64,000 bases of DNA, taken from Thermoplasmatales archaeon. Its GTDB lineage: Archaea > Thermoplasmatota > E2 > DHVEG-1. Where the stretch lies: positions 1,682,157-1,746,156 of the forward strand of contig CP070836.1 in the NCBI GenBank assembly GCA_020341795.1, in the 5' to 3' direction. The notes below the pieces were generated by a model. It saw only the letters and a program-made list of their open reading frames with translations, made no database searches and was not told the origin of the DNA. A program made the translations under genes and the position numbers. This document shows positions 1 through 64,000 of the stretch, piece by piece. Numbering within the stretch: the first letter of the stretch is position 1; each line of letters starts with the position of its first letter.

Positions 1-462
1 TGCTTGATGATCCATATCTGATGCAAGGGCAGTATCCTTTCCATTGTATCCACAAACGACAAAAGTGTGCCCTCCAAAGTGATATTCCACTGGAAACTCA
101 AACCATGGAAGAAATCCCATATCTCCAAATACCATCACAGGTTCTTTTCTTTTTAATTTTTCAAGAAGTGATTCTTCTGCTTTTTTTTGGCTATTTGTTA
201 ATATTTGTTTTATTTTGACTCCTGTTCTTTTCCCTAAATCTTCAAAAAAGTTTTTTGTATTTCCTCTCCCACCGATAAAAACATAATCACTAGTACCAAA
301 TTTCATCTGCCAATAGATAAATCCCATCCCTGCACCAAGTCCCAGTATCACATCTTCTGATAGTGGACAGTTATTAAAGTGATATATTTTTGCAAGAGAG
401 TTACTTTGACAGTGGTATCCATCCAATGCTGGACAATTGGGAAATGGTTTTATTTCTTCCAT
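1..462 (-). CDS. BtrH_N/DUF4872-like (papain-fold) protein, N-terminal part; 3' end is outside the window
   Basis: Absent from the ORF track because the window edge truncates it. Manual translation from the ATG (complement of 460-462) gives MEEIKPFPNCPALDGYHCQSNSLAKIYHFNNCPLSEDVILGLGAGMGFIYWQMKF..., open to position 1. The HC.S..L....LSE...GLG.G.GFIYW pattern is recalled from the BtrH N-terminal domain family. Confidence 0.5.
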   Translation of the reverse strand, partial: MEEIKPFPNCPALDGYHCQSNSLAKIYHFNNCPLSEDVILGLGAGMGFIYWQMKFGTSDYVFIGGRGNTKNFFEDLGKRTGVKIKQILTNSQKKAEESLLEKLKRKEPVMVFGDMGFLPWFEFPVEYHFGGHTFVVCGYNGKDTALASDMDHQA

Positions 463-476
463 ATTTTTTTCCCCTT

Positions 477-605
477 TTATTTAGGCTGGAAAGCATTTGC
501 AGGGCATTCTGATGCATCTCTATCTGGTGATACTTCATGTCCGAAGCAATCACCTTTGGTCTCATCTATTTCTTTATAGAATTTACAATCTTTACAAGTT
601 GGCAT
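477..605 (-). CDS. Small Cys-rich protein (42 aa), hypothetical
   Basis: Below the ORF-track size cut-off. Manual translation gives MPTCKDCKFYKEIDETKGDCFGHEVSPDRDASECPANAFQPK*. It sits tightly between the AbrB-like gene (ends 609) and the BtrH-like gene (starts 462) and has 4 Cys arranged as CxxC...C...C. Confidence 0.35.
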   Translation of the reverse strand: MPTCKDCKFYKEIDETKGDCFGHEVSPDRDASECPANAFQPK

Positions 606-608
606 TTT

Positions 609-863
609 TTATTTTCCTCCTTTATTTATTTTATTTAAAAAATTGTCATCATCTTGTATTTTTTCTATGATGTTATCCATTATATTTTGACGGAGTAGAA
701 TTATTCCTCCATCGTCTCTTCTTTTAACTACCAGGAATCTGTCTCCTGTTTTGATGTTTAAATCTCTGCGAATATCTACGGGTATAGCGATTTGCCCTTT
801 TTCACTTATTGTTACCATTCCATAGAATATCCTATTATAGCTGCAAATCCCTTTTTTTACCAT
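609..863 (-). CDS. AbrB/SpoVT/MazE-family DNA-binding protein
   Basis: 84-aa ORF. The core VTISEKGQIAIPVDIRRDLNIKTGDRFLVV...GGIILL matches the swapped-hairpin AbrB/SpoVT signature. An alternative start is M16 at 818. Confidence 0.7.
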   Translation of the reverse strand: MVKKGICSYNRIFYGMVTISEKGQIAIPVDIRRDLNIKTGDRFLVVKRRDDGGIILLRQNIMDNIIEKIQDDDNFLNKINKGGK

Positions 864-875
864 AAATAGGTGTAT

Positions 876-906
876 AAAGTAAGAATATAAAAACTTTTCT
901 TACTTT
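876..906. promoter_or_regulatory. Perfect 10-bp inverted repeat bracketing a TATA-like element upstream of the AbrB-like operon
   Basis: AAAGTAAGAA (876-885), then an 11-nt spacer tataaaaactt, then TTCTTACTTT (897-906). The spacer reads as a TATA-like box on the minus strand about 25-30 nt upstream of the ATG at 863. An extra TCTTAC copy lies at 907-912. Confidence 0.35.
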
Positions 907-1167
907 TCTTACATTGTATAATAAAATCTATTAAAAATAAATTTAACCTTTAGATTAATTCCCTTCTCCAGCGCTATTTTTACCGGTAAAATAAGGTACA
1001 AATCCCTTTCCCTGCATTAAACTATGTTGTTAAATCTCCTTTACTATCTGGTTTTGTTATGGGGCTTTTTACTCGTGAGTGTTAAATCCCGACGGGAGCA
1101 TTGTTTTGTTAAATTGCTATAATTTTAATAGTAATTAGTATTTTTTATACAAAACAGAATTTTTATT

Positions 1168-1237
1168 GGAAAGAAAGGCTGGTCTGCTAAGAGGGAATGG
1201 GATACACTCCGAAAACCCTACCAGCACATTTCTTTCC
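1168..1237. ncRNA. Candidate structured RNA or long hairpin element (class unknown)
   Basis: GGAAAGAAA (1168-1176) pairs with TTTCTTTCC (1229-1237), and GCTGGT (1178-1183) pairs with ACCAGC (1220-1225). The interior is locally GC-rich, with GGG/CCC and GGA/TCC sub-stems. It lies in a 420-nt intergenic gap. The strand is not determinable. Confidence 0.3.
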
Positions 1238-1286
1238 GATTATAAAAATATAATTTCTAATATAAATTATTTATTAAATAATCAAT

Positions 1287-1874
1287 TTATTTTAGAATGT
1301 CTTTATAACAAATATCGACTATTTCATGGATTTTTTTTGTTGCATCGATTTTTTTAAAACGAGCCCCTTTAGAAATGTTGAGATAATTTTTTTGAACTTT
1401 ATCAAGAAAATCAATTTTTTCAAAAGGAATTAAATTTTCTCTATTTTGGATTCTTACTAGTGATTTTTTTGGATCTATAACAAAAAGAAAAGTTCTATCA
1501 GGGATTACATAACGATCTTTTGAAAGTTCTTTTAACCATTTTATTGGATTATCTATTGATTTCTGCATCTGAGCTGCTTGATATGCATATGTTGATTCTA
1601 CATATCTGTCACATAGTACAATTTTTCCCGTATCAAGCCATTTCTTTATCTGTTTACAATGTTCGTATCTATCAGCTATAAAAGTATAAGCAGTAATAAA
1701 AGGATCAGATTTTGTCTTAATACATTTCTGAACAATCTTACCTATCCAACTATCTGTTGGTTCATATGTTAAAATTATTTTGTATCCCTCTTTTTTCATT
1801 TTTTCATATACAAGATTTGAAACTGTTGATTTTCCAGATCCATCAATTCCTTCAAAGGTCACAAAATGTTTCAT
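1287..1874 (-). CDS. tmk: Thymidylate kinase
   Basis: P-loop FEGIDGSGKST and the DRY-type motif CDRYVESTYAYQ. The preferred start is MKHFVTFEG (ATG at 1874), which overlaps the priL stop in an ATGA arrangement. Confidence 0.9.
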   Translation of the reverse strand: MKHFVTFEGIDGSGKSTVSNLVYEKMKKEGYKIILTYEPTDSWIGKIVQKCIKTKSDPFITAYTFIADRYEHCKQIKKWLDTGKIVLCDRYVESTYAYQAAQMQKSIDNPIKWLKELSKDRYVIPDRTFLFVIDPKKSLVRIQNRENLIPFEKIDFLDKVQKNYLNISKGARFKKIDATKKIHEIVDICYKDILK

Positions 1875-2905
1875 TTTTTTGATTTCTCCTCTCCCCATTT
1901 GGCAATATAATAACTTAAAGGATGTCTTTTTTTCCTGCATAAGTTATCTATTTGATCTACTGGGCATATTCCATAAGTACGCATTTTTTCACAACCTGGA
2001 GGTTTATAAGAGGTAGATGAAATAGAACCAGTAATATGCTCAACTTGATATCGTGATTTTTCTTCTTCATAATCAGGTGCTGTACTTAATAACTTCAAAA
2101 TATCATTTGTTTTTAGTTTTAAAGAATTTAAAAAAGAAACAAGTGCAAATCTTCCCATATGTGGAACATTTTCTCCTGCTTGAATAGATGAAAGTATATG
2201 TTTCATACAAGGTGGAAGTTTTTTAAGATCAAGTTTTCCGATAGGTTCTACTTGTATTTTTTTTCTATATGTTATCACTGTATTTTGAATTCGTTTTATA
2301 TCAGATGAAAAAATGTCATATACAGATTTATTGCAATCACGCATATCAAGCTCAGAATTAATTCTAGTTCTCAATGCTTCTTGAATTATTCTTGCTAACT
2401 CTTTATGTTTAATATGAAGAAATCCTTTCTCCATTGTCCGATTTATCATTTTCCATTCTTTATAATGAGTAGGAGCATTGCGAAGATAATCCTTAAAATA
2501 AATCCTGATCTTATTTGTTTCTTCTTCATATTTTATATTAAATTTAAATTCCTGCGCAATTTCAAGTAAAAAATTTGTTGATTCATTTATTAGATTTTTA
2601 TATGCGTGTACTGCTTCACCAAGTGCATATCTACGTATAAAATAATTATCATCCACACAAACAGCAATCATCCTTGCGATTGGATAAGAAAGTATTTCCA
2701 TTATGCAATCAGATTCGCTTACAAGACTGCGATTTCCAACATCTCTGTCTTTAAATGCATTCTCAAGTCTTTCGACACCAATTGCACGTGCACGTTCATA
2801 TAATGGATCATCTAGTAGCTCTATCACAGAAAGGTTATTATCTTTTACATACTGTTTTGTTTCATTTAGGAATGGATATTTTGATAAAGTTACAAGCTCC
2901 TCCAT
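1871..2905 (-). CDS. priL: DNA primase large subunit PriL
   Basis: 344 aa. The C-terminal Fe-S Cys set (PPCMKHIL...GCEKMRTYGICP...C) and the helical N-terminal domain are typical of archaeal PriL. Confidence 0.8.
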   Translation of the reverse strand: MEELVTLSKYPFLNETKQYVKDNNLSVIELLDDPLYERARAIGVERLENAFKDRDVGNRSLVSESDCIMEILSYPIARMIAVCVDDNYFIRRYALGEAVHAYKNLINESTNFLLEIAQEFKFNIKYEEETNKIRIYFKDYLRNAPTHYKEWKMINRTMEKGFLHIKHKELARIIQEALRTRINSELDMRDCNKSVYDIFSSDIKRIQNTVITYRKKIQVEPIGKLDLKKLPPCMKHILSSIQAGENVPHMGRFALVSFLNSLKLKTNDILKLLSTAPDYEEEKSRYQVEHITGSISSTSYKPPGCEKMRTYGICPVDQIDNLCRKKRHPLSYYIAKWGEEKSKK

Positions 2906-3295
2906 GTAGAGTTATACTTTAACAATGATTAATTAATTAATCTTTTCCTGTTAAAATTATTATTTGACATTTTGTCACGATAACTATAAATACACAGTTA
3001 TGACAAATGTTATCAAGGAGAAGGTTTGGTGATAAAGGTTGAGAAAAATTGATAAACCTAAATATATGAATGAACATGAGTTTGAAAACTCAAGTGAAGA
3101 ACTAGCATTTTTACTTTATAAAGCTGAGCTAAATAAAGAGTTATTATCCTTTTGGAAATCACTACTTAAGGATGAATAGTTAGATTATCCAGTTAATTAG
3201 ATTGATTAGTCTATATATAGAACGGAAAAATAGTCTTTTTCTTTATATCTAAATTTTAAGTAGTAGAAGTTGTATTATGCCCCTGTAATTTTAAG

Positions 3296-3369
3296 GGGCT
3301 CGTAGCTTAGTCTGGCGGAGCGTCTGGCTCATAACCAGATGGTCGCAGGTTCAAATCCTGCCGGGCCCA
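3296..3369 (+). tRNA. tRNA with CAT anticodon (elongator Met, or Ile2 if C34 is modified)
   Basis: Cloverleaf by eye: acceptor GGGCTCG/CGGGCCC (one G-U pair), anticodon arm TCTGG-CTCATAA-CCAGA, T-loop GGTTCAAATCC, discriminator A, no encoded CCA. It has G1:C72, so it is not initiator-like. Confidence 0.9.
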
Positions 3370-3926
3370 TTGACTTTAAAAGGAAAAAAGCTAGAGAGAG
3401 TTAGTACTTTAAGACTATAGTGAAGAAGACCTTTAAATCTTATTAGCCAACGTCGAATCTAATCTATTATTTTTAAGAGGACTAATAATATCGATTTTAA
3501 GGATAATCTCCACATCTTACAGTTCTAGTTTGATTAGGATTTAAATAAATCTCAGCAGTTTTTTAACATTCTTTGGTAAAATTTAAAAGGCTATTAATTA
3601 TTATTACAGTTAAATATAGACAAACGTGGATGGGGACCATTTAATTGTTTTCAAAAAAATCTCTAGAGGGGACGAGAAAACATGAAGAAGATTATTATGA
3701 TAGATGTAACTATCAGGATTTGAATCTTATTTGCTTAAATAAAGAAAATGCTGAAGTATTTGACGACGTTGATAATCTTATTAAAAGTATTCTTGTTAAA
3801 AGTAAGTATTCTTCATATAAGAAACAAGTTACAGATATATTTGAAAAACATTTTTTTAATAATAAACCTTTCACCAAAAGGTCAAGGAATCAAACAGGTA
3901 TCAGAATTATATTCAGAAATGGTAAG

Positions 3927-6158
3927 ATGAAATCTGTTAAAAAAATGTTACCGTTTGTTCTATCATTTATAATGTTTTTTGCTGTTTTAGATTCTGTTGG
4001 TTCTTTTGATATAAAAGATGCAGTGGATTCTAATGTTACTGATATGGACAGCAGTGCAGATATTGGAGTGGAGAATAATTTTCCTAATGCTCAGGATATA
4101 TATCCTGATTTTAACAATATGAATATCCAAGAGAGTTATACATATGGATTGCCAAGTGAAGAAGATTTATATGTCAATGCTTATGACAGCACTTATATTA
4201 ATTGGATACCTTTAGGCGTATCACCATATTTAGATACAGTAGACGCTTCTAATATTATTAAATCTAAATCAGAAGGAACAATGGGATGGTTTGATTTTCC
4301 CGCAACTACAAAAACTGGATATCTTACAGTTGATGCAGAAATTTATGTTAATAGTTGGGATGGGGATGTATTAATAGAATTTGAATGGACAGGAGATACA
4401 ACAGCAGATGCAAGTATTCAAACAACTGGACCAACATCTAATTGGTATGAATTAGGAACTGTAACAGGTCTTGACAATGCAACAGAAGTGGACAACTGTA
4501 GGATAAGAGTAGTTTGGGCTGCAAGTAAAAACAATTGGATAGAAATAGATGCTTTCCGTTTGGAAGTGTCAGAATCTACGGATAGTTATGAAATAGATTT
4601 TGAATATAATTGGAGCAACGCGGACTATGATGAGTCAAATGAAGAAATATGTTTTTATGTTAGTAGTCATACAGGTAATGAGAACCTTAATGTAAGCTAC
4701 TGGTCTGGTTCTTGGACTTATCTTGGTCAAATAACAAACACAGGTTGGACAAATCTTACAGCAACAGGTCTCTCTGATGCCACCTATGAAATACAGCTAA
4801 AAGGAGATAACGAGTCAAGTGATAGTATTCAGGATGACTGGAATATCGATGTTATTATGTTGCATACTTGGACTACACCTACAGTCCCAATCGTCTTAAC
4901 AAACTTTTCAACAGGAGTTGAAGAAAACAATGCTACATTAAATGGATATCTGCAAAGCAACGGAAGCGCAGACACAACTACTTACTTCCTATGGGACAAT
5001 GATGCATCAGGAGAACCATACGCAAATAATCAGAGTAATGGTATAACGGCGAATTTAAGTGAATTCCAATTCGACGCAACAAGTCTAACAAGCGGAGATT
5101 TATACTATTTTAACACAAAAGCAAATAATAGCGCAGGATGGGATGATAGTGGAGGAGAATTAACCTTCTTCACCAAACCACCAGCAGTGACTAGCTTCAT
5201 AGAAAGTGCTTCAACTAACACTAGCCTTACCTACACATGGATAGAAGCAACTGTTGGCAGCGGTGCAACCGCATATTCAAGGATTCAGTATAAAACCGGA
5301 AGCAATCCAACATCAATCAGCGATGGAACTAATACCTATAACGGAACTGATGAAACCGACAACACTGGTAGTCTGAATCCTGGGACACACTATTACTTCA
5401 GCGCGTTCAGCTGGGGAATCGAAAGTACTGTAGGAAACTGGAATGATACATACGATACCATGGACGCCTGGACTAACCCTGGAGATCCAACAAGTGTAAG
5501 CACAACCAATGGAACAAACTGGATAAATGTTACATTCACACATGGGACTAATGGATCCTATACCATGATCCGTCGAAATACTACTGGATCAGCATATTAC
5601 CCTGCAGATCGCTCCAGCGGCGTCCTAGTTGATAATACCACCCACCAATATGCCAATGACATCAGTCTCAACTCTGGTATTACCTATTACTATAGTCTTT
5701 GGACCTGGGATCCCGATGGTAAGAAATGGTGCGACAACAAAATCACCATAGCTGAAAACACCTCTTGGAATACATCAATAGAAATCATCCCGGAGCAGTG
5801 GATTCAGGGAAATATATGGATAGGGGACACCAATGCTACAACTGGTTTTTATTTTAATCTTACAAACGAGGGAAATGTTGCTTTAAACATACAAATAAAT
5901 GCAAGTAATGCTACTAACTCTTCAACAGGTGCTGAATGGAAACTCAATTCAACACCGAGTAACGATAATTTTACGCTTCAGTATAACAAGAGTGGTGGTG
6001 GTACCTGGACTAATATTAACACTACATATGATGTTTTTGTCACCAACTTGGGTGTAAATTCCTGGCAGACTTTTGATTTGAAACTGATTATGGCTACTGA
6101 ATCATCTACAGAAGATCCATTATCTTTTGAAGTGACATTCAAATCTGTAAAAGCATAA
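3927..6158 (+). CDS. Large secreted Asn/Thr-rich protein with Fn3-like repeats and a C-terminal beta-rich domain; no membrane anchor
   Basis: The ORF is open from 3645, but the likely start is the in-frame ATG at 3927 (MKSVKKMLPFVLSFIMFFAVLDSVG, a signal peptide). Repeated Fn3-like segments occur (LTNFSTGVEENNATLNGYL..., TKPPAVTSF..., PGDPTSVSTTNGTNWINVTF...). The C-terminal 129 aa (5769-6155) resemble the product of 8388-8912. Confidence 0.6.
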   Translation: MKSVKKMLPFVLSFIMFFAVLDSVGSFDIKDAVDSNVTDMDSSADIGVENNFPNAQDIYPDFNNMNIQESYTYGLPSEEDLYVNAYDSTYINWIPLGVSPYLDTVDASNIIKSKSEGTMGWFDFPATTKTGYLTVDAEIYVNSWDGDVLIEFEWTGDTTADASIQTTGPTSNWYELGTVTGLDNATEVDNCRIRVVWAASKNNWIEIDAFRLEVSESTDSYEIDFEYNWSNADYDESNEEICFYVSSHTGNENLNVSYWSGSWTYLGQITNTGWTNLTATGLSDATYEIQLKGDNESSDSIQDDWNIDVIMLHTWTTPTVPIVLTNFSTGVEENNATLNGYLQSNGSADTTTYFLWDNDASGEPYANNQSNGITANLSEFQFDATSLTSGDLYYFNTKANNSAGWDDSGGELTFFTKPPAVTSFIESASTNTSLTYTWIEATVGSGATAYSRIQYKTGSNPTSISDGTNTYNGTDETDNTGSLNPGTHYYFSAFSWGIESTVGNWNDTYDTMDAWTNPGDPTSVSTTNGTNWINVTFTHGTNGSYTMIRRNTTGSAYYPADRSSGVLVDNTTHQYANDISLNSGITYYYSLWTWDPDGKKWCDNKITIAENTSWNTSIEIIPEQWIQGNIWIGDTNATTGFYFNLTNEGNVALNIQINASNATNSSTGAEWKLNSTPSNDNFTLQYNKSGGGTWTNINTTYDVFVTNLGVNSWQTFDLKLIMATESSTEDPLSFEVTFKSVKA

Positions 6159-6360
6159 GATGTTTGATATGTAGGTATGGATACACTATAAAGATTTTAG
6201 ATAATTTTTCTATTTAGCCATTTTGTTACAATGTAAATTTTACCAACTTGCTATTTTACCAAATTATTTTTAAATATAATTAATGAGAGAATGTATCGTG
6301 TTATCACATATCAATATAGGTTGTAATATTCAAAACAACCAAGAAACGGAAGGAAAAAAG

Positions 6361-8097
6361 ATGAAAGGAAGGCAAAAGAAAAAAAGAAGGATTTCCTTAT
6401 TCATATTTACCATTACTTCTGTTTTTATATTTTTTATACCAACTGGGCTAACCAATGAAGAAATAACCCTTGGTTTTAAACCTAATCTAGGAAATATACC
6501 ACCTTATCAGCCAACAGATCCTTATCCTCCAGATGGAGCTACAAATCTCGAGATCCCTGTAACATTAAACGTCAACGTGCCAGATCCAGATACCGACCCA
6601 ATGGACGTGTATTTTTATAACGCATTAGATGACTCTATTATCGGAACGGATACAGTTCCAAATGGATCAACTGCCTCATGCACCTGGAGTGGATTAGCAC
6701 CAAATACTATCTATCGTTGGTATGTTGTAGCCAATGATTCCGAATACGAAAACACCTCATCCATATGGAGTTTCACAACTGAATCATCATATGGTAGTGG
6801 AGGAGGTTCTCCCCCACCAGTAAATCAAAAACCAATAGCCAAAGTTACAGGCCCTGATACTGGATACGTTAATGAATACATATCTTTCTCAGTTCAATAT
6901 AGCTATGACCCTGATGGAGATATTACCGGTTACCGATGGGATTTTAACAATGATGGATTATTTGATACCGACTGGATTGAAGATACACTCATGACTTATA
7001 CCTATTTCCAACCTGGTAATTATTCCGTAAAACTTCAAGTAAAAGATGATGATGATGCCACTTCTACCGACTCCTATGTGATAACTATTATACAACAAGA
7101 GCCGGATCAACAATCTCCTGTAGTTCAGGCCAATGGACCGTATGATGGACTTGTATATGAAAACATTACTTTCACCGGCGTCGGCAGCTTCGATCCCGAT
7201 GGAACAATAGTTAACTATACCTGGGACTTTGGAGATGGAATAATAAGATATGGAATTGAAATAATCCATAGCTATAACATCTCAGGGATATATAACATAA
7301 CACTGAGTGTTACAGACAATTACAACCTTACTAGTAATAATACCACCGTAGCTAATATCTTGATAGACTCTGATGGAGACGGCTGGAGTGATGAAATAGA
7401 AAAATCATACGGAACAAACATATCAGATCCAAATTGCCAACCATTAGATAGTGATAGCGATGGAATACCTAACAATGATTCATTGGATGGCAACTATACA
7501 GGAGACATTGATAATGATAACGATGGGCTCGACGATGAAACAGAAAAAATATTTGGAACAGATCCCAACAATGAAGTAGATGTAATAAAACTAGAAATAG
7601 AAGAAAAAACTTATTATCTCATCAACACAAACAATGATGAACAAAGTGACATCCTCTATATCCCATTTACTGAGGAAAACACAATAATAAAATTAATAGA
7701 TGGTAAACTATATTTAGACACTGACAATGACAGTAAATGGAATTATATATATGATCCAACAACAACTCAAATTATGCTATATAAGCCAGAAGAAGAAAGT
7801 ATACAACTGCCTTTACTATTCTTAATAATTATTGCTATCATTGTTACAATCATTACCTTCCTGTTCATACGCAAACACTATGAAATCAATCGCCTGATAA
7901 AACAATTAAGTAAACTAAAGAAAAAACAACAAATATACAAAAAGAGAGCTAATAAACTTAGGAGTACCAAAAGAACTAATAGAAAAAGAGCAAGTACATA
8001 TTATCACACAAAATCCAGGAATTCCATAATAAAAACAAAAATAAAATCAAAGATTGTATCGCAAAAATCCGATAGAAAAAATCACAAAAAAATATAA
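6361..8097 (+). CDS. Membrane-anchored surface protein: signal peptide, two PKD-like domains, Asp-rich (thrombospondin type-3-like) repeats, TM segment, basic tail
   Basis: The likely start is MKGRQKKKRRISLFIFTITSVFIFFIP at 6361. PKD-like motifs are YDPDGDITGYRWDFNNDG and FDPDGTIVNYTWDFGDG. Asp-rich repeats are DSDGDGWSDEIEKSYGTN...DSDSDGIPN...DNDNDGLDDETEKIFGTDP. The TM segment is LPLLFLIIIAIIVTIITFLFI, followed by a Lys/Arg-rich tail. Confidence 0.7.
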   Translation: MKGRQKKKRRISLFIFTITSVFIFFIPTGLTNEEITLGFKPNLGNIPPYQPTDPYPPDGATNLEIPVTLNVNVPDPDTDPMDVYFYNALDDSIIGTDTVPNGSTASCTWSGLAPNTIYRWYVVANDSEYENTSSIWSFTTESSYGSGGGSPPPVNQKPIAKVTGPDTGYVNEYISFSVQYSYDPDGDITGYRWDFNNDGLFDTDWIEDTLMTYTYFQPGNYSVKLQVKDDDDATSTDSYVITIIQQEPDQQSPVVQANGPYDGLVYENITFTGVGSFDPDGTIVNYTWDFGDGIIRYGIEIIHSYNISGIYNITLSVTDNYNLTSNNTTVANILIDSDGDGWSDEIEKSYGTNISDPNCQPLDSDSDGIPNNDSLDGNYTGDIDNDNDGLDDETEKIFGTDPNNEVDVIKLEIEEKTYYLINTNNDEQSDILYIPFTEENTIIKLIDGKLYLDTDNDSKWNYIYDPTTTQIMLYKPEEESIQLPLLFLIIIAIIVTIITFLFIRKHYEINRLIKQLSKLKKKQQIYKKRANKLRSTKRTNRKRASTYYHTKSRNSIIKTKIKSKIVSQKSDRKNHKKI

Positions 8098-8387
8098 TAT
8101 ATTTTATTAAACAAACTAATTCTATGATAAATAAACAGATATCAAAAAAACTATTGGGAATATACATTTATCTTGTAATAATTCTCATATTTTTACTAAG
8201 TTACAATATAAGCGTAAGCTAACCTCAAGTTGCAAAAACGAAAATTTTAATAACTATTTTTTCATATTAGACCCAGCACTCTGTCTTTTATTACAGATAG
8301 AATAAATAAGTGTGAAATGATGGGATGCAAGAAAAAAAATAAAAAATATTGTAGAAAATTCATTTTAAGATAGGATGGGATGTAGAT

Positions 8388-8912
8388 ATGAAAATAAAAA
8401 AGACATTGATGATAGGTCTGATTTTAATTATGTTAGTCGTTGTATCATTTGCACCGGTATCAATCACTGTAATAGCAGCTACGACTGATACAATTACCAT
8501 AGAATTTGATCCTCAAGGTAATATCTCAATTGATGTTAGCCCAGGGACATACAATTTTAGTACATTTTGGTCTTATAGTGACGAATCTACAGGTGGAACA
8601 TATTTCACAATTTGGAATAATGGTACTGCAGACAACATGCAAACCGATATCCAGATAACAGGTAGTCCTGCTTCTCTAACAATAGATGAGGATAGTGAAC
8701 CTACTGCTGATGATAACTACGCGCTTTATCTAATAGGTGGCACTGCTTCAGGCATAAATGCATGGGTTAAAGAAAGCGCAACTATCCAGTTAGATAGTGA
8801 CCTTGATACAACTGGTACAGAAACTTTTGGTTTTCAACTTTACATATCTAACATTACAGCAAATCATACTTGGCAATCTATGACATTAACCTTGACGGGT
8901 TCACAAGCATAA
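8388..8912 (+). CDS. Small secreted beta-rich protein (174 aa), candidate fibre or structural subunit
   Basis: N-terminal signal or anchor MKIKKTLMIGLILIMLVVVSFAP. The remainder is Thr/Asp/Gly-rich with alternating beta-strand-like patterns (YFTIWNNGTADNMQTDIQITG, ETFGFQLYISN, MTLTLTG). There is no C-terminal anchor. Confidence 0.55.
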   Translation: MKIKKTLMIGLILIMLVVVSFAPVSITVIAATTDTITIEFDPQGNISIDVSPGTYNFSTFWSYSDESTGGTYFTIWNNGTADNMQTDIQITGSPASLTIDEDSEPTADDNYALYLIGGTASGINAWVKESATIQLDSDLDTTGTETFGFQLYISNITANHTWQSMTLTLTGSQA

Positions 8913-9031
8913 ATAAAAATAAAACACATAACTTTATTTCTTTATTTTTTATAATGTTATTATTTTATCAAAGATTAATAACAATGTTTTTAAGTAAAAT
9001 TAGTATATGATTTAATACTGGAGGATGGGCT

Positions 9032-9679
9032 GTGAGGATAATCAAGATTCTATTTTTAATTTTTTTATTTTTATTAATAGGCCTCAACATTTTTTTACCT
9101 CCTCCTGTTTCATCAGGTGGCCTATCTATATGGCCAGGAAAGCTAACTATCACAATGTCAGATGGTTATCCTGAGGAAGAAATCCAGTATGAAATCAAAG
9201 TAAGTAATAGTAATACCTATGATATCAATGTTACAGGAGAAATTGCAAACCCAAGTCTTCACCGTTTAATGAAGAATTATACTTTTATTCCTGATTTATC
9301 CTGGGTTCAAATCACATCTGATATCGTTCATATACCTGCTAAGGAATCACGTTTTTTAAAAGTAATTATTAATATACCTGATTCAGAAAAAACATTACAT
9401 TATAATGAACGCTGGGAAGTATGGATAGTAGTATCAGAATTAATTAATCAATCACAAGATGCTGGAGCTTTTATCCAGACTGAACTTGTTGTAAAATTTT
9501 TTATCATTACTCCATTTGTTGAAGAAAAGTCGCAAATACTACAATTTTTTTATTTAATAATATTATTTACTATAGGTGGATTATTAACTGCATATGTTTT
9601 CTATATCAAATCTCGCGGGAGAGATATATTTAGAAATAAACAGAGTGTTTTTTATTTTAAAAAATGGAAAAAACGTTGA
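9032..9679 (+). CDS. Single-pass membrane protein with an Ig-like ectodomain (paralog of 12369-12974)
   Basis: GTG start preceded by GGAGG. It has a signal peptide, an Ig/CARDB-like pattern (EIKVSNSNTYDINVTG), the conserved motifs NYTFIPDLSWVQI and WEVWIVV, a C-terminal TM segment (FFYLIILFTIGGLLTAYVFYI) and a basic tail. Confidence 0.6.
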   Translation: MRIIKILFLIFLFLLIGLNIFLPPPVSSGGLSIWPGKLTITMSDGYPEEEIQYEIKVSNSNTYDINVTGEIANPSLHRLMKNYTFIPDLSWVQITSDIVHIPAKESRFLKVIINIPDSEKTLHYNERWEVWIVVSELINQSQDAGAFIQTELVVKFFIITPFVEEKSQILQFFYLIILFTIGGLLTAYVFYIKSRGRDIFRNKQSVFYFKKWKKR

Positions 9680-9833
9680 GAAATCAAATCGTAGAAAGTA
9701 AGCAAAGAAAATAAATTATAACCATAAATATTCTTTTTCTGTTATTTTTGTATTTCTTATCTTGTTTTATGTTGTTTCTTGAATCTATATTAGTTCATTT
9801 TTTAGGATATATTTATCACAAAATTCAATTATG

Positions 9834-9918
9834 TGATTCATATATGAATCATATATGATTTATATATAAATCATATTTAAAGCAAAAATATATAAATAAA
9901 TGATTCATATATGATTCA
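9834..9918. promoter_or_regulatory. Three 18-bp operator-like palindromes upstream of the RHH gene
   Basis: TGATTCATATATGAATCA (9834-9851, perfect palindrome), TGATTTATATATAAATCA (9856-9873, perfect palindrome) and TGATTCATATATGATTCA (9901-9918, one mismatch). A TATA-like atatataaataaa at about 9888-9900 lies between sites 2 and 3. Site 3 ends 3 nt before the ATG at 9922. Confidence 0.6.
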
Positions 9919-9921
9919 AAC

Positions 9922-10110
9922 ATGGGTAAAATCCAGAGGTTTCCAGTTGGTTTTCCTCCCATCATACGGGAAATAATAAAACAACAAGTAGGCACACTAG
10001 GTAATTCCGAGGCTGAAGTCGTCAAAAACATGGTTCTTATTTATCTGACTGAAAAAGGAATGCTAAAACGCTTCGAAACCAAACATAAAAAGGAGGAGAA
10101 AAAAAGATGA
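9922..10110 (+). CDS. Ribbon-helix-helix (CopG/Arc/MetJ-like) small DNA-binding protein
   Basis: 62 aa. It has an N-terminal beta-strand (KIQRFPVGF), a helix (PPIIREIIKQQVG), the G-x-S turn (LGNSEAE) that opens helix 2, and a basic tail. Its stop overlaps the start of the next gene (10107). Confidence 0.6.
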   Translation: MGKIQRFPVGFPPIIREIIKQQVGTLGNSEAEVVKNMVLIYLTEKGMLKRFETKHKKEEKKR

Positions 10111-12305
10111 ACTGGAATCTTAAAGTCCAAAGAGTTCTCTTACTGACAATATTCTTTTTCATATTTATAGCACTCTCAATTACTATAAAATCAATTCCTC
10201 CTGTCACACAAGAAACATTAATAGTTGACATAAGTGGTAATGGAGACTATATCAGTATAAAGGAAGCAGTTAATAATGCCAAACCAACTGATATTATACA
10301 TATAAAAGAAGTAGTATATAAGGAAAATAATCTGGAGATCAATAAGAAAATAACGATCATAGGGGATAATCCTGACACTACAATTATTAACTGTGAAGAA
10401 AAAAACGGATTTATGTTTTCCAGTACATATGTTGATATAAAAAATATTCAACTAACAGACACCAAAGAATATGCAATTTATGTTCCATTTGAGAGTAATA
10501 GTTGTTCCATATCTAATTGTATTATAAACAAAGACACGGCAGGTGTTGGTATTTTAGTACGAGCTAATTCTGTAATTATTTCTAATTGTGATCTAAGGGG
10601 ATATAATAAAACTGCAATAGGTATCCAGTTACAAGAATATAACAATATTATCCAAGAGTGTACTATCCAAAGATTCGACGTAGGTATCTTAGTCATTCTA
10701 AATGCACATGATAACAAGATTCTAGATAGTAACCTATTGGACAACAAAAAAGCAGTAGACATTAGAATCAATTCAAATAACAATTTAGTAACTAATTGTA
10801 ATATCTACAGCAACAAAATAGGAGTTCATATCTGGCAAAGCTCCAATGATAATCTAATCTATCATAATAATCTCTGGAAAAACGATGAAGATGCAAAAGA
10901 TGAAAGTAATAATCAATGGGACAACGGTAATGTAGGAAACTATTGGGATGATTACATTGGTATTGACAACGATGGAAACAGCATTGGAGATACACCATTT
11001 ATAATATCTGCAGAAAATGCAGATAGATTCCCGATTGTAAACATGATTCTCCCAGATTTTATATCAATTCCAACTAATGTAAAACATGTGTCAAGCGTAT
11101 CTGATAACACTCCATCTTTTACATGGGATCCCTCGTTTTATAATAAAGGTGTCAAGGGGTATTATGTAAGGATAGATAGCAACCCTGAAATAAATATCGG
11201 TAACGATATAACAAGTTGGACTTCACCTGTTATCATCTCAGAAGGGATTCACAGTTTCTATGTCTGGGCAGAGGGCACCGATGATACTAATAGCAGCTAT
11301 GCCTCAATTACATTTTCGATTGATACCATATTTATAGACAACGACCAAGACGGATGGTCTGATGAAGAAGAGCAAAGATATGGTACAAATCCAAATGATC
11401 CGGACAATTACCCCTTGGATACAGATAATGACCATATACCTAATCCTGTTGATTCCGATGATGATAACGATGGTTATAGCGATGACATGGAACGATCTTA
11501 TGGGACGGACACAGTTAACTTAAATAGTTATCCAATCGACACAGATGAAGATTATTTACCGGATGATGACTCACCAGATGGAATATACACTGGAGATATC
11601 GATGATGATAATGATGGCCTTATAGATATATTTGAAATAAACCTTGGATCTAACCTATTAGATGGAACAGATGTAATAAAAATCTATATCGACGGAAAGC
11701 CATATTATCTTGTTGATATATCAAAGAGTGGACAATATGATATCATTTATGAACCAAGTAGAAAATCTACAACTGCCGTAGAAATTTATGATGAAAATTA
11801 TCTTATAGATCTAAATGGGGATGGCTCATGGGACTATATGTACTATGTTTTAGATGGAACAGTATCTGAATATGCCGAAATAGTTTTACCGTGGACGTTT
11901 GTTACCGGAATACTATCAATCCTGGTAATACTCTTTATTATATCAATTATCGTTATATATTATATTAGAATTAGACCCATAAAATATATATTCTATAAAG
12001 AAGCAAAGAAACCTGTTGAAAAACGAATGATTAAAAAACCCTTTAAATTCTATGCTGACGATAAAGATACTATTAAGATGATTAGTCAAACAAAATACCT
12101 TCTACAAAATATTCAACGGGATGTAACAGTATATATGGATAAACTGAATCAAATCGAAGATCAAATCGAAATGACTATAGCTGAAGATGAGGAGGCTTCA
12201 ACATCTTTAGAAAAGTATACAAGTAAACCAACAAACAATGTTGATATAGAAAAAGAAGTAGATGAACTCCTATCACGATTCAGTAGAGATGACAAACAGC
12301 AGTAA
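10107..12305 (+). CDS. Membrane-anchored surface protein: NosD/CASH-type right-handed beta-helix, Asp-rich repeats, TM segment, acidic coiled-coil tail
   Basis: It starts with a signal or anchor. Parallel beta-helix repeats (ISNCIINKD..GILV.., ISNCDLRGY.., IQECTIQRF.., ILDSNLLDN.., VTNCNIYSN..) are followed by NYWDDY...GDTPF. Asp-rich repeats are DNDQDGWSDEEEQRYGTNP...DTDNDHIPN...DDDNDGYSDDMERSYGTD. The stalk region is homologous to 6361-8097. The TM segment is ILSILVILFIISIIVIYYI. Confidence 0.7.
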   Translation: MNWNLKVQRVLLLTIFFFIFIALSITIKSIPPVTQETLIVDISGNGDYISIKEAVNNAKPTDIIHIKEVVYKENNLEINKKITIIGDNPDTTIINCEEKNGFMFSSTYVDIKNIQLTDTKEYAIYVPFESNSCSISNCIINKDTAGVGILVRANSVIISNCDLRGYNKTAIGIQLQEYNNIIQECTIQRFDVGILVILNAHDNKILDSNLLDNKKAVDIRINSNNNLVTNCNIYSNKIGVHIWQSSNDNLIYHNNLWKNDEDAKDESNNQWDNGNVGNYWDDYIGIDNDGNSIGDTPFIISAENADRFPIVNMILPDFISIPTNVKHVSSVSDNTPSFTWDPSFYNKGVKGYYVRIDSNPEINIGNDITSWTSPVIISEGIHSFYVWAEGTDDTNSSYASITFSIDTIFIDNDQDGWSDEEEQRYGTNPNDPDNYPLDTDNDHIPNPVDSDDDNDGYSDDMERSYGTDTVNLNSYPIDTDEDYLPDDDSPDGIYTGDIDDDNDGLIDIFEINLGSNLLDGTDVIKIYIDGKPYYLVDISKSGQYDIIYEPSRKSTTAVEIYDENYLIDLNGDGSWDYMYYVLDGTVSEYAEIVLPWTFVTGILSILVILFIISIIVIYYIRIRPIKYIFYKEAKKPVEKRMIKKPFKFYADDKDTIKMISQTKYLLQNIQRDVTVYMDKLNQIEDQIEMTIAEDEEASTSLEKYTSKPTNNVDIEKEVDELLSRFSRDDKQQ

Positions 12306-12368
12306 ACAGCAATACAATGATTATAGTGTGAAAGTTTACAAACTTCATAATAGAAAAAGTATGATAAT

Positions 12369-12974
12369 ATGAAAAAAACAGTCTCATTAATGACCATAAT
12401 TTTATTTTTGTTGATGTTAATTCCAATATGTAAAGGAGACTTTATTGTTCAACCTCGAGAAATATCAATTACGATGGATAACGAGTTCATCCTTAGTAAT
12501 ACGTCAAAAAAAATCATGATAACAAACAACAACGATTACAGCATTAACATCTCATGGTATCTTGAACATCCTAATCCTATCTCCTGGATGAGACCAAATA
12601 AAACGTTTATCCCTAGTTTATCCTGGATTGATTTAAATCCTAAATGGTATATTATCCCGCCAGATGATAGTGTTTCGTTTTATATCTATTTATATGTCCC
12701 TGAAAGTAAAGATCATCTGAAACAAAATTGGGAGACATGGGTTACTTTTAAAAAAGAATACCAAGAGGGCATATTTAACCAAGAACACGCTGTGAGGATA
12801 TATATAGATACTCCCATCATAATGACAAATAATAATAATTATAGTCAAAATAAGCCATCGATACCAAGAAAAGAACACATAAACATCCCATTCTTAGTTA
12901 TAGTGATTTCAGTAGTTTTTGTGATAATACCACTGGCACTAGGTGGTTTATCTTTCAAAAAGAAGAAATCATAG
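12369..12974 (+). CDS. Single-pass membrane protein with an Ig-like ectodomain (paralog of 9032-9679)
   Basis: It has a signal peptide, the pattern KKIMITNNNDYSINISW, the conserved motifs NKTFIPSLSWIDL and WETWVTF, a C-terminal TM segment (IPFLVIVISVVFVIIPLALGGL) and a KKKKS tail. Confidence 0.6.
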   Translation: MKKTVSLMTIILFLLMLIPICKGDFIVQPREISITMDNEFILSNTSKKIMITNNNDYSINISWYLEHPNPISWMRPNKTFIPSLSWIDLNPKWYIIPPDDSVSFYIYLYVPESKDHLKQNWETWVTFKKEYQEGIFNQEHAVRIYIDTPIIMTNNNNYSQNKPSIPRKEHINIPFLVIVISVVFVIIPLALGGLSFKKKKS

Positions 12975-13072
12975 AACTATCGCATTATGATTAAATGTTC
13001 ATTATTCTTGTTTCAAGACATAGCAAAACTAAGTGTATCTTAGCTACTTTTCTCAAAAGAATATAATTGTTT

Positions 13073-13087
13073 CTTGCCGGGCTCATT
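13073..13087 (+). repeat. Imperfect direct repeat of the tRNA-Met(CAT) 3' end (possible att-site remnant)
   Basis: CTTGCCGGGCTCATT (13073-13087) matches CCTGCCGGGCCCATT (3357-3371, the tRNA 3' end plus 2 nt) at 13 of 15 positions. The shared GC-rich core TGCCGGGC is unusual in this AT-rich sequence. Confidence 0.3.
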
Positions 13088-13200
13088 TATATGAAAGAAT
13101 TATTTAGATTAAATTTTTTTACAATCAATCTATTATCATCCAAGATAAAAATTCTGTCTTATCTTTTAAATATTTGATTTAAAAAAATATTAAAAAGAAA

Positions 13201-14667
13201 TTATGTTATAATAGATTTTTCAACCATATTTTTAATACAACCAGGGTCAGAAGCTAAAAAATTTCCCGTATAGCCATAAGCCCGTGCTCGACATCCACCA
13301 CAGAAATAACGGTATTCACATTTACCACAATTACCTTTCAGTTCATCCTTATTTCTTAGATCGTCAAGAAATGGATTGTTTCTCCATAATTCTTCAAAGG
13401 AACTAACTTTTAAATTACCAAGCATAAAGGGGAAAAAAACACATGGTTCTATATCACCATTTGGTTTAATGGCACAATACAATCTTCCACATCCACAACC
13501 ACCAATAAACTCAGTAAGATTTACAAGTTTACCTTGTAACTCCGGATTTGAAAAATGAGTAGGGACAATTTTTTTATTTTTTCCAATTTCTGATTCAAGT
13601 GCTACACGTGCAAATTGAGGTGCAGTTGTTAAAACATTCATTTTTCTACCAGATTTTAATCGTTCCCATAACATTTTCAGAAGTTTTTCACGCTCAATTG
13701 GTGATAAATCATTCTCAGATATAAACTCTCCTCGTCCTGTTGGAATAAAATTATAGACCATAAACCAGTTAACATCAAGATCTTCACAGAGCTTAATAAT
13801 CTTAGGAATTTCAGAATAATTATAGTGTGTTGCAGTGGTTGCAATATTTACAAAAAAATCTTGATCAACACAATTACGAATACCCTGTATAGTCTTTTCA
13901 TAAACCCCTTTTATCCCTCGGAAATTATCATGAGTTTCAGCAGAAGCGCCATCAAGGCTTATTTGAACAAAGGAAACACCATTATCTTTCATCTCATTAG
14001 CTTTTTCTTTTGTAATCAAAGTACCATTTGTTGCAACAGCAACATACATCCCTTTATCACGGGCATATCTAGTTAATTCAAAGATATCGTTTCTAACTAA
14101 AGGTTCCCCACCTGAGAATGATAGGATGGGGACACAAGCACGATCAAGTTTATCAATAATCTCTTTTGCTTCATGAGTTGTTAATTCATCCCCGAGAGAT
14201 TTACCAGCATTGGCATAACAATGTTTACATCGAAGATTACAAGAATAAGTAATATCCCAAACAACAAGGAATGGAGCACCAGTAATAAAGGGTCTTTGAA
14301 TGCCAAAATGTGCAATACCTGTCAAAACATTTGCAAGACCTTTTCTCCATGAAGGATGAGAAAAATGTTCTTTTAACTTTTCTGGTGTTACGCCGAATGC
14401 TTTACCACCTGTTTTTAAAACACTGCTAATTGCTTTTTTAGCAAGGATACATTTAATACATGCATCTTTACGAATACCTACATATAATTCTAAGGCTACT
14501 TCAACACGGTTTTTACCACATTTTTCACAAAAACCAAGACCAGACAAAATCTTACGTGTTAAAGGATTTCCGATAGTGGACTTCAATATTTGGATTGTAG
14601 TAACAGTCCCCAAATATTTCTTCCTCCAAAATATATTTAATTTAAATATTTTTTTATTGATCCGCAC
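13201..14667 (-). CDS. Radical SAM enzyme with a C-terminal SPASM-type auxiliary-cluster domain and an N-terminal Cys-containing extension
   Basis: CxxxCxxC motif in WDITYSCNLRCKHCYANAG, and GGEPL in FSGGEPLVRND. The C-terminal Cys-rich region is GGCGCG...C...C...GNCGKCEYRYFCGGCRARAY. The roughly 130-aa N-terminal extension has CEKCG and CIKC. The true start is uncertain. Confidence 0.75.
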   Translation of the reverse strand: MRINKKIFKLNIFWRKKYLGTVTTIQILKSTIGNPLTRKILSGLGFCEKCGKNRVEVALELYVGIRKDACIKCILAKKAISSVLKTGGKAFGVTPEKLKEHFSHPSWRKGLANVLTGIAHFGIQRPFITGAPFLVVWDITYSCNLRCKHCYANAGKSLGDELTTHEAKEIIDKLDRACVPILSFSGGEPLVRNDIFELTRYARDKGMYVAVATNGTLITKEKANEMKDNGVSFVQISLDGASAETHDNFRGIKGVYEKTIQGIRNCVDQDFFVNIATTATHYNYSEIPKIIKLCEDLDVNWFMVYNFIPTGRGEFISENDLSPIEREKLLKMLWERLKSGRKMNVLTTAPQFARVALESEIGKNKKIVPTHFSNPELQGKLVNLTEFIGGCGCGRLYCAIKPNGDIEPCVFFPFMLGNLKVSSFEELWRNNPFLDDLRNKDELKGNCGKCEYRYFCGGCRARAYGYTGNFLASDPGCIKNMVEKSIIT

Positions 14668-14853
14668 TTAGTTAGGATTTTATATTATATATAAATATTT
14701 TCCCGATTTTGTTTTTAAAAAAAGGTTTTAGAAAAAACAGGTTATTTAATTTAGAATTTTTAGTTTTTAATAATTAATTTATTCAATTCTCTTTATATTA
14801 ATAGGAAGGAGCCTTCTGGACCAGTTTGTTAATTATAAGGCTTAATTTGAAAA

Positions 14854-16017
14854 TTATATGTATAATGGAAACGTAATTATATCCTGTATATCCATTGAAG
14901 CATTATTTTCATTATTATAAGCAATTACTCTTAATTCATGTGTACCACATTCTTCGCATGGTAAATACCATTCAAATGGTTTTTTAGAAATATTATATTT
15001 TAAATTTTTATCAATATAAACCTTGACATTTCTAGTATCCTTAGAAGCATCCATTTTAATAGTAGTCCCTTTTATTATTATAGCTTCTCCTTTTTTTACA
15101 ATAAATTTTCGCAATAATGATTTTTTCCAAGAAATATTATTAAAATACATCTTACCTCTTTTTGGACTTTCTATGTAAACTTTTGGTACATCGGGTTGGA
15201 AATTACCATATACACCATCTATATATAATATACCAGTACCTCCATAAAAACCTATGAAAAATGGTTGAAGAGGTCTATGCGCATTATATGATACTCTTAT
15301 CCATCCTTCCTCACCCCAACCTTTTCCCCAGCTGTTTTTTATAAGCCAACATTGTTGACTATCATCATAACCAAATATAGTAATAACATGTCCTCCTTCT
15401 ATTTTACCCCATAGATTTCTATAAATTCCACCTGAGTATCTCTGGAAATCACTTCTTACTATCATACATATCACTAATGGTCCGTAATTGATCAAAGCAT
15501 TTTTTATAGAGTCTATATCAGTATCTACCCATCCCCAGTTTTCAATTTTAATTGTTCTATTTTCCCATCCTGGAAGTACATCATCAGGGGAGCTATCCCA
15601 TGGTCTTCCAGGATCTGGATAACATCCTTCATCTGGAACCCCAACTTCTTTTAGTTGAGTCATACATTTTTTTATATCAACTCCCCAGTCACATGTACCA
15701 CCTGAACTAAAAAATAAATGCATTTCTGAAAGATCACATTCGAATGGGTAACCAACTTTGTATTGTATTATTGTTTCAAGAGAAGCAACTAACGCATATG
15801 CCTCACAACTTGGACAGGGTGCTTGGTTTTTTATGGAGGTTGAATAATCAATTCCATTTATATTACACCAGTTAAAAGATGATGGTAATTCTTTATTTTC
15901 TTCCTTGTTTATTTCATTTTTTTGTATTATTTGAGGGGTAAAAAGAGGTGAAAAAATTATATTAGTAAGAAATAAAGCTATTATTATTGATGATTTTGTT
16001 AGATATTTTTTCTCCAT
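14854..16017 (-). CDS. Exported papain-family (C1) cysteine peptidase with a C-terminal beta-sandwich domain
   Basis: Signal peptide. The catalytic Cys region is NQAPCPSCEAYALVASLE, the His region is GGHVITIFGYDD, and WLIKNSWGKGWGEEGWIRVSY is also present. Confidence 0.8.
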   Translation of the reverse strand: MEKKYLTKSSIIIALFLTNIIFSPLFTPQIIQKNEINKEENKELPSSFNWCNINGIDYSTSIKNQAPCPSCEAYALVASLETIIQYKVGYPFECDLSEMHLFFSSGGTCDWGVDIKKCMTQLKEVGVPDEGCYPDPGRPWDSSPDDVLPGWENRTIKIENWGWVDTDIDSIKNALINYGPLVICMIVRSDFQRYSGGIYRNLWGKIEGGHVITIFGYDDSQQCWLIKNSWGKGWGEEGWIRVSYNAHRPLQPFFIGFYGGTGILYIDGVYGNFQPDVPKVYIESPKRGKMYFNNISWKKSLLRKFIVKKGEAIIIKGTTIKMDASKDTRNVKVYIDKNLKYNISKKPFEWYLPCEECGTHELRVIAYNNENNASMDIQDIITFPLYI

Positions 16018-16042
16018 AGATAATATCTCACATTTGAATTAT

Positions 16043-18370
16043 TTATTTTAATAATTTTTTTATTAATGGTAGTTTTAAACTTTCAAATAATTTTAATATT
16101 GAAAAATCTTGAATTATACTCATTTTCGGCATTCTGACAGATAATGGATCTGACCATTCACTTTCATGTCCATTTGTATCTTTTGCTTTAACCTTTATCT
16201 TATAATTAGTCCTTATTTGCCATGTGTTTGATGCTTCTGCTTCTTCACCTGACTCATAGGGTCCTATCCATCCACTATTAGTTCCATCACCCCAGTAGAA
16301 AAAGTAATAAAGATCATTTCCTTGAGGATCAGTTGTAGAAGTAGTATAAGTGTATTCTACACCTGCACTTCCAGATATTGGACCTGATGGTGTTCTTGGT
16401 TTATTTGGTTGTTCATTTCCTATTTGGACTTTTTTTAGTGTACTAAAATCTCCCCATCCATGTTCAGAATTAAATCCTTTAACACGATAGTAAAAAATGC
16501 CATCTTGATGATTTGTAACTGAATAATAATTATTCTTAATATTATCTGAAAGGGTGGCAATTTCATCTATATCTGATATTGGTGATATGTCATCAACATA
16601 GAATCCTTCATTATTTCCTCCATAGTCACTACTATAACGAAATCGTATATATACTGATTCATTAGTATAGTCATCTAAACTATACTCTTTATATTCCCAA
16701 CCTTCTGAGGCACCATTGAATGAATCAAGAACATCATAAAGTCTTCCTTCTCGGCTGACTTCAACAAAAGCATAATCATATCTATTTTCCATATCATACC
16801 AGCACCAAAAAGATAGTACTGAACCTAATGATACTGGTACTGGATTTACACTAGTCATAGACGTTATACTCATGGAAAACGTCTCTGTTTTATAGGAATT
16901 ACTATCTGAATGCGGTCTATCCTCTGATATTTTAAAACCATCTAGAATCCATTTATCTGATCCTGATTCACTATCATCCACAATTAAATTTAAACTTCTA
17001 AACTCATCTAATTGAAATTTACTAGTTTCTGCTTCTGGATTTTTTTCAGTCCAGGAAATTACAAAATCTCTATATTTAAGATGACCGAGATCATCAATAA
17101 TTGGAGGTGCTACTCGTGGAATAACATTTTGTTTTATATTTTCAGCTTCTTTTAGTAAATAAAGGGCTCCTTCCCAGTTTTCTTTTGTAATTTGTTCAAG
17201 ATTAATACTTGCAGGATGATATGATTGGCAAGCTTCAATTGTATATGCAAAAAGAGGTTTACCTAATATATAATGATAATATCCATAAATCCAATCGGTG
17301 GTATCACCAGTTGTTGGATATAAACCTGCGGCTTGTGTAGGATAATATGTGTCTAAGTTATCCTGTGTGTTTATCTGATTTGCAATTCCTATACCGATTT
17401 GAGACATAAATTGATCATCAGGAGCTTGAACATCTCCTGAATACCCCCACGGCCACATAACAAGTTCTCCATGGGTATGCCAAGAGATTGTTGCTGTTAT
17501 GTCATTTTCAAGAAAAACTCTGCTTGCAGCTTGAATTTCAAGTTCTGACATAGGACTAGGACCACAATAGACTTCTGATTTAGGATTATGCTCAACAGAT
17601 CCACGGCCTATTGAACCCCATGTCCCGATTATATCACCATTACATGAACCAGGATAATTACGATTTAAATCCACCCCATATGTAAGTGTGTTTGGGAAAA
17701 AATGTCTATTTTTACGCCAATCATGACCTAAATCATGTGAAAAATAATATCCATCAGGATTGACACATGGGACAATCCAAATACGTAGATTATTTACAAG
17801 ATCAGTAATAACTGGATTAGAACCATATTGCGCTGTTAACTGTTGAGCAATGTACAGACAAATCTCCATTGTCGGCCATTCACGTGCATGATGAAGACCC
17901 ATAAAATACACACCAGTCTCACCTTCATCTACACCAGGATTATCAGATAATTCAAGACACCAAATATCTCGATTCTCATAACTTAATCCAAGACTATTAA
18001 GTTTAGCTATATTTGGGTAGTCATTAGCTATTTCATGTAAACTGTTTTCTAATTCCTCAAATGAGTGATAATCATCTGCAATATTCTGTAGATAAATATC
18101 TAGGTTATCAATAAGAATTGTGACATCTTCATTAGATGATAAAAAATCTTCAAAACTTGAGCTGGGAATAATTATATCCCACCATTTATCAGGTTTTCCG
18201 CCTATTATTTCATGATCTAAAGATAAAATATCAAAATTATTAATATTTGTTATTCTTACTAAAATACAATGGTCATCTGAAGATTGAGAATTAGTCAAAT
18301 TAACAGCAGATGCACAAGATATAGTTATTAGAAAAACACATAGAAAAATTGTAGGTAATTTATAATTCAT
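16043..18370 (-). CDS. Exported M14 zinc carboxypeptidase with additional C-terminal beta domains (PKD-like)
   Basis: The preferred start is MNYKLPTIFLCVFLITISCASA (ATG at 18370); the ORF is open to 18394. M14 motifs are YHSFEELENSLHEIANDYPN, GLHHAREWPT, NPDGY, WRKNR and VDLNRNY. The C-terminus is PKD-like (YYFFYWGDGTNSGW...KVKAKDTNGHESEWS). Confidence 0.8.
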   Translation of the reverse strand: MNYKLPTIFLCVFLITISCASAVNLTNSQSSDDHCILVRITNINNFDILSLDHEIIGGKPDKWWDIIIPSSSFEDFLSSNEDVTILIDNLDIYLQNIADDYHSFEELENSLHEIANDYPNIAKLNSLGLSYENRDIWCLELSDNPGVDEGETGVYFMGLHHAREWPTMEICLYIAQQLTAQYGSNPVITDLVNNLRIWIVPCVNPDGYYFSHDLGHDWRKNRHFFPNTLTYGVDLNRNYPGSCNGDIIGTWGSIGRGSVEHNPKSEVYCGPSPMSELEIQAASRVFLENDITATISWHTHGELVMWPWGYSGDVQAPDDQFMSQIGIGIANQINTQDNLDTYYPTQAAGLYPTTGDTTDWIYGYYHYILGKPLFAYTIEACQSYHPASINLEQITKENWEGALYLLKEAENIKQNVIPRVAPPIIDDLGHLKYRDFVISWTEKNPEAETSKFQLDEFRSLNLIVDDSESGSDKWILDGFKISEDRPHSDSNSYKTETFSMSITSMTSVNPVPVSLGSVLSFWCWYDMENRYDYAFVEVSREGRLYDVLDSFNGASEGWEYKEYSLDDYTNESVYIRFRYSSDYGGNNEGFYVDDISPISDIDEIATLSDNIKNNYYSVTNHQDGIFYYRVKGFNSEHGWGDFSTLKKVQIGNEQPNKPRTPSGPISGSAGVEYTYTTSTTDPQGNDLYYFFYWGDGTNSGWIGPYESGEEAEASNTWQIRTNYKIKVKAKDTNGHESEWSDPLSVRMPKMSIIQDFSILKLFESLKLPLIKKLLK

Positions 18371-18431
18371 ATAAATATGCCTCCAATAAACCATAATGTA
18401 GGAAGCATTATATAATTTTATTTAACATGCG

Positions 18432-19553
18432 TTAATTATGAGTTTTAATAAATTTTTGCAATCCTTTAATTGCGTGAAGTTTTTGTTTATTTCCAATTTT
18501 AGCCTGATTTATTCCAGATTTAATAATTATTATTGATTCATCCATAGCTTTTCGATCAACAGGGAAGGGTACGCCATCTTTACCGCCGACAGTAAAACTA
18601 TATTTAACAGGATCTTTCCAACTAGGTTTAGAACCATAAATAAGCTCAGATATTAATGCTAGAGCACGAACTGTATTTGTACCCACTCCATTTATTGATA
18701 AAAGTTCTTCGTAGTCTTTTGGTTGAAAATCATAAATTTTACGCATTGTATTCCAATTGATGCTACGTGGCATATCAAGACAAATTCTGCTTTTTTTATT
18801 ATTATCAACTGAAAAAAAACTATCTAATCTTTTCTGATAAATTTTGTTATTTAGATATAAAAAATCATTTTTTATATGATTAGGATTATCGTTTACAAGA
18901 TCTACACAAACTTTCTGACAATTCTCACTATTTTTTGAAGACATGTCAAGTACTTTTGAATTACTCTTCTCGCCAATTATGCTACTATGAGGATTACAAA
19001 GAAAATTATCAAATTTATCTGAAAACCAATGATATCGTCGAGCATAATTTGTCTCATCATTCATACCTTGTTGTATAACACTCCATTTACCGTCCTCAGT
19101 TAAAAAGAAGACATGATGATAAAGATTATGACCATCTTGAACAGCTGAATTATCAACTTTAGCAGTCATACGACTTGCATATTTAATTTCATCAATCTTA
19201 GTAGTAGATATGTTAAAATAATTACCTATCTTTTCAAGCTCTTCAGGTGTTTTTCTTGATACTTTACCTTTACCGCCAGCAATTCCAATACCGTGTTCTT
19301 CAGGATTTAGAGCTTCTTTTAAAGCTCCGCAAGTAACAGTGGTTGTACCACTAGAGTGCCAGTCAAATCCTAAAACACAAGAAAGACATTGAAACCAAAA
19401 AGGATTGGAAATGTGTCTTAAAAATTCCTCTTTACCATATTCCATTATTATTGCTTCAATTATACCTTCTGATAGGGAAACCATTCTTCTAAATAACCAT
19501 TTTGGAGCGCTACCACCATGTAATGGTAGATTCGCAATTCCTGTTTTCCACAT
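18432..19553 (-). CDS. Conserved archaeal protein, DUF763-like
   Basis: 373 aa. The N-terminus IANLPLHGGSAPKWLFRRMVSLSEGI...WHSSGTTTV is recalled as typical of DUF763. The function is unknown. Confidence 0.45.
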   Translation of the reverse strand: MWKTGIANLPLHGGSAPKWLFRRMVSLSEGIIEAIIMEYGKEEFLRHISNPFWFQCLSCVLGFDWHSSGTTTVTCGALKEALNPEEHGIGIAGGKGKVSRKTPEELEKIGNYFNISTTKIDEIKYASRMTAKVDNSAVQDGHNLYHHVFFLTEDGKWSVIQQGMNDETNYARRYHWFSDKFDNFLCNPHSSIIGEKSNSKVLDMSSKNSENCQKVCVDLVNDNPNHIKNDFLYLNNKIYQKRLDSFFSVDNNKKSRICLDMPRSINWNTMRKIYDFQPKDYEELLSINGVGTNTVRALALISELIYGSKPSWKDPVKYSFTVGGKDGVPFPVDRKAMDESIIIIKSGINQAKIGNKQKLHAIKGLQKFIKTHN

Positions 19554-19765
19554 GATTATTTTAAAATTAGAATTACTATTTTAATTATTTACTATAAGGT
19601 AATTAAAACTATGAGATGTACTTGAGTACTTTTAATTATCTCTTTTTTAGGTTTATATAGTATTATTGCAGTACATGATATTAGATTGACGAAATGATAC
19701 GGGGGACATGCCAGCCCCCCAACTGGCTGGCATTTCTGCCAATATTTAGAATTAATATTTTGCAT

Positions 19766-19787
19766 CCCTCAACCCATTCCCATCCCC
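19766..19787 (-). other. Canonical G-quadruplex-forming motif (G-rich on the minus strand)
   Basis: The minus strand reads GGGGATGGGAATGGGTTGAGGG: four G3+ tracts with loops of 2, 3 and 4 nt. It lies in the divergent intergenic region between the DUF763-like gene and the NFACT gene. Confidence 0.4.
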
Positions 19788-19845
19788 TCCTTTTTTTCTT
19801 TTATGATACTTTTTTAATATTACCACTTGTATTCACATAGAGTTT

Positions 19846-21816
19846 ATGATACGCAGTCTTTCATCATTTGACATCTACGTTTTAATAGATGAATTGCAGG
19901 AAATCGTAGATGACATTGTAGATAAAATATATCAATTATCTCGTGACGAGATACTAATTAAAGTTAAAAATATTAAAACCAAGAAAAAACAAAACATATA
20001 CATTAGAAACGGTAAATTTTTAACTATTACAAATAAAAATTTTTCAACACCTGATAGACCATCAGTTTTTGCTTTAACATTACGAAAATATCTTATGAAT
20101 GGCATTATAAGCAGTATTGTCCAACATGAGTTTGACAGAATATTAAAATTCAATATAAGTAAAAAAGAAGGAGAATACACTCTTGTCGTTGAACTATTTT
20201 CAAATGGTAATATAATATTAGTAGATCCATCTAAAAAAATAATTCTTCCATTGATAAAACAATCTTGGGCACATAGAAAAATAAAAGGTCGTGAAGAATA
20301 TACTCCACCTCCATCTCAGACAAATCCTTTTAAACTATCTAAAGAAAAATTTGCAGAACTTATTAAAAACAGCAGCACAGATATTGTTAGAACTCTTGCT
20401 GTTAGTGTTAATTTAAGTGGCATTATTGCTGAGGAAATATGTAATCGTGCTAATGTTGATAAAAAAATAGCAGTAAAGGAAATTAATGATAAAACCATAA
20501 ATAGAGTTTATAAATCTTTGAATAATTTTTTAGATATTTTTAAAAAAAAGGATTTTAATCCTGTTTTTGTAAAAGAAAATAATGTTATTGTTGATATATT
20601 ACCATTTGAATTTACAAGCTTTAAAAGTCATAATTTTGAAGAAATAAATAGATTTTCAAAAGGTTTAGAATTTTTTATTAACAAAAAAGAAAAAGTGGTT
20701 AAAAAAGAAGAATCAAAAGCTGATGAGAATCTTGGGAAATTAGAGCGTCAGCTTACTCAACAGAAAGATAGAATTTTATCATTAGAAGAAGAAATTAAGA
20801 GAAAAAAGCTTGAAGGTGATCTTATTTACCTTCATTATCAAGATATTGAGCAGATTTTAAAAGATATTAAAAATGTTTTAAATCTTACGGAAAAACATAT
20901 CGAAATTAAAAAAATCAATGAAAAAAAAATAGTAAAAAAATTTGTTCCTGATCAAAAAATATTAATTATTAACCTATCTGATACTAAAGGTCAGGTTTTT
21001 GATGTAAAAATTAATCATAGACTTTCAGTTGCAGATAACGCTGAAAAAGCATATGATGAAAATAAAAAGTTTAAAACCAAACTTTCTGGTGCAAAAAAAT
21101 CTTTGAATAAGACATTAGAAGAAATACAAAAAGTCAAAGAAAAGAAAAAAATCGAAGATCAGAAAGCTGTTAAAAAAATTGTAAAAAAAGAAAAATATTA
21201 TTGGTTCGAACGTTTCCGCTGGTTTATCTCATCTGAAGGAAATATTATTGTTGGAGGTCGTGATGCTAAAACAAATGATATTGTTGTTAAAAAATATCTC
21301 AAAGAGGGAGATCGTTATTCACATGCTGACGTTCAAGGTGCTCCCAGTATAGTTATTAAAAGTAAAAATTTTCAGGGTATACAAATTCCAATATCTGAAA
21401 ACACTTTAGGAGAAGCATGTATATTTGCTGCAAGCTTTAGTAAAGCATGGAAACAGTTTGCAGAAGCACAAGCATATTGGGTTCTTCCGGAGCAAGTAAG
21501 CAAATCTCCCCAAAGTGGAGAGTTTGTTCCTCATGGTGCATTCATTATTAGGGGAAAAAGAAACTATCTACGATGTAAGTTAGAAGTAGCATTAGGTAAG
21601 ATTGTTTTAGAAAATACAGAAAAAGTTATGTGCGGACCAGTCAGTGCTATAAGAAAGTATAGTAAGAATTTTGTTGTTCTTGTCCCAGGTAATATAACAA
21701 AAACTGAAATTGCAAATAAGTTAAGTAAGATTTTTGATGTCAATGTCGATGAAATAGATCGTGTTTTACCATCTGGTGGTTCACAAGTAGTTGACTCTAT
21801 AGGTGTTAAAATATGA
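19846..21816 (+). CDS. NFACT-family protein (FbpA/Rqc2/NEMF homolog) with a DUF814-type C-terminal module
   Basis: 656 aa. The N-terminal NFACT-N pattern is SFDIYVLIDELQ...IDKIYQ. A long Lys/Glu coiled-coil middle follows. The DUF814-like segment is YWFERFRWFISSEGNIIVGGRDAKTNDIVVKKYL..GDRYSHADVQGAPSIVIK. Confidence 0.85.
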   Translation: MIRSLSSFDIYVLIDELQEIVDDIVDKIYQLSRDEILIKVKNIKTKKKQNIYIRNGKFLTITNKNFSTPDRPSVFALTLRKYLMNGIISSIVQHEFDRILKFNISKKEGEYTLVVELFSNGNIILVDPSKKIILPLIKQSWAHRKIKGREEYTPPPSQTNPFKLSKEKFAELIKNSSTDIVRTLAVSVNLSGIIAEEICNRANVDKKIAVKEINDKTINRVYKSLNNFLDIFKKKDFNPVFVKENNVIVDILPFEFTSFKSHNFEEINRFSKGLEFFINKKEKVVKKEESKADENLGKLERQLTQQKDRILSLEEEIKRKKLEGDLIYLHYQDIEQILKDIKNVLNLTEKHIEIKKINEKKIVKKFVPDQKILIINLSDTKGQVFDVKINHRLSVADNAEKAYDENKKFKTKLSGAKKSLNKTLEEIQKVKEKKKIEDQKAVKKIVKKEKYYWFERFRWFISSEGNIIVGGRDAKTNDIVVKKYLKEGDRYSHADVQGAPSIVIKSKNFQGIQIPISENTLGEACIFAASFSKAWKQFAEAQAYWVLPEQVSKSPQSGEFVPHGAFIIRGKRNYLRCKLEVALGKIVLENTEKVMCGPVSAIRKYSKNFVVLVPGNITKTEIANKLSKIFDVNVDEIDRVLPSGGSQVVDSIGVKI

Positions 21817-22859
21817 AGGTTATTTTCAAAGATCTTAAACATGGTGAAATAAAGTTAGTTGCTGAAAACCTTGATGACATATGGCATCTTTACAATATTA
21901 TTGATAAAGGGGATTTAGTGAGAGCAGTTACTTTCAGAACTAGTGAAGATGAAAAAGATGATAAGATTCGCTCTAAAAAATTAGAAAAAAAACGAATGAA
22001 ACTTGGAGTAGATGTCGAAGAAGTAAAATTCCATGAGTTTTCAGATAGACTAAGGATTCATGGTAAAATTGTTGAAGGACCTCAGGATTTAGGTTCATTT
22101 CATACATTAAATATTACCGCGGATTCAATGGAACCTCTATCTATTGTTAAAAAAGATTGGAAACACTATCATCTCAAACGCATTGACGAAGCATATAAAC
22201 AAAGAAACCAACCTGTAATAACATTTGTCTCTCTTGATGAGGATACAGCATCTATTGCATTACTACGTCAAAGTGGTATACAATTTATTGCTGATGTTAA
22301 TTCAAAGAGAACTGGTAAAATGTTTGATGGGGCTGATACGAGTAATGATTACTATGCAGAAATTATATCGGTTTTAAAATCTGTTTTAAAACCTAATACA
22401 GATCTTGTTATTGTTGGTCCTGGTTTTACCCGTGAACATTTTGTAAAAAAAGGTCATGAGAAAAATCCTGATATGTTTACTAAATGCCATGTTCATAGCA
22501 CAGGACATTCTGGAATGAATGGTATACATGAAGCAATAAAGACAGGTCTTGTTAAACAAATTACACAGGAAAATCGAGTAGTATTTGAAACTGAGCAAAT
22601 TGAGAAACTATTTGAAGAAATAAGAAAAAATGGACTAGCAACATATGGACTTAATGAGGTTGAAAATGCACTAAAAAGTGGAGCAGTTGATAGATTACTT
22701 ATAACAGATAAAATGGTTAGAACAGCTGAAGGTGAAAAACTACTATGTCTTGCTAAACAATACAATAGTGATTTTACTATTATAAATACAATTCATGAAG
22801 CTGGTAAAAAAATAGATGGAATAGGAGGCCTTGCGGCTTTACTTCGTTTTAAGATTTAA
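21813..22859 (+). CDS. pelA: Pelota (aPelota/Dom34) ribosome-rescue factor
   Basis: 348 aa. The N-terminus is MKVIFKDLKHGEIKLVAENLDDIWHLYNII. It has an eRF1-like central and C-terminal domain (GPGFTREHF..., YGLNEVENALKSGAVDRLLITD). Its start overlaps the NFACT stop by 4 nt. Confidence 0.9.
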   Translation: MKVIFKDLKHGEIKLVAENLDDIWHLYNIIDKGDLVRAVTFRTSEDEKDDKIRSKKLEKKRMKLGVDVEEVKFHEFSDRLRIHGKIVEGPQDLGSFHTLNITADSMEPLSIVKKDWKHYHLKRIDEAYKQRNQPVITFVSLDEDTASIALLRQSGIQFIADVNSKRTGKMFDGADTSNDYYAEIISVLKSVLKPNTDLVIVGPGFTREHFVKKGHEKNPDMFTKCHVHSTGHSGMNGIHEAIKTGLVKQITQENRVVFETEQIEKLFEEIRKNGLATYGLNEVENALKSGAVDRLLITDKMVRTAEGEKLLCLAKQYNSDFTIINTIHEAGKKIDGIGGLAALLRFKI

Positions 22860-22866
22860 AGAAAGA

Positions 22867-23664
22867 TTATAAAAAGCCACCAAGGCTCATTAAAGCCCAG
22901 GGAGTGGCATATGAGGTTTCTGTATTTTGTCCCATTGGTGGTTCTTCTTCCTCTTCTTCTACTTCGTCTCCAAGTTCATACTCGTAGTAATTAAAATTAA
23001 TTGTTACTGTAAATTGATCAGTGCCGAATCTTTCTCTTATTCTTGCAAGAAATCTTAGTTTACCATTTATTGTTAATTGTCCGGATATTTGGAACATTTG
23101 ACCATTCCATTTGCTGTTTTCAGCAGTTAAATTTGCTAGAGCCATTTTAGCTTCATCCTCTGATTTGCCCATTATTGTTTCCTGTGTTATTTTATTGCTA
23201 ACATCAATTGTTATGTTTTTCTTTCCACCCATTAATGTAATTACATGTTTTACTTCATCTGGGTCAATAATAGTTATTGATAATTCATCTATTCCAAGTT
23301 TTGATCGTCCAAGTAAATTCAAAATAGTACTTAATATTGGAAAGCTATTCTGTGAATCAGTATATTTAACTTCAAATATAATGTTTTCAACATTGTCTTT
23401 ATTCAATGTAAATAAATCCATTTTACCAGTTGTTTTATAATCTAATCTTCCAAATTGTCTAGCTAATTGAAGTGTGTATGTTTGCGGATCTTCTTCATCC
23501 TCTTTTGGTGTAACTTTTATCATATAAGTTTTTTCCTCTCCATCTATATCCGGAGCTGGTGATTCTCCATTTTCTGGTACATATAATATAACTCCGATAG
23601 CAGCAATAATTAAAATTGCTACCCCTACAATAGCTATCATTTTGTCACTTTTTTTCAAATTCAT
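22867..23664 (-). CDS. Hypothetical N-terminally anchored protein
   Basis: 265 aa with an N-terminal TM segment (MIAIVGVAILIIAAIGVILYV) and an acidic run EEEEEE near the C-terminus. No family was recognised. Confidence 0.4.
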   Translation of the reverse strand: MNLKKSDKMIAIVGVAILIIAAIGVILYVPENGESPAPDIDGEEKTYMIKVTPKEDEEDPQTYTLQLARQFGRLDYKTTGKMDLFTLNKDNVENIIFEVKYTDSQNSFPILSTILNLLGRSKLGIDELSITIIDPDEVKHVITLMGGKKNITIDVSNKITQETIMGKSEDEAKMALANLTAENSKWNGQMFQISGQLTINGKLRFLARIRERFGTDQFTVTINFNYYEYELGDEVEEEEEEPPMGQNTETSYATPWALMSLGGFL

Positions 23665-24152
23665 GGATTCACTCTCAAGTCAATTTTATAATTTATTAAT
23701 CTATATTTATAAGTATATTTTGTTATTTATTAAATTTTTCCTTTAATCTTATAAATTTATTTTCTTATTTATATATAAAAATAACTCTATATAAGTTTTG
23801 TGTTATTAATAAAAATAAAAAAATATAAACTTAACACAATATAAAGATAGATAAATGAGTCAGACAATTGATTACACGAGATATAAAAAAAGACTTCCTA
23901 TTTTTAAAAAAAACTCAATTATATTATCATTAATCACATTAATTCTTATTTTAGTGGGAGATTTATTAGTAACAGTGCATGCAATAATATAAATTTTAAT
24001 TAAATTTTTCTGGAGATCAATTAATAGTATTAGAATTAATTTTCGGAGCCGTGTCTTCAGGACTTTATAAAAATATATACAAATTAGTTGGATTTATTTT
24101 AGGTGTAGTAGCAATATGCGTTGGAGCATTATTTACACATATCAGCCTTAGT

Positions 24153-25157
24153 TTATTGTTTTAATATTTTAAAACCACATTTACTACAATTACCATCTTT
24201 AATACCATCCTTTTCTATAATAAAACCATTTCTAAGGATGCAGATATTTCCACATTTTGGACAATGTGTATCTTCATAATCACCATGTATTATATTACCA
24301 AGATAAGGAAACAATAAACCTTCTTGTTTTGCAAGATTATAAATTTTTAACATAGTATCCATGGGTGTTCGTGAAATATCTGTCATTTTATAATCAGGAT
24401 GAAAACATGAGAAATGAACTGGGGTATCATCACCAAGTTTTTCAATTATCCATCTTATAAAATTTTTAATTTCTCTCAATGAATCATTGATACCAGTTAT
24501 AACAAGATATGTAAGTTCTATATGAATCCCTAATTCTTTTGCATAAATACATGTTTCAAGTACAGGTTGCAATTTTGCTTTACATACTTTTTTATAAAAA
24601 TCCTCTTTGAATGCCTTCACATCTATATTCATTGCATCAAGATTTGATGAAATCTCTTCCAAAGGATCTTTTGATATATATCCATTTGTTACATATACTG
24701 TATATAAGTTATTTTCTTTTGCTACTTTTGCAGAATCATAAGTAAATTCATACCATATTGTTGGTTCATTATAGGTGTATGCAATTCCTTGACATTTGTA
24801 TTGTTTTGCATATTTTACTGAATCCTCAGGTGTAATTTCTTTTAGATATGGGTAATTAATATCTGCTGTTGAGATACTATAGTTCTGACAATGTAAACAT
24901 TTAAAATTACAACCTATAGTTCCTAATGATAGAGCATTTGTCCCTGGATAAAAATGATATAGTGGTTTTTTTTCTATTGGATCTGTATGGATTGAAGAAC
25001 AAGAACCATAAATGAGTGTGTTTAGTTTGTTATTCTCAACCTTTCTTACACCACAGATACCTGTGTTATTATTTGATATTTTACAATTATGATTACATAG
25101 ATTACATTGAACTTTACCCTCAGAAATAGTTTTCCAGATTCTTGCCTCTTTTTTCAT
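24153..25157 (-). CDS. AmmeMemoRadiSam-system radical SAM enzyme (AmrS-like)
   Basis: The N-terminal Cys cluster is VQCNLCNHNCKI..GICGVR. DPIEKKPLYHFYPG is present. The radical SAM motif is GCNFKCLHCQNYSIS. Confidence 0.8.
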   Translation of the reverse strand: MKKEARIWKTISEGKVQCNLCNHNCKISNNNTGICGVRKVENNKLNTLIYGSCSSIHTDPIEKKPLYHFYPGTNALSLGTIGCNFKCLHCQNYSISTADINYPYLKEITPEDSVKYAKQYKCQGIAYTYNEPTIWYEFTYDSAKVAKENNLYTVYVTNGYISKDPLEEISSNLDAMNIDVKAFKEDFYKKVCKAKLQPVLETCIYAKELGIHIELTYLVITGINDSLREIKNFIRWIIEKLGDDTPVHFSCFHPDYKMTDISRTPMDTMLKIYNLAKQEGLLFPYLGNIIHGDYEDTHCPKCGNICILRNGFIIEKDGIKDGNCSKCGFKILKQ

Positions 25158-25194
25158 TAATCATTATCACAATAAAATAAATTATTATTAAATC

Positions 25195-26514
25195 TTATTC
25201 CCCAAGTATCAAACCATCAAGACTTCGGAAGGGACCATTACGTGGATATTGGTCATTTATCTGAGGTTCCATCCATCTAAAATCCTTATAACTCTCATCA
25301 TTTTTAAAAACATAACGAGCGTAATAAAAAGCTTCTTCTACTGAGATTTTACCATCTTTGAAAATTTGTAACCTTGAAGGTCTTCCCATTTCAAAAAAAC
25401 CAGGTCTATAACCATCTGCTTTACCAGATGTAATTCCTTCAAACCAAACAAGTGAAAACAATGGACCACGAGTTGTACTTGCATATCCAACTCTAAATTT
25501 ACTTGTACCTGTTATAATAACTCGTCCAGGTTTAGGAATCTCTGATTTAAATAAAAAAAACTCAGGAAAGCTTAATATTGTCTTATCAGCAAAACCACCG
25601 CTATAACATCCATCAACAACAACACAAGTTCTTTTTGATGCAAGATTGGATAAAAGATTACCTAAATCTTTGTCTGTTAAAATTGTTGAATCCCATAAAA
25701 AAATACCACAGTTTTCAAAAAATTTGCCACCAGTAACTGGATTTTCACTATCTCCATATACATGACCTGCTAGCCAAATAAAAACCTCGCTATCTTCATA
25801 ACTATTTACTTCTTGAACAATGTTTTTCAAAGTTGCTTCAACGTTTTCCCTTGTTGCACCCTCATAAGTTATATCATATTTGTGAAAACGCTGTTGAAGG
25901 GGTTCGAGTCTATTTCCATAACCATTATCTTTTCTAATCCAACCATCATCAAATAAAATGATAATATTTGAAGTCGGATAATTTTTTTCTTCAATTAAGA
26001 ATTCAGCCATTTCTTCAGCTAAAAATAAACCACCATTTCCAAGTTTACTTTCATTTTCTACCGGAAAGTTTGAAGCAAAAATAAAAACAGCCCATTTATG
26101 CTCATCTGATTCAACAATTTCAGGATTAAAAATATTAAGCGTAATACTTTTTATATCTGAATATACTGCACCATCCCAAGCACGAACACTTAAATTATAA
26201 TTGCTATTGTTTAAGTTATAAATCGTCCAAGTATAACTCCAAAGAGTGGTACCATCTACAATTATCCATGAGTCATTAATTAAAATTTCAACTTGCTTAA
26301 TTGTCTGATCACCATCAGGATCTGTAGCTGAACCAGATATTGTTACAATTTTTGATACAGTATCACCATCAATAGGAAAAATAATTTCAATAGATGGTTT
26401 TTTATTTATTGGTCCTTTTTCTTCAAAAAAATCTGACATGAATGGTACTAAGATAGCAATAGTAATGATAATAGTAATTACGGCAATAGTTGTATTTTTC
26501 ATGGTAAGTTTCAA
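25195..26514 (-). CDS. Exported clan CD (legumain C13/caspase-like) cysteine peptidase with an N-terminal Ig-like domain
   Basis: It has a signal or anchor and an Ig-like segment (ISGSATDPDGDQTIKQVEILIND). Candidate His/Cys dyad contexts are VFIWLAGHVYGD and CVVVDGCYSGGFADK. Confidence 0.45.
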   Translation of the reverse strand: MKLTMKNTTIAVITIIITIAILVPFMSDFFEEKGPINKKPSIEIIFPIDGDTVSKIVTISGSATDPDGDQTIKQVEILINDSWIIVDGTTLWSYTWTIYNLNNSNYNLSVRAWDGAVYSDIKSITLNIFNPEIVESDEHKWAVFIFASNFPVENESKLGNGGLFLAEEMAEFLIEEKNYPTSNIIILFDDGWIRKDNGYGNRLEPLQQRFHKYDITYEGATRENVEATLKNIVQEVNSYEDSEVFIWLAGHVYGDSENPVTGGKFFENCGIFLWDSTILTDKDLGNLLSNLASKRTCVVVDGCYSGGFADKTILSFPEFFLFKSEIPKPGRVIITGTSKFRVGYASTTRGPLFSLVWFEGITSGKADGYRPGFFEMGRPSRLQIFKDGKISVEEAFYYARYVFKNDESYKDFRWMEPQINDQYPRNGPFRSLDGLILGE

Positions 26515-26640
26515 TAATTTACTTATCTTTTATTATTTATATTCTTTATTTTACAAATATTACCTTAAAAACCTCCTTATTCAAAAACTTTATCATAACA
26601 ATATTGTTTCCACAAATGGTATAAAAATGAGGCGATACAT

Positions 26641-27666
26641 TTGAAGAAAATGACATATGCTGATAGTGGGGTAGATGTCCTAAAAGAAGAAAAAGCAATA
26701 AAAGAAATACTGTCTAGCATAAAAAGCAAACGCAAAGGCATAGGTAAACCTCTGGGGGGACATTATGCAGGATTAATTGAATTCGGAGAATATGCACTTG
26801 TATTATGTACCGATGGAGTAGGTAGCAAAGTAGAAATAGCAAATAAAATAAAAAAATGGAACACAGTCGGAATTGATTGTATAGCAATGAATGTAAACGA
26901 TGCAATTTGTGTTGGTGCTGAACCTCTTGCATTTGTTGATTATTTAGCAATTGAAGATCCTGATCCACAGATAACAAAAGAAATTGGAAAAGGACTATCA
27001 GAAGGAGCAGAGCTTTCAAAAATTTCAATTATTGGAGGAGAAACAGCATCACTACCTGAAATTATAAATGGTTTTGATCTTGCAGGAACATGCTTGGGAT
27101 ATGTTAAAAAAACAGATATTATAACAGGTAAAAAAATTCAACCTGGAGACATAATAATTGGCTTATCAAGCAATGGAATTCATTCAAATGGTTACACATT
27201 AGTTAGAAATGTTATAAAAGAATTAAAACTTAAATACACTGATAAATTTCCAAATGAAATATATTCAAATAAAAAGATAGGAGACGTTTTACTTGAACCA
27301 ACACAAATCTATGTTAAAGAAATAGTTAATCTTATAAAAAATATTAAAGTACATGGACTTGCACATATAACTGGTGGAGGACTAAGAAATTTATCGAGAT
27401 TAAATAAAAATGTAAAATTTGTTATTGACGACCCATTTACTCCACAACCAATTTTTAAATTCATACAAAAAAACGGAAATATTGATGACAAGGAAATGTA
27501 TCGGGTATTTAACATGGGAATGGGATTTTCAATAATTGTGTCTAAAAAAGACGTAAATAATACAATTAATATTTTAAGAAAATATTCAAAATCTAATGTA
27601 AAAAAGGTTGGAATAATAGAAAAAGGTAAAGGTGTTGAACTAAAAACGCTCGGAATTAAATATTAA
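26641..27666 (+). CDS. purM: Phosphoribosylformylglycinamidine cyclo-ligase (AIR synthetase)
   Basis: Motifs YADSGVDV, LCTDGVGSKVEIA and IIGGETASLPE. The start is TTG at 26641; an alternative ATG is at 26650. Confidence 0.95.
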   Translation: MKKMTYADSGVDVLKEEKAIKEILSSIKSKRKGIGKPLGGHYAGLIEFGEYALVLCTDGVGSKVEIANKIKKWNTVGIDCIAMNVNDAICVGAEPLAFVDYLAIEDPDPQITKEIGKGLSEGAELSKISIIGGETASLPEIINGFDLAGTCLGYVKKTDIITGKKIQPGDIIIGLSSNGIHSNGYTLVRNVIKELKLKYTDKFPNEIYSNKKIGDVLLEPTQIYVKEIVNLIKNIKVHGLAHITGGGLRNLSRLNKNVKFVIDDPFTPQPIFKFIQKNGNIDDKEMYRVFNMGMGFSIIVSKKDVNNTINILRKYSKSNVKKVGIIEKGKGVELKTLGIKY

Positions 27667-28385
27667 ATGAAAAATGGCACTTTTTCTTTATATTTTTTAT
27701 AACTTTCAATATGTGCCATTTCTTTTTCCTCAATTCTACAAACTTTAATATATTTATATACTAAAATCACAGCAAATAACACTGTTAGAATAGTAGGCCA
27801 ACCGATAAGCCATCCAAGAATAACCAATATAAAACCTAAATATTGAGGATGACGAGAATATGCATATACACCTACTTTTACTAGATCTTGTTTTTTAATA
27901 TTTCTATAAAGGGTGAGCCATCCTATAAGGATGAATAAAGTTCCAATAATAATTAAAATTGTTGCATAAAGCATTGCCATATCCATTGCAATATTTACTC
28001 CTAGAAACTCAAACTCATATACTACCCGCGCAATCCCAATGTTTGTTGGATAAATCGATTTAGCTACAAAGAGAATCGATAAGGGAATTCCATACATTTC
28101 AATAAATAATGATACAAAAAAAGCAGTTACAAGACCATACTCTTTCCAATTTATTTTACGTCTAAAAGAAAGTGGAATTAAAAAAGTGGTGAACATTAAT
28201 ATATTTATAATTACAATATGCCATTGTTCAGTTATGACATTAGGTAGAATTGAACCGGTAAAATGAGAATAAATATGAATATAAAAATCTATGAAAAAAA
28301 TAATTGGAATAAGTATTAATGAAAAAAACAAAAACCTCAATAAAAAATTTTTATGTTTAATAAACCTAATCAATTTATCAAGCAT
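27663..28385 (-). CDS. Polytopic membrane methyltransferase (ICMT/phospholipid methyltransferase family)
   Basis: Multiple TM segments. The C-terminal signature is GVYAYSRHPQYLGFILVILGW...RIEEKEM...Y..YKEKVPFF. Confidence 0.7.
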   Translation of the reverse strand: MLDKLIRFIKHKNFLLRFLFFSLILIPIIFFIDFYIHIYSHFTGSILPNVITEQWHIVIINILMFTTFLIPLSFRRKINWKEYGLVTAFFVSLFIEMYGIPLSILFVAKSIYPTNIGIARVVYEFEFLGVNIAMDMAMLYATILIIIGTLFILIGWLTLYRNIKKQDLVKVGVYAYSRHPQYLGFILVILGWLIGWPTILTVLFAVILVYKYIKVCRIEEKEMAHIESYKKYKEKVPFFI

Positions 28386-28451
28386 GATACTTTTCTCACA
28401 AAAGAATCCTATATGAAATCTAATATAAAACTGATTCTAAAAAAAAGTTAA

Positions 28452-28526
28452 TAGCGGGGAATGGATTTGAACCATTGATCTACGGGTTATGGGCCCGTCG
28501 GGATTTCCTGGCTACCCCACCCCGCT
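28452..28526 (-). tRNA. Initiator tRNA-Met (CAT)
   Basis: The reverse complement is AGCGGGGTGGGGTAGCCAGGAAATCCCGACGGGCCCATAACCCGTAGATCAATGGTTCAAATCCATTCCCCGCTA. It has the A1:U72 pair and three G:C pairs closing the anticodon stem (GGG/CCC), both archaeal initiator hallmarks. Confidence 0.9.
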
Positions 28527-28666
28527 GTATTTTGGTAGCCTACCTGATTTTCTTTTGGGAATAAAGTTACTCATACTTAAACCTAATACTCATTGTTAAT
28601 TCAATTATCGAACATTACGGAAAAAACATTATAAACCTAATAATAAATTAATAGCTGTGTTTAACG

Positions 28667-28870
28667 ATGGAAGTTAAAACCCGACTTGTAAAAAAAATTG
28701 CTAAATTTCCAAAGGTTTGTACAAGTTGTAATACACAAATATCATCTGGTGATGCATATCATCTAGAAGAAGGAGTTGACCATCATATACATTCACTTTT
28801 AGCACGGCTATATTGTTCAGATTGCTATGCAAAATATGGAGAAAAAAAACTGCTAATTGGAAATTATTGA
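28667..28870 (+). CDS. Small hypothetical protein with CxxC...CxxC (zinc-ribbon-like)
   Basis: 67 aa with CTSC and CSDC pairs. No family was recognised. Confidence 0.4.
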   Translation: MEVKTRLVKKIAKFPKVCTSCNTQISSGDAYHLEEGVDHHIHSLLARLYCSDCYAKYGEKKLLIGNY

Positions 28871-28943
28871 TGATTTTTTATGTGCAGATTAATAATTTGC
28901 AAAAAGATTTTTGAGCGGTTTATATATTAGTGGTTTTCAGCTT

Positions 28944-29026
28944 GCAGGGGTACCCGAGCGGTCAAAGGGGCAGGGCTTAGGACCCTGTGACGTAGGTCTT
29001 CGAGCGTTCAAATCGCTCCCCCTGCA
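28944..29026 (+). tRNA. tRNA-Leu (TAG)
   Basis: Acceptor GCAGGGG/CCCCTGC, anticodon arm CAGGG-CTTAGGA-CCCTG, a long variable arm, T-loop GTTCAAATC, discriminator A. Confidence 0.9.
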
Positions 29027-29050
29027 CTAATAAAATTTAATGGTGTAAGA

Positions 29051-29590
29051 TTGAAAATTATTGCATTTACTGGTATGCCTTTTTCAGGAAAAAGTGAAGC
29101 AGTAGAGATTGCAAAAAGAAATGATATACCTGTTATCCGCATCGGTGATATGATATGGGATGAAGTAAAATCTCGAAATTTGGAACTAAGCGATGAAAAT
29201 GTTGGAAAAATTGCAAATGATATGAGAAAAAAACACGGAAAGGATATTTGGGCAAGACGCACTATTGAAAAAATTAAAAAAATGAAAACAGAAGATATTT
29301 TAGTCGTTGACGGTGTTCGTAACGATGAAGAAGTTGAAACTTTCAAACAAAACCTTGCAAAAGATTTTATTTTAGTAGCTGTAGAAGTACCTGACAAATT
29401 ACGATACCAACGTGCAATGAATCGTAATAGACAGGATGATGCATTAGACTTGGAGAAAGTTAAATTAAGAGATAAAAGAGAGATTGGATGGGGTATTGAC
29501 AGAGTGATTGCATCTGCTGATATCGTTATCTCAAATAAAGGATCGTTAGAAGAGTTTCAAAGGAAGATAAATAATTTATTTAAACGATAA
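29051..29590 (+). CDS. P-loop nucleotide kinase-like protein (archaeal UPF0200/dephospho-CoA-kinase-like family)
   Basis: TTG start. The P-loop is IAFTGMPFSGKSEAV, and the overall layout resembles the small archaeal UPF0200 kinases. Confidence 0.6.
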   Translation: MKIIAFTGMPFSGKSEAVEIAKRNDIPVIRIGDMIWDEVKSRNLELSDENVGKIANDMRKKHGKDIWARRTIEKIKKMKTEDILVVDGVRNDEEVETFKQNLAKDFILVAVEVPDKLRYQRAMNRNRQDDALDLEKVKLRDKREIGWGIDRVIASADIVISNKGSLEEFQRKINNLFKR

Positions 29591-29630
29591 CCTTATCTAT
29601 TAAATGTCTTATTTTCGGCTACGGTTTATT

Positions 29631-29879
29631 ATGTATAAAGCTAAGGTTACAATTGGTCTTAAAAAAGGTGTTTCTGATCCTGAAGGTGCAAATACACTTA
29701 AAGCTTTAAAATTACTAGGATTTGATAATGTTCAAGAAGCAAAAACAATTCGAACTGTGGATCTTTTAATTAATGGAAAAAGCAAAGATGATGTTAAAAA
29801 AAGCGTTGAGCGAATGTGCCAACGTCTCCTAATAAATCCTGTTATTCATAATTATAAAATTGAAATTAAAGAAAAATAA
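29631..29879 (+). CDS. purS: Phosphoribosylformylglycinamidine synthase subunit PurS
   Basis: The preferred start is MYKAKVTIGLKKGVSDPEGANTLKALKLLGF. The size and motif are typical of PurS, and it lies immediately upstream of purL. Confidence 0.85.
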   Translation: MYKAKVTIGLKKGVSDPEGANTLKALKLLGFDNVQEAKTIRTVDLLINGKSKDDVKKSVERMCQRLLINPVIHNYKIEIKEK

Positions 29880-29897
29880 AAACCTGTTAGGGGAGTA

Positions 29898-32255
29898 TTG
29901 GTGAATTTAGAAAGATTATTTAAAAAAAAAAATGATGAGTTTTTATTATATGAGATTGATCTTTTTTCAGCAACTGACGAAGAACTAATAGCTATTAGTG
30001 ACCGAATGGGAATAGCACTTGATCTTTCTGAGATGAAAAAAATAAAAGATTATTTTAAAAAGAAAAAAAGAAATCCGAATGATATTGAACTTGAAGCATT
30101 AGGACAAGCTTGGAGTGAACATTGTTGTTATAAATCTTCAAAAGTACCACTAAAAAAATATGTTTTTGGTATAGAAGAAAAAAAAATTATTACACGTGAA
30201 GATGCAGGAGTAATTGAGTTTGATAAAGATCATTATTATTGTGCAGCACTAGAGTCGCATAATCATCCATCTGCTGTTGAACCATATGGTGGTGCAGCAA
30301 CTGGCGTGGGTGGAATAGTCCGTGACATAGTTTGTATGGGTGCACAACCAATAGCTTATATTGACCCTTTGTTTTTTGGACCATTGGATTTACCATACAA
30401 AGATGTACCAAAGGGCACCAAGCATCCAAGATTTTTATTTAAAGGAGTCGTTGATGGAATCCGAGATTATGGTAACCGAATTGGAATTCCAACACTCTCA
30501 GGTCAAGTATATTTTCATGAAGGATACACAGGTAATTGTCTTGTTAATGTAGGCTGCATTGGTATTATGAAAAAGAAAGAATTAATACATAGTCGAGCAA
30601 AAGCACCAGGAAATATTTATGTTTATGTAGGTGGGAAAACTGGTCGCGATGGAATACATGGTGTAACATTTGCAAGTGCTGAACTTACAGATGACAGTGA
30701 AGAAAGTAGTAGATCCGCTGTTCAAGTTGGAGATCCAATTACAAAAGAACCTCTTATTCATGTAACACTTGAATGTAACAGAAAAGGACTTCTCGAAGGA
30801 CTTAAGGATTTTGGAGGAGGAGGTCTTTCCTGCGTATGCGGTGAACTTGCATATGATGCAGGATTTGGTGCAGAAATCTATCTTGATAATATCCCCCTAA
30901 AAGAAGAAGGTCTTGCGCCATGGGAGATATGGGTATCTGAAAGTCAAGAACGTATGATGTTTTTAGTTTCAGAAGAAAATCTTGATACAGTTCTACATAT
31001 ATGCAAGCAATGGGATGTTACCGCAGTTGTTGTTGGGAAGGTAATTTGCGAAAAAATTACACGTGTATTTTACAAAGATCGGAAAATTCTTGAAATGGAT
31101 ATGGATTTTTTTACGGGAGGTCCTGAGTATGATACTTATAAGAGACCTTTCACTATTCAAAAGAATAGGAAATCAAAAGAAAAAGATTTTAAAATACCTG
31201 ATTTGAATCAAGTGCTCAAAGATTTATTAAAAAACATCAACATTGCATATAAAGAATGGGTTATCCGCCATTATGATCATGAAGTCCGAGGTAATACATT
31301 TATTAAACCTCTTCAGGGGAAACTAAACTTTGAATCACATGGTGATGCAACAGTTATAAAACCACTTGAGAAATCATTTAGAGGTCTTGCAGTAACAGCA
31401 AATATAAATCCTCGTTTTATGGAGCGAGATCCTTATTGGGGTGCATGCTCTGCAATTGATGAAACATGTCGTAACCTTGTATCAGTTGGAGCATCCCCTG
31501 ATTCACTTCTTGATTGCCTGAATTTTGGAAATCCTGAAAAACCTGATAAAATGGGTGAGTTTTATGAAGCTTGTCGTGGTTTAGGTGATGCTGCTCGTGA
31601 TCTAGGTCTTCCTTTTATGTCTGGTAATGTAAGTTTTTATAATGAATCAGTAAAAACTGCTGTTCCACCAACTCCAGAAATAATGGGTATAGGTATCGTG
31701 CCAGACATTAGAAAATGTGTAACTTCTGATATCAAAAATCAAGGTAATTCAATTTATCTTGTTGGTAAAGCAACTGAGAAAGAAATGGGAGGTTCAGAAT
31801 ATTATAGTTTAATTGGTATTGAAGGAGACATTGTACCAAGATTTGATGCAGAAGTTTTGAAAAACTGCCTTAGAGGAATTCTTTCAGCAATTGAAAAAGA
31901 GCTCATTGCATCATGTCATGATGTAAGTGAGGGAGGAATTGCAGTTTGTATCTCTGAGATGACAATTGGAGGAAATATTGGTACAGAAATTGATCTGTTA
32001 AAAGTTGGTGCAAATTTAAGATATGATTTTAAGCTCTTTTCAGAATCAAATACAAGATGGATTATCGAAATTAAAAAAGGTAAAGATAAAGAATTTGAAA
32101 AACTACTTTCTAAAAATAAAACACCATTTGAAAAAATTGGAAAAACCATTAATAAAAACATAATAATTAAGGATAACAATAAAACAATTATAAATTTGAA
32201 AGTTACAAAAATTAGAGATATCTGGAAAAATACAATTTGGAATATTATGGGATAG
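29898..32255 (+). CDS. purL: Phosphoribosylformylglycinamidine synthase II (FGAM synthase large subunit)
   Basis: 785 aa. Motifs are WSEHCCYKS, ESHNHPSAVEPYGGAATGVGGIVRD and duplicated AIR-synthase-related domains. The start is TTG or GTG at 29898/29901. Confidence 0.95.
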   Translation: MVNLERLFKKKNDEFLLYEIDLFSATDEELIAISDRMGIALDLSEMKKIKDYFKKKKRNPNDIELEALGQAWSEHCCYKSSKVPLKKYVFGIEEKKIITREDAGVIEFDKDHYYCAALESHNHPSAVEPYGGAATGVGGIVRDIVCMGAQPIAYIDPLFFGPLDLPYKDVPKGTKHPRFLFKGVVDGIRDYGNRIGIPTLSGQVYFHEGYTGNCLVNVGCIGIMKKKELIHSRAKAPGNIYVYVGGKTGRDGIHGVTFASAELTDDSEESSRSAVQVGDPITKEPLIHVTLECNRKGLLEGLKDFGGGGLSCVCGELAYDAGFGAEIYLDNIPLKEEGLAPWEIWVSESQERMMFLVSEENLDTVLHICKQWDVTAVVVGKVICEKITRVFYKDRKILEMDMDFFTGGPEYDTYKRPFTIQKNRKSKEKDFKIPDLNQVLKDLLKNINIAYKEWVIRHYDHEVRGNTFIKPLQGKLNFESHGDATVIKPLEKSFRGLAVTANINPRFMERDPYWGACSAIDETCRNLVSVGASPDSLLDCLNFGNPEKPDKMGEFYEACRGLGDAARDLGLPFMSGNVSFYNESVKTAVPPTPEIMGIGIVPDIRKCVTSDIKNQGNSIYLVGKATEKEMGGSEYYSLIGIEGDIVPRFDAEVLKNCLRGILSAIEKELIASCHDVSEGGIAVCISEMTIGGNIGTEIDLLKVGANLRYDFKLFSESNTRWIIEIKKGKDKEFEKLLSKNKTPFEKIGKTINKNIIIKDNNKTIINLKVTKIRDIWKNTIWNIMG

Positions 32256-32362
32256 AAATCTTAAACAACATGTAATTGTTTTACTTATTCGGTGATGAAC
32301 GAACCCTTTCTGAACTTTAATAGGTGATGATGAAGATCTTGAGTACTGAATAAATATTCATT

Positions 32363-32824
32363 TTACATATGTTTTCCTAGCATATCTGCAATTTTTTCTA
32401 AAAAAACAGCATCTTGTTTTGAAAAAGCAGCTGGTATATCTGAATCAATATCTATTTCAGCAATAATTTTTCCATCTTTTTTAATTGGTACTACTATTTC
32501 TGATCTGGTTGTAACAAAACATGATAAGTATCTACTATCTTTATGAACATCATCAATTAATTCTGTTTTACCTGTTGATGCTGCAGAACCACATATTCCT
32601 TCTCCAATTGGGATTTTTACATGTTCAGTTGAATGTGGTCCATTCCAGCTTCTGAGAATTAAATTGTTTTCTTTTACAATGTATATTCCAACCCAACTAT
32701 AATTTTTAAAGTTTTCATAAAGAAAGTTTACAACATCATCCAAAACATTTGATGAATTAGTAATAACATTTTTTATTTCTTCTTCTGCTTTAATATAATC
32801 CATATAAATCATCTCATTTTTCAA
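32363..32824 (-). CDS. GAF-domain protein (free methionine-(R)-sulfoxide reductase-like)
   Basis: 153 aa. The matching segment is YSWVGIYIV...IPIGEGICGSAASTGKTELIDDV..DSRYLSC...RSEIVVPI. Confidence 0.7.
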   Translation of the reverse strand: MKNEMIYMDYIKAEEEIKNVITNSSNVLDDVVNFLYENFKNYSWVGIYIVKENNLILRSWNGPHSTEHVKIPIGEGICGSAASTGKTELIDDVHKDSRYLSCFVTTRSEIVVPIKKDGKIIAEIDIDSDIPAAFSKQDAVFLEKIADMLGKHM

Positions 32825-34053
32825 TAATCTATAAGACTTGTTTGATTGCTGTTTGGTCGTGTTTTTATTTCGATTATATTATCATCACTTGGCAGTTCTA
32901 TTCTTCCATATTGTCCACCGCCCCCCGGGTGAACTATTATTTTACGTTCTCTAAATGCTTGAATTGCTTCTGCTATAGCAGGAGCTGTAAACTTTGCAAT
33001 TTCTCCGATATCAATTTCGAGTAGAACATTTATTTCACTTTTGAAATGTGACACAAGTTCACTCCATCTTTTGTTTACAGTTTGTGTAAAAGGATTTTGT
33101 TGACCTATTGCTTTTGTTATAATTTCTGTCAGTGGTATTAAATGTAAATATAATGGTCTATGATCTGGGTGTTCTGGTTCTGCAAACTCTGCTCGTTCAC
33201 TAATTCGATCTTTAACTCCTTTTTTTATCCGTTTTCCACAACTGCATTTCCATCTTTTTAGTTGTGCTTCTTCAAGTGTGTAGTGTGTGTAGCATGCCCG
33301 ACATGCTGATTCATGATATTTCCCTTCTTGTGGAGGGATTCCAACATTTAAAACAGTTTTATTTCCATTTATTCTTAGTATTGCTTTTTTTATTTCATTA
33401 TAAGTTGCATCATTTACTTGGAATCGGTTGAATTCTCTTGCGATTCTAGCTGGATGTGGGCTATGACAATCAGAATTAGTAAGGAAAGTAAGCTTATGGA
33501 GTTCTTTTATCTTATCTGCAAAATATGTATCTGCACTTAGACCTAGTTCAACAAAGGAGACATATTTAGCAAGATTACCATAGCATTCAGAAAGGGAATT
33601 GAAATAGGCATACATTGCTGTATATGGTGTAAATGCATGAGCTGGACCAATTAATACATCTAGGTCTTTTGATATTTGAGCTAGCTCTTCACCACTCATA
33701 TCAATATTTGGTCTTCCATCAGTTTCAAGGTTTTTTGATTTATGTTTTATTCTTTCCTTGAAATCTTCAACAGTTGAGATACTTGGAAAATATAAAAGAT
33801 GATGAACTCTTTTTTGTGCTTCTATTTCTGTATTTAATATAAATCGTGTACCTTCGAATTCAAATGTACCTTCATCTAGTTTGTTACATCTTTTTATTTC
33901 TTCTATCCATTCAGGATGTAAACAATCTCCAGTTGCGATAATATCAATACCTTTTAAGGGTGCTACTAGTGCAAGATTTTGTATATTCATTTTATTACTT
34001 GTTGCACTTGAAAAACGAGAGTGTATATGTAAATCTGCGTTAATTATCACCAA
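32821..34053 (-). CDS. Endonuclease Q-like PHP-domain nuclease (TIGR00375-type)
   Basis: 410 aa. Motifs are ADLHIHSRFSSATS, ATGDCLHPEW, RVHHLLYFP, LIGPAHAFTPYT, NSDCHSP, REFNRF, a Zn-finger ACRACYTHYT...WKCSCGKRIKKGV, and VHPGGGGQYG. The stop overlaps the start of the GAF gene. Confidence 0.7.
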   Translation of the reverse strand: MVIINADLHIHSRFSSATSNKMNIQNLALVAPLKGIDIIATGDCLHPEWIEEIKRCNKLDEGTFEFEGTRFILNTEIEAQKRVHHLLYFPSISTVEDFKERIKHKSKNLETDGRPNIDMSGEELAQISKDLDVLIGPAHAFTPYTAMYAYFNSLSECYGNLAKYVSFVELGLSADTYFADKIKELHKLTFLTNSDCHSPHPARIAREFNRFQVNDATYNEIKKAILRINGNKTVLNVGIPPQEGKYHESACRACYTHYTLEEAQLKRWKCSCGKRIKKGVKDRISERAEFAEPEHPDHRPLYLHLIPLTEIITKAIGQQNPFTQTVNKRWSELVSHFKSEINVLLEIDIGEIAKFTAPAIAEAIQAFRERKIIVHPGGGGQYGRIELPSDDNIIEIKTRPNSNQTSLIDY

Positions 34054-34113
34054 ATCCCCATATTTGCAATATGAAATGCTGATTTAGTATTTACTAAAAA
34101 AGAAAAAAAGAGT

Positions 34114-35898
34114 TTATAGTTTTGCTCCACATTCTGGGCAAAACATATCGCCTTTTTTTAATTTATTACCACATTCAGAACAGAATTTATCTTTTGATTC
34201 TTTCTTTTTTTTAGTTTCTTCTTTTTTGACAGCTGGTGCTGGCGGCGGTATAACTGTTTTCTTTTCTTCTTCAGTTATTTTTGGTTCATAAAATATTTTA
34301 TTTGGAACAACTTCTAAAATACCAGCTATTATCATTATAATTCCAGCCACTAAAAGAATTATAGCACCACTTCCAAGCCCCCAATGCATTTGGACATCGG
34401 CAAAAAAAGAGTTTTGTGTGATAGTATCAGATAATTGACCACCAAAGGGATTACTCGAGATTGAGTCAAGCATATTTGATATAAATATTGCACTATCCGA
34501 AGTTGTATCACCTGTCACTCCTGAAAATGTACCAATTGCAATAATTGCAAAAATAAGTATCACTATTACTACAATAAACCTAATACCTCTGAAAATATAT
34601 TTAGTTCCAAGCTTCTTACTTTTATGAACACCAAATGTTGAAAGAAGCATCAAGATAACACCAATTATTAGTATTGCAGCAAAGGGAAATATAACAGTTC
34701 CTAATGGTATAGTTCCAGTAGGTCTAGGCATATACATATTAATACCAGATCCATCAATGACCAATAGGTCAAATGTACCACCTCCACCAGTTATTACATT
34801 AGATATAATATCTGCAGAGACAACATACCATTGACTATAAATTCCAACAATAGCAAGAATTAATCCCAGAATACATAAGACATTTCCAATCGTGTTTAGA
34901 TTAAATCCATCAATGTATAACAATGACATTATTCTTGGACCAAGTCCATATTTTTTATTAATAGTATAAATTCTAACAATGATGACAATTAGAATAACTA
35001 TTGTTAAAATAATAAATATTGTCATAAAGTGATACATAAAAAGTTCAAGGATAAACACCATATCATTTGCTTGAGGAAGATTATTTCCCCAAGTAACTCC
35101 ACTCCACATATAATTACCATACATATCTGTTCTAAACATGGGAGTGGGAGTGCCATCGCTTCCAATAGTTAAATAACCTGGATTATAAAGTTCTCCCCAT
35201 AAGACTTCTTCTGTATACCATGATGTAGTTGTAATATCAACAAGAGTGTAATCATTAAGTTTCAATATTTTTCCATTAGCTCCAACTATGCCACTAGCAA
35301 TACCAAGTTTACCTGAGAAGGATCTTAAATAATTAGCATGTGAGCCACGGGATACATACACCTTTATGTGATCTCCTTCTTTTTCTACTTGATTCCAAGT
35401 TGCTCTTTGACCACTATAATGCTGACTATATCCAACCCATTTTAAACCTGATACAGGTATTACGACCTGTACCATCTCCCAGTCGCCTTCATGCTGATTG
35501 TGCTCACCTGGATTAAAAGCATAAAATATCCAATATTGAATTACTTTATTGTCACCGTCATCATATTCATAATAATAAACCGTATAACCTAAATTACTCT
35601 CTTGACTTTGATAATCAGTAATAATTCCTCCGTCATTTCCTGTTCCAAGTCTATTGTCCAGATAATTTATTGTTTTTCCACCAATATCTGACGATTTTAA
35701 ATCTGAATTATCTAAGTGATATTCTACTTCTACAGGGAAACAAGTTTCTTCTCCTTCAAAATAAAATATTGGTGCATAATCATCTGCAATTGCAGCATTA
35801 CATATAAAACCAAACAATGGGACTAGCAATAACAGAAATATTATAAAAAAAATTTTTCTAAAGCTTAAAATACCTTTATTTTTTAATATTTTTACCAT
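34114..35898 (-). CDS. Membrane protein: N-terminal Vps62/DUF946-like ectodomain, polytopic TM region, C-terminal double zinc ribbon
   Basis: It has a signal or anchor. YWIFYAFNPGEHNQHEGDWEMVQVVI...GYSQHYSGQRATW matches the recalled DUF946/Vps62 core (H.GDWE...SQHS.G). At least five hydrophobic helices follow. The C-terminus is FCSECGNKLKKGDMFCPECGAKL. Confidence 0.55.
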   Translation of the reverse strand: MVKILKNKGILSFRKIFFIIFLLLLVPLFGFICNAAIADDYAPIFYFEGEETCFPVEVEYHLDNSDLKSSDIGGKTINYLDNRLGTGNDGGIITDYQSQESNLGYTVYYYEYDDGDNKVIQYWIFYAFNPGEHNQHEGDWEMVQVVIPVSGLKWVGYSQHYSGQRATWNQVEKEGDHIKVYVSRGSHANYLRSFSGKLGIASGIVGANGKILKLNDYTLVDITTTSWYTEEVLWGELYNPGYLTIGSDGTPTPMFRTDMYGNYMWSGVTWGNNLPQANDMVFILELFMYHFMTIFIILTIVILIVIIVRIYTINKKYGLGPRIMSLLYIDGFNLNTIGNVLCILGLILAIVGIYSQWYVVSADIISNVITGGGGTFDLLVIDGSGINMYMPRPTGTIPLGTVIFPFAAILIIGVILMLLSTFGVHKSKKLGTKYIFRGIRFIVVIVILIFAIIAIGTFSGVTGDTTSDSAIFISNMLDSISSNPFGGQLSDTITQNSFFADVQMHWGLGSGAIILLVAGIIMIIAGILEVVPNKIFYEPKITEEEKKTVIPPPAPAVKKEETKKKKESKDKFCSECGNKLKKGDMFCPECGAKL

Positions 35899-36109
35899 AA
35901 TATCCTCCTCAAAACACCACTCAAGTTATAATTTGCCCTGTTTTAATATTTTATTAAATAAAAAAATTGGGTAAAAAAAGGATTTTTTAATAGCAACATT
36001 TATTAGTCTTTACTCCATATAAAAAGTGGTAAAAAATTGCATTGATGATGGGGCAAAAAATCCTTGTGAAAATTTACCTGAATTAGTGTGGATAATAAAC
36101 ATGAAGTGA

Positions 36110-38032
<1,923 letters not shown>

Positions 38033-38041
38033 GGTGATGTT

Positions 38042-40474
38042 ATGACAGATGAGGAATCCAGTAGTAAGGAATATATCCGCGCTATTGAGTCAGAGATGAA
38101 ACGAGCATTTATAGATTATTCTATGAGTGTGATAATGAGTCGTGCTCTACCTGATGTTAGAGATGGTCTAAAACCTGTTCATCGACGTATATTGTATGCA
38201 ATGAATGATATGGGACTTGCATCAAACAGACCTTATAAGAAATCAGCTCGTGTAGTCGGAGAAGTACTAGGTAAATATCATCCTCATGGTGACCAAGCTG
38301 TATATGATTCCATGGTGCGTATGGCTCAAGATTTCTCGCTTAGATATCCTCTGGTGGATGGTCAGGGTAATTTTGGTAGTATAGATGGAGATAGTGCTGC
38401 AGCGATGCGATATACTGAGAGTCGGATGGCTAGAATTGCAAATTTAATGCTTCAGGATATAGAAAAAGATACAGTTGAGTGGACAGAAAATTTTGATGGA
38501 TCACTGAAAGAACCATTAATGCTTCCATCGGTTCTGCCTAATTTGTTGATTAATGGTGCATCAGGAATTGCAGTTGGTATGGCAACAAATATGGCCCCGC
38601 ATAATATATCAGAGGTAATAGAAGGTACCATTAGAGTTGTTGATGATCCTGAGATTTCTACTATTGATCTTATGAATATAATTCAAGGTCCTGATTTTCC
38701 AACTGGAGGAATAATATATGGAAAAGGTGGAATTTTGCAGGCTTATTCTGAAGGACGCGGTCATGTTCGAGTCCGGGCACGGACATATATCGAAGGTGAT
38801 GATAAAAAAAAGATCATTGTAACAGAACTTCCTTATCAAGTTAATAAATCTAATCTCTTGCAGACAATAGCTGGGCTTGTAAAGGATAAAAAAATTGAGG
38901 GAATATCTGACCTACGTGATGAAAGTGATAGAAAAGGAATGCGTATAGTAATCGATCTTAAAAGAGATGCAATTGAAGAGGTTGTACTATCCCAGCTTTT
39001 TAAACATACTGATTTACAGACAACATTTGGTATTTTAAATCTTGCAATTGTTGAAGGTGAACCAAAAATTTTGAAACTTAAAGAAATAATTCAACATTAT
39101 ATAGAATATCGAATCCTTGTCATTACTCGTAGAACTACTTTTGAATTAAATAAAGCAAAAGAAAAACGACATGTACTTGAAGGATTCATGATAGCTCTTA
39201 AAAACATTGATGAAGTAATTAAAATAATAAGAGGTAGTAAGACAGTTGATGATGCAAAACAGGGGCTTATGAAACGTTTTAATTTTTCAGAGGTACAAGT
39301 AAAAGCGATATTAGATATGAGACTTCAAAAACTCACAGGCATGGAGATGGAAGCAGTAGAAAGAGATTACAATGAAACAAAAGAGTTAATACAAAAACTT
39401 GAATGGTTACTATCAGATAAACAGCATATTCTTGATGAAATAAAAAGAGAACTAGTAGAAATCAAAGAAAAATTTGGAGATGAACGTCGCACTGAAATAA
39501 TTGAAGGTGAAATTGATATCGAAATGGAGGATCTAATCCCTATTCAAGATGTGGTAATAACAATCACAGACAGTGGATACATCAAACGTATTCCTTGTGA
39601 GACATATCGTACGCAACGCCGTGGAGGAAAAGGTCTTATCGGCATGAAAACAAAAGAGGAAGATCTAGTTGTTGACTCATTTATCACAAGTACTCATGAT
39701 TATATCATGTTTTTTACTAACCATGGTAAATGCTTCTGGCTAAAAGGATATAAAATACCAGAAGGAAGCCGTCATCACAAGGGTAAAGCAATAATTAATC
39801 TCCTACCTAGACTTGAAGAAAAAGAATACGTTGAAACAGCGATTCCTATTCATGAATTTGATGATGAGCATTTCCTTATATTTGCTACGAGAAATGGTAT
39901 AATTAAAAAAACAAAATTATCAGCATATAGTCATATAAGAGTAAATGGTGTAAGATCGATAAAACTTGATGAAAATGATGAATTAGTAGGTACAAGACTT
40001 TCTGATGGTAATCAAACAATTATGATTGCAACAGCTGATGGTCAAGCTTGCAGATTCGATGAAAAAGAATCACGTCCAATGGGACGTGTAACACGTGGAG
40101 TTATTGGAATTCGTCTTAGAAAAGGCGATAAGGTTGTATCTATGGCCGTGGTTGGTAAAGAGGGAAATCTTCTAACAATTACAGAGAACGGTTATGGTAA
40201 ACGATCTCCAATCCAAGAATATAGGAAAACTCATCGTGGTAGCAAAGGTGTAAGGACAATTATAACAAATGAGCGTAACGGAAAGGTTTTATGGGTTAAA
40301 GAAGTCGAAGAAGAAGATGAAATAATGCTAACAAGTAAGGATGGTATGATGGTTCGTGTACCAGTAAAAGATATACGTATTCAAGGTCGAAATACAATGG
40401 GTGTAACAATAATGCGTTTAAACGAGGGTGACAGAGTTGTATCAGTTGCTAAAGTTGTTGAAAATGAAGATTAA
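38042..40474 (+). CDS. gyrA: DNA gyrase subunit A
   Basis: Motifs are [14 protein letters not shown], the active-site Tyr context AAMRYTESR, and HPHGD. C-terminal beta-pinwheel repeats are present. Confidence 0.97.
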
Positions 40475-40652
40475 GAAAACTGTAAAGTTGAAAACAATAA
40501 AGAATCCTAATAAATATTATAATTATAAAATTTTAGAAATTTTTGTTATTTTGATAACTATTTCATGGTAAAATAATATTCTATAAATAAAAATATTTAT
40601 ATTAGAAAAACATTAATATATAAAGGTATATTTGGGAAAACGGGGAAAAAAA

Positions 40653-43214
40653 ATGAATAAAATATTATCTATTTTAATAATAGGAGCATTATTGGTAAGC
40701 AGTTTTGGAGTTATAGCTGCTAATACAAATGATGTGTATGAAGCTAGAGTATTAGTAAAAACAAAACAGTCAAATATTAAAATCTCAAAGATTGATTTTG
40801 AAGTTACAACTGAAAAATATTTGGAAGTAACAATTGATGGATCAGCATCTTATCTAATGGCATCTGGAAAACCTATGCTACCAAAAGTTGTTAATACTTT
40901 TGAGCTTCCATTTGGAGCAAGAAATATACAAGTGGAGGTAATACCTTATGGTGTAAAAGAACAAACAATATCTTATGAGGTTAAACCTGCACCTATTCAT
41001 CTGCCATTAATTCAAGTATCAGAGTACTTACCAGCGAATAAAAATGAAATAAAAGATCATAGTGTGTATTCTAGCTCAGATCCTTATCCTTCTAGTTGGT
41101 ATTCAGTTGATATAAGAGTAGGATTAAATACAAATAATATAAGACAAACATTTGTAAATGTTCCATTTTATCCTATTAAATATTATCCTGCTGAAAACAA
41201 AGCCGAAATAGCAGAAGGTGCAGATATAATTATTACCTATGAAGATTCAGGCGATAATCCATTTCCTACTAATGCAGATTATGACCTTGTTATCATAGCG
41301 CCACGTAAATTTGAACGAGATCTAGGAAGATTTGTTGAACATAAAAACGATTTTGGAATTAGGACTTTACTAATGACAACTGAAAAAATTTATCAGGATT
41401 ATTTAGGAGTTGACAAACCTGAGAAAATTAAATACTTTATAAAAGATGCAATTGAATCATATGGTATTACATATGTTTTACTCTTTGGCGGTCTAAAATC
41501 CTTGATTTACGCAAAACCACGTGATGATGCCAATCAGGGCAGTAAAGGATGGCATGTTCCTGTGAGATATAATAATTTATGGGATAATCCTGAGCATCCT
41601 CTCGCTGAATCAACTATACATGATCCAGGAGTAATAGTTGATCTTTATTATGCAGATATCTATGAGGAAGGTGGTGCTTTTTCAACTTGGGATCCAAACG
41701 AAGATGGTATATTTGCAGCTTGGAGCAAAGACGATGTTGAAAACGATCTAGGAATAGACATGATGCCCGATGTAATTATTGGAAGACTTGCATGTCGAAA
41801 CACAAGAGAAGTAAAGGATATTGTGGATAAAATTATAAAATATGAATCGGAAAAGGCAGATCCAAGCTGGTTTAAACAGGTTTTATCAATCTCAGGTGAT
41901 GGTTTTCTTGATCAACAACCTCTTGATATACAATGGGATACAAATGGACTTGAAGATGGAGATTACATTATTAATGCTCAAGGTTCTTTTGAAGAAAAAG
42001 AGGAAGATTCGCCAATACAACTTCTAGATGGAAGAGAATATGGCCCAATAGAACAGATACGTATTACACTTAATAAAAATGTTGAAACAAACCTAACCTT
42101 TAACCATAATGATTATGAAAGAATACCAGGATTTCCAGATCAATTTATATATCCAGCCCCTCCAATTGCAGAAATTGTTACCGTCTCAGAGGGTAATATT
42201 CTAGGAAACACTAATTATGAGTATTCACCAAAAGAAGGCCAAGCATATGGAAACGAGTTTTCAGGTTGGGCAAATATGAGTTATATAGATGGGGTATTGA
42301 CAATTGGTGGTAAATGTTACAATCCAAAGCCCTATGGTGATACCACAGATATTCATGTCTGGATTGAAAATGAAAACTTTGAGTTAGTGTTTGATGAATG
42401 GGTTAATGGATCAAAGATGTACTATGAAGGAGAATGGGTAGTTGGTAACAGAATGCTTAAAGGCGGTGGAGGAGCACTATATTATATGGAAGATTTTGGG
42501 AAGAAATATCTATGGGCATCAAATGGTCAAATTACCAATAAAGAGGATCTAATCGAAGAATTTACCAAAGGATATGGTTTTGTATTCATGAGTGGACATG
42601 GAAGCCCTAACTCATGGGGAGATCACTTCCCTGGAATACCAGGTAACCGTGCCTATGGAAGTTTCGGTGGAATGACAGCCTCAAGTATTAGAGCTTGGCC
42701 TCCATTTTTCAAAATACCAATATTTCCAATGGATTTACTTAATAATGAAGGTAAACCATCAATTGTTCTGATTGGTGGATGTCATAACAGCCAGTTTAAT
42801 GTATCATTAATACCTACACTACTTGATTTTATGCCAGGTAGATACATGTGGACACATGGATTTGGAGTACCTGAATGTTTCAGCTGGCATATGACCAGAC
42901 TCAAAGACAGAGGCGCAATAGCAACAATCGGTAACACAGGTCTAGGATATGGAATACTAGGAGAAGACTGTTTGATCGGGGGACTTGATGGTGGAATTTG
43001 CATAATGTTTTTCGAGCGATACAGTCGGTTAAAAGATGAAAATGATAATGCTATACTTGGAGATGTCTATCAGGAGACTCTAAAAGACTATTTAACAATG
43101 TTTATTGATCCACTTGATCCTGAAAACGATGAATTCGACGACCATGTAAAAACAATACACCAATGGGTACTACTTGGTGATCCAACATTAATGATTGGAG
43201 GATATCCCTCCTAA
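40653..43214 (+). CDS. Exported gingipain-like (C25 family) cysteine peptidase
   Basis: The preferred start is MNKILSILIIGALLVSSFGVIAA. C25-like landmarks are YDLVIIAPRKFERDLGRFVEHKNDFGIRT, PDVIIGRLACRNTREVKDIVDKIIKYE, His context FVFMSGHGSPNSWGDH and Cys context VLIGGCHNSQF. Confidence 0.65.
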   Translation: MNKILSILIIGALLVSSFGVIAANTNDVYEARVLVKTKQSNIKISKIDFEVTTEKYLEVTIDGSASYLMASGKPMLPKVVNTFELPFGARNIQVEVIPYGVKEQTISYEVKPAPIHLPLIQVSEYLPANKNEIKDHSVYSSSDPYPSSWYSVDIRVGLNTNNIRQTFVNVPFYPIKYYPAENKAEIAEGADIIITYEDSGDNPFPTNADYDLVIIAPRKFERDLGRFVEHKNDFGIRTLLMTTEKIYQDYLGVDKPEKIKYFIKDAIESYGITYVLLFGGLKSLIYAKPRDDANQGSKGWHVPVRYNNLWDNPEHPLAESTIHDPGVIVDLYYADIYEEGGAFSTWDPNEDGIFAAWSKDDVENDLGIDMMPDVIIGRLACRNTREVKDIVDKIIKYESEKADPSWFKQVLSISGDGFLDQQPLDIQWDTNGLEDGDYIINAQGSFEEKEEDSPIQLLDGREYGPIEQIRITLNKNVETNLTFNHNDYERIPGFPDQFIYPAPPIAEIVTVSEGNILGNTNYEYSPKEGQAYGNEFSGWANMSYIDGVLTIGGKCYNPKPYGDTTDIHVWIENENFELVFDEWVNGSKMYYEGEWVVGNRMLKGGGGALYYMEDFGKKYLWASNGQITNKEDLIEEFTKGYGFVFMSGHGSPNSWGDHFPGIPGNRAYGSFGGMTASSIRAWPPFFKIPIFPMDLLNNEGKPSIVLIGGCHNSQFNVSLIPTLLDFMPGRYMWTHGFGVPECFSWHMTRLKDRGAIATIGNTGLGYGILGEDCLIGGLDGGICIMFFERYSRLKDENDNAILGDVYQETLKDYLTMFIDPLDPENDEFDDHVKTIHQWVLLGDPTLMIGGYPS

Positions 43215-43257
43215 AATTTTTCTTTTTTTTAAAATATTAATTAGCATTATATTTTAA

Positions 43258-43908
43258 TTGTTAATATTATTACATATTTTGGGATTAGATTTGACAATTA
43301 AACAAATAAAAGTTGGATATAATAATTTCACCTATATCATATATGATCAAGTCAATAAAAAAGCTACAATTGTTGATCCTGGTTTTGATTCATCTAAAAC
43401 TCTTAGTTTTATTTTATCAAACAACCTAGATCTAGAATATATAATTCTTACTCATTATCATAGTGATCATACAAGTTCGAGTAAAAAAATTATTAATGAA
43501 TACCCAAATTCAAAGGTGATTACTTCAAAGTTAGATAGTTCAAAGCTATGTTTAAAAATAGAAAAATTTGTTGATGATAAATCCAAATTATCACTTGGGA
43601 ATATTACCCTTGATTTTCTTTTAACTCCAGGTCACACTCCTGGAAGTATATGCATAATAGTTGATAACAAAGCAATACTTACAGGGGATACACTTTTCAT
43701 TGGTGATTGTGGACGAGCAGATCTTCCCGGTGGAAGTGTAAGTGATTTGTTTAATAGTATTCAAAGAATCAAGAAGCTTCCAGATAGTTTAATTGTATAT
43801 CCCGGTCATGATTATGGATCAATACCATTTGATAGTCTGAAAAATCAAAAGAAAACAAACAAAACTCTAATTGCTAAAACATTAAATGATTTTTCGAAAA
43901 TCCCATAA
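43258..43908 (+). CDS. Metallo-beta-lactamase-fold hydrolase (glyoxalase II-like)
   Basis: Motifs are ILTHYHSDHTSS, TPGHTPGS, GDTLF.GDCGR and PGHDYG. The more likely start is the in-frame TTG at 43291. Confidence 0.8.
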   Translation: MLILLHILGLDLTIKQIKVGYNNFTYIIYDQVNKKATIVDPGFDSSKTLSFILSNNLDLEYIILTHYHSDHTSSSKKIINEYPNSKVITSKLDSSKLCLKIEKFVDDKSKLSLGNITLDFLLTPGHTPGSICIIVDNKAILTGDTLFIGDCGRADLPGGSVSDLFNSIQRIKKLPDSLIVYPGHDYGSIPFDSLKNQKKTNKTLIAKTLNDFSKIP

Positions 43909-43931
43909 AAAAATGGTTAATTTTATATTTT

Positions 43932-46910
43932 TTATAATTTACCTTCATTTTGTGGATCATATGGATTAAATGCTGGATCTCCAAGTAGGTTTAACTGGTA
44001 AACTGCACAATATTTTTCAACCGGTACATTTGATCCTGCTGTAGAAGATGTAACAATTTCATCTTGAAGTTCTTGTGGAAGAGATGATGGTATTGAAAGT
44101 GGAGGCGTCCATAGATATCTTACTTCAAAATTGTTTGGTAAATAATCGTTTTTAGCATCTCTTAAAGCTAATCCTATTGTTGCATCTTCATTTAGTATAT
44201 GCTGATAGGATTCCTCAAATATATAACCACAGAAGTGTACAGGCGGATAAACATTGTTTCTTGTGTTTTTAACAGCCTTTAGATATCCAACTATTCCATA
44301 TCCAACACCTGCATCAATTGGTAGGTTATCCCATGTTGGTCTTGGATCAAGATATCCTCCTATTGCTGAATACGTGGTTGGGGAAATATATGCATTCACT
44401 CCAGCATGAAGGTATGCATTTGCTATTGTGTTTGTTGGATGAATACTATCAATTTTACCTGATCCACAACCTTCTACGAAAACAAACGATGGTCCAAATT
44501 CCATCTCGGTTACATCTCTCACAGTATAAGCACCATGATGTTCTAAACCTGAGTAAAAACCACTGATTATTGGTACAAATCTGCTTATAAGTTGATAAAA
44601 CCAATAAGGCCCTCCCATTGTTGCTAGCATTGAGTCCCCATGTTCGAATTCGAACCATATACCATGTGAATTTGACATTATTAAATTAGAATTTTCTTGT
44701 GTTTCACCGCCTTTTATACCTGATCCGTCACTAAGCGTTTTTTTCCACCAATCCAGGCTAAATAAGGATCCAACATGATCAAATCCTTGGATTATTTGTA
44801 CAAGTAATTTTGGAAAACCAAGACGATTTAGTAAGCCATCTGTTTTAATTTCGGAAAGTGCTGCTTTTGAAAAACCGACTCTTTGAGCTTGTCCTCGCTC
44901 GAGTACCTCAACATCAAATCCACCTTGTTTTAAAAGATATTCTGCTCTCATTCCAAGAATATGTTGTTCGCCAGTAGGAAACTTCATTGGATCATGTTTG
45001 TTTAATAAATTATATATAAAGTTAAAAATTGGCATTTTCTGAAATTCTAATCCTGCACCAGATAAAACAGCAGCATTATCTTTCCATTCGTCAGCAAGTG
45101 CATTATAAATTATCTCATCATAAAAAATTGTTCGTACAATCAGTGCACTTGCATCCTGAATGTCGTATCCTGTAATTCTTCCAACTACATTTTCTACTTC
45201 AGGAAAACCCTGTGGATATTTATCATTTTTATTACTTGGAAAAAGGTCATTTTCTAAATCTTTTGGTCCATATTGTGGTTGATAAGAATAATCAATTGGA
45301 TCGATATTTCCATATATGAAATCACTTGGACAGTTTGTACCATAAGATCTATCAGGTTTGTTAAATGGGTCATTATGAGGACTTCTGTAATAATATTGTG
45401 GAAGCATTATAGTGTCTCCAACAAGTGCTATAAATAATGGATCCCACAAACATTCCTCTGTAAGAGTCTGAATTTGTTTATATTTATCATCTAAATCTAT
45501 ACCTTTAACTTTTGCTACTAGTTCATTAATTGGTTTATGAATATTATCCATCACGTGTTTGTTTATTAAAGGAATAAGTTTTGGATTTCTAAAAGCAGTA
45601 GTGGAACCTGGTAATGTTTCACCATTTAATTTAACATTATCATCGGCTACAAATGCAAACTCAGGTTTCCCATAAATTAAACCTTTGTGATATGCAGTCA
45701 AGTATGGTGCGAGTGATGAAAATTGAGGCATATGAGGGTAATATGGATTGTCAAGTTTTTCAATTGTAGCAGTTACTTCAAAGTTTGCACTAGGATTTAC
45801 CATAAAGGTTGGATTTATTTTTAATAAAAATTCTTCTCCGCCGCTATCATAAAGTATTGTTTCCCAGTTAAATTGATCTGCTACTATATTTCCTGCTTCA
45901 TCCTTTTTATACGGACTTGCAACTGATCTAACATAGTTTATAAGAGAACCTTGTATTATAACATTGTCTCCAAATTCCTTGCAATACTCTGGATTTTCAT
46001 CTGTTTCAAGATGAATTCTAACACGTGCATATTTATAATCTTCAGGAATTTTGAATTTGAAATTAGAACCTCCAGAACCTCTTATACTCGCTATTAAATG
46101 AGATGGGAAAATATTCTGAATTGTTAGTTTTCCTTTTTTTGTTTGAGTATCATTTACTTCTAATACTTTAGGAAGAAATGCATCTCTTGGATTTGTGATT
46201 GTAATGTAATCGATTTCATAGTTGGTTTCTTTTGTTTTGAATTTTTCAATCAAAAACTTCATTGTCATATTGAATATTTCATCTACATTTTCAAATCTTT
46301 TAACTCTTCCAAAACCTGAGATATTTTCACCACAAACAAGGGTTTTTTTAACACCTAAATCTCTTAAGATTTCTATTACATCTTGATCAAGTTTTTCTGC
46401 AATAATTACTGGAATTCTCATATATGATGCAAGTGGTACTGCCATTACTCCAAGACAATAACCTGAATAATTGTTTTCAATTATTAAAGCAGCAGGGCTA
46501 CTTTCCCAATATTTTCTTGCGATTTCAATTGATAAATTTTTGGGTGAATCATTGTTTTTTTTATTTAGCTTTGTTACTTCGAAATCATCTAATTGCTCAT
46601 ACTTTACTCTTTTAACTGCATCTGATAACATATCATTGTTTTCAACATAAAGAGGTTTTACAGTTTGAATACCTGTTTCGTTATAATTAATTGCTAGAGG
46701 TGTTGCTATCAATGGATAAAATGGATTTTCATCTGTCACACTAATTGCGTCAGGTTGATGCTCCATCATATTTCCTGTTAATTTAAAAAAATCTTGGTCA
46801 TCTGCATATTTTTCATCTGTGGTCTCAGGTTCCCAATAATAAATACCAATTGAAGAAAGAATTAATATAACCACTCCTAATAATACCACTAGCTTATCAT
46901 TTTTCTTCAT
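43932..46910 (-). CDS. Large N-terminally anchored exoprotein, distantly C25/gingipain-like peptidase
   Basis: 992 aa with the anchor KLVVLLGVVILILSSIGIYYW. Candidate His and Cys contexts are SNSHGIWFEFEHGD and FVFVEGCGSGKID. The segment VGRITGYDIQDASALIVRTIFYDE resembles the C25 'GR.P' segment. The family call is tentative. Confidence 0.4.
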   Translation of the reverse strand: MKKNDKLVVLLGVVILILSSIGIYYWEPETTDEKYADDQDFFKLTGNMMEHQPDAISVTDENPFYPLIATPLAINYNETGIQTVKPLYVENNDMLSDAVKRVKYEQLDDFEVTKLNKKNNDSPKNLSIEIARKYWESSPAALIIENNYSGYCLGVMAVPLASYMRIPVIIAEKLDQDVIEILRDLGVKKTLVCGENISGFGRVKRFENVDEIFNMTMKFLIEKFKTKETNYEIDYITITNPRDAFLPKVLEVNDTQTKKGKLTIQNIFPSHLIASIRGSGGSNFKFKIPEDYKYARVRIHLETDENPEYCKEFGDNVIIQGSLINYVRSVASPYKKDEAGNIVADQFNWETILYDSGGEEFLLKINPTFMVNPSANFEVTATIEKLDNPYYPHMPQFSSLAPYLTAYHKGLIYGKPEFAFVADDNVKLNGETLPGSTTAFRNPKLIPLINKHVMDNIHKPINELVAKVKGIDLDDKYKQIQTLTEECLWDPLFIALVGDTIMLPQYYYRSPHNDPFNKPDRSYGTNCPSDFIYGNIDPIDYSYQPQYGPKDLENDLFPSNKNDKYPQGFPEVENVVGRITGYDIQDASALIVRTIFYDEIIYNALADEWKDNAAVLSGAGLEFQKMPIFNFIYNLLNKHDPMKFPTGEQHILGMRAEYLLKQGGFDVEVLERGQAQRVGFSKAALSEIKTDGLLNRLGFPKLLVQIIQGFDHVGSLFSLDWWKKTLSDGSGIKGGETQENSNLIMSNSHGIWFEFEHGDSMLATMGGPYWFYQLISRFVPIISGFYSGLEHHGAYTVRDVTEMEFGPSFVFVEGCGSGKIDSIHPTNTIANAYLHAGVNAYISPTTYSAIGGYLDPRPTWDNLPIDAGVGYGIVGYLKAVKNTRNNVYPPVHFCGYIFEESYQHILNEDATIGLALRDAKNDYLPNNFEVRYLWTPPLSIPSSLPQELQDEIVTSSTAGSNVPVEKYCAVYQLNLLGDPAFNPYDPQNEGKL

Positions 46911-47089
46911 TTTTTATCCCCAAAGAAGAATAAATATGTATATCCTACTATATTTCCAACTTTCTATATAATATTTTCTATTAAATAATTAACATAAGAA
47001 TATTAAATAAAAATAGTAATAGATTATACTGCTACAATACCTTTAATAAGCAATTTCTTATTTACCAGCAAAACAGTGGAGAAAAAAAT

Positions 47090-47455
47090 ATGGCAAATGT
47101 AGAAATGTCTAAACAGTTACAAGATCAGATAAATAGACTTCAACAGATGAGAATGCAACTTCAAATGATTATTCAGCAAAGACAACAAGTAGATTTAAGA
47201 TTAAAAGAAATTGACGAAGCTCTTGCAGAACTTGAAAAAACAGATAATAAAACTCCAATATACAAAAGTATAGGAGCTATATTAATTAAAACAAATGGTA
47301 AAAATATGGTATCTAAAGAGCTAAAATCGAATAAGGAAAATTTGGAACTTAGAAAATCAACTCTTGGTAAACAAGAGGATAGAACCAAAGAAAAATTAAA
47401 TGAACTACAGGAAAAGGTCCAAAGTTCATTAAACCAAAAAAACGGATCGAGTTAA
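47090..47455 (+). CDS. pfdB: Prefoldin beta subunit
   Basis: 121 aa. Two coiled-coil arms flank a beta-hairpin region (PIYKSIGAILIKT). Confidence 0.8.
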   Translation: MANVEMSKQLQDQINRLQQMRMQLQMIIQQRQQVDLRLKEIDEALAELEKTDNKTPIYKSIGAILIKTNGKNMVSKELKSNKENLELRKSTLGKQEDRTKEKLNELQEKVQSSLNQKNGSS

Positions 47456-47465
47456 AAATTTAAAT

Positions 47466-47804
47466 ATGGTTGAAATGTTTAAAAAAAGATATTTCTCTAC
47501 ACAACATGATTTCAAAACAGGTATATTATGTAAAATTACCCTGTTTTTTGGGTTTCTTTTTTTAGCTATTTATCTTTTTTTTATAGTTATATCACTTTTA
47601 GTAGGTATTGAAAGTATTGGTGTTTTGAAACAATTATACGATATTTCACAATCTACGGTTCCAGTTTCAATTGTTTCTTTAGCAATTATTCTAATATTTT
47701 TTGGAATAATGTTTTATTTATTTAGCTGTCAACTTGCTAAACTTAAAAAAATAGCTGATGAAATTGAAAATAGCGAAGAGTTTTTTGATGACCAAATTGA
47801 TTAA
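47466..47804 (+). CDS. Small membrane protein, hypothetical
   Basis: 112 aa with two clear TM segments and an acidic C-terminus. Confidence 0.4.
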   Translation: MVEMFKKRYFSTQHDFKTGILCKITLFFGFLFLAIYLFFIVISLLVGIESIGVLKQLYDISQSTVPVSIVSLAIILIFFGIMFYLFSCQLAKLKKIADEIENSEEFFDDQID

Positions 47805-47816
47805 AATAAATATTAT

Positions 47817-48605
47817 TTATATTCCATATCTTCTTTGTCTTTGCTGAACTGTTCTAATAGCCTTTAAAAAATCTCTTTTTTGCAGAGCTGGCCAATAAAC
47901 ATCGGAAAAATAAAGCTCAGAATACGCGAGTTGCCATAACAAGAAATTTGATATTCTTTCTTCACCTGAAGTTCTAAGAATTATATCTGGATCTGGAATT
48001 CCATTGGTATACATATATTTTGACACAATTTGTTCTTTAATATCGTTGATTTTTAATTTATCTGTCTTGACATCCTCAGCAATTTTTTTTATAGCATGAA
48101 TAATTTCTTCTCTTCCACCGTATGCTAAAGCTATGTTAAATGAATATTTATAATAGCTTTCGGTTTGATACATTATATTTTTTACTTCTTCTGCAATATC
48201 TTTTGGGAGTGATTCAATATGACCGATTATCCTAATTCTTACTTTGTTTTTATGAATTCGCGAGTCTTTTGCAGCTTTTTTCAGCTCTTCCTTGCATAAA
48301 TCCATAAGTGTGTGTACTTCGCTTGTACTTCTTTGAAAGTTTTCTGTTGAAAATGCATATATCGTTAGATTTTTAATACCTAGTTCAAAACACCATTCGA
48401 GTACCTCTTCAATTTTATCGCGACCAAATTGATGGCCTGCTTCTGGAGATAAACCTAAACTTTTTGCAAATCTGCGGTTTCCATCCATAATTATTGCTAC
48501 ATGTTGGGGCATTTTATTTTTCTTTGTATCTTCTAGAAGCTTTAAATCTCTCATCTCGTTTAATTTTTTTGAAAAATGATTATAAATATCTGAATTGTAA
48601 ATCAT
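47817..48605 (-). CDS. uppS: cis-Prenyltransferase (undecaprenyl diphosphate synthase family)
   Basis: Motifs are HVAIIMDGNRRFA, TIYAFSTENF.R and RTSGEERISNFLLWQLAYSELYF. Confidence 0.95.
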   Translation of the reverse strand: MIYNSDIYNHFSKKLNEMRDLKLLEDTKKNKMPQHVAIIMDGNRRFAKSLGLSPEAGHQFGRDKIEEVLEWCFELGIKNLTIYAFSTENFQRSTSEVHTLMDLCKEELKKAAKDSRIHKNKVRIRIIGHIESLPKDIAEEVKNIMYQTESYYKYSFNIALAYGGREEIIHAIKKIAEDVKTDKLKINDIKEQIVSKYMYTNGIPDPDIILRTSGEERISNFLLWQLAYSELYFSDVYWPALQKRDFLKAIRTVQQRQRRYGI

Positions 48606-48828
48606 TGCAGCTATTTTTCTTAAAATACTATTTTTAATTGCATAGTCTTCTATTTTGTCAATTTTTTTACCTGCAATATCTTTTAATGATGGTTTTTTAG
48701 ATGGGATTTTGCTTTTCCCTCCTTTTATATAAAGCTATCTATAGGTAATCTATTATTTATAGATTAACATCTTATTTATAGTAATTAAAAAAATGAAATA
48801 ATATGAATATTATTTTTGTAACAATTTT

Positions 48829-48987
48829 TTATTTTGTTTTTTCTTTTACAAATTTTTTTATTTCGTCAATATTGTCAAGTATCAATTGTGCTTTTCGTAA
48901 TCCAAATCTAAAAGGATAATTATCATTTTCATCTCTTTTAAGTGAAATTACAGGATTCCCATTATATTCCTCTATTTCTGCAACCAT
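48829..48987 (-). CDS. Small ORF (52 aa), possibly PC4/p15-like ssDNA-binding fold
   Basis: Below the track cut-off. Manual translation gives MVAEIEEYNGNPVISLKRDENDNYPFRFGLRKAQLILDNIDEIKKFVKEKTK*. A GGAGG-type SD (complement of ttcctccg at about 48995-49002) precedes the ATG. The pattern EYNG.PVISLKR...FGL...Q...L..I..I..F resembles PC4-like proteins. Confidence 0.3.
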   Translation of the reverse strand: MVAEIEEYNGNPVISLKRDENDNYPFRFGLRKAQLILDNIDEIKKFVKEKTK

Positions 48988-49148
48988 ATTTCCTTTCCTC
49001 CGATTAATATAAAGTATATCTTAATACTTTATTTTAATATTAATAATATTAAGGTTGTAAAGTATTAATTATTAATAAAATTATTCATTTCCAAAGTCTT
49101 TATATAAAGAAAACATATACCGGCTCCTTATAAAAGTAAGGTGATATA

Positions 49149-49370
49149 CTGGGAAACATTAGACCAACTTACATCAAAAATATAGCAATTGATCTAGCGA
49201 AAAAGTATCCTAATCAGTTTAAACATGATGATTTTCAGCATAATAAGCAAAAAGTAGCTGAACTTTCTGATGTTAATAGTAAACTTTTACGTAATCGTAT
49301 AGCTGGATATATTACTCGTTATCTTGCTTCTCAAAATAAAGGACCAATAAGTCCACCAATTTCTGAGTAG
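49149..49370 (+). CDS. rps17e: Ribosomal protein eS17 (S17e), with an apparently non-canonical start codon
   Basis: Absent from the ORF track. Manual translation gives (CTG)GNIRPTYIKNIAIDLAKKYPNQFKHDDFQHNKQKVAELSDVNSKLLRNRIAGYITRYLASQNKGPISPPISE*, a strong eS17 pattern. An in-frame TAA lies at 49137-49139, and no ATG, GTG or TTG occurs between it and the conserved GNIRP. An SD-like AAGGTGAT lies at 49138-49145. Confidence 0.8.
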   Translation: MGNIRPTYIKNIAIDLAKKYPNQFKHDDFQHNKQKVAELSDVNSKLLRNRIAGYITRYLASQNKGPISPPISE

Positions 49371-49408
49371 CAACCCAAAATTTATTTTAATGAAGCTTAA
49401 TCTATACC

Positions 49409-50097
49409 ATGGGTGAATTTATAAAAAAAATACAAAAAGCAATTAATGATTTGCGAAATGGTAAGTTCATTCTTATATACGATGATGACAAAAGAGAAGG
49501 TGAAACCGATTTAGTAATTGCCTCTGAGTTTGTAACATCAAACTCAATTAAAACTATGAGAAAAGACGGTGGAGGATTAATATTTTTAATGACCTCCAAG
49601 CAAATTGCAAATAAACTTAAACTTCCTTTTCTTGCAGAAATGTATTCTTGTATTGATGAAAAATATCCAGTATTAAAGGCTCTAGTCCCAAATGATATTC
49701 CATATGATACAAAATCATCATTTTCGCTTTATATTAATCATCGGGAAACATTCACAGGTATTACTGATAACGACAGGAGTCTTACAATGAAACGTTTTGC
49801 AGAACTAACAAAAAAAATTAATTCCCAAGATGACGGTTATGCCACTACAATGTTTGGAGAAGAATTTAGATCACCTGGACATGTACCAATTTGTGTTGCA
49901 GCGGAAAAACTTTTAGATGATCGACGAGGGCATACTGAACTTGTAATATCTATGATGATTATGGCAGGACTTGCACCTGTTGGTAGTGGATGTGAAATCA
50001 TGGGAGATGACGGTAAAGCATTATCCCGTAAAAAAGCAAAAGAATATGCTAATAGATATGGACTTGTTTTTTTAGAAGGAAAAGAGATAGTTGAAGC

Positions 50098-50119
<22 letters not shown>
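49409..50119 (+). CDS. ribB: 3,4-dihydroxy-2-butanone 4-phosphate synthase
   Basis: Motifs are GKFILIYDDDKREGETDLVIASEFV and GHTEL. Confidence 0.9.
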
Positions 50120-51457
<1,338 letters not shown>

Positions 51458-51625
51458 CATATTTCTATCTTTAAAGGATAATTTAGGGGATGGAACTCAT
51501 CTTAATACTTTTAATGGCAGTCAATTTCTTGACAATATAGTTTAATATAATAGGAAATCTAAAAATTTTTTAACTTGAAATTAATGGTAGTTACAATAAA
51601 TAATTATAATAATAAGGATTAATAA

Positions 51626-52648
51626 GGATGGTCTGATATAATAGAAGTTGATATAGTAGGTGGCAGTCTTGCTGGATTAAGCGCTGCAATTTCAATTAGA
51701 GAAAAAGACAAATCAATAAAAGTTGTTGTTCATGAAAAATATAAAAAAATAGGATTCAATCATGAAGGACGTAGATGTGGAGAAGCCCATCCTATTGAAA
51801 AGGAATGGAATAAATGGATACCAACTGGTAAAAGTATTTTCAATGAAATAACAAGAGCAGAAGTAATACATAACAATAAAAAATATATCTATCATCGAAA
51901 ACCAGAAACATCTTACATACTCAATAGACAAGAGTTTATATGCCAATTAGAAAGAAGGGCAAAAAAACATGGTGCAATAATTCAAACTGATGATAAAGTC
52001 TCAAGCATAAAAGAACTTGAAGGTGACTTTATAATAGATGCGTCAGGGTGTCCAAGTACAATTAAAAGAGAACTAGGTTTTAATAGAGGTATAAAAGGTA
52101 TTACTTATCAGCAATCCATTGAGAATTCAAATTGTTTTAAAAAAAATACACTAAAAATAATATTTACTGGACCATTAGGTTATTATTGGATTTTTCCAAG
52201 AAATCCAGATAAAAAAGAAGTAAATGTAGGATTAGGATTTTTTGGAAATGTAAAAGTTAATTTGAAAGAAAAACTTGAAGAATTTAAAAAGGAGCAAAGC
52301 ATCAAAGGGGAAGTCAACTATATAGTTGGTGGCAACATTCCTTGTGGTGTTCAAAGACCTTTAAAATATAAAAATATACTTTTTGTCGGAGATGCAGGGA
52401 TTGGTACCCTTGCCTTTATTGGTCAAGGAATATACCGTGCTTTGATATCAGGTGATGTTGCTGGAAGATGTATAGCATTTGGTTATCCTAACAAGTATCC
52501 AAGGATCATTTATAGATATTTTATGAAATATGAGGTACTAAGTAAACCTTTGATTTTCTATGGCATTTTTTTTAATTATATTAATTGTAAGAGGATCCTA
52601 CCTTTTATAGATAGTTTTAAAATGCTTTCAAAAATTAGTCATATTTAA
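51626..52648 (+). CDS. Geranylgeranyl reductase-family FAD-dependent oxidoreductase; start unresolved (possible frameshift or non-canonical start)
   Basis: The frame is continuously open from 51626; I translated it codon by codon. It gives ..DIIEVDIVGGSLAGLSAAISIRE (FAD Rossmann)...DASGCPS...YYWIFP...FVGDAGIGTLAFIGQGIYRALISG. The only canonical in-frame start is the TTG at 52262, which would delete the FAD-binding half. An ATG at 51628 is out of frame (ATG GTC TGA). Confidence 0.65.
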   Translation, partial: GWSDIIEVDIVGGSLAGLSAAISIREKDKSIKVVVHEKYKKIGFNHEGRRCGEAHPIEKEWNKWIPTGKSIFNEITRAEVIHNNKKYIYHRKPETSYILNRQEFICQLERRAKKHGAIIQTDDKVSSIKELEGDFIIDASGCPSTIKRELGFNRGIKGITYQQSIENSNCFKKNTLKIIFTGPLGYYWIFPRNPDKKEVNVGLGFFGNVKVNLKEKLEEFKKEQSIKGEVNYIVGGNIPCGVQRPLKYKNILFVGDAGIGTLAFIGQGIYRALISGDVAGRCIAFGYPNKYPRIIYRYFMKYEVLSKPLIFYGIFFNYINCKRILPFIDSFKMLSKISHI

Positions 52649-52655
52649 AAAAATT

Positions 52656-53201
52656 TTAGCTTTTTTTATCTCTGTCTATCATCTTAAAAAGAGAAGGAAG
52701 ATGGATAGTATAACTTCCATCTTTTTGAATTATGATAGGTTCTTCTTCAAGTAAACCTTTAATATCAATTTTATAGCTACCAGATCTTTCAATGTCAATG
52801 GTTTCAGGTGTATCAGATTGTTCTGCTTCTGATTCAAGTTTTTCAATGGTTTTTTCTCTATAGTCATCATTTGTTAAAACATCAATATCTTCTTTTTTAT
52901 CTTTATTAATTTTTTTTTGTTTAGGGATATGTTTTTCCATTGCTTTGCGTACATCTTTTGGTTTGATCTTTATCCATTCACTTGAATCATTTATAACTTT
53001 TTGATTTTCTATCCCTATCAACTCCATAATTGTAGTGTTAATGTCCTTTCCAACTTCTTTAATTATTTTTTCTCTTTCTTGTTCACCTAGAGGTTTCTTA
53101 GTAAAAAAGAATCGATTTCCTCCGCAATCTGGGCAACCTTTTAAAAGCTGGGCTGATCCTTCTTCGAATATTTTTCCACATTTAAGACATTGATGAGGCA
53201 T
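52656..53201 (-). CDS. Archaeal Zn-ribbon protein (DUF2072/COG3364-like)
   Basis: The N-terminal Zn ribbon is CLKCGKIFE...CPDCGGNRFFF, followed by an acidic or Lys-rich linker. Confidence 0.5.
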   Translation of the reverse strand: MPHQCLKCGKIFEEGSAQLLKGCPDCGGNRFFFTKKPLGEQEREKIIKEVGKDINTTIMELIGIENQKVINDSSEWIKIKPKDVRKAMEKHIPKQKKINKDKKEDIDVLTNDDYREKTIEKLESEAEQSDTPETIDIERSGSYKIDIKGLLEEEPIIIQKDGSYTIHLPSLFKMIDRDKKS

Positions 53202-53204
53202 AAT

Positions 53205-53582
53205 TTATTTTGCTCCACTACGAGATATTATCATGGTTTGAATCATTTCATTATCTTTTTTAACCATTTTTAATAGATTTGCAGGACCAATTAATGTAAT
53301 ACGGGGTTTTTTATGCATTCCTAAAATTTTCTGAAAAAACGTTGGTTGATCTGGACCGTATCCTTCCATTTCAAAACCAATAAATGTATCATGTTCAATT
53401 TCTTTCATTGTATGCTGAATTAAACTTGTTTGTTCAGTTGGAGTAAGCCCTTGTTCTAGTACAAGTATTTTACCATTTTTGATTTCTTTAATTATAAATT
53501 TTAGTTTATCCTCTGTATTAAGTTCTTGAAGTTTATGTCGTGAAATCAAGTTAAATGCTATACCATTTTCTTTTTTTGTCAT
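53205..53582 (-). CDS. Conserved archaeal protein (DUF2073/COG3365-like)
   Basis: 125 aa, tightly packed between the GTPase gene and the Zn-ribbon gene. The family is recalled only from the conserved trio context. Confidence 0.4.
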   Translation of the reverse strand: MTKKENGIAFNLISRHKLQELNTEDKLKFIIKEIKNGKILVLEQGLTPTEQTSLIQHTMKEIEHDTFIGFEMEGYGPDQPTFFQKILGMHKKPRITLIGPANLLKMVKKDNEMIQTMIISRSGAK

Positions 53583-53589
53583 ATGGTTT

Positions 53590-54243
53590 TTACCTCCGTT
53601 TTTTCTTTTTTTTACTAAACTGCTTTACCATTGTAGTGTATAAATTGTCAGCATTGTAACCAGTCAGTGCACTAATTGGAACTACTGGATGTTGTGGAAA
53701 TGCTGATTTTAATGTTGCAGGACTAGATTCCTCTACATCTATCTTATTTGCAGCAATAAGTACAGGTAAATTTCTTGCTTCTAAATTACCAAGTATTGTC
53801 ACATTTACTTGAGTAAAAGGATCTTGTGTTGAATCCATTACAAGAAGAACTCCATCTATATCTTCTAACCATTTAATTGATTCAATTACACCTTCAGTTG
53901 CTTCCTTTGCACGTCTTCTAGCTTCATCTTTTGAAAGTCCCCAAGTATTCATAAATTCTTTAAAATCTACTTTAGTAGAAATACCTGGTGTGTCAACAAT
54001 GTCCATAACAAGAGATGAGTTTCCATTATCGATTTTTACATCCTTTTTCCATTTAGCACGTCTAGTTTCATGAGGGATTTCTGATACACTACCCATAATA
54101 TCTCCAGTCCAATCACGAAGAATACGATTTGCAAGTGTAGTTTTGCCAACGTTAGGTGGACCATATATTCCAATTTTTGCATGTTTTTTACCAAAAATTC
54201 TTTGTAAAATAGACGAAAAAGTAATTTTTCCAAATAATCCCAT
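53590..54243 (-). CDS. Small GTP-binding protein (Era/HSR1-like core) with an Arf-like N-terminus
   Basis: G1 is GPPNVGKTT, G3 is DTPGI and G4 is NKID. The N-terminus is MGLFGKITFSSILQRIFGKKHAKIGIYG. The C-terminal tail is KKKKKRR. Confidence 0.75.
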   Translation of the reverse strand: MGLFGKITFSSILQRIFGKKHAKIGIYGPPNVGKTTLANRILRDWTGDIMGSVSEIPHETRRAKWKKDVKIDNGNSSLVMDIVDTPGISTKVDFKEFMNTWGLSKDEARRRAKEATEGVIESIKWLEDIDGVLLVMDSTQDPFTQVNVTILGNLEARNLPVLIAANKIDVEESSPATLKSAFPQHPVVPISALTGYNADNLYTTMVKQFSKKKKKRR

Positions 54244-54457
54244 CCGCTTATTCCTCCTAATAACTAAGTAATTTGTGTTTAGTGGTATCCTAATTATAGT
54301 TTATATGCTTAATGGTAAATTATTTTATCATTTTTGAAATAATAAACTTTTTTAAAATTAGAAGGTAAAACTACTAAGGATTAAATTTTATGAAAATTTT
54401 TAAATAGCAACAACCTCATACTCGTTGTCCATATTTTAATTGGGAGGCTTGAAGACT

Positions 54458-55369
54458 ATGACTGAGGAAGATAAAGTCGAGGTAAATGTTGGGAATTTGG
54501 ATTCACTAAAAGAAAAATTAATGGCAGTTACTGAAGAAATTGATATGATTAAAACTTCTTTTACAAAAAGTACTGAGGAGTTAGCAAGAATTCAAACCAT
54601 GCTTAGTGCTGATCAAGTTGGAGATATAGGAAATATACTTGAAAAATATGAAAGCAGAGTCGCCGAAGCTGAAAAACAAAGAATGGAAGCAGCTAATGGT
54701 GCTAAAAAATATAGTGAAGAACTTGAAAAAGAAAAAGAACGTCTCATTAAACTTTGGGATGCATATAAAAACCAAGAAGAAGAGTTATCAAGTAGTGAGA
54801 AAAAATTAATTGATTACGAAGAAAGAGTACGTATAGCGGAAACCAGTAATAAACAAATAGAGGAAGACTATAATTCTAGAATTCAAACTTTAGAGCAGAA
54901 AATACAGCAAAACGAAGAAAAATTAACCCAATTTGATGAATATAAAAATAGATGCGAAGAATTTGATACAATTAGAAACAATTTAGAGAAAGAAATCCAT
55001 GATATAAAAGAAGAAAACACTGCTAAAAACCAAGAAATAGAATATCTAAACAAGAAATTAGATGAAATGAAAGAAATGGAAAAATATGCTGAGTACAAAC
55101 AAAAATATGAAGAAGTAAACGCTGAGTATGAAAAAGAAAAAGAACGTCTTACAAAACTCTATCAACTTTATGAGGAAACAGACTCTGAATGTAAAAGATT
55201 AAAAGAAGAAAATATTCAATGGAAGAATTGGTACAATACTAAAATGGATATGTTTAATCAACTATTCTCAAGCACTCCACCATCAACTACAACTCCACCA
55301 GATAATCTTATAGATCATCCAATTAAAAAAAAGTTTAAAAAGAAGAAAAAACTTAAGTTGAAAAAATAA
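54458..55369 (+). CDS. Coiled-coil protein with an internal repeat and a basic C-terminal tail
   Basis: The ATG at 54458 follows a GGAGG at 54443-54447; the ORF is open from the TTG at 54440. Heptad-rich Glu/Lys sequence. The repeat is EKEKERLIKLWDAYKNQEEE / EKEKERLTKLYQLYEETDSE. The tail is KKKFKKKKKLKLKK. Confidence 0.5.
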   Translation: MTEEDKVEVNVGNLDSLKEKLMAVTEEIDMIKTSFTKSTEELARIQTMLSADQVGDIGNILEKYESRVAEAEKQRMEAANGAKKYSEELEKEKERLIKLWDAYKNQEEELSSSEKKLIDYEERVRIAETSNKQIEEDYNSRIQTLEQKIQQNEEKLTQFDEYKNRCEEFDTIRNNLEKEIHDIKEENTAKNQEIEYLNKKLDEMKEMEKYAEYKQKYEEVNAEYEKEKERLTKLYQLYEETDSECKRLKEENIQWKNWYNTKMDMFNQLFSSTPPSTTTPPDNLIDHPIKKKFKKKKKLKLKK

Positions 55370-55384
55370 ATTTTTACTTCTTTT

Positions 55385-57490
55385 TTATTCTATTTTTATT
55401 GTACTAATACCTTCTTGGTTTTCATTTACATAAATAATATTTTCCATATCGTTTTTAACATCCTCAACATGAGTGATTAAAAAAATCTGTCTAAATTTAC
55501 CAGAAAGACTACTTAAAGATTTCATTATATTATGACGGCGAATATCATCTTGAGATCCAAAAATTTCGTCAAGTATTATAAAGTTAAAAATGCCACCTGC
55601 ACGCTCAGTAATAACCTCTGAGATAGCAAGTCTTAAACATAGATTTGCCAGATCTTCTTCACCACCACTAAAACGATTTATGCTATATTTTTCGCCATTG
55701 TCATAAACAATTATATCATAATTTTCATCAAGTTCAATTTCAGGGTATTTACCATCAGTAAGTCTGATAAAAAAATCTGTTGAATAACTTGATAATGTAG
55801 GACGTATTCTTGAGATAAGATGTATTCTAAAATCATTCATAATATTTGAAAGGATGCTAATAAATCTAAGAGAATTTTTCTCCTCGCTTATCTTCTTTTT
55901 AATGTCTTCAATTTCTTTAATTTTATTTTTAAGATCTTCCATTTTTTGATTAATAAGATTTAGTTCACCTTCTTTTTTCTCAATTTTTAAAATTATTTCT
56001 GAAAATTCGTCTTTTTTATCATTTAGAACAGTAATTGATTTCTGATAATCTTTATAAAATTGCTCAATTTGTTTTTTAACATTATTAAAATCTTTTTCAT
56101 TAAAAGAAATCACACCGATTTTTTTAATTTGAAATTGTTTATTTTCGAACTCTTTTTTCTCATGTTTAATCTCTTGAGATAAATGATTTATTATAGTATT
56201 TATTTTTTCTTTTTCCCTAATTTTATTTAAAAAATAGTTTTTCTTTTTTTCAAGAGCAATTTGTTCTCTGATAATACTATCTTTTTCTGATTGTTTATTT
56301 TTAATATTTTTAAAAAAGATTTTGTTTTGTTTTTCTTTTTCTGTTTTTTCTTTTTCAAATTTCTTAATTAATGTGTTGTATTGATCAGATAAAATACGAT
56401 CACATGTTGGACATTTTGCATCTGGACCAATTTTTTCAATTTTTCCTTTTTTAATATTAATTTCTGAAATATCTTTTATATATTGTTTAGATAAAGTTTT
56501 TTTCTGTTCAATTGTTTTTAATAGTTTTTCTAATTGTTTATTTATTTCATTTAATCTTTTATTATTTTTTTTAATATCATCTTCAATTGTTGTATATTTT
56601 TCAAGTTTCTTTTTTTCATTTATAAGGTTTTTTTCTCTAAAAGAAATCTTATTTTTTAAATTTTTTATTTCATTCATTAGTTGTTTTTTTTGTTCAAAAA
56701 GATTTTTATATTCAGATAATTTTTCTTTTTGTTTATTTAGTTTTTCATAATTATTTTTAAGTTTCTGGTTTTCTTTTTCAAGATTTTTTATATCTTTTTT
56801 ATTAGACTGATTATTTAGTTTTAATTTTTTTATTAAGGTTTCTATTTCTTTTTTTTCTTTTTGAATAATTTTTATTTCTTCATTATAAATTTCATCTTTG
56901 TTTTTACCAATTTCATTTATTATATCTTTACTTATTTCTTTTATTAATAATTCCTTATTTTTCTTGTCAGATCTAATCTCTTTTATTATTAAATCTAATG
57001 AATCAATTCCAAGCATACGTAAAATTAGAGGTCTTCTATCACTAGCGTTCATTGATGATAACGCATTGAGTTCTTTTTGCTTTGCAAATATACTAGTAAA
57101 AAAACTTTTAAAATCCATTCCAAGTTTTTTTTGTATAAAACGTGTAACCGATTCAGCACTTGTTGCAGCAACTTTACCATTTATTGTTGCAGTTGCAGTT
57201 GCTGTAAGACTTTTTCCTTTCATTTCACGAATAATACGATATTTATCATTTTCAAATTCAAAATCTAATTCCACTCTACATGTAGCTGAGTTATCAGCCC
57301 CTTGTCTTTTTATTTGATCTGATGGTGTTCGAGCTGCAACAGGACCGTATAATACCCATGCTATTGCTTCGAAAATTGTTGATTTACCTGCTCCATTTAA
57401 TCCAACAATACCTGTTACTCCATCTGGAAAATCTATTGTTGTATCTTTGAATTTTCTAAAGTTTTTAATTGTTAAGGTTCTCAGATTCAT
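55385..57490 (-). CDS. rad50: Rad50 ATPase (short form, 701 aa)
   Basis: Walker A is GLNGAGKSTIFEAI. The long coiled coil carries the zinc hook CPTC. The signature is FSGGEEDLANL, Walker B is FIILDEIFG and the D-loop/His segment is FLITH. Confidence 0.9.
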   Translation of the reverse strand: MNLRTLTIKNFRKFKDTTIDFPDGVTGIVGLNGAGKSTIFEAIAWVLYGPVAARTPSDQIKRQGADNSATCRVELDFEFENDKYRIIREMKGKSLTATATATINGKVAATSAESVTRFIQKKLGMDFKSFFTSIFAKQKELNALSSMNASDRRPLILRMLGIDSLDLIIKEIRSDKKNKELLIKEISKDIINEIGKNKDEIYNEEIKIIQKEKKEIETLIKKLKLNNQSNKKDIKNLEKENQKLKNNYEKLNKQKEKLSEYKNLFEQKKQLMNEIKNLKNKISFREKNLINEKKKLEKYTTIEDDIKKNNKRLNEINKQLEKLLKTIEQKKTLSKQYIKDISEINIKKGKIEKIGPDAKCPTCDRILSDQYNTLIKKFEKEKTEKEKQNKIFFKNIKNKQSEKDSIIREQIALEKKKNYFLNKIREKEKINTIINHLSQEIKHEKKEFENKQFQIKKIGVISFNEKDFNNVKKQIEQFYKDYQKSITVLNDKKDEFSEIILKIEKKEGELNLINQKMEDLKNKIKEIEDIKKKISEEKNSLRFISILSNIMNDFRIHLISRIRPTLSSYSTDFFIRLTDGKYPEIELDENYDIIVYDNGEKYSINRFSGGEEDLANLCLRLAISEVITERAGGIFNFIILDEIFGSQDDIRRHNIMKSLSSLSGKFRQIFLITHVEDVKNDMENIIYVNENQEGISTIKIE

Positions 57491-58626
57491 TTTCCTTCAT
57501 CTCTTGATACAATTTTTTCAATATATCCAATTCCAAGTTTGAGCAATATTTCTTTTTCTTTGATTTTTTGATTTTTAATATATTGTTTAAATTCGTTTAT
57601 AAGGGCATTTATTTTTGTTGAACTTGGCTGATTTATTTTATCGTCCTTAATCATATCAACTTTTATTTCGTAATGTATAGCATCGGCACTGAGTTTTCGT
57701 ATTTCATTAAAGTCAAGTCCTCGATAGATATGAGCAGGAATATCTTCAAGTGTTAATCTGTATGTTTTTTCTTTTGGTTTTAATTCTGTCACAGTTTGTT
57801 TAATTTTTTTCATTATTTGATCAATTTGTAGGTTTGAACATTTTATTGGTCTAATGTCTATCATAGGTCTTGTTTTAATTTCAATAAAACTAGTAATAAA
57901 TTTGTTCTCTTTGATATTTAATTCTAAAAATCCTTTTCTATCCCCTGCATCTGTAAATGTTAATGACTCGGTTGAGCCAGAGTAATATGTGTTTTCCGCA
58001 AGTTTTGTATATTTATGGAAATGTCCTAATGCTATATAATCAAAATTTTTACTAATTATTCTGGCTGGAATAATAAGCTCATTGAACTCATTCATATAAT
58101 AATCCTTCACGCCTGTCACTGAGCCGTGTGTAGAAAACAAATTATAATCGGATTCTTTATTTGGTTTTAGTTTTTTTATTTCTTTGTTGTATTCAGATTT
58201 GCTATTGCATTGTGGAATAGCATGAATATCAAAGTGTCTATCCATTAGTTTAAATTTTAATATTTCATATTTACTATTGTATACTGGATAAACATTTTCT
58301 ATATGGTCAAAAATACTAAAAATGTGACCTGTTTCTTTTAGTTTTGGATGCTCATGGTTTCCTGCAATAATAACAATTGGGATTTTGTTTTTTGAAAGGC
58401 GAATTAATTGTTTAACAGCAAATGTAATAGCACGATTATTAGGACGTACTGAGTCAAATAGATCTCCAGCATGTAAAATAAGATCAGGTTTAGAGTCAAC
58501 AGCATAGTCAATGAATTGCTCGAAAGCATTATAAATGTCAATTTCACGCTGATTTATTCCTTCCTCTGTTGCCTTACGGTAGGCAGAATAGCCAAGATGC
58601 GTATCAGCAACATGTAAAATCTTCAT
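57487..58626 (-). CDS. mre11: Mre11 nuclease
   Basis: Phosphoesterase motifs are ILHVADTHLG, HAGDLFD, IAGNHE, THG and GHFH. Its stop overlaps the rad50 start by 4 nt. Confidence 0.9.
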   Translation of the reverse strand: MKILHVADTHLGYSAYRKATEEGINQREIDIYNAFEQFIDYAVDSKPDLILHAGDLFDSVRPNNRAITFAVKQLIRLSKNKIPIVIIAGNHEHPKLKETGHIFSIFDHIENVYPVYNSKYEILKFKLMDRHFDIHAIPQCNSKSEYNKEIKKLKPNKESDYNLFSTHGSVTGVKDYYMNEFNELIIPARIISKNFDYIALGHFHKYTKLAENTYYSGSTESLTFTDAGDRKGFLELNIKENKFITSFIEIKTRPMIDIRPIKCSNLQIDQIMKKIKQTVTELKPKEKTYRLTLEDIPAHIYRGLDFNEIRKLSADAIHYEIKVDMIKDDKINQPSSTKINALINEFKQYIKNQKIKEKEILLKLGIGYIEKIVSRDEGK

Positions 58627-58629
58627 AAT

Positions 58630-60003
58630 CTAACGTTTTTTTTGAGCAATTTTCATAAAAGCTATATCACAAACTAATGTTTCAGCATCCAGTGTTGGTG
58701 CAATAGGTGGAGCATATGCAGTTTCAAGCTTTCTATAAGTATCAATATCAAGTCTTGCAAGAATTGCACAAGCAATTGTATTAATTCTTTGAGCTGCATT
58801 TTCACCAACAGCTTGTGCACCCATTATAATTCCTGTGTATTCATCAACCAGAACCTTAATTGATATAGGTTTTCCACCTGGATAATAATCTGGTAGTGAA
58901 GACCCATTATAACGAGCTGAGATTACTGAAAACTCATTATCGATTCTAATCGATATTGGTCCAACAGCTGCAATATCAAGATTAAAAAACTTAGATGTAT
59001 TAGTATTTAAAAACCCCATTGGAAGATTATATTCACCTCCAGCTGAATTTACTCCTGCAGCTATTCCTTGTCTTACAGCTACACTTCCAAGACCAGCTAG
59101 TAATGGTTTTTTTGTTACATAATCAATATACTCTGTACAATCACCAACAGCATACACGTCTTTTACAGTTGTTTCTGATTTTTCATTTACTAAAATACCA
59201 CCTGTTATTCCTATTTTGCATCCAATACTTCGGGCAAGCATGGTATCTGGTTTAGTACCAGTAGCAATTATTAAAATATCAGTTTCAATATATTTTTCTT
59301 CATTGTTTTCTTTGTTTTTTATAATTACTTTTGTAATTTTTCCATCCTTTTGCTCCACTTTTTTAGCAGTATGATTTGTGTATATTGAAATGTCGCATGG
59401 TATTTTTTCTAATACAATTTTCGACATATCTTCATCAAGGTTATTTGCAAGTATGTTTTGAAGAGTTTCAACAATTGTTACTTGTAAACCATTTTGCCGA
59501 AGATTATCAGCAATTTCTAGTCCAATAAGACCAGCGCCGATAATAGTTGCTTTTTTTAAATTCTTTGAATAGGCCAGAATTTTTTTTGTATCATCAATTG
59601 TTCTAACTGTAAAAACACCTTTGATATTAATATTTTCTATAGGAGGAATAAAGGATTTTGCACCTGTGCAAATAATTAATTTTTTAAATGATTTCTCAAT
59701 TGTTATATCATTTTGTTTTGCATAAATCATTTCTTTCTTTATATCAATTTTATTAACATTTGCTTCAAGTATTAGATCGATATTTGCTTTTTTGAACCAT
59801 TCTTCATTAAACTCTATAAGATTTTTAAAATCTGATATTACACCTGAAACGACAAATGGTAAACCACATTTTGAATATTGAGGATATTTATTTTTTTCAA
59901 AAATGGTAATTGTTGATTTTCTATCTATTTTTCTTGCAAACTGGGAAGCAGTACCACCTCCTGCTCCACACCCTATAACTACTATATCTCGATCTTGTGT
60001 CAA
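58630..60003 (-). CDS. FAD-dependent pyridine nucleotide-disulfide oxidoreductase (CoA-disulfide reductase/NADH oxidase type)
   Basis: Motifs are VVIGCGAGGGTAS, the single redox Cys context YSKCGLPF, a second Rossmann IIGAGLIGLE, and AVGDC. It ends 3 nt before the mre11 start. Confidence 0.8.
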   Translation of the reverse strand: MTQDRDIVVIGCGAGGGTASQFARKIDRKSTITIFEKNKYPQYSKCGLPFVVSGVISDFKNLIEFNEEWFKKANIDLILEANVNKIDIKKEMIYAKQNDITIEKSFKKLIICTGAKSFIPPIENINIKGVFTVRTIDDTKKILAYSKNLKKATIIGAGLIGLEIADNLRQNGLQVTIVETLQNILANNLDEDMSKIVLEKIPCDISIYTNHTAKKVEQKDGKITKVIIKNKENNEEKYIETDILIIATGTKPDTMLARSIGCKIGITGGILVNEKSETTVKDVYAVGDCTEYIDYVTKKPLLAGLGSVAVRQGIAAGVNSAGGEYNLPMGFLNTNTSKFFNLDIAAVGPISIRIDNEFSVISARYNGSSLPDYYPGGKPISIKVLVDEYTGIIMGAQAVGENAAQRINTIACAILARLDIDTYRKLETAYAPPIAPTLDAETLVCDIAFMKIAQKKR

Positions 60004-60052
60004 TCAAAAAACCCCTGAAAGCTTAATAGCATAGTTTTTTAAATGCTTTTCA

Positions 60053-61948
60053 CTAATTTTTGTAATTCTTTTTAATCAAAATTATTAAAAGAATTAAAAT
60101 AATTACAAATACAATAATTATTAGATTTATATTTTCAAATTTGCCATTTAATTCTTCTTTGTTTTTACTTATAGGGGATTTTCCTTGCATTATAAGTTCA
60201 CAGTCTTTATATGTTTTTATTAGAGTTTCAAATCCATTTGAATATTTTTCCTGATTTATTTGTTGTACTCCTTGCTCAAATTCTTCCATTAAAAATGATG
60301 TATTTTTCCCGATTAAAGCTATTATGTCTATTTTTGTTTTACAAATGTCAAGTCCAATCTCTGCGATTTTAATATAAACTATTTTATCAATATCTTTTTC
60401 TTTAAGTTTTGAAAAAGATAATTTCATTTGTTCAAGAGATTTTGAATAATTTGTTTCCCATATTTCTTGGATTATGTTTTGGATTTCCTCTTTGTTTGAA
60501 TTCTTATTTGCAATTAACCATAATTCCTCTGTATAGTATGCCTGTCTTTGCATCCCCATATCAACTGCTGTTAATATATCTGACACATACTTATTTTTAT
60601 TAATTAGATCAATCGCAAGGTTCTCAATATTATCTATTTCTTTGATAAAAACTCCTTCTACTTTTGTGAAATTTTCAGACAGTCCCCCCGGACCATATTC
60701 ATATAATAATTCTAAACATAAATTTGCTGCTTCTGGAGTAGTATATGTATCTTCAATGTCTTTATTGCAGATATGAAAAGGAACATATATTGATGAACAA
60801 GCATGATTTGGTGAATACCATCCCATACTTAATATATCATAATTTTTTTCGGGAACTTTGTAGATTGCTACCGTTTCAAATGTTACAACTTTTTGACACA
60901 TTCCTCTAAGTCCATCAAGATCTCCCTTGTGAAGACGGGACCATTTAATCATATCCTCAATATTAATCGATCCAATACTAGGTTTTATTATCTCCATTAT
61001 TTTGTTTTCCCATGCTTTAAAAATATAACATACTTTTAGAGTTGCTTTGTTGTTATCCATATCTAATAATTCAACTGAGAAATCTCCAACTTTTTTTCTT
61101 TCACCAAGTCTTATTTCAACTTTATCATCCATCAAAATTATTTCCTTATTATATGTTTTAAAAAACGGAACTTGTTTTGCAATTATACTTTCTGACTTAA
61201 TATCAAGAACTCTAATACCTCTTATAGAATTTAATCTAATTGTTCCTCCTTTTCTAATTGTTTTTTCTTTTGTAAAATCAAAACTTGGTGCAATTGTCCT
61301 CAGGTTATGTAGTTGTGTTTTCCAAAGTTCTTTTGGGTAGTTAGAATAAGCTGCAACGTCATCAGTTATTTCTTTTATATCATAACGAAAAGCATCTGCT
61401 TCAATGACAAAACCTGTTTTCGGACCTATTATAAAGAGATTTTCTGAAACACCTGTTGCATGCATTTCATCAACAAGATCTTTTGTTAATAATGATATTG
61501 CTTCATCTTCATTGTCTGCTTTTTCACATGCATATCTTATCCAATCAAAATCATCCCATGCATATTTAGTTGGATTCTTCCATCCTGAATTTGTATCAGC
61601 ATCACCAAAAGCTAAACCTGCTTCAGTTAGAGTCATACCGGCTTTTACAATATTAGGAATAATATCGTTTTCAGAAGCAACACCAATATATTTTTTCTCT
61701 GTTGTAAAAGTCATGGATTTACCAGTCCAAGGGTGATGATAAGTATATTGATATCCTTCTGGAACAATGCATAAAACCTGCAGTCCAGGTCTACTAGGAT
61801 CCCTTATTTTCATTAAGAGATTGAAATCACCAGCTGTAGCATCTCCTGTAGCAATAATATCTTTACATCCTAAAACTGAATTAGAAAAAAATAAACATAA
61901 TACAATTAATATCAAGAATAGAATATTGATAATTTTTAATCTATTCAT
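60053..61948 (-). CDS. Exported Ntn-hydrolase-type peptidase (C69/C45-like) with a C-terminal helical region and TM anchor
   Basis: The signal peptide ends ...SNSVLGC, followed by KDIIATGDATAGDFNLLMKIRD. This resembles the N-terminal nucleophile Cys and following strand of C69-type dipeptidases, although VLGC is also lipobox-like. The C-terminal TM segment is LIIIVFVIILILLIILI. Confidence 0.5.
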   Translation of the reverse strand: MNRLKIINILFLILIVLCLFFSNSVLGCKDIIATGDATAGDFNLLMKIRDPSRPGLQVLCIVPEGYQYTYHHPWTGKSMTFTTEKKYIGVASENDIIPNIVKAGMTLTEAGLAFGDADTNSGWKNPTKYAWDDFDWIRYACEKADNEDEAISLLTKDLVDEMHATGVSENLFIIGPKTGFVIEADAFRYDIKEITDDVAAYSNYPKELWKTQLHNLRTIAPSFDFTKEKTIRKGGTIRLNSIRGIRVLDIKSESIIAKQVPFFKTYNKEIILMDDKVEIRLGERKKVGDFSVELLDMDNNKATLKVCYIFKAWENKIMEIIKPSIGSINIEDMIKWSRLHKGDLDGLRGMCQKVVTFETVAIYKVPEKNYDILSMGWYSPNHACSSIYVPFHICNKDIEDTYTTPEAANLCLELLYEYGPGGLSENFTKVEGVFIKEIDNIENLAIDLINKNKYVSDILTAVDMGMQRQAYYTEELWLIANKNSNKEEIQNIIQEIWETNYSKSLEQMKLSFSKLKEKDIDKIVYIKIAEIGLDICKTKIDIIALIGKNTSFLMEEFEQGVQQINQEKYSNGFETLIKTYKDCELIMQGKSPISKNKEELNGKFENINLIIIVFVIILILLIILIKKNYKN

Positions 61949-62007
61949 AATTCTCTAAACATTAATAATGATATAATTATATAAAAAATTATTTGAAAAG
62001 ATAGATA

Positions 62008-62826
62008 TTACTTTTTAGAAGTTTTTTTCTTTGCTATTGTCTTTTTTTTAGTTGCTGTTTTTTTTGTTGTAGTTTTTTTTGCAAGAACTTTTTTAGTAGT
62101 AGTTTTTTTCGGAGTGGATTTTTTTACGGTGCTCTTTTGTTTTTCTGTTTTTTCTTCTTTTTTCTCTACTTTTTTTGGTTCTTCTGGTTTTTTTTCTTTT
62201 TTCTCAGGTTTTTTCTCTTCTATTATAATAGTTGGTTGTGATATTACTTCTGTTTTGTATATTTCTATTCTTTTAACCGGATATAGTTTCTTGCAGTTTT
62301 TATAGATATCACTTCCCATTTTTCCTTCAATAATACTTTGAATAAATTCATACATGGTGTTTGTTTTTGCTTGGTCTTCAAGTGTTTTTTTCATAGATTC
62401 ACGAATAACTCTTTTTTGTGAGTTTTGAATACGTTTCTCTGTTGTGGCAAATGGTTTTATTCTTAAAAAAGCTCCGTCTTTTGTTGTAACATCATACACT
62501 CCTTCTACTTTTGATCTTCGTCTTCTAATCATTCTACGAAGGTAATCTGATGTTAGAGTATGACCTGCAAATTGCGTGTGTGCATTGTTATCCTCAATTT
62601 TATGGATTTTAAAATAAAGTATAATATGTGATTTTCTGAAATCATTTGTTAAATCTTGTAAGGATACACCTGTTACACGGTTAATTAAGGTATCTGGATT
62701 ATCTGAAAGTGTATCTGCAACTGTTACATTGTCAAATGAGGCTGGTGCTAGTATGTTGTACCAGTTTTTTGCTTTCCATCTGTCTTTAATTTTTCTTGCG
62801 GTTGTTCTTGATCTTGCTTTTGCCAT
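62008..62826 (-). CDS. rps3ae: Ribosomal protein eS1 (S3Ae) with a long Lys-rich C-terminal extension
   Basis: The N-terminus is ARKIKDRWKAKNWYNILAPASF. The eS1 core is followed by about 70 aa of Lys/Glu/Thr-rich sequence with repeated KKTTTKK motifs. Confidence 0.9.
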   Translation of the reverse strand: MAKARSRTTARKIKDRWKAKNWYNILAPASFDNVTVADTLSDNPDTLINRVTGVSLQDLTNDFRKSHIILYFKIHKIEDNNAHTQFAGHTLTSDYLRRMIRRRRSKVEGVYDVTTKDGAFLRIKPFATTEKRIQNSQKRVIRESMKKTLEDQAKTNTMYEFIQSIIEGKMGSDIYKNCKKLYPVKRIEIYKTEVISQPTIIIEEKKPEKKEKKPEEPKKVEKKEEKTEKQKSTVKKSTPKKTTTKKVLAKKTTTKKTATKKKTIAKKKTSKK

Positions 62827-62932
62827 AATTATCCCTATTAATATTATAACTAATTATTAAGTTGGTTTTCCAGGTAATATTCTCCTTATACTTAAAATTA
62901 TGCTGCAAATAATTTTCAAAAATTTTTATTAG

Positions 62933-63706
62933 TTAGAATGCTGAAGATACTTTGATATTTTTTTGAGTGCAGATTTTTTCTATTTCTTTATATATTTTAG
63001 GATAATCAAATTCATCATAATTTAATATTTTCCAGTTTGGAGCTTTATTAATTATGTTGTTCATAATACCTGGTTTCTTATTCAACTTATCATACATTAT
63101 CTCAGATGCGCCATAATTAGTGAATGTATCAATAATCTCATTTAAATTTTCAATTTTTATTGTTGGATAAATTGGTCCAAAGAAAACAGAAGTATTTATC
63201 CCATTTTTTGAAAATTGTTTTATTATCTCTAATCTATCATTAATTGATGATGTATATGGTTCTATTATTTTCCTTTCATCGTCATTTAAGGTTCCAATAC
63301 TTATCATAATGTCTGCATTAGTAAATTTTGAAATCATATCAAGATCTCTTAGTATTAATTTAGATTTAGTTTGAATACTGACTTGGAAATCATATTTTAA
63401 TAGTTGTTCAAGACAATATCTTGTAAGATTGTATTTTTTTTCAATTGGTTGATAAGGATCGGTAACAGTTGATATGGCTACAATACCTGGTTTTTTATTT
63501 CTTAGTTCTTTTGATAAAACATTTGGTATGTTTGTTTTAATATTTACAAAGCTCCCCCATTCTTCTCTTTTTATCCTTAAAACATTTGGAACGTAACAGT
63601 ATGCACAATTATGTTGACAACCTCTATAAGGATTTAGGCTATAAGTAAGTCCAGGTAGATTGGATTTCGAAAGTGCAGTTTTACAGGTTACTTCTTTAAT
63701 TTTCAT
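62933..63706 (-). CDS. Radical SAM protein, SplB/COG1533 (DNA repair photolyase-like) type
   Basis: The matching segment is LNPYRGCQHNCAYCYVP, containing CxxxCxxC. Size and layout are typical of the COG1533 family. Confidence 0.7.
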   Translation of the reverse strand: MKIKEVTCKTALSKSNLPGLTYSLNPYRGCQHNCAYCYVPNVLRIKREEWGSFVNIKTNIPNVLSKELRNKKPGIVAISTVTDPYQPIEKKYNLTRYCLEQLLKYDFQVSIQTKSKLILRDLDMISKFTNADIMISIGTLNDDERKIIEPYTSSINDRLEIIKQFSKNGINTSVFFGPIYPTIKIENLNEIIDTFTNYGASEIMYDKLNKKPGIMNNIINKAPNWKILNYDEFDYPKIYKEIEKICTQKNIKVSSAF

Positions 63707-64000
63707 TTTTGGAAATCCTCAAGCCTTTTTTGATAAAGTTGGCTTTTTAAAACAGCACTATTTTTTATCCATCTTTGAAGTGGTATATCCATTTTATTAG
63801 AAATAAAAATTAAAGCTTGGTCTAGGGTTTCAAATTTCATATATGGCTCTTTTAATGCTTTTCTTACACTTTCTCTGACATTCCATACACCTATTGGCAA
63901 AATATATCCAGGGTGTGCTTCTCTAAATATTACAACTCCTGATTGTCTTCTTTCTTTGTTTAATATTTCATTTACTGCGAGACGAGCTGCATAATAGCAT
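63703..64000 (-). CDS. C-terminal part of an Nre-like (DUF650/DUF651) protein; 5' end is outside the window
   Basis: The frame is open to the window edge: ..CYYAARLAVNEILNKERRQSGVVIFREAHPGYILPIGVWNVRESVRKAL...KSQLYQKRLEDFQK*. The track's 65-aa ORF is only its tail. The C-terminus QKRLEDF resembles a PIP box (QxxLxxF). The stop overlaps the start of the radical SAM gene. Confidence 0.45.
   Translation of the reverse strand, partial: CYYAARLAVNEILNKERRQSGVVIFREAHPGYILPIGVWNVRESVRKALKEPYMKFETLDQALIFISNKMDIPLQRWIKNSAVLKSQLYQKRLEDFQK

Follow-up and report, generated by a model that had tools for sequence, protein, structure and literature searches.

Donor-strand filaments of Archaea characterized so far have been reported to be chaperone-free (PMC9245690; PMC12337348). 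For the Pam pilus of CPR bacteria, membrane-anchored PapD-like chaperones have been proposed to be sufficient without an usher (bioRxiv 10.64898/2026.03.03.709456). The WxL/WxLIP (Csc) clusters of Firmicutes encode a domain-only protein, a large carrier with variable binding domains and an Ig-like transmembrane (TM) protein (PMC10599100; PMC1534035), and products of these three kinds are also encoded by the locus described here. This locus belongs to an uncultured archaeon of the Thermoplasmatota with a single membrane and lies in a 64-kb stretch of DNA, the whole of which is referred to below as the window. Here we present a description of the cluster, which is a real, conserved and previously undescribed archaeal surface system, together with a proposal for its assembly. 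Because tethered proteins with the shape of pilus chaperones are encoded beside secreted proteins that share an end domain, it could represent the first case in Archaea of a fibre or display system assembled with the help of chaperones.

Gene content, conservation and regulation

The cluster comprises seven ORFs, A to G, at positions 3927-12974, all on the + strand, whose products are secreted or anchored except for a 62-aa regulator (E). As had been reported in the earlier note, the genes are co-oriented and are enclosed by tRNA-Met and a radical-SAM gene. The features are as follows.

3296-3369: tRNA-Met, flanking the cluster on the A side
3927-6158, + strand: A, secreted protein of 743 aa with a signal-peptide-like N-terminus, a variable head, a constant C-terminal domain and no membrane anchor
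5769-6155, + strand: shared Ig-like domain of A, at the extreme C-terminus, homologous to C
6361-8097, + strand: B, with signal peptide, Fn3-like region, two PKD domains, TSP3 Ca-binding repeats, stalk, TM helix and basic tail
8388-8912, + strand: C, secreted protein of 174 aa, the shared domain alone after a conserved N-terminal strand (TDTITIEFDPQG)
9032-9679, + strand: D, with signal peptide, one PapD-like Ig domain, C-terminal TM helix and basic tail
9834-9918: operator-like array with 18-bp perfect palindromes at 9834-9851 (TGATTCATATATGAATCA) and 9856-9873 (TGATTTATATATAAATCA) and a third site at 9901-9918 that abuts the start codon of E
9922-10110, + strand: E, basic protein of 62 aa, its stop overlapping the start of F (ATGA)
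10107-12305, + strand: F, with signal peptide, NosD-type right-handed beta-helix, Fn3-like region, TSP3 repeats, stalk, TM helix and a tail of ~110 aa
12369-12974, + strand: G, second D-type protein, with signal peptide, Ig domain and TM helix (28% identity to D, E 7e-18)
13201-14667, minus strand: radical-SAM/SPASM gene, flanking the cluster on the G side

Pfam bore out the two PKD domains claimed for B (PKD_4, E 3e-32), which also matched TSP3_bac, and the NosD-type beta-helix claimed for F (NosD and Beta_helix, E 1e-14), in which TSP3 repeats were likewise found; the NCBIfam match of F to NosD_copper_fam (E 2e-26) is below the cut-off. The C-terminal module said to be common to B and F was recovered at 36% identity (E 3e-25), and the paralogy of D and G was confirmed as well. 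Two elements of the cytoplasmic tail of F are conserved across loci, a helical segment and, at the C-terminus, the motif (D/E)IxxxVDxLLS. Related loci have B in the equivalent position. Two details had to be corrected: D does not directly follow B, since C intervenes, and the label 'Fn3-rich' for A is not borne out by Pfam, with zero fn3 matches at E up to 1. Among the seven products, the reported absence of class III signal peptides, sorting signals, a secretion ATPase, an usher and a sortase-like gene holds, and with it the view that the cluster belongs neither to the archaella or type IV pili nor to the archaeosortase substrates. The search for an usher gene was negative among the seven products (Pfam, NCBIfam) and also in the related loci.

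The order A, B, C, D, E, F, G is kept in 16 of 16 related Thermoplasmatota loci wherever the contig extends, and persists at identities of D down to 32%. The conservation of the neighbourhood, which the earlier note had proposed to check, thus rules out a chance juxtaposition of surface ORFs. G orthologues come after F in most loci. A mobile island beside tRNA-Met was considered and rejected: four other genomes also have the cluster close to a tRNA-Met/tRNA-Leu/AIRS block, and vertical inheritance with local rearrangement is therefore favoured. The window genes scanned for a codon-bias reference included no ribosomal-protein or other highly expressed genes.

The cluster had previously been divided into two cassettes. 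Its core is instead a triad consisting of A, C, and D and G. The order A-type, C-type, D-type is kept in all six distant loci, two of which belong to bacteria (Candidatus Omnitrophota), and the C-type gene adjoins a D-type gene in every locus that extends past it. The triad is regarded as the functional unit; it turns up where B or F is missing, and in bacteria as well. Most of the loci found belong to one phylum. Variants include tandem duplicates of C (L002, L010, L028), a G-type gene adjoining a short A-type gene in place of F (L010) and a G-type protein with two tandem domains (L016).

E is the most conserved product, with 63-87% identity across loci where D has 32-41%, and is probably a DNA-binding autoregulator. 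Half-sites (GATTCA/TGAATC) spaced about 11 bp apart occur upstream of E in 12 of the 12 loci carrying it, at a density of 25 per kb compared with 1.1 per kb elsewhere; the proximal pair is at about -20/-9 in most loci, is shifted in L001 and L010 and is represented by a single site in L008. Within the window the operator pattern matches four times, in each case inside the array. This conserved operator indirectly supports DNA binding by E, and that part of the earlier assignment as a ribbon-helix-helix (RHH) regulator stands. The RHH class itself was not borne out: it is suggested by a beta-strand, helix, G-x-S, helix pattern seen by eye, and no RHH match was obtained in Pfam (14 orthologues) or among PDB sequences, against which the family profile of E gave nothing significant.

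The shared C-terminal domain and its candidate PapD-like partners

The terminal domain reported to be common to A and C is weakly visible in pairwise comparison (E 0.007) and clear in the profile-profile comparison of the C family with the A C-termini (hhalign probability 96%, E 1.4e-9); the C profile also matches A-type C-termini of other loci down to E 1e-12. Between the end of the domain and the C-terminus of the protein there are 0-8 residues in each of the 142 members that were scored, and this extreme C-terminal placement is also that of pilus tip adhesins and WxL proteins. Orthologues of A range from 263 to >2226 aa and differ in their heads, while the last ~130 aa are constant in the alignment. 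Heads elsewhere include a Laminin_G_3 lectin with DUF2341 and, in one Omnitrophota locus, Peptidase_S8; no enzyme domain was recognizable by Pfam in A of the window.

C has, as judged by inspection, a putative signal-peptide site at ...VIA|ATTD and is a highly conserved protein. None of its 41 close relatives has a Pfam domain, and an exhaustive search with the C profile yielded just 137 representatives among 1.84 billion. C itself has no Pfam, NCBIfam or PDB sequence match, nor did the family profile give anything significant against PDB sequences. The AlphaFold model has a mean pLDDT of 73, with residues 45-70 below 50. Foldseek found no fold match for it in the PDB (best E 0.014) and no filament proteins among the top matches, which is weak evidence because the model is partly of low confidence. 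A TasA-like jelly-roll subunit was thus not detected, either by sequence (Pfam, NCBIfam, PDB) or by fold (Foldseek). The amphipathic N-terminal strand is conserved in standalone C members; since A-type proteins show a beta-like segment at the same position, it may be merely the first strand of the fold.

Sub-threshold Pfam matches of the C family were to HYDIN_VesB_CFA65-like_Ig (8/29), Cep192_D3 (5/29) and DUF1573 (3/29). The C profile reaches proteins with bona fide HYDIN, ASH or DUF1573 repeats (E 5e-9 to 1e-4), with only the first half of the domain being aligned, and in the two proteins checked (P0143, P0181) the match overlaps the best-scoring HYDIN stretch. We take the ASH, HYDIN and DUF1573 Ig domains to be members of the Pfam PapD-like clan, and C appears to belong remotely to this clan, the same as that of the fold of D. 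A direct hhalign comparison of the C and D families showed no relation; both point to folds of the PapD-like clan by other routes. An assignment of the shared domain to WxL was not supported. A central W-T-L motif can be seen by eye, but Pfam found WxL (PF13731) in 0 of 29 C-family members and in 1 of 14 A C-termini (E 0.053), and among 54 distant members of the shared-domain family WxL was not reported within the top 25 families. WxLIP_PGBD (DUF916) gave sub-threshold matches in 9 of the 14 A C-termini (best E 2e-4, 21.7 bits compared with a cut-off of 27.3).

In the AlphaFold model of D (mean pLDDT 85) there is one Ig domain, and a TM helix comes after it. The top Foldseek matches were Caf1M, CsuC, FimC, FaeE and PapD (E 2e-7, probability 1.0), the best fit being to domain 1 of chaperone-usher chaperones; ASH and Cep192 PapD-like domains match too. 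A basic residue (K/R) is present at position 37 in the A strand in 22 of 26 members and at position 155 in the G strand (motif VKLFIxTP) in 25 of 26, positions that we take to be analogous to Arg8 and Lys112 of PapD. Sequence comparisons gave a different picture: PapD_N (PF00345) matched 1 of 26 D-family members (E 0.075), the second domain PapD_C was absent, and hhalign of the Ig domain against seven E. coli chaperones (FimC, SfmC, YadV, ElfD, YcbF, YehC, YraI) yielded a probability of 2%. C or the A C-terminus against fourteen E. coli pilins was not significant either, and membership in the chaperone-usher families at the sequence level was rejected. Neither D nor its family profile gave anything significant against PDB sequences, none of the 175 relatives of D has a Pfam domain, and DUF916 and DUF3324 were not matched by Pfam in 26 D/G-family members. 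The fold match is no proof of a chaperone function, because the PapD-like/ASH fold is common on surfaces and C is remotely of the same clan. In all, the families of the A C-terminus and C, of D and G, and of E have no match at the Pfam threshold or to a solved filament protein.

Anchoring of the D-type protein varies: it has a TM helix in the clearly archaeal loci and a lipobox in L026, and is soluble in both loci of the diderm Omnitrophota, one of which (L025) encodes two tandem domains. This pattern fits a periplasmic or membrane-proximal assembly factor rather than a pure membrane tether.

Proposed assembly and alternative readings

In the reading we prefer, at a probability of about 0.35, beta-strand complementation keeps the shared domain on D and G, while copies of C pile up as a stalk with A at the tip. 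All products except E would be exported via the Sec route. The membrane-tethered D and G would then grip the C-terminal Ig-like domain of A and C by edge-strand complementation, a mode of capture modelled on pilus chaperones and WxLIP proteins, and C subunits, joined head to tail, would build up a short stalk or fibre. At its tip, the variable head of A (lectin-like or Fn3-like; a protease in other organisms) would bind or catalyse, and the last subunit, gripped by D or G, would keep the structure on the cell. B and F may be co-displayed, Ca-binding, membrane-anchored surface proteins, and E would bind the palindromes before its own gene and autoregulate the E-F-G unit.

Almost as likely as this chaperone-assisted stalk is a static complex of the WxL/WxLIP type, in which D and G are receptors that each bind one shared domain, of A or of C, by strand insertion, and thereby tether adhesins or enzymes on a wall-less cell with no polymer being formed. 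The parts list equals that of WxL clusters (a small domain-only protein, a large one with the C-terminal domain, a TM-anchored Ig-like one), according to AlphaFold2 predictions for those clusters the WxL sandwich is completed by a strand from WxLIP (PMC10599100), A itself is unanchored, and 9 of 14 A-type C-terminal domains give the weak DUF916/WxLIP_PGBD matches; a protease is the cargo in an Omnitrophota locus. In both Omnitrophota loci, however, the D-type protein cannot be a tether because the membrane anchor is missing there. The static complex also leaves the universally kept and sometimes duplicated domain-only protein unexplained, and the WxL domain and the DUF916-DUF3324 pair were undetected where membership needs them. 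A further proposal, an extracellular complex for degradation or nutrient capture in which putative hydrolases and binding modules (the beta-helix protein F, the PKD protein B, the lectin or protease heads) are displayed to break down detrital protein or polysaccharide, with C and D as scaffold, seems unlikely; it concerns physiology and could coexist with either assembly mechanism. It draws on the NosD/pectinesterase-type beta-helix of F, on the A-type protein that is a Peptidase_S8, on Peptidase_C1, M14 and C25 genes within the window, and on Peptidase_C25 beside the clusters L003, L006 and L011 and Peptidase_S8 in L023, L026, L027 and L028. Secreted peptidase genes near the clusters hint at a protein-degrading lifestyle of these uncultured Thermoplasmatota, and the flanking proteases may just mirror such a lifestyle because their positions vary among loci; moreover, A of the window lacks a recognizable enzyme domain.

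Protease maturation as in type V pili was considered because of the nearby Peptidase_C25 and S8 genes and was set aside; these genes are not conserved in position. It is quite improbable that the products are co-regulated yet physically independent, with the shared domains as generic Ig-like spacers and the gene order reflecting vertical inheritance only. PKD, TSP3, beta-helix and Ig-like modules are indeed frequent in archaeal surface proteins, and one phylum supplies most of the loci. Against this reading, archaea and bacteria have the triad in one and the same order despite very low sequence identity, no scored member has the shared domain anywhere but at its C-terminus, and C-type and D-type genes are always adjacent where the locus extends far enough.

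Should the chaperone-assisted stalk be correct, PapD-like tethered partners beside candidate subunits would change the chaperone-free picture of archaeal filaments (bundling pili, threads, cannulae, Tafi) and would extend the 'anchored chaperone, no usher' solution from CPR bacteria to Archaea. It is possible, if doubtful, that the cluster is the first instance in Archaea of a donor-strand-exchange pilus built with chaperones and without an usher, with D and G as membrane-tethered chaperones, C as stalk and interchangeable A tips, and with a soluble periplasmic chaperone version in Candidatus Omnitrophota; this would be an ancient assembly pathway across both domains, distinct from the chaperone-usher, Pam, TasA and type V systems. 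Under any mechanism, three unannotated families (one for the shared C-terminal domain, one for D and G, one for the regulator E) gain a context, and a cargo-recognition rule is obtained, namely any head plus the shared C-terminal domain. The defined operator provides a regulatory handle.

Comparison with known systems

Type IV pili and archaella differ from the cluster in that its N-termini look by inspection like ordinary Sec signals with A-x-A-type sites and that ATPase and platform domains were not found by Pfam. Chaperone-usher pili (Fim, Pap, Caf, Csu) resemble it in several respects: the fold of D is that of chaperone domain 1, at the fold level only, A resembles a tip adhesin, its head being variable and its C-terminal domain of the subunit type, the gene for a small, abundant-looking subunit stands just ahead of a chaperone-like gene, and D has conserved basic residues in strands A and G. 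In contrast, the two-domain chaperones of these pili form a subunit-binding cleft, whereas D is single-domain without PapD_C, and the cluster has no usher, no outer membrane and no significant similarity to chaperones or pilins. The subunits of the archaeal donor-strand filaments (ABP/TasA-like, threads, cannulae, Tafi) are, like C, small, exported by Sec, rich in beta-structure and provided with an N-terminal strand (PMC9245690, PMC9715654, 10.1101/2024.12.30.630787, PMC12337348), and their operons likewise encode a small regulator along with proteins of tip-like or anchor-like character. These filaments are reported to be chaperone-free, while the present cluster adds PapD-like partners, and none of their solved subunits is matched by C in sequence or fold.

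In WxL/WxLIP clusters the contact is predicted to be made by strand insertion, as is proposed here. The differences are that a WxL domain is absent here (1/14 members, E 0.05), that the anchored protein has one domain of another, unannotated family instead of DUF916-DUF3324, that the DUF916-like signal is in the secreted proteins and not in the anchored one, and that the host is an archaeon without peptidoglycan whose cluster contains the extra conserved genes B, E, F and G. The Pam pilus agrees with the cluster in the single membrane, the Sec-exported Ig-like subunits and the lack of an usher, in a PapD/FimC-like pair with C-terminal TM helices (PamC and PamD compared with D and G; architecture only), and in an operon that includes a membrane-anchored protein with Fn3 or PKD-type domains (bioRxiv 10.64898/2026.03.03.709456). 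PamC and PamD have two domains, whereas D and G have one, and the Pam subunits were identified in a solved filament, whereas the cluster is known from its genes. A search of the seven products with NCBIfam for Pam homology returned only PamR on the PKD region of B (E 0.025, 13.5 bits compared with a cut-off of 300), which is at chance level. Sequence comparison thus places the cluster in neither system, and the WxL clusters and the CPR Pam pilus are, by analogy of their parts, its closest analogues. The likeness to WxL/DUF916 loci and donor-strand systems that was seen at the outset is the best analogy available, and to it is now added the PapD-like fold of the anchored partner.

Gene set and annotation

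The cluster comprises seven co-oriented genes, here called A to G, and is bounded by a tRNA-Met gene (3296-3369) on one side and a radical-SAM/SPASM gene on the opposite strand (13201-14667) on the other, in the low-GC (~30%) genome of a Thermoplasmatota archaeon.

Genes of the cluster (window coordinates, strand, product)
A, 3927-6158, +, 743 aa; signal peptide, without anchor
B, 6361-8097, +, two PKD domains, TSP3 repeats, TM helix, basic tail
C, 8388-8912, +, 174 aa; signal peptide only
D, 9032-9679, +, signal peptide, ~135-aa beta domain, TM helix, basic tail
E, 9922-10110, +, 62 aa, basic
F, 10107-12305, +, NosD-type beta-helix, TSP3 repeats, TM helix, long tail
G, 12369-12974, +, layout as in D

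The PKD and beta-helix parts that the earlier note had read from the sequence of B and F, and TSP3 repeats in both, were confirmed by Pfam and NCBIfam; for A, C, D, E and G neither database gave an above-threshold match. The proposed paralogy of D and G is real (E 7e-18), the C-terminal modules of B and F are homologous as claimed (E 3e-25), and the domain said to be common to C and the A C-terminus, weak in pairwise comparison (E 0.007), was recovered by hhalign of the family profiles (probability 96%, E 1.4e-9). The product of C is identical to JSV67_08505, a protein from a 'Thermoplasmatales archaeon' MAG. The longest ORF of A opens at TTG 3645, its signal peptide beginning only at ATG 3927; translation of the 94 codons ahead of that ATG (3645-3926), for which homologues give no support, is improbable. 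Between C and D (8913-8960), 25-45 nt past the C stop, the sequence contains T-rich runs (TTTATTTCTTTATTTTTTAT). They could be a partial archaeal terminator raising the C:D transcript ratio, the evidence for this being weak because the genome is AT-rich.

The shared domain and the D/G family

In A-type proteins the last ~130 residues are constant (alignment A3) and the rest is variable (263 to >2226 aa), with Laminin_G_3 lectin and DUF2341 domains in several heads. The profile of C, which consists of this C-terminal domain alone, was searched exhaustively with HMMER against 1.84 billion proteins, and only 137 representatives matched. Pooled with C relatives found earlier, 142 members were scored; 124 are standalone proteins of ~160-190 aa, and in the other 18 the domain closes a larger protein; the match ends 0-8 residues from the C-terminus in all 142. 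In standalone members a conserved amphipathic strand (TDTITITFDPQG; residues 32-41 in C) directly follows the signal-peptide site and comes ahead of the canonical first strand (ISIDVSP); of the 18 larger proteins, 12 have a profile match that begins only past this amphipathic strand. Since most A-type proteins show, by eye, a poorly conserved beta-like segment at that position, the difference is suggestive, not decisive.

Distant matches of the C profile were proteins with HYDIN/ASH/DUF1573/Cep192-type Ig repeats (the matched stretch overlapping the HYDIN stretch where checked), and C-family members gave recurrent sub-threshold matches to the same families. Sub-threshold matches to WxLIP_PGBD/DUF916 were obtained for 9 of 14 A C-termini (best E 2e-4). 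These profile matches place the shared domain in the PapD-like/ASH group of Ig folds, as a remote member that lacks annotation. For C, the AlphaFold model (mean pLDDT 73; residues 45-70 below 50), which is partly of low confidence, matched no solved structure (best E 0.014), nor did sequence searches of the PDB with C.

As modelled by AlphaFold (mean pLDDT 85), D consists of a signal helix, a single beta-sandwich and, at the C-terminus, a long helix. The best Foldseek matches of this model in the PDB were to domain 1 of chaperone-usher chaperones (E 2e-7, probability 1.0), among them Caf1M, CsuC, FimC, FaeE, DraB, SafB and PapD; ASH and Cep192 'PapD-like' domains were matched as well. By sequence the D/G family does not belong to PapD_N (1 of 26 members, E 0.075), and hhalign against seven E. 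coli chaperones gave a probability of 2%, the short alignment pairing the A strands in the expected register. A D/G profile search yielded 175 relatives, with a Pfam domain in none of the 120 listed. Two basic positions are conserved in the family: K/R37 in the first strand (22/26) and K/R155 in the last strand, within the motif VKLFIxTP (25/26). In PapD, Arg8 and Lys112 clamp the C-terminal carboxylate of the subunit; K/R37 and K/R155 of D would, by analogy, occupy the equivalent places.

Gene order, probable regulator and neighbouring genes

Close relatives of C and of D were found on the same metagenomic contigs. Gene neighbourhoods were scored with one HMM per part in four metagenome and twelve genome loci, all from Thermoplasmatota-type MAGs. 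The cluster that the earlier note had proposed as a candidate surface-fibre or adhesion system is kept in all 16: A-type, B, C, D, E, F and G are present as far as the contigs reach, with one or two copies each of C and E, and the order holds at D identities as low as 32%. The G-type gene usually follows F; in L010 the gene before it is a short A-type one, and L016 encodes a G-type product with two tandem domains. Because the flanking genes vary between loci, the seven genes are taken to travel together as a unit.

A tRNA-Met and an AIRS-family gene lie 0.5-2 kb downstream of the cluster in L001, L010, L014 and L016, joined by tRNA-Leu in L001 and L016. The window has this block at 28452-32255 (tRNA pair 28452-29027), 15 kb from the cluster, the tRNA-Met upstream of A (3296-3369) being a second one; this suggests an insertion or rearrangement of ~15 kb (13201-28385) in the present genome. 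The position of the block in these four loci and the window points to vertical inheritance with local rearrangement and argues against a mobile island, which was also considered.

The most conserved product is E (63-87% identity across loci). Its assignment in the earlier note to the RHH regulators is one by pattern: the succession of beta-strand, helix, G-x-S and helix, seen by eye, is typical of such proteins, and there is no Pfam or PDB match. Upstream of E are two perfect 18-bp palindromes (9834-9851 and 9856-9873) and a third site (9901-9918), and all matches to this site in the window lie directly upstream of E. GATTCA/TGAATC half-sites ~11 bp apart precede E in 12 of 12 E-carrying loci, at 25 per kb vs 1.1 per kb elsewhere, and are absent ahead of A, B or C; the proximal pair lies at ~-20/-9 in most loci, is shifted in L001 and L010, and is a single site in L008. 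Given this conserved array, E very likely binds DNA and acts as an autoregulator of the E-F-G unit. E stands directly before F in every locus carrying it, and its stop overlaps the F start (ATGA, 10107-10110), so that the regulator and the beta-helix, receptor-like F may be a functional pair; the F tail could, for example, sequester E.

The cytoplasmic tail of F (11970-12302) is conserved across loci, with a helical segment (MISQTKxLLQNIQxDVxxYMxKLxQIEDQI) and the C-terminal motif (D/E)IxxxVDxLLS, which also ends B in L001, L006 and L007 and D in L003. These tail motifs suggest a common cytoplasmic partner, or signalling, through F and some B and D tails. Secreted peptidase genes recur near the clusters. 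The window has papain-type C1, M14 carboxypeptidase and C25 gingipain-type genes (14854-16017, -; 16043-18394, -; 40632-43214, +). C25 genes are also near the clusters of L003 (11042-12856), L006 (13965-16868) and L011 (13943-16864), immediately downstream of G in the last two, and S8 subtilases are encoded within or next to the distant loci L023 and L025-L028. The recurring peptidases may point to a proteolytic lifestyle, or to a maturation step like that of type V pili.

Six distant standalone members of the shared-domain family were looked up with their loci (L023, L025-L029). All six have the same order: a protein ending in the shared domain, one or two standalone copies, then a D-type gene. 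The HMM detected the D-type protein in five; that of L027, a fusion with PKD domains, was recognised by its motifs only. L025 and L029 are from Candidatus Omnitrophota bacteria MAGs. In L025 (3526-9797) a 1433-aa Peptidase_S8 with the shared C-terminal domain is followed by a standalone copy and a D-type protein (E 7e-27) of two tandem domains without membrane anchor; L029 (134-2088) has the same order and a single soluble D-type domain. The L026 D-type protein (4770-5258) has a lipobox with a lipoprotein-type signal (LLSAC) and would be lipid-anchored, not TM-anchored. C-terminal TM helices are present in the D-type proteins of L023, where PcrB (GGGP synthase) points to an archaeon, and in L028. 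The L023 D-type protein (8492-9064) also has a zinc-ribbon-like insert (CPKC...CPHC) within its extracytoplasmic Ig domain.

Possible assembly and comparison with known systems

At the core of the conserved module stand the shared C-terminal domain, found both in cargo and as a standalone protein, and a PapD-like partner; the shared-domain, D/G and E families are unannotated. In the favoured though tentative model, drawn by analogy (probability about 0.35), the shared domain would be bound by D and G through strand complementation, C would polymerise into a stalk with A-type proteins at its tip, and the last subunit would remain bound to the tethered D/G partner. B and F are conserved members, with no part in this assembly assigned to them. 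Nearly as likely, if also doubtful, is a non-polymeric, WxL-like tethered complex; it agrees less well with the soluble D-type proteins of the bacteria and with a domain-only protein that is universal and sometimes duplicated. The varied anchoring across distant loci indicates that the Ig domain is the conserved functional part. Retention tracks the envelope, D-type proteins being soluble where an outer membrane confines them and tethered where they would otherwise be lost, a pattern closer to that of an assembly factor than to that of a pure tether. Physiologically, the system may serve in adhesion or in hydrolase display; secreted peptidase genes recur nearby and one cargo is a protease.

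No paper was found on this system or on PapD-like partners of archaeal fibres, and publications on archaeal donor-strand filaments describe these as free of chaperones (PMC9245690; PMC12337348). In Firmicutes, WxL/WxLIP clusters encode two WxL proteins, one small and one large, and an Ig-like WxLIP with a TM anchor; the WxL sandwich is predicted to be completed by a WxLIP strand (PMC10599100). The Pam pilus, found in CPR bacteria, includes two PapD/FimC-like chaperones, each held by a C-terminal TM helix, and these are proposed to bring about donor-strand exchange with no usher (bioRxiv 10.64898/2026.03.03.709456). Sequence membership failed for each known kind; in architecture and fold the cluster resembles them, and with the WxL/WxLIP clusters and the Pam pilus it has a common logic, that of a shared domain and a PapD-like partner.

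Follow-up and report, generated by a model that had tools for sequence, protein, structure and literature searches.

Strand complementation is known from the chaperone-usher pili and the TasA-type fibres and is predicted for the WxL complexes. In the chaperone-usher pili, the tip proteins FimH and PapG have a C-terminal pilin domain without an N-terminal extension, while FimA and PapA carry that extension. The TasA-superfamily fibres that we compare here are AbpX, AbpA, the Sulfolobus thread, the cannulae, and the tafi with their components TafA, TafE, TafC, and TafF, of which TafC is a LamG tip protein (PMC11821415). [quoted passage not shown] The large WxL proteins also bear beta-helix and Ig-like passenger regions (PMC9772566).

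Here, we describe a gene cluster with comparable architectural themes from a Thermoplasmatales archaeon, found in a 64,000-nucleotide stretch of contig CP070836.1 (hereafter the window). At its heart is a domain family, without a Pfam or NCBIfam model, that is common to a free secreted subunit and to the C-termini of variable giant proteins. As judged from their sequences, the two genes and that of a membrane-anchored partner (family A5) constitute a conserved, unannotated cell-surface module, which, by analogy to pili and WxL complexes, probably assembles by beta-strand swapping.

The cluster (Table 1) is delimited by a tRNA-Met and a primase gene on one side and by a radical-SAM gene on the other, and a C-terminal membrane anchor is missing from only two of its six proteins, namely the two that share the domain. 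The large exoprotein shows a hydrophobic signal-like segment directly after position 3924, FN3-like repeats, and no C-terminal TM helix; a Pfam scan of its passenger region recovered no family, and its exact 744-aa sequence was absent from the protein collection searched. Since the frame is open further upstream, the ATG start is uncertain, and this upstream part resembles the N-terminus of the 2025-aa protein of a related locus (L001). Its C-terminal domain, which ends two residues ahead of the stop codon, holds the invariant ASNATN...W-x-L motif, and 10 N-x-S/T sequons lie within the last 129 aa of the protein. The free subunit is organized as a signal peptide, a conserved N-terminal strand, and the family domain, with no TM anchor; the box ahead of its start codon has a near copy at about 8318-8328. 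Between the two genes lies that of the PKD/TSP3-repeat protein, a position conserved in loci L001, L002, and L003 with the same gene order, and the beta-helix protein further downstream has a stalk region in common with it. The 215-aa A5 protein has one Ig/PapD-like beta-sandwich, and its C-terminal TM helix is followed by a basic tail. The second A5 gene follows the beta-helix gene in L002 as it does in the window; L013, L025, and L026 likewise have an A5 gene at the equivalent downstream position, behind an intervening gene. The conserved 62-aa ORF, which had no match in a Pfam scan, is possibly a small regulator of the ribbon-helix-helix type.

Table 1. Features of the cluster, in window coordinates.
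Feature	Position	Strand	Remarks
Large exoprotein	3645..6158	+	ORF open from TTG 3645 (837 aa); 744 aa from ATG 3924
C-terminal subunit-like domain of the large exoprotein	5736..6149	+	Residues 605-742 of 744
PKD/TSP3-repeat surface protein	6358..8097	+	C-terminal TM helix and basic tail
GGATGGGATGT box	8373..8383	+	5 nt before the start codon of the small subunit
Free small subunit, 174 aa (NCBI JSV67_08505)	8388..8912	+	Sec signal peptide at about residues 1-30
N-terminal extension of the mature small subunit (ATTDTITIEFDPQG)	8478..8519	+	Amphipathic beta-strand
Second box, GGATGGGCTGT	9023..9033	+	Shares bases with the GTG start codon of the 215-aa gene
Membrane-anchored partner, family A5, 215 aa	9032..9679	+	Signal peptide, Ig/PapD-like beta-sandwich, TM helix
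Conserved 62-aa ORF	9922..10110	+	L002 has an ORF of 84% identity at this position
Right-handed beta-helix (NosD/pectinesterase-like) and TSP3-repeat surface protein	10107..12305	+	C-terminal TM helix
Second A5-family paralogue, 201 aa	12369..12974	+	Signal peptide, Ig-like domain, TM helix

A sequence-only reading of this DNA had proposed, from four blocks matched by eye, that the end of the large protein is a copy of the small secreted one. It had correctly delineated the two segments, 5769-6155 being the final 129 codons of the ORF that stops at 6158, and 8388-8912 the gene of the 174-aa protein with its Sec-type signal peptide, and BLASTP, hhalign, and HMM searches concordantly establish that they are true homologues. 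In a single BLASTP comparison, they are 34% identical over 88 aa (E = 7e-4). A profile of 21 C-terminal domains (A2) aligned by hhalign with one of 28 homologues of the small protein (A1) at a probability of 95.9% (E = 6.1e-9, 119 aligned columns), and this one collinear alignment contains all four blocks in their original order. The score of the real pair (57.3) is far above those of the reversed profile (14.6) and of 30 column shuffles (at most 16.5), so that the match is not accounted for by composition, and we reject the possibility of a compositional artefact. Against a broader profile of the mature part of free small proteins (A4), A2 reaches 99.8% (E = 1.7e-27, 125 columns), and an HMM built from free small proteins alone matches residues 605-742 of the 744-aa protein at E = 4.8e-26. 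AF2 models of the two segments (pLDDT 75 and 81) have at least six collinear core strands, and their lists of the best 50, all weak, Foldseek neighbours have 11 identical chains in common.

The family thus delineated comprises at least 137 clusters at 50% identity, with a domain of about 135 aa that occurs in two forms. The more numerous form is the free protein of about 170 aa, in which a signal peptide and a conserved amphipathic N-terminal strand precede the domain; the other is found at the extreme C-terminus of large proteins behind variable passengers, such as BNR, LamG, and DUF2341. In all 28 copies that are not free, 0-7 residues separate the end of the domain from the protein C-terminus, which would be in keeping with a last strand that lines an acceptor groove. 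A single W-x-L motif is invariant in the C-terminal copies and present in many family members, and it is absent from the subfamily of the 174-aa protein. Our scan of GTDB genomes returned only one locus because the peptide pattern used was narrow. For 55 members and consensus sequences, no Pfam or NCBIfam model was recovered; membership in a curated family was rejected, the HYDIN, ASH, DUF1573, and choice-of-anchor-D Ig matches being sub-threshold and spanning the F-T-x-x-N-x-G half of the domain. Searches of PDB sequences found no relatives for A1, A2, or A5 and only AbpX, marginally, for A4. Among the best 50 Foldseek matches of either model in the PDB, nothing was better than E = 1e-2 and TM was below 0.45; the best neighbours (E of 1e-2 or more) are of the jelly-roll type, including CUB, the CPE C-terminal domain, the Pgp3 C-terminal domain, Ena1C/Ena3A, and Cry domain III. 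A type IV pilin (class III) signal was considered and rejected, as by eye the N-termini fit a Sec signal with an A-x-A site and lack the K/R-G/A followed by a hydrophobic stretch.

The two forms tend to differ in the N-terminal strand. In the small subunit, it shows the alternating hydrophobic pattern I/V-x-V/I-x-F and is nearly invariant across A1, as are F40, D41, and P42; AF2 predicts a strand at residues 33-40. In the consensus ATTDTITVTFTP, hydrophobic residues occupy positions 6, 8, and 10, immediately behind the A-x-A site of cleavage; this amphipathic N-terminal strand is a putative donor. In 141 of 168 free subunits, the match to the family HMM begins no later than position 4, whereas in 19 of 28 C-terminal copies it starts at position 9 or later, and the free subunit's 14 initial mature residues are left unaligned when A2 is compared with the broad profile A4. 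The remaining nine C-terminal copies align from HMM position 4-6 via a preceding strand (KITIAEN); the window's own copy is one of them, and its match starts at position 4 and takes in the final strand of the domain before it. The presence of the candidate donor strand in free subunits and its absence from C-terminal copies is, hence, a tendency and not a rule.

Synteny was evaluated across 21 loci from archaea and one Dehalococcoidia bacterium. An A5 gene adjoins that of the free subunit in 14 of the 16 loci with enough sequence, and in about 9 of 12 the free subunit is preceded by a larger ORF with the domain at its end. The usual number of free subunits per locus is one or two; they are in tandem in L001, L003, L006, and L026, and L026 additionally has two giant proteins in tandem, both with the domain. 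Across the loci, A5 retains its architecture of signal peptide, Ig-like domain, and C-terminal TM helix, with weak sequence matches to PapD_N, fn3_5, and Cep192. The 215-aa A5 protein was also considered as a third copy of the subunit domain, with an initial hhalign probability of 55% (E = 1e-4); however, once trimmed of its signal peptide and TM helix it scored 15.5 against the subunit family, at the level of the shuffles (maximum 15.0), and we rejected the idea as unproven. Trimmed A5 is therefore without significant similarity to the subunit family and is not a subunit-like anchor of the TafF type. The synteny, the varied passenger regions, and the joint absence of a membrane anchor support a functional coupling of the large and small proteins.

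We propose that the cluster (3645-12974) encodes a modular cell-surface appendage for a wall-less cell, with the beta-sandwich domain of about 135 aa as its building block. The free 174-aa protein would be exported by Sec and cleaved after its A-x-A site, exposing the amphipathic N-terminal strand TDTITIEF, which would slot into the unfinished sandwich of an adjacent domain copy by donor-strand complementation and thereby chain free subunits into a short stalk or fibre. The domain copy at the very end of the large exoprotein usually lacks a conserved donor strand, so that this protein could accept a strand but not extend the chain; we accordingly place it at the distal end, where it would display its variable adhesin- or enzyme-like passenger region. 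At the proximal end, the 215-aa A5 protein might hold the chain at the membrane as an anchor, a tethered chaperone, or both. That the large and small proteins physically assemble through the shared domain appears likely to us, and the docking of a tip on a subunit, which the sequence-only reading had suggested, is plausible. Besides the homology, the terminal position of the domain, the N-terminal strand of the free subunits, the joint lack of an anchor, and the weak, above-null similarity to AbpX, this proposal is favoured by the adjacency of A5, the upstream domain-bearing ORF, the tandem copies, the occurrence in Dehalococcoidia, the variable, lectin-like passengers (BNR_2, Laminin_G_3, and DUF2341), and the observation that AF2 is least confident, in either monomer model, about the strands with which the domain opens. 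The fibre version is more tentative, and we put its chances somewhat below even. Against it count that the donor strand is but a tendency, that A5 is not subunit-like, that no dedicated signal peptidase or DUF5305 gene was found in the cluster, and that Foldseek returned no pilin- or TasA-like match better than E = 1e-2. Moreover, the N-terminus of the large protein may comprise a cytoplasmic region plus a signal anchor, which would place the protein on the membrane and not at a fibre tip.

An alternative without any polymer would be a platform of the WxL type, in which one free domain and one C-terminal domain are seated next to each other on A5, the Ig-like protein of the membrane, a strand of which completes both sandwiches, with the complex tethering the large exoprotein to the membrane of the wall-less cell. 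The three-part architecture is exactly that of the WxL clusters, whose large proteins also carry beta-helix and Ig-like passengers (PMC9772566), and the predicted filling of the WxL sandwich by WxLIP (PMC10599100) offers a precedent for the strand. The company of A5 in 14 of 16 loci, the small number of free subunits per locus, and the one W-x-L motif of many members and all C-terminal copies likewise fit such a platform. Yet no member matches PF13731 even at E <= 10, the domain is shorter (about 135 against 160-190 aa) with the motif lost in the 174-aa subfamily, and the single Ig domain of A5 matches WxLIP_PGBD only sub-threshold (E = 0.004) in one of 27 members. Such a platform also leaves unexplained the nearly invariant N-terminal strand of the free subunit, which is missing in most C-terminal copies, and Thermoplasmatales offer no peptidoglycan to bind. 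We consider it a minority prospect, doubtful but deserving attention.

It is less probable still that the two proteins never touch and that the domain serves, as a secreted protein by itself or at the C-terminus of larger enzymes or adhesins, as a common module for binding ligands, for example a sandwich with affinity for carbohydrates or glycans. Stand-alone CBM-like proteins do exist; the weak Foldseek neighbours include CBM36, a collagen-binding domain, Cry domain III, CUB domains, and the claudin-binding domain of the C. perfringens enterotoxin, and neighbouring genes for beta-helix, PKD, BNR, and LamG proteins suggest the binding or degradation of polymers. None of these fold matches is significant, however (best E about 1e-2, TM < 0.45), and such a module would not account for the strict C-terminal position, the retention of the three genes together across archaea and Dehalococcoidia, the conservation of the N-terminal strand only in the free form, or the lack of an anchor in just these two proteins. 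The invariable C-terminal placement could, in turn, point to a sorting or secretion tag like the T9SS C-terminal domain, recognised by a surface machinery and perhaps cut off, with the small proteins as tag-only substrates or decoys; a Peptidase_S8 gene indeed recurs beside the distant loci L006, L009/L010, and L011/L012. This we regard as very improbable, as the window cluster has neither an S8 protease nor a translocon-like component, the passenger proteins already have Sec signals, and the excess of free domain-only proteins over tagged ones is not predicted by a tag.

Returning to the proposed strand-exchange assembly, Thermoplasmatales and Dehalococcoidia have no peptidoglycan wall, and the module offers a concrete, testable answer to the question of how such wall-less lineages retain large secreted adhesins and enzymes at their surface. 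If its parts assemble by strand complementation, the mechanism would extend to a new protein family and new lineages. The module would likewise help to annotate hundreds of ‘hypothetical’ surface proteins from sediment metagenomes. Its sequences are short enough for AF3 and recombinant assembly tests, although none of the organisms is in culture. A bolder and rather speculative reading, which we hold to be on the doubtful side, is that of a previously unrecognised donor-strand fibre of sediment Thermoplasmatales-like archaea and Dehalococcoidia, constituting a very distant branch of the TasA/AbpX fibres with C-terminally docked tips and an Ig anchor or chaperone. Interchangeable giant lectin or enzyme ‘tips’ would dock via an acceptor-only C-terminal copy of the subunit, and a membrane-tethered PapD-like Ig protein would replace both chaperone and anchor; if true, this would connect the architectures of the WxL cluster, the chaperone-usher pilus, and the TasA-type fibre.

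How closely does the locus approach each of these systems? The sequence-only reading had the impression of a TasA/camelysin-like sandwich, of which a marginal, above-null similarity to AbpX, a subunit of a TasA-superfamily DSC fibre, is what stands. Neither members nor consensus sequences had a Pfam match to Peptidase_M73 or DUF1102 even at E <= 10, and TasA, AbpA, the thread, and AbpX were not among the best 50 Foldseek matches, none of which was better than E = 1e-2. The HMM similarity to AbpX (E = 0.005-0.05; E = 0.02-0.05 for A4 against the PDB) spans the F-T-L-x-N-x-G and F-x-L-x-h-x-h-P motifs. The domain-only HMM gives 17-20 bits against at most 12 in 300 shuffles, and hhalign with a single AbpX sequence a probability of 21-23% (E = 1e-3; shuffle maximum 17-18.6), as compared to the benchmark of HHsearch > 80-95% for membership in the TasA superfamily (PMC12518558). 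An approximate TasA sequence scored at the null level against the family HMM. The likeness to these fibres lies in the Sec-exported subunit of about 150-190 aa, in which an amphipathic N-terminal strand follows the cleavage site immediately, in the jelly-roll-like weak fold neighbours, and in loci that encode several subunit paralogues, a component anchored in the membrane, and a large lectin-bearing ‘tip’ with the subunit domain, besides a small ORF resembling a regulator; the variable lectin-like passengers resemble the LamG tip TafC. Unlike the TasA fibres, the family has no significant profile match to Peptidase_M73, TasA, or DUF1102, its membrane partner is not subunit-like, and polymerisation is only inferred. 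The shared domain of the tip candidate is C-terminal, and that of TafC N-terminal. The dedicated signal peptidase I and DUF5305 gene of the TasA, AbpX, and tafi loci were not found here; in particular, flanking-gene Pfam scans and a crude S26 motif scan detected no SipW-like peptidase in the cluster, the window, or loci L001-L012.

With the chaperone-usher pili, the module may share the logic of a two-part tip, whose C-terminal subunit copy mostly lacks the donor strand, and of subunits with an N-terminal donor strand (here putative); it also has an accessory Ig-like protein, with PapD/ASH-like sequence features. Unlike them, the module has no usher, none of its six genes being usher-like, nor an outer membrane or periplasm. 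In contrast to the two-domain periplasmic PapD chaperone, A5 is a TM-anchored protein with a single Ig-like domain, and the family has no sequence or significant fold relationship to pilins (best match BPSL1626, E = 0.09).

With respect to the WxL clusters, any sequence relationship is undetectable, matches at threshold to PF13731, PF06030, and DUF3324 being absent; the window proteins, the 55 family members, and the consensus sequences have no match to PF13731 even at E <= 10. There is at most one W-x-L motif where the WxL domain has two, A5 has one Ig domain in place of DUF916 and DUF3324, and the free subunit bears a conserved N-terminal strand. Our literature search for WxL-like clusters in archaea or Dehalococcoidia found none. 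As peptidoglycan is absent from Thermoplasmatales, the membrane-anchored partner, and not the wall, would have to be the anchor. In cluster architecture, nonetheless, the WxL comparison is the best match among those that the sequence-only reading had offered, with the three-part cluster found both in the window and in the related loci: the small secreted protein consists of the domain only, in the large protein it comes last, after variable domains of adhesin-like, beta-helix, or Ig-like character, and the Ig-like protein has a signal peptide and a C-terminal TM helix, with the genes side by side.

The C-terminal domain of the large exoprotein and the small secreted protein share a genuine similarity that is not compositional, as profile, HMM, control, structural-model and Foldseek results agree. 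Between single sequences it is marginal: BLASTP of the last 129 aa against the small protein aligns 88 aa, 34% of them identical (E = 7e-4). For the small protein 41 homologues were gathered, and for the C-terminal segment 25, most of the latter being fragments from the C-terminal ends of larger proteins whose upstream parts are unrelated. The two alignments are matched by hhalign over 119 columns with a probability of 95.9% (E = 6.1e-9). The four blocks paired by eye in the sequence-only reading are all aligned there in the same order, and the resemblance it proposed is thereby confirmed, together with the results that follow. Low-complexity composition is ruled out as its source by reversed and 30 column-shuffled profiles, none of which scores above 16.5, whereas the real pair scores 57.3. 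When 1.84 billion cluster representatives were scanned in full with HMMER, the small-protein profile recovered 137 relatives, about 15 of which are large proteins matched only at their extreme C-terminus. A broader alignment of free small proteins matches the C-terminal-domain profile with 99.8% probability in hhalign (E = 1.7e-27), and its HMM finds residues 605-742 of the 744-aa protein (E = 4.8e-26). AF2 monomer models of the two (pLDDT 75 and 81) share at least six collinear core strands, and their weak Foldseek neighbour lists overlap.

The domain family is unannotated and fairly widespread, with no Pfam or NCBIfam model at threshold; the only matches, weak ones to HYDIN, ASH, DUF1573 and choice-of-anchor-D, span its F-T-x-x-N-x-G half. 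Its consensus reads ATTDTITVTFTPSG-NVSIDVSPSTYDFG...TYFTLTNNGTV.V.V.I...W.L...PG.D.F.L...L....SQTFGLKLYMPT.SS...Q..TVTLTA. In free members the order is signal peptide, A-x-A cleavage site, amphipathic N-terminal strand, domain; fused copies end within 0-7 residues of the protein C-terminus, without exception (28 of 28). The N-terminal strand, nearly invariant in the 174-aa subfamily (F40, D41, P42, N45), lies outside the broad-profile alignment. Of 168 free proteins, 141 have HMM matches that begin at or before position 4, whereas in 19 of 28 fused copies the match begins no earlier than position 9; the strand would tend, though not as a rule, to be kept in the free form and missing from fused copies. 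In the window's own fused copy the alignment begins at position 4 and runs through 'KITIAEN', probably the final strand of the FN3-like domain ahead of this copy. N-x-S/T sequons are strongly enriched: the 744-aa protein has 31 (4.2 per 100 residues versus 2.4 expected), 10 of them in its last 129 aa. One sequon sits within the ASNATN motif, which is invariant in the C-terminal domain family. This suggests heavy N-glycosylation or a conserved glycan site.

In the AT-rich window (G+C ~30%), the cluster comprises six co-directional genes and a conserved 62-aa ORF, with tRNA-Met/primase and a radical-SAM gene at its borders. Among its proteins, only those of 744 and 174 aa lack a membrane anchor. 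The PKD and beta-helix proteins have a common C-terminal stalk (36% identity, E = 2e-25), in which TSP3-type Ca-binding repeats are accompanied by a conserved beta-rich module that precedes the TM helix. As the beta-helix gene is followed by a paralogue of the 215-aa protein, and the PKD gene by the small subunit and then the 215-aa gene, the cluster looks like a duplicated unit. For the family of the 215-aa protein (A5), no relative in the PDB or Pfam reaches threshold, and its weak matches are PapD/ASH/fn3_5-type; kinship with the subunit family is unproven, no significant similarity being left once the signal peptide and TM helix are trimmed.

Features of the window and of related loci (L numbers; coordinates are window positions unless a locus is named)
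Feature	Coordinates	Strand	Remarks
Large exoprotein	ORF 3645-6158	+	744 aa from ATG 3924
Upstream extension	3645-3923		~90 aa, hydrophilic
Sequon counts	5769-6155; 3924-6155		last 129 aa; 744-aa protein
PKD/TSP3 protein	6358-8097	+	C-terminal TM helix
Small secreted protein	8388-8912	+	174 aa; NCBI UCB58625.1 / JSV67_08505; MAG contig 1.79 Mb
215-aa protein (A5)	9032-9679	+	signal peptide, beta-sandwich, C-terminal TM helix, basic tail
62-aa ORF	9922-10110		between A5 and beta-helix genes; counterpart L002 5772-5963
Beta-helix/TSP3 protein	10107-12305	+	C-terminal TM helix
201-aa paralogue of 215-aa protein	12369-12974	+	E = 7e-18
Common stalk	7350-7750; 11310-11840		PKD protein; beta-helix protein
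Peptidase_C1 and M14 genes	14854-18394	-	just downstream of cluster
T-run difference	9007-9034		just upstream of 215-aa gene
GGATGGG(A/C)TG box	8373-8383; 9023-9033		near copy ~8318-8328
GGATGGG(A/C)TG box, other loci	L001 9929, 10715; L002 3941; L003 6794, 7482, 8098
Peptidase_S8 genes	L006 7718-9226; L009 1323-2297; L011 2920-4383
Dockerin-like repeats	L006 12054-12380; 16908-20130

Several further observations concern individual genes. The large-protein ORF is open upstream as far as TTG 3645 (837 aa), and its upstream extension resembles the N-terminus of the 2025-aa L001 homologue (28% identity over 85 aa, E = 9e-5); the exact 744-aa sequence is absent from the protein collection searched. 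The protein may have a cytoplasmic N-terminal region and signal anchor, or a signal peptide with a long n-region. One T fewer than in close A5 homologues of 223-224 aa (e.g., P0201, starting MIFNTGGWAV...) puts the upstream ATG out of frame, so the 215-aa gene starts at GTG 9032; this reflects either strain variation or a homopolymer assembly error. The conserved GGATGGG(A/C)TG box either overlaps the start codon of small-subunit and A5 genes or precedes it by at most 14 nt, with further copies ~70 nt upstream; the whole 64-kb window holds only two exact matches. Some homologues read through the box in frame, so that gene callers produce 'MGC...' N-termini, while in others it is out of frame. 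From this we infer that it is an RNA- or DNA-level signal, the candidates being an SD-like ribosome-binding site (8/11 matches to AGGAGGTGATC) and a translational control element common to both gene types. The 62-aa ORF is more conserved between the window and L002 (84% identity) than the small subunit (71%); it has no Pfam match, and its pattern of a short strand and then two helices suggests a ribbon-helix-helix regulator. The downstream papain-family and zinc carboxypeptidase (M14 plus MAM-like domain) genes fit a protein-degrading sediment archaeon.

Across 21 non-redundant loci, an A5 gene follows or flanks the free subunit in 14 of the 16 with enough downstream sequence; on inspection L025 also has this adjacency, and L011 has a same-architecture protein missed by detection. 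Upstream, about 9 of 12 loci have a larger ORF that ends in the domain: in a Thermoplasmatales MAG from GTDB it encodes 2025 aa, with a BNR_2 domain, at L003 it encodes at least 1500 aa, and at L026 there are two tandem giants (at least 1633 aa and 1668 aa). Passenger regions elsewhere contain DUF2341 and Laminin_G_3. Free subunits are commonly in tandem. A Dehalococcoidia bacterium has the same three genes, whose products are a protein of 416 aa with the domain at its end, a free subunit of 167 aa and an A5-like protein of 162 aa. As Dehalococcoidia are a further lineage without a peptidoglycan wall, the module may have passed between domains of life or be of ancient origin. At these loci (L009/L010; JGI Ga0568906_0004080, Ga0568883_0013288), an adjoining NAD kinase clusters at ≥90% identity with MGA7676827.1. 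A subtilisin-like Peptidase_S8 gene, absent from the window cluster, recurs beside distant family loci and could encode a maturation protease. At the archaeal locus L006, dockerin-like repeats are present in a protein of 108 aa (Dockerin_1, E = 1e-4) and at the C-terminal ends of two proteins rich in FN3, a hint that this surface cluster has a second docking system, of the cohesin-dockerin type.

The large exoprotein and the small protein probably assemble via their common domain. For the mechanism we infer, as a favoured but tentative reading, that free subunits would form a short donor-strand chain or fibre, which the large protein would cap and A5 would hold at the membrane. The alternative, a non-polymeric platform of the WxL type, is only somewhat less likely. 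A ligand-binding module common to both proteins, with no interaction between them, is improbable, and a C-terminal sorting tag more improbable still, by a good measure. In WxL clusters, the WxL sandwich is completed by a WxLIP strand, according to AlphaFold2 predictions (PMC10599100; PMC9772566); the module has no sequence relationship to WxL and lacks the dual motif that defines it.

The loci also resemble the donor-strand fibre loci of the TasA superfamily. The tafi parts include TafC, a tip with LamG, the adapter TafE, the major subunit TafA, the TM anchor TafF and a small regulator (PMC11821415), and AbpX loci carry tip, minor-subunit and anchor genes (bioRxiv 10.64898/2026.01.04.697558). 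The earlier impression of a TasA/camelysin-like fold stays unproven. Neither a signal peptidase I nor a DUF5305 gene, which are among the hallmarks of that superfamily, lies beside the module, and the sole direct link is a marginal similarity to AbpX (sequence from the paper's supplement, checked against 9SJ2). This match reaches E = 0.02-0.05 in a PDB hmmsearch, 17-20 bits with a domain-only HMM (300 shuffles, at most 12), and 21-23% probability in hhalign (shuffle maximum score 17-18.6). The docking logic of tip and subunit, as the sequence-only reading had it, is plausible, and of the systems it compared, WxL clusters provide the best match.
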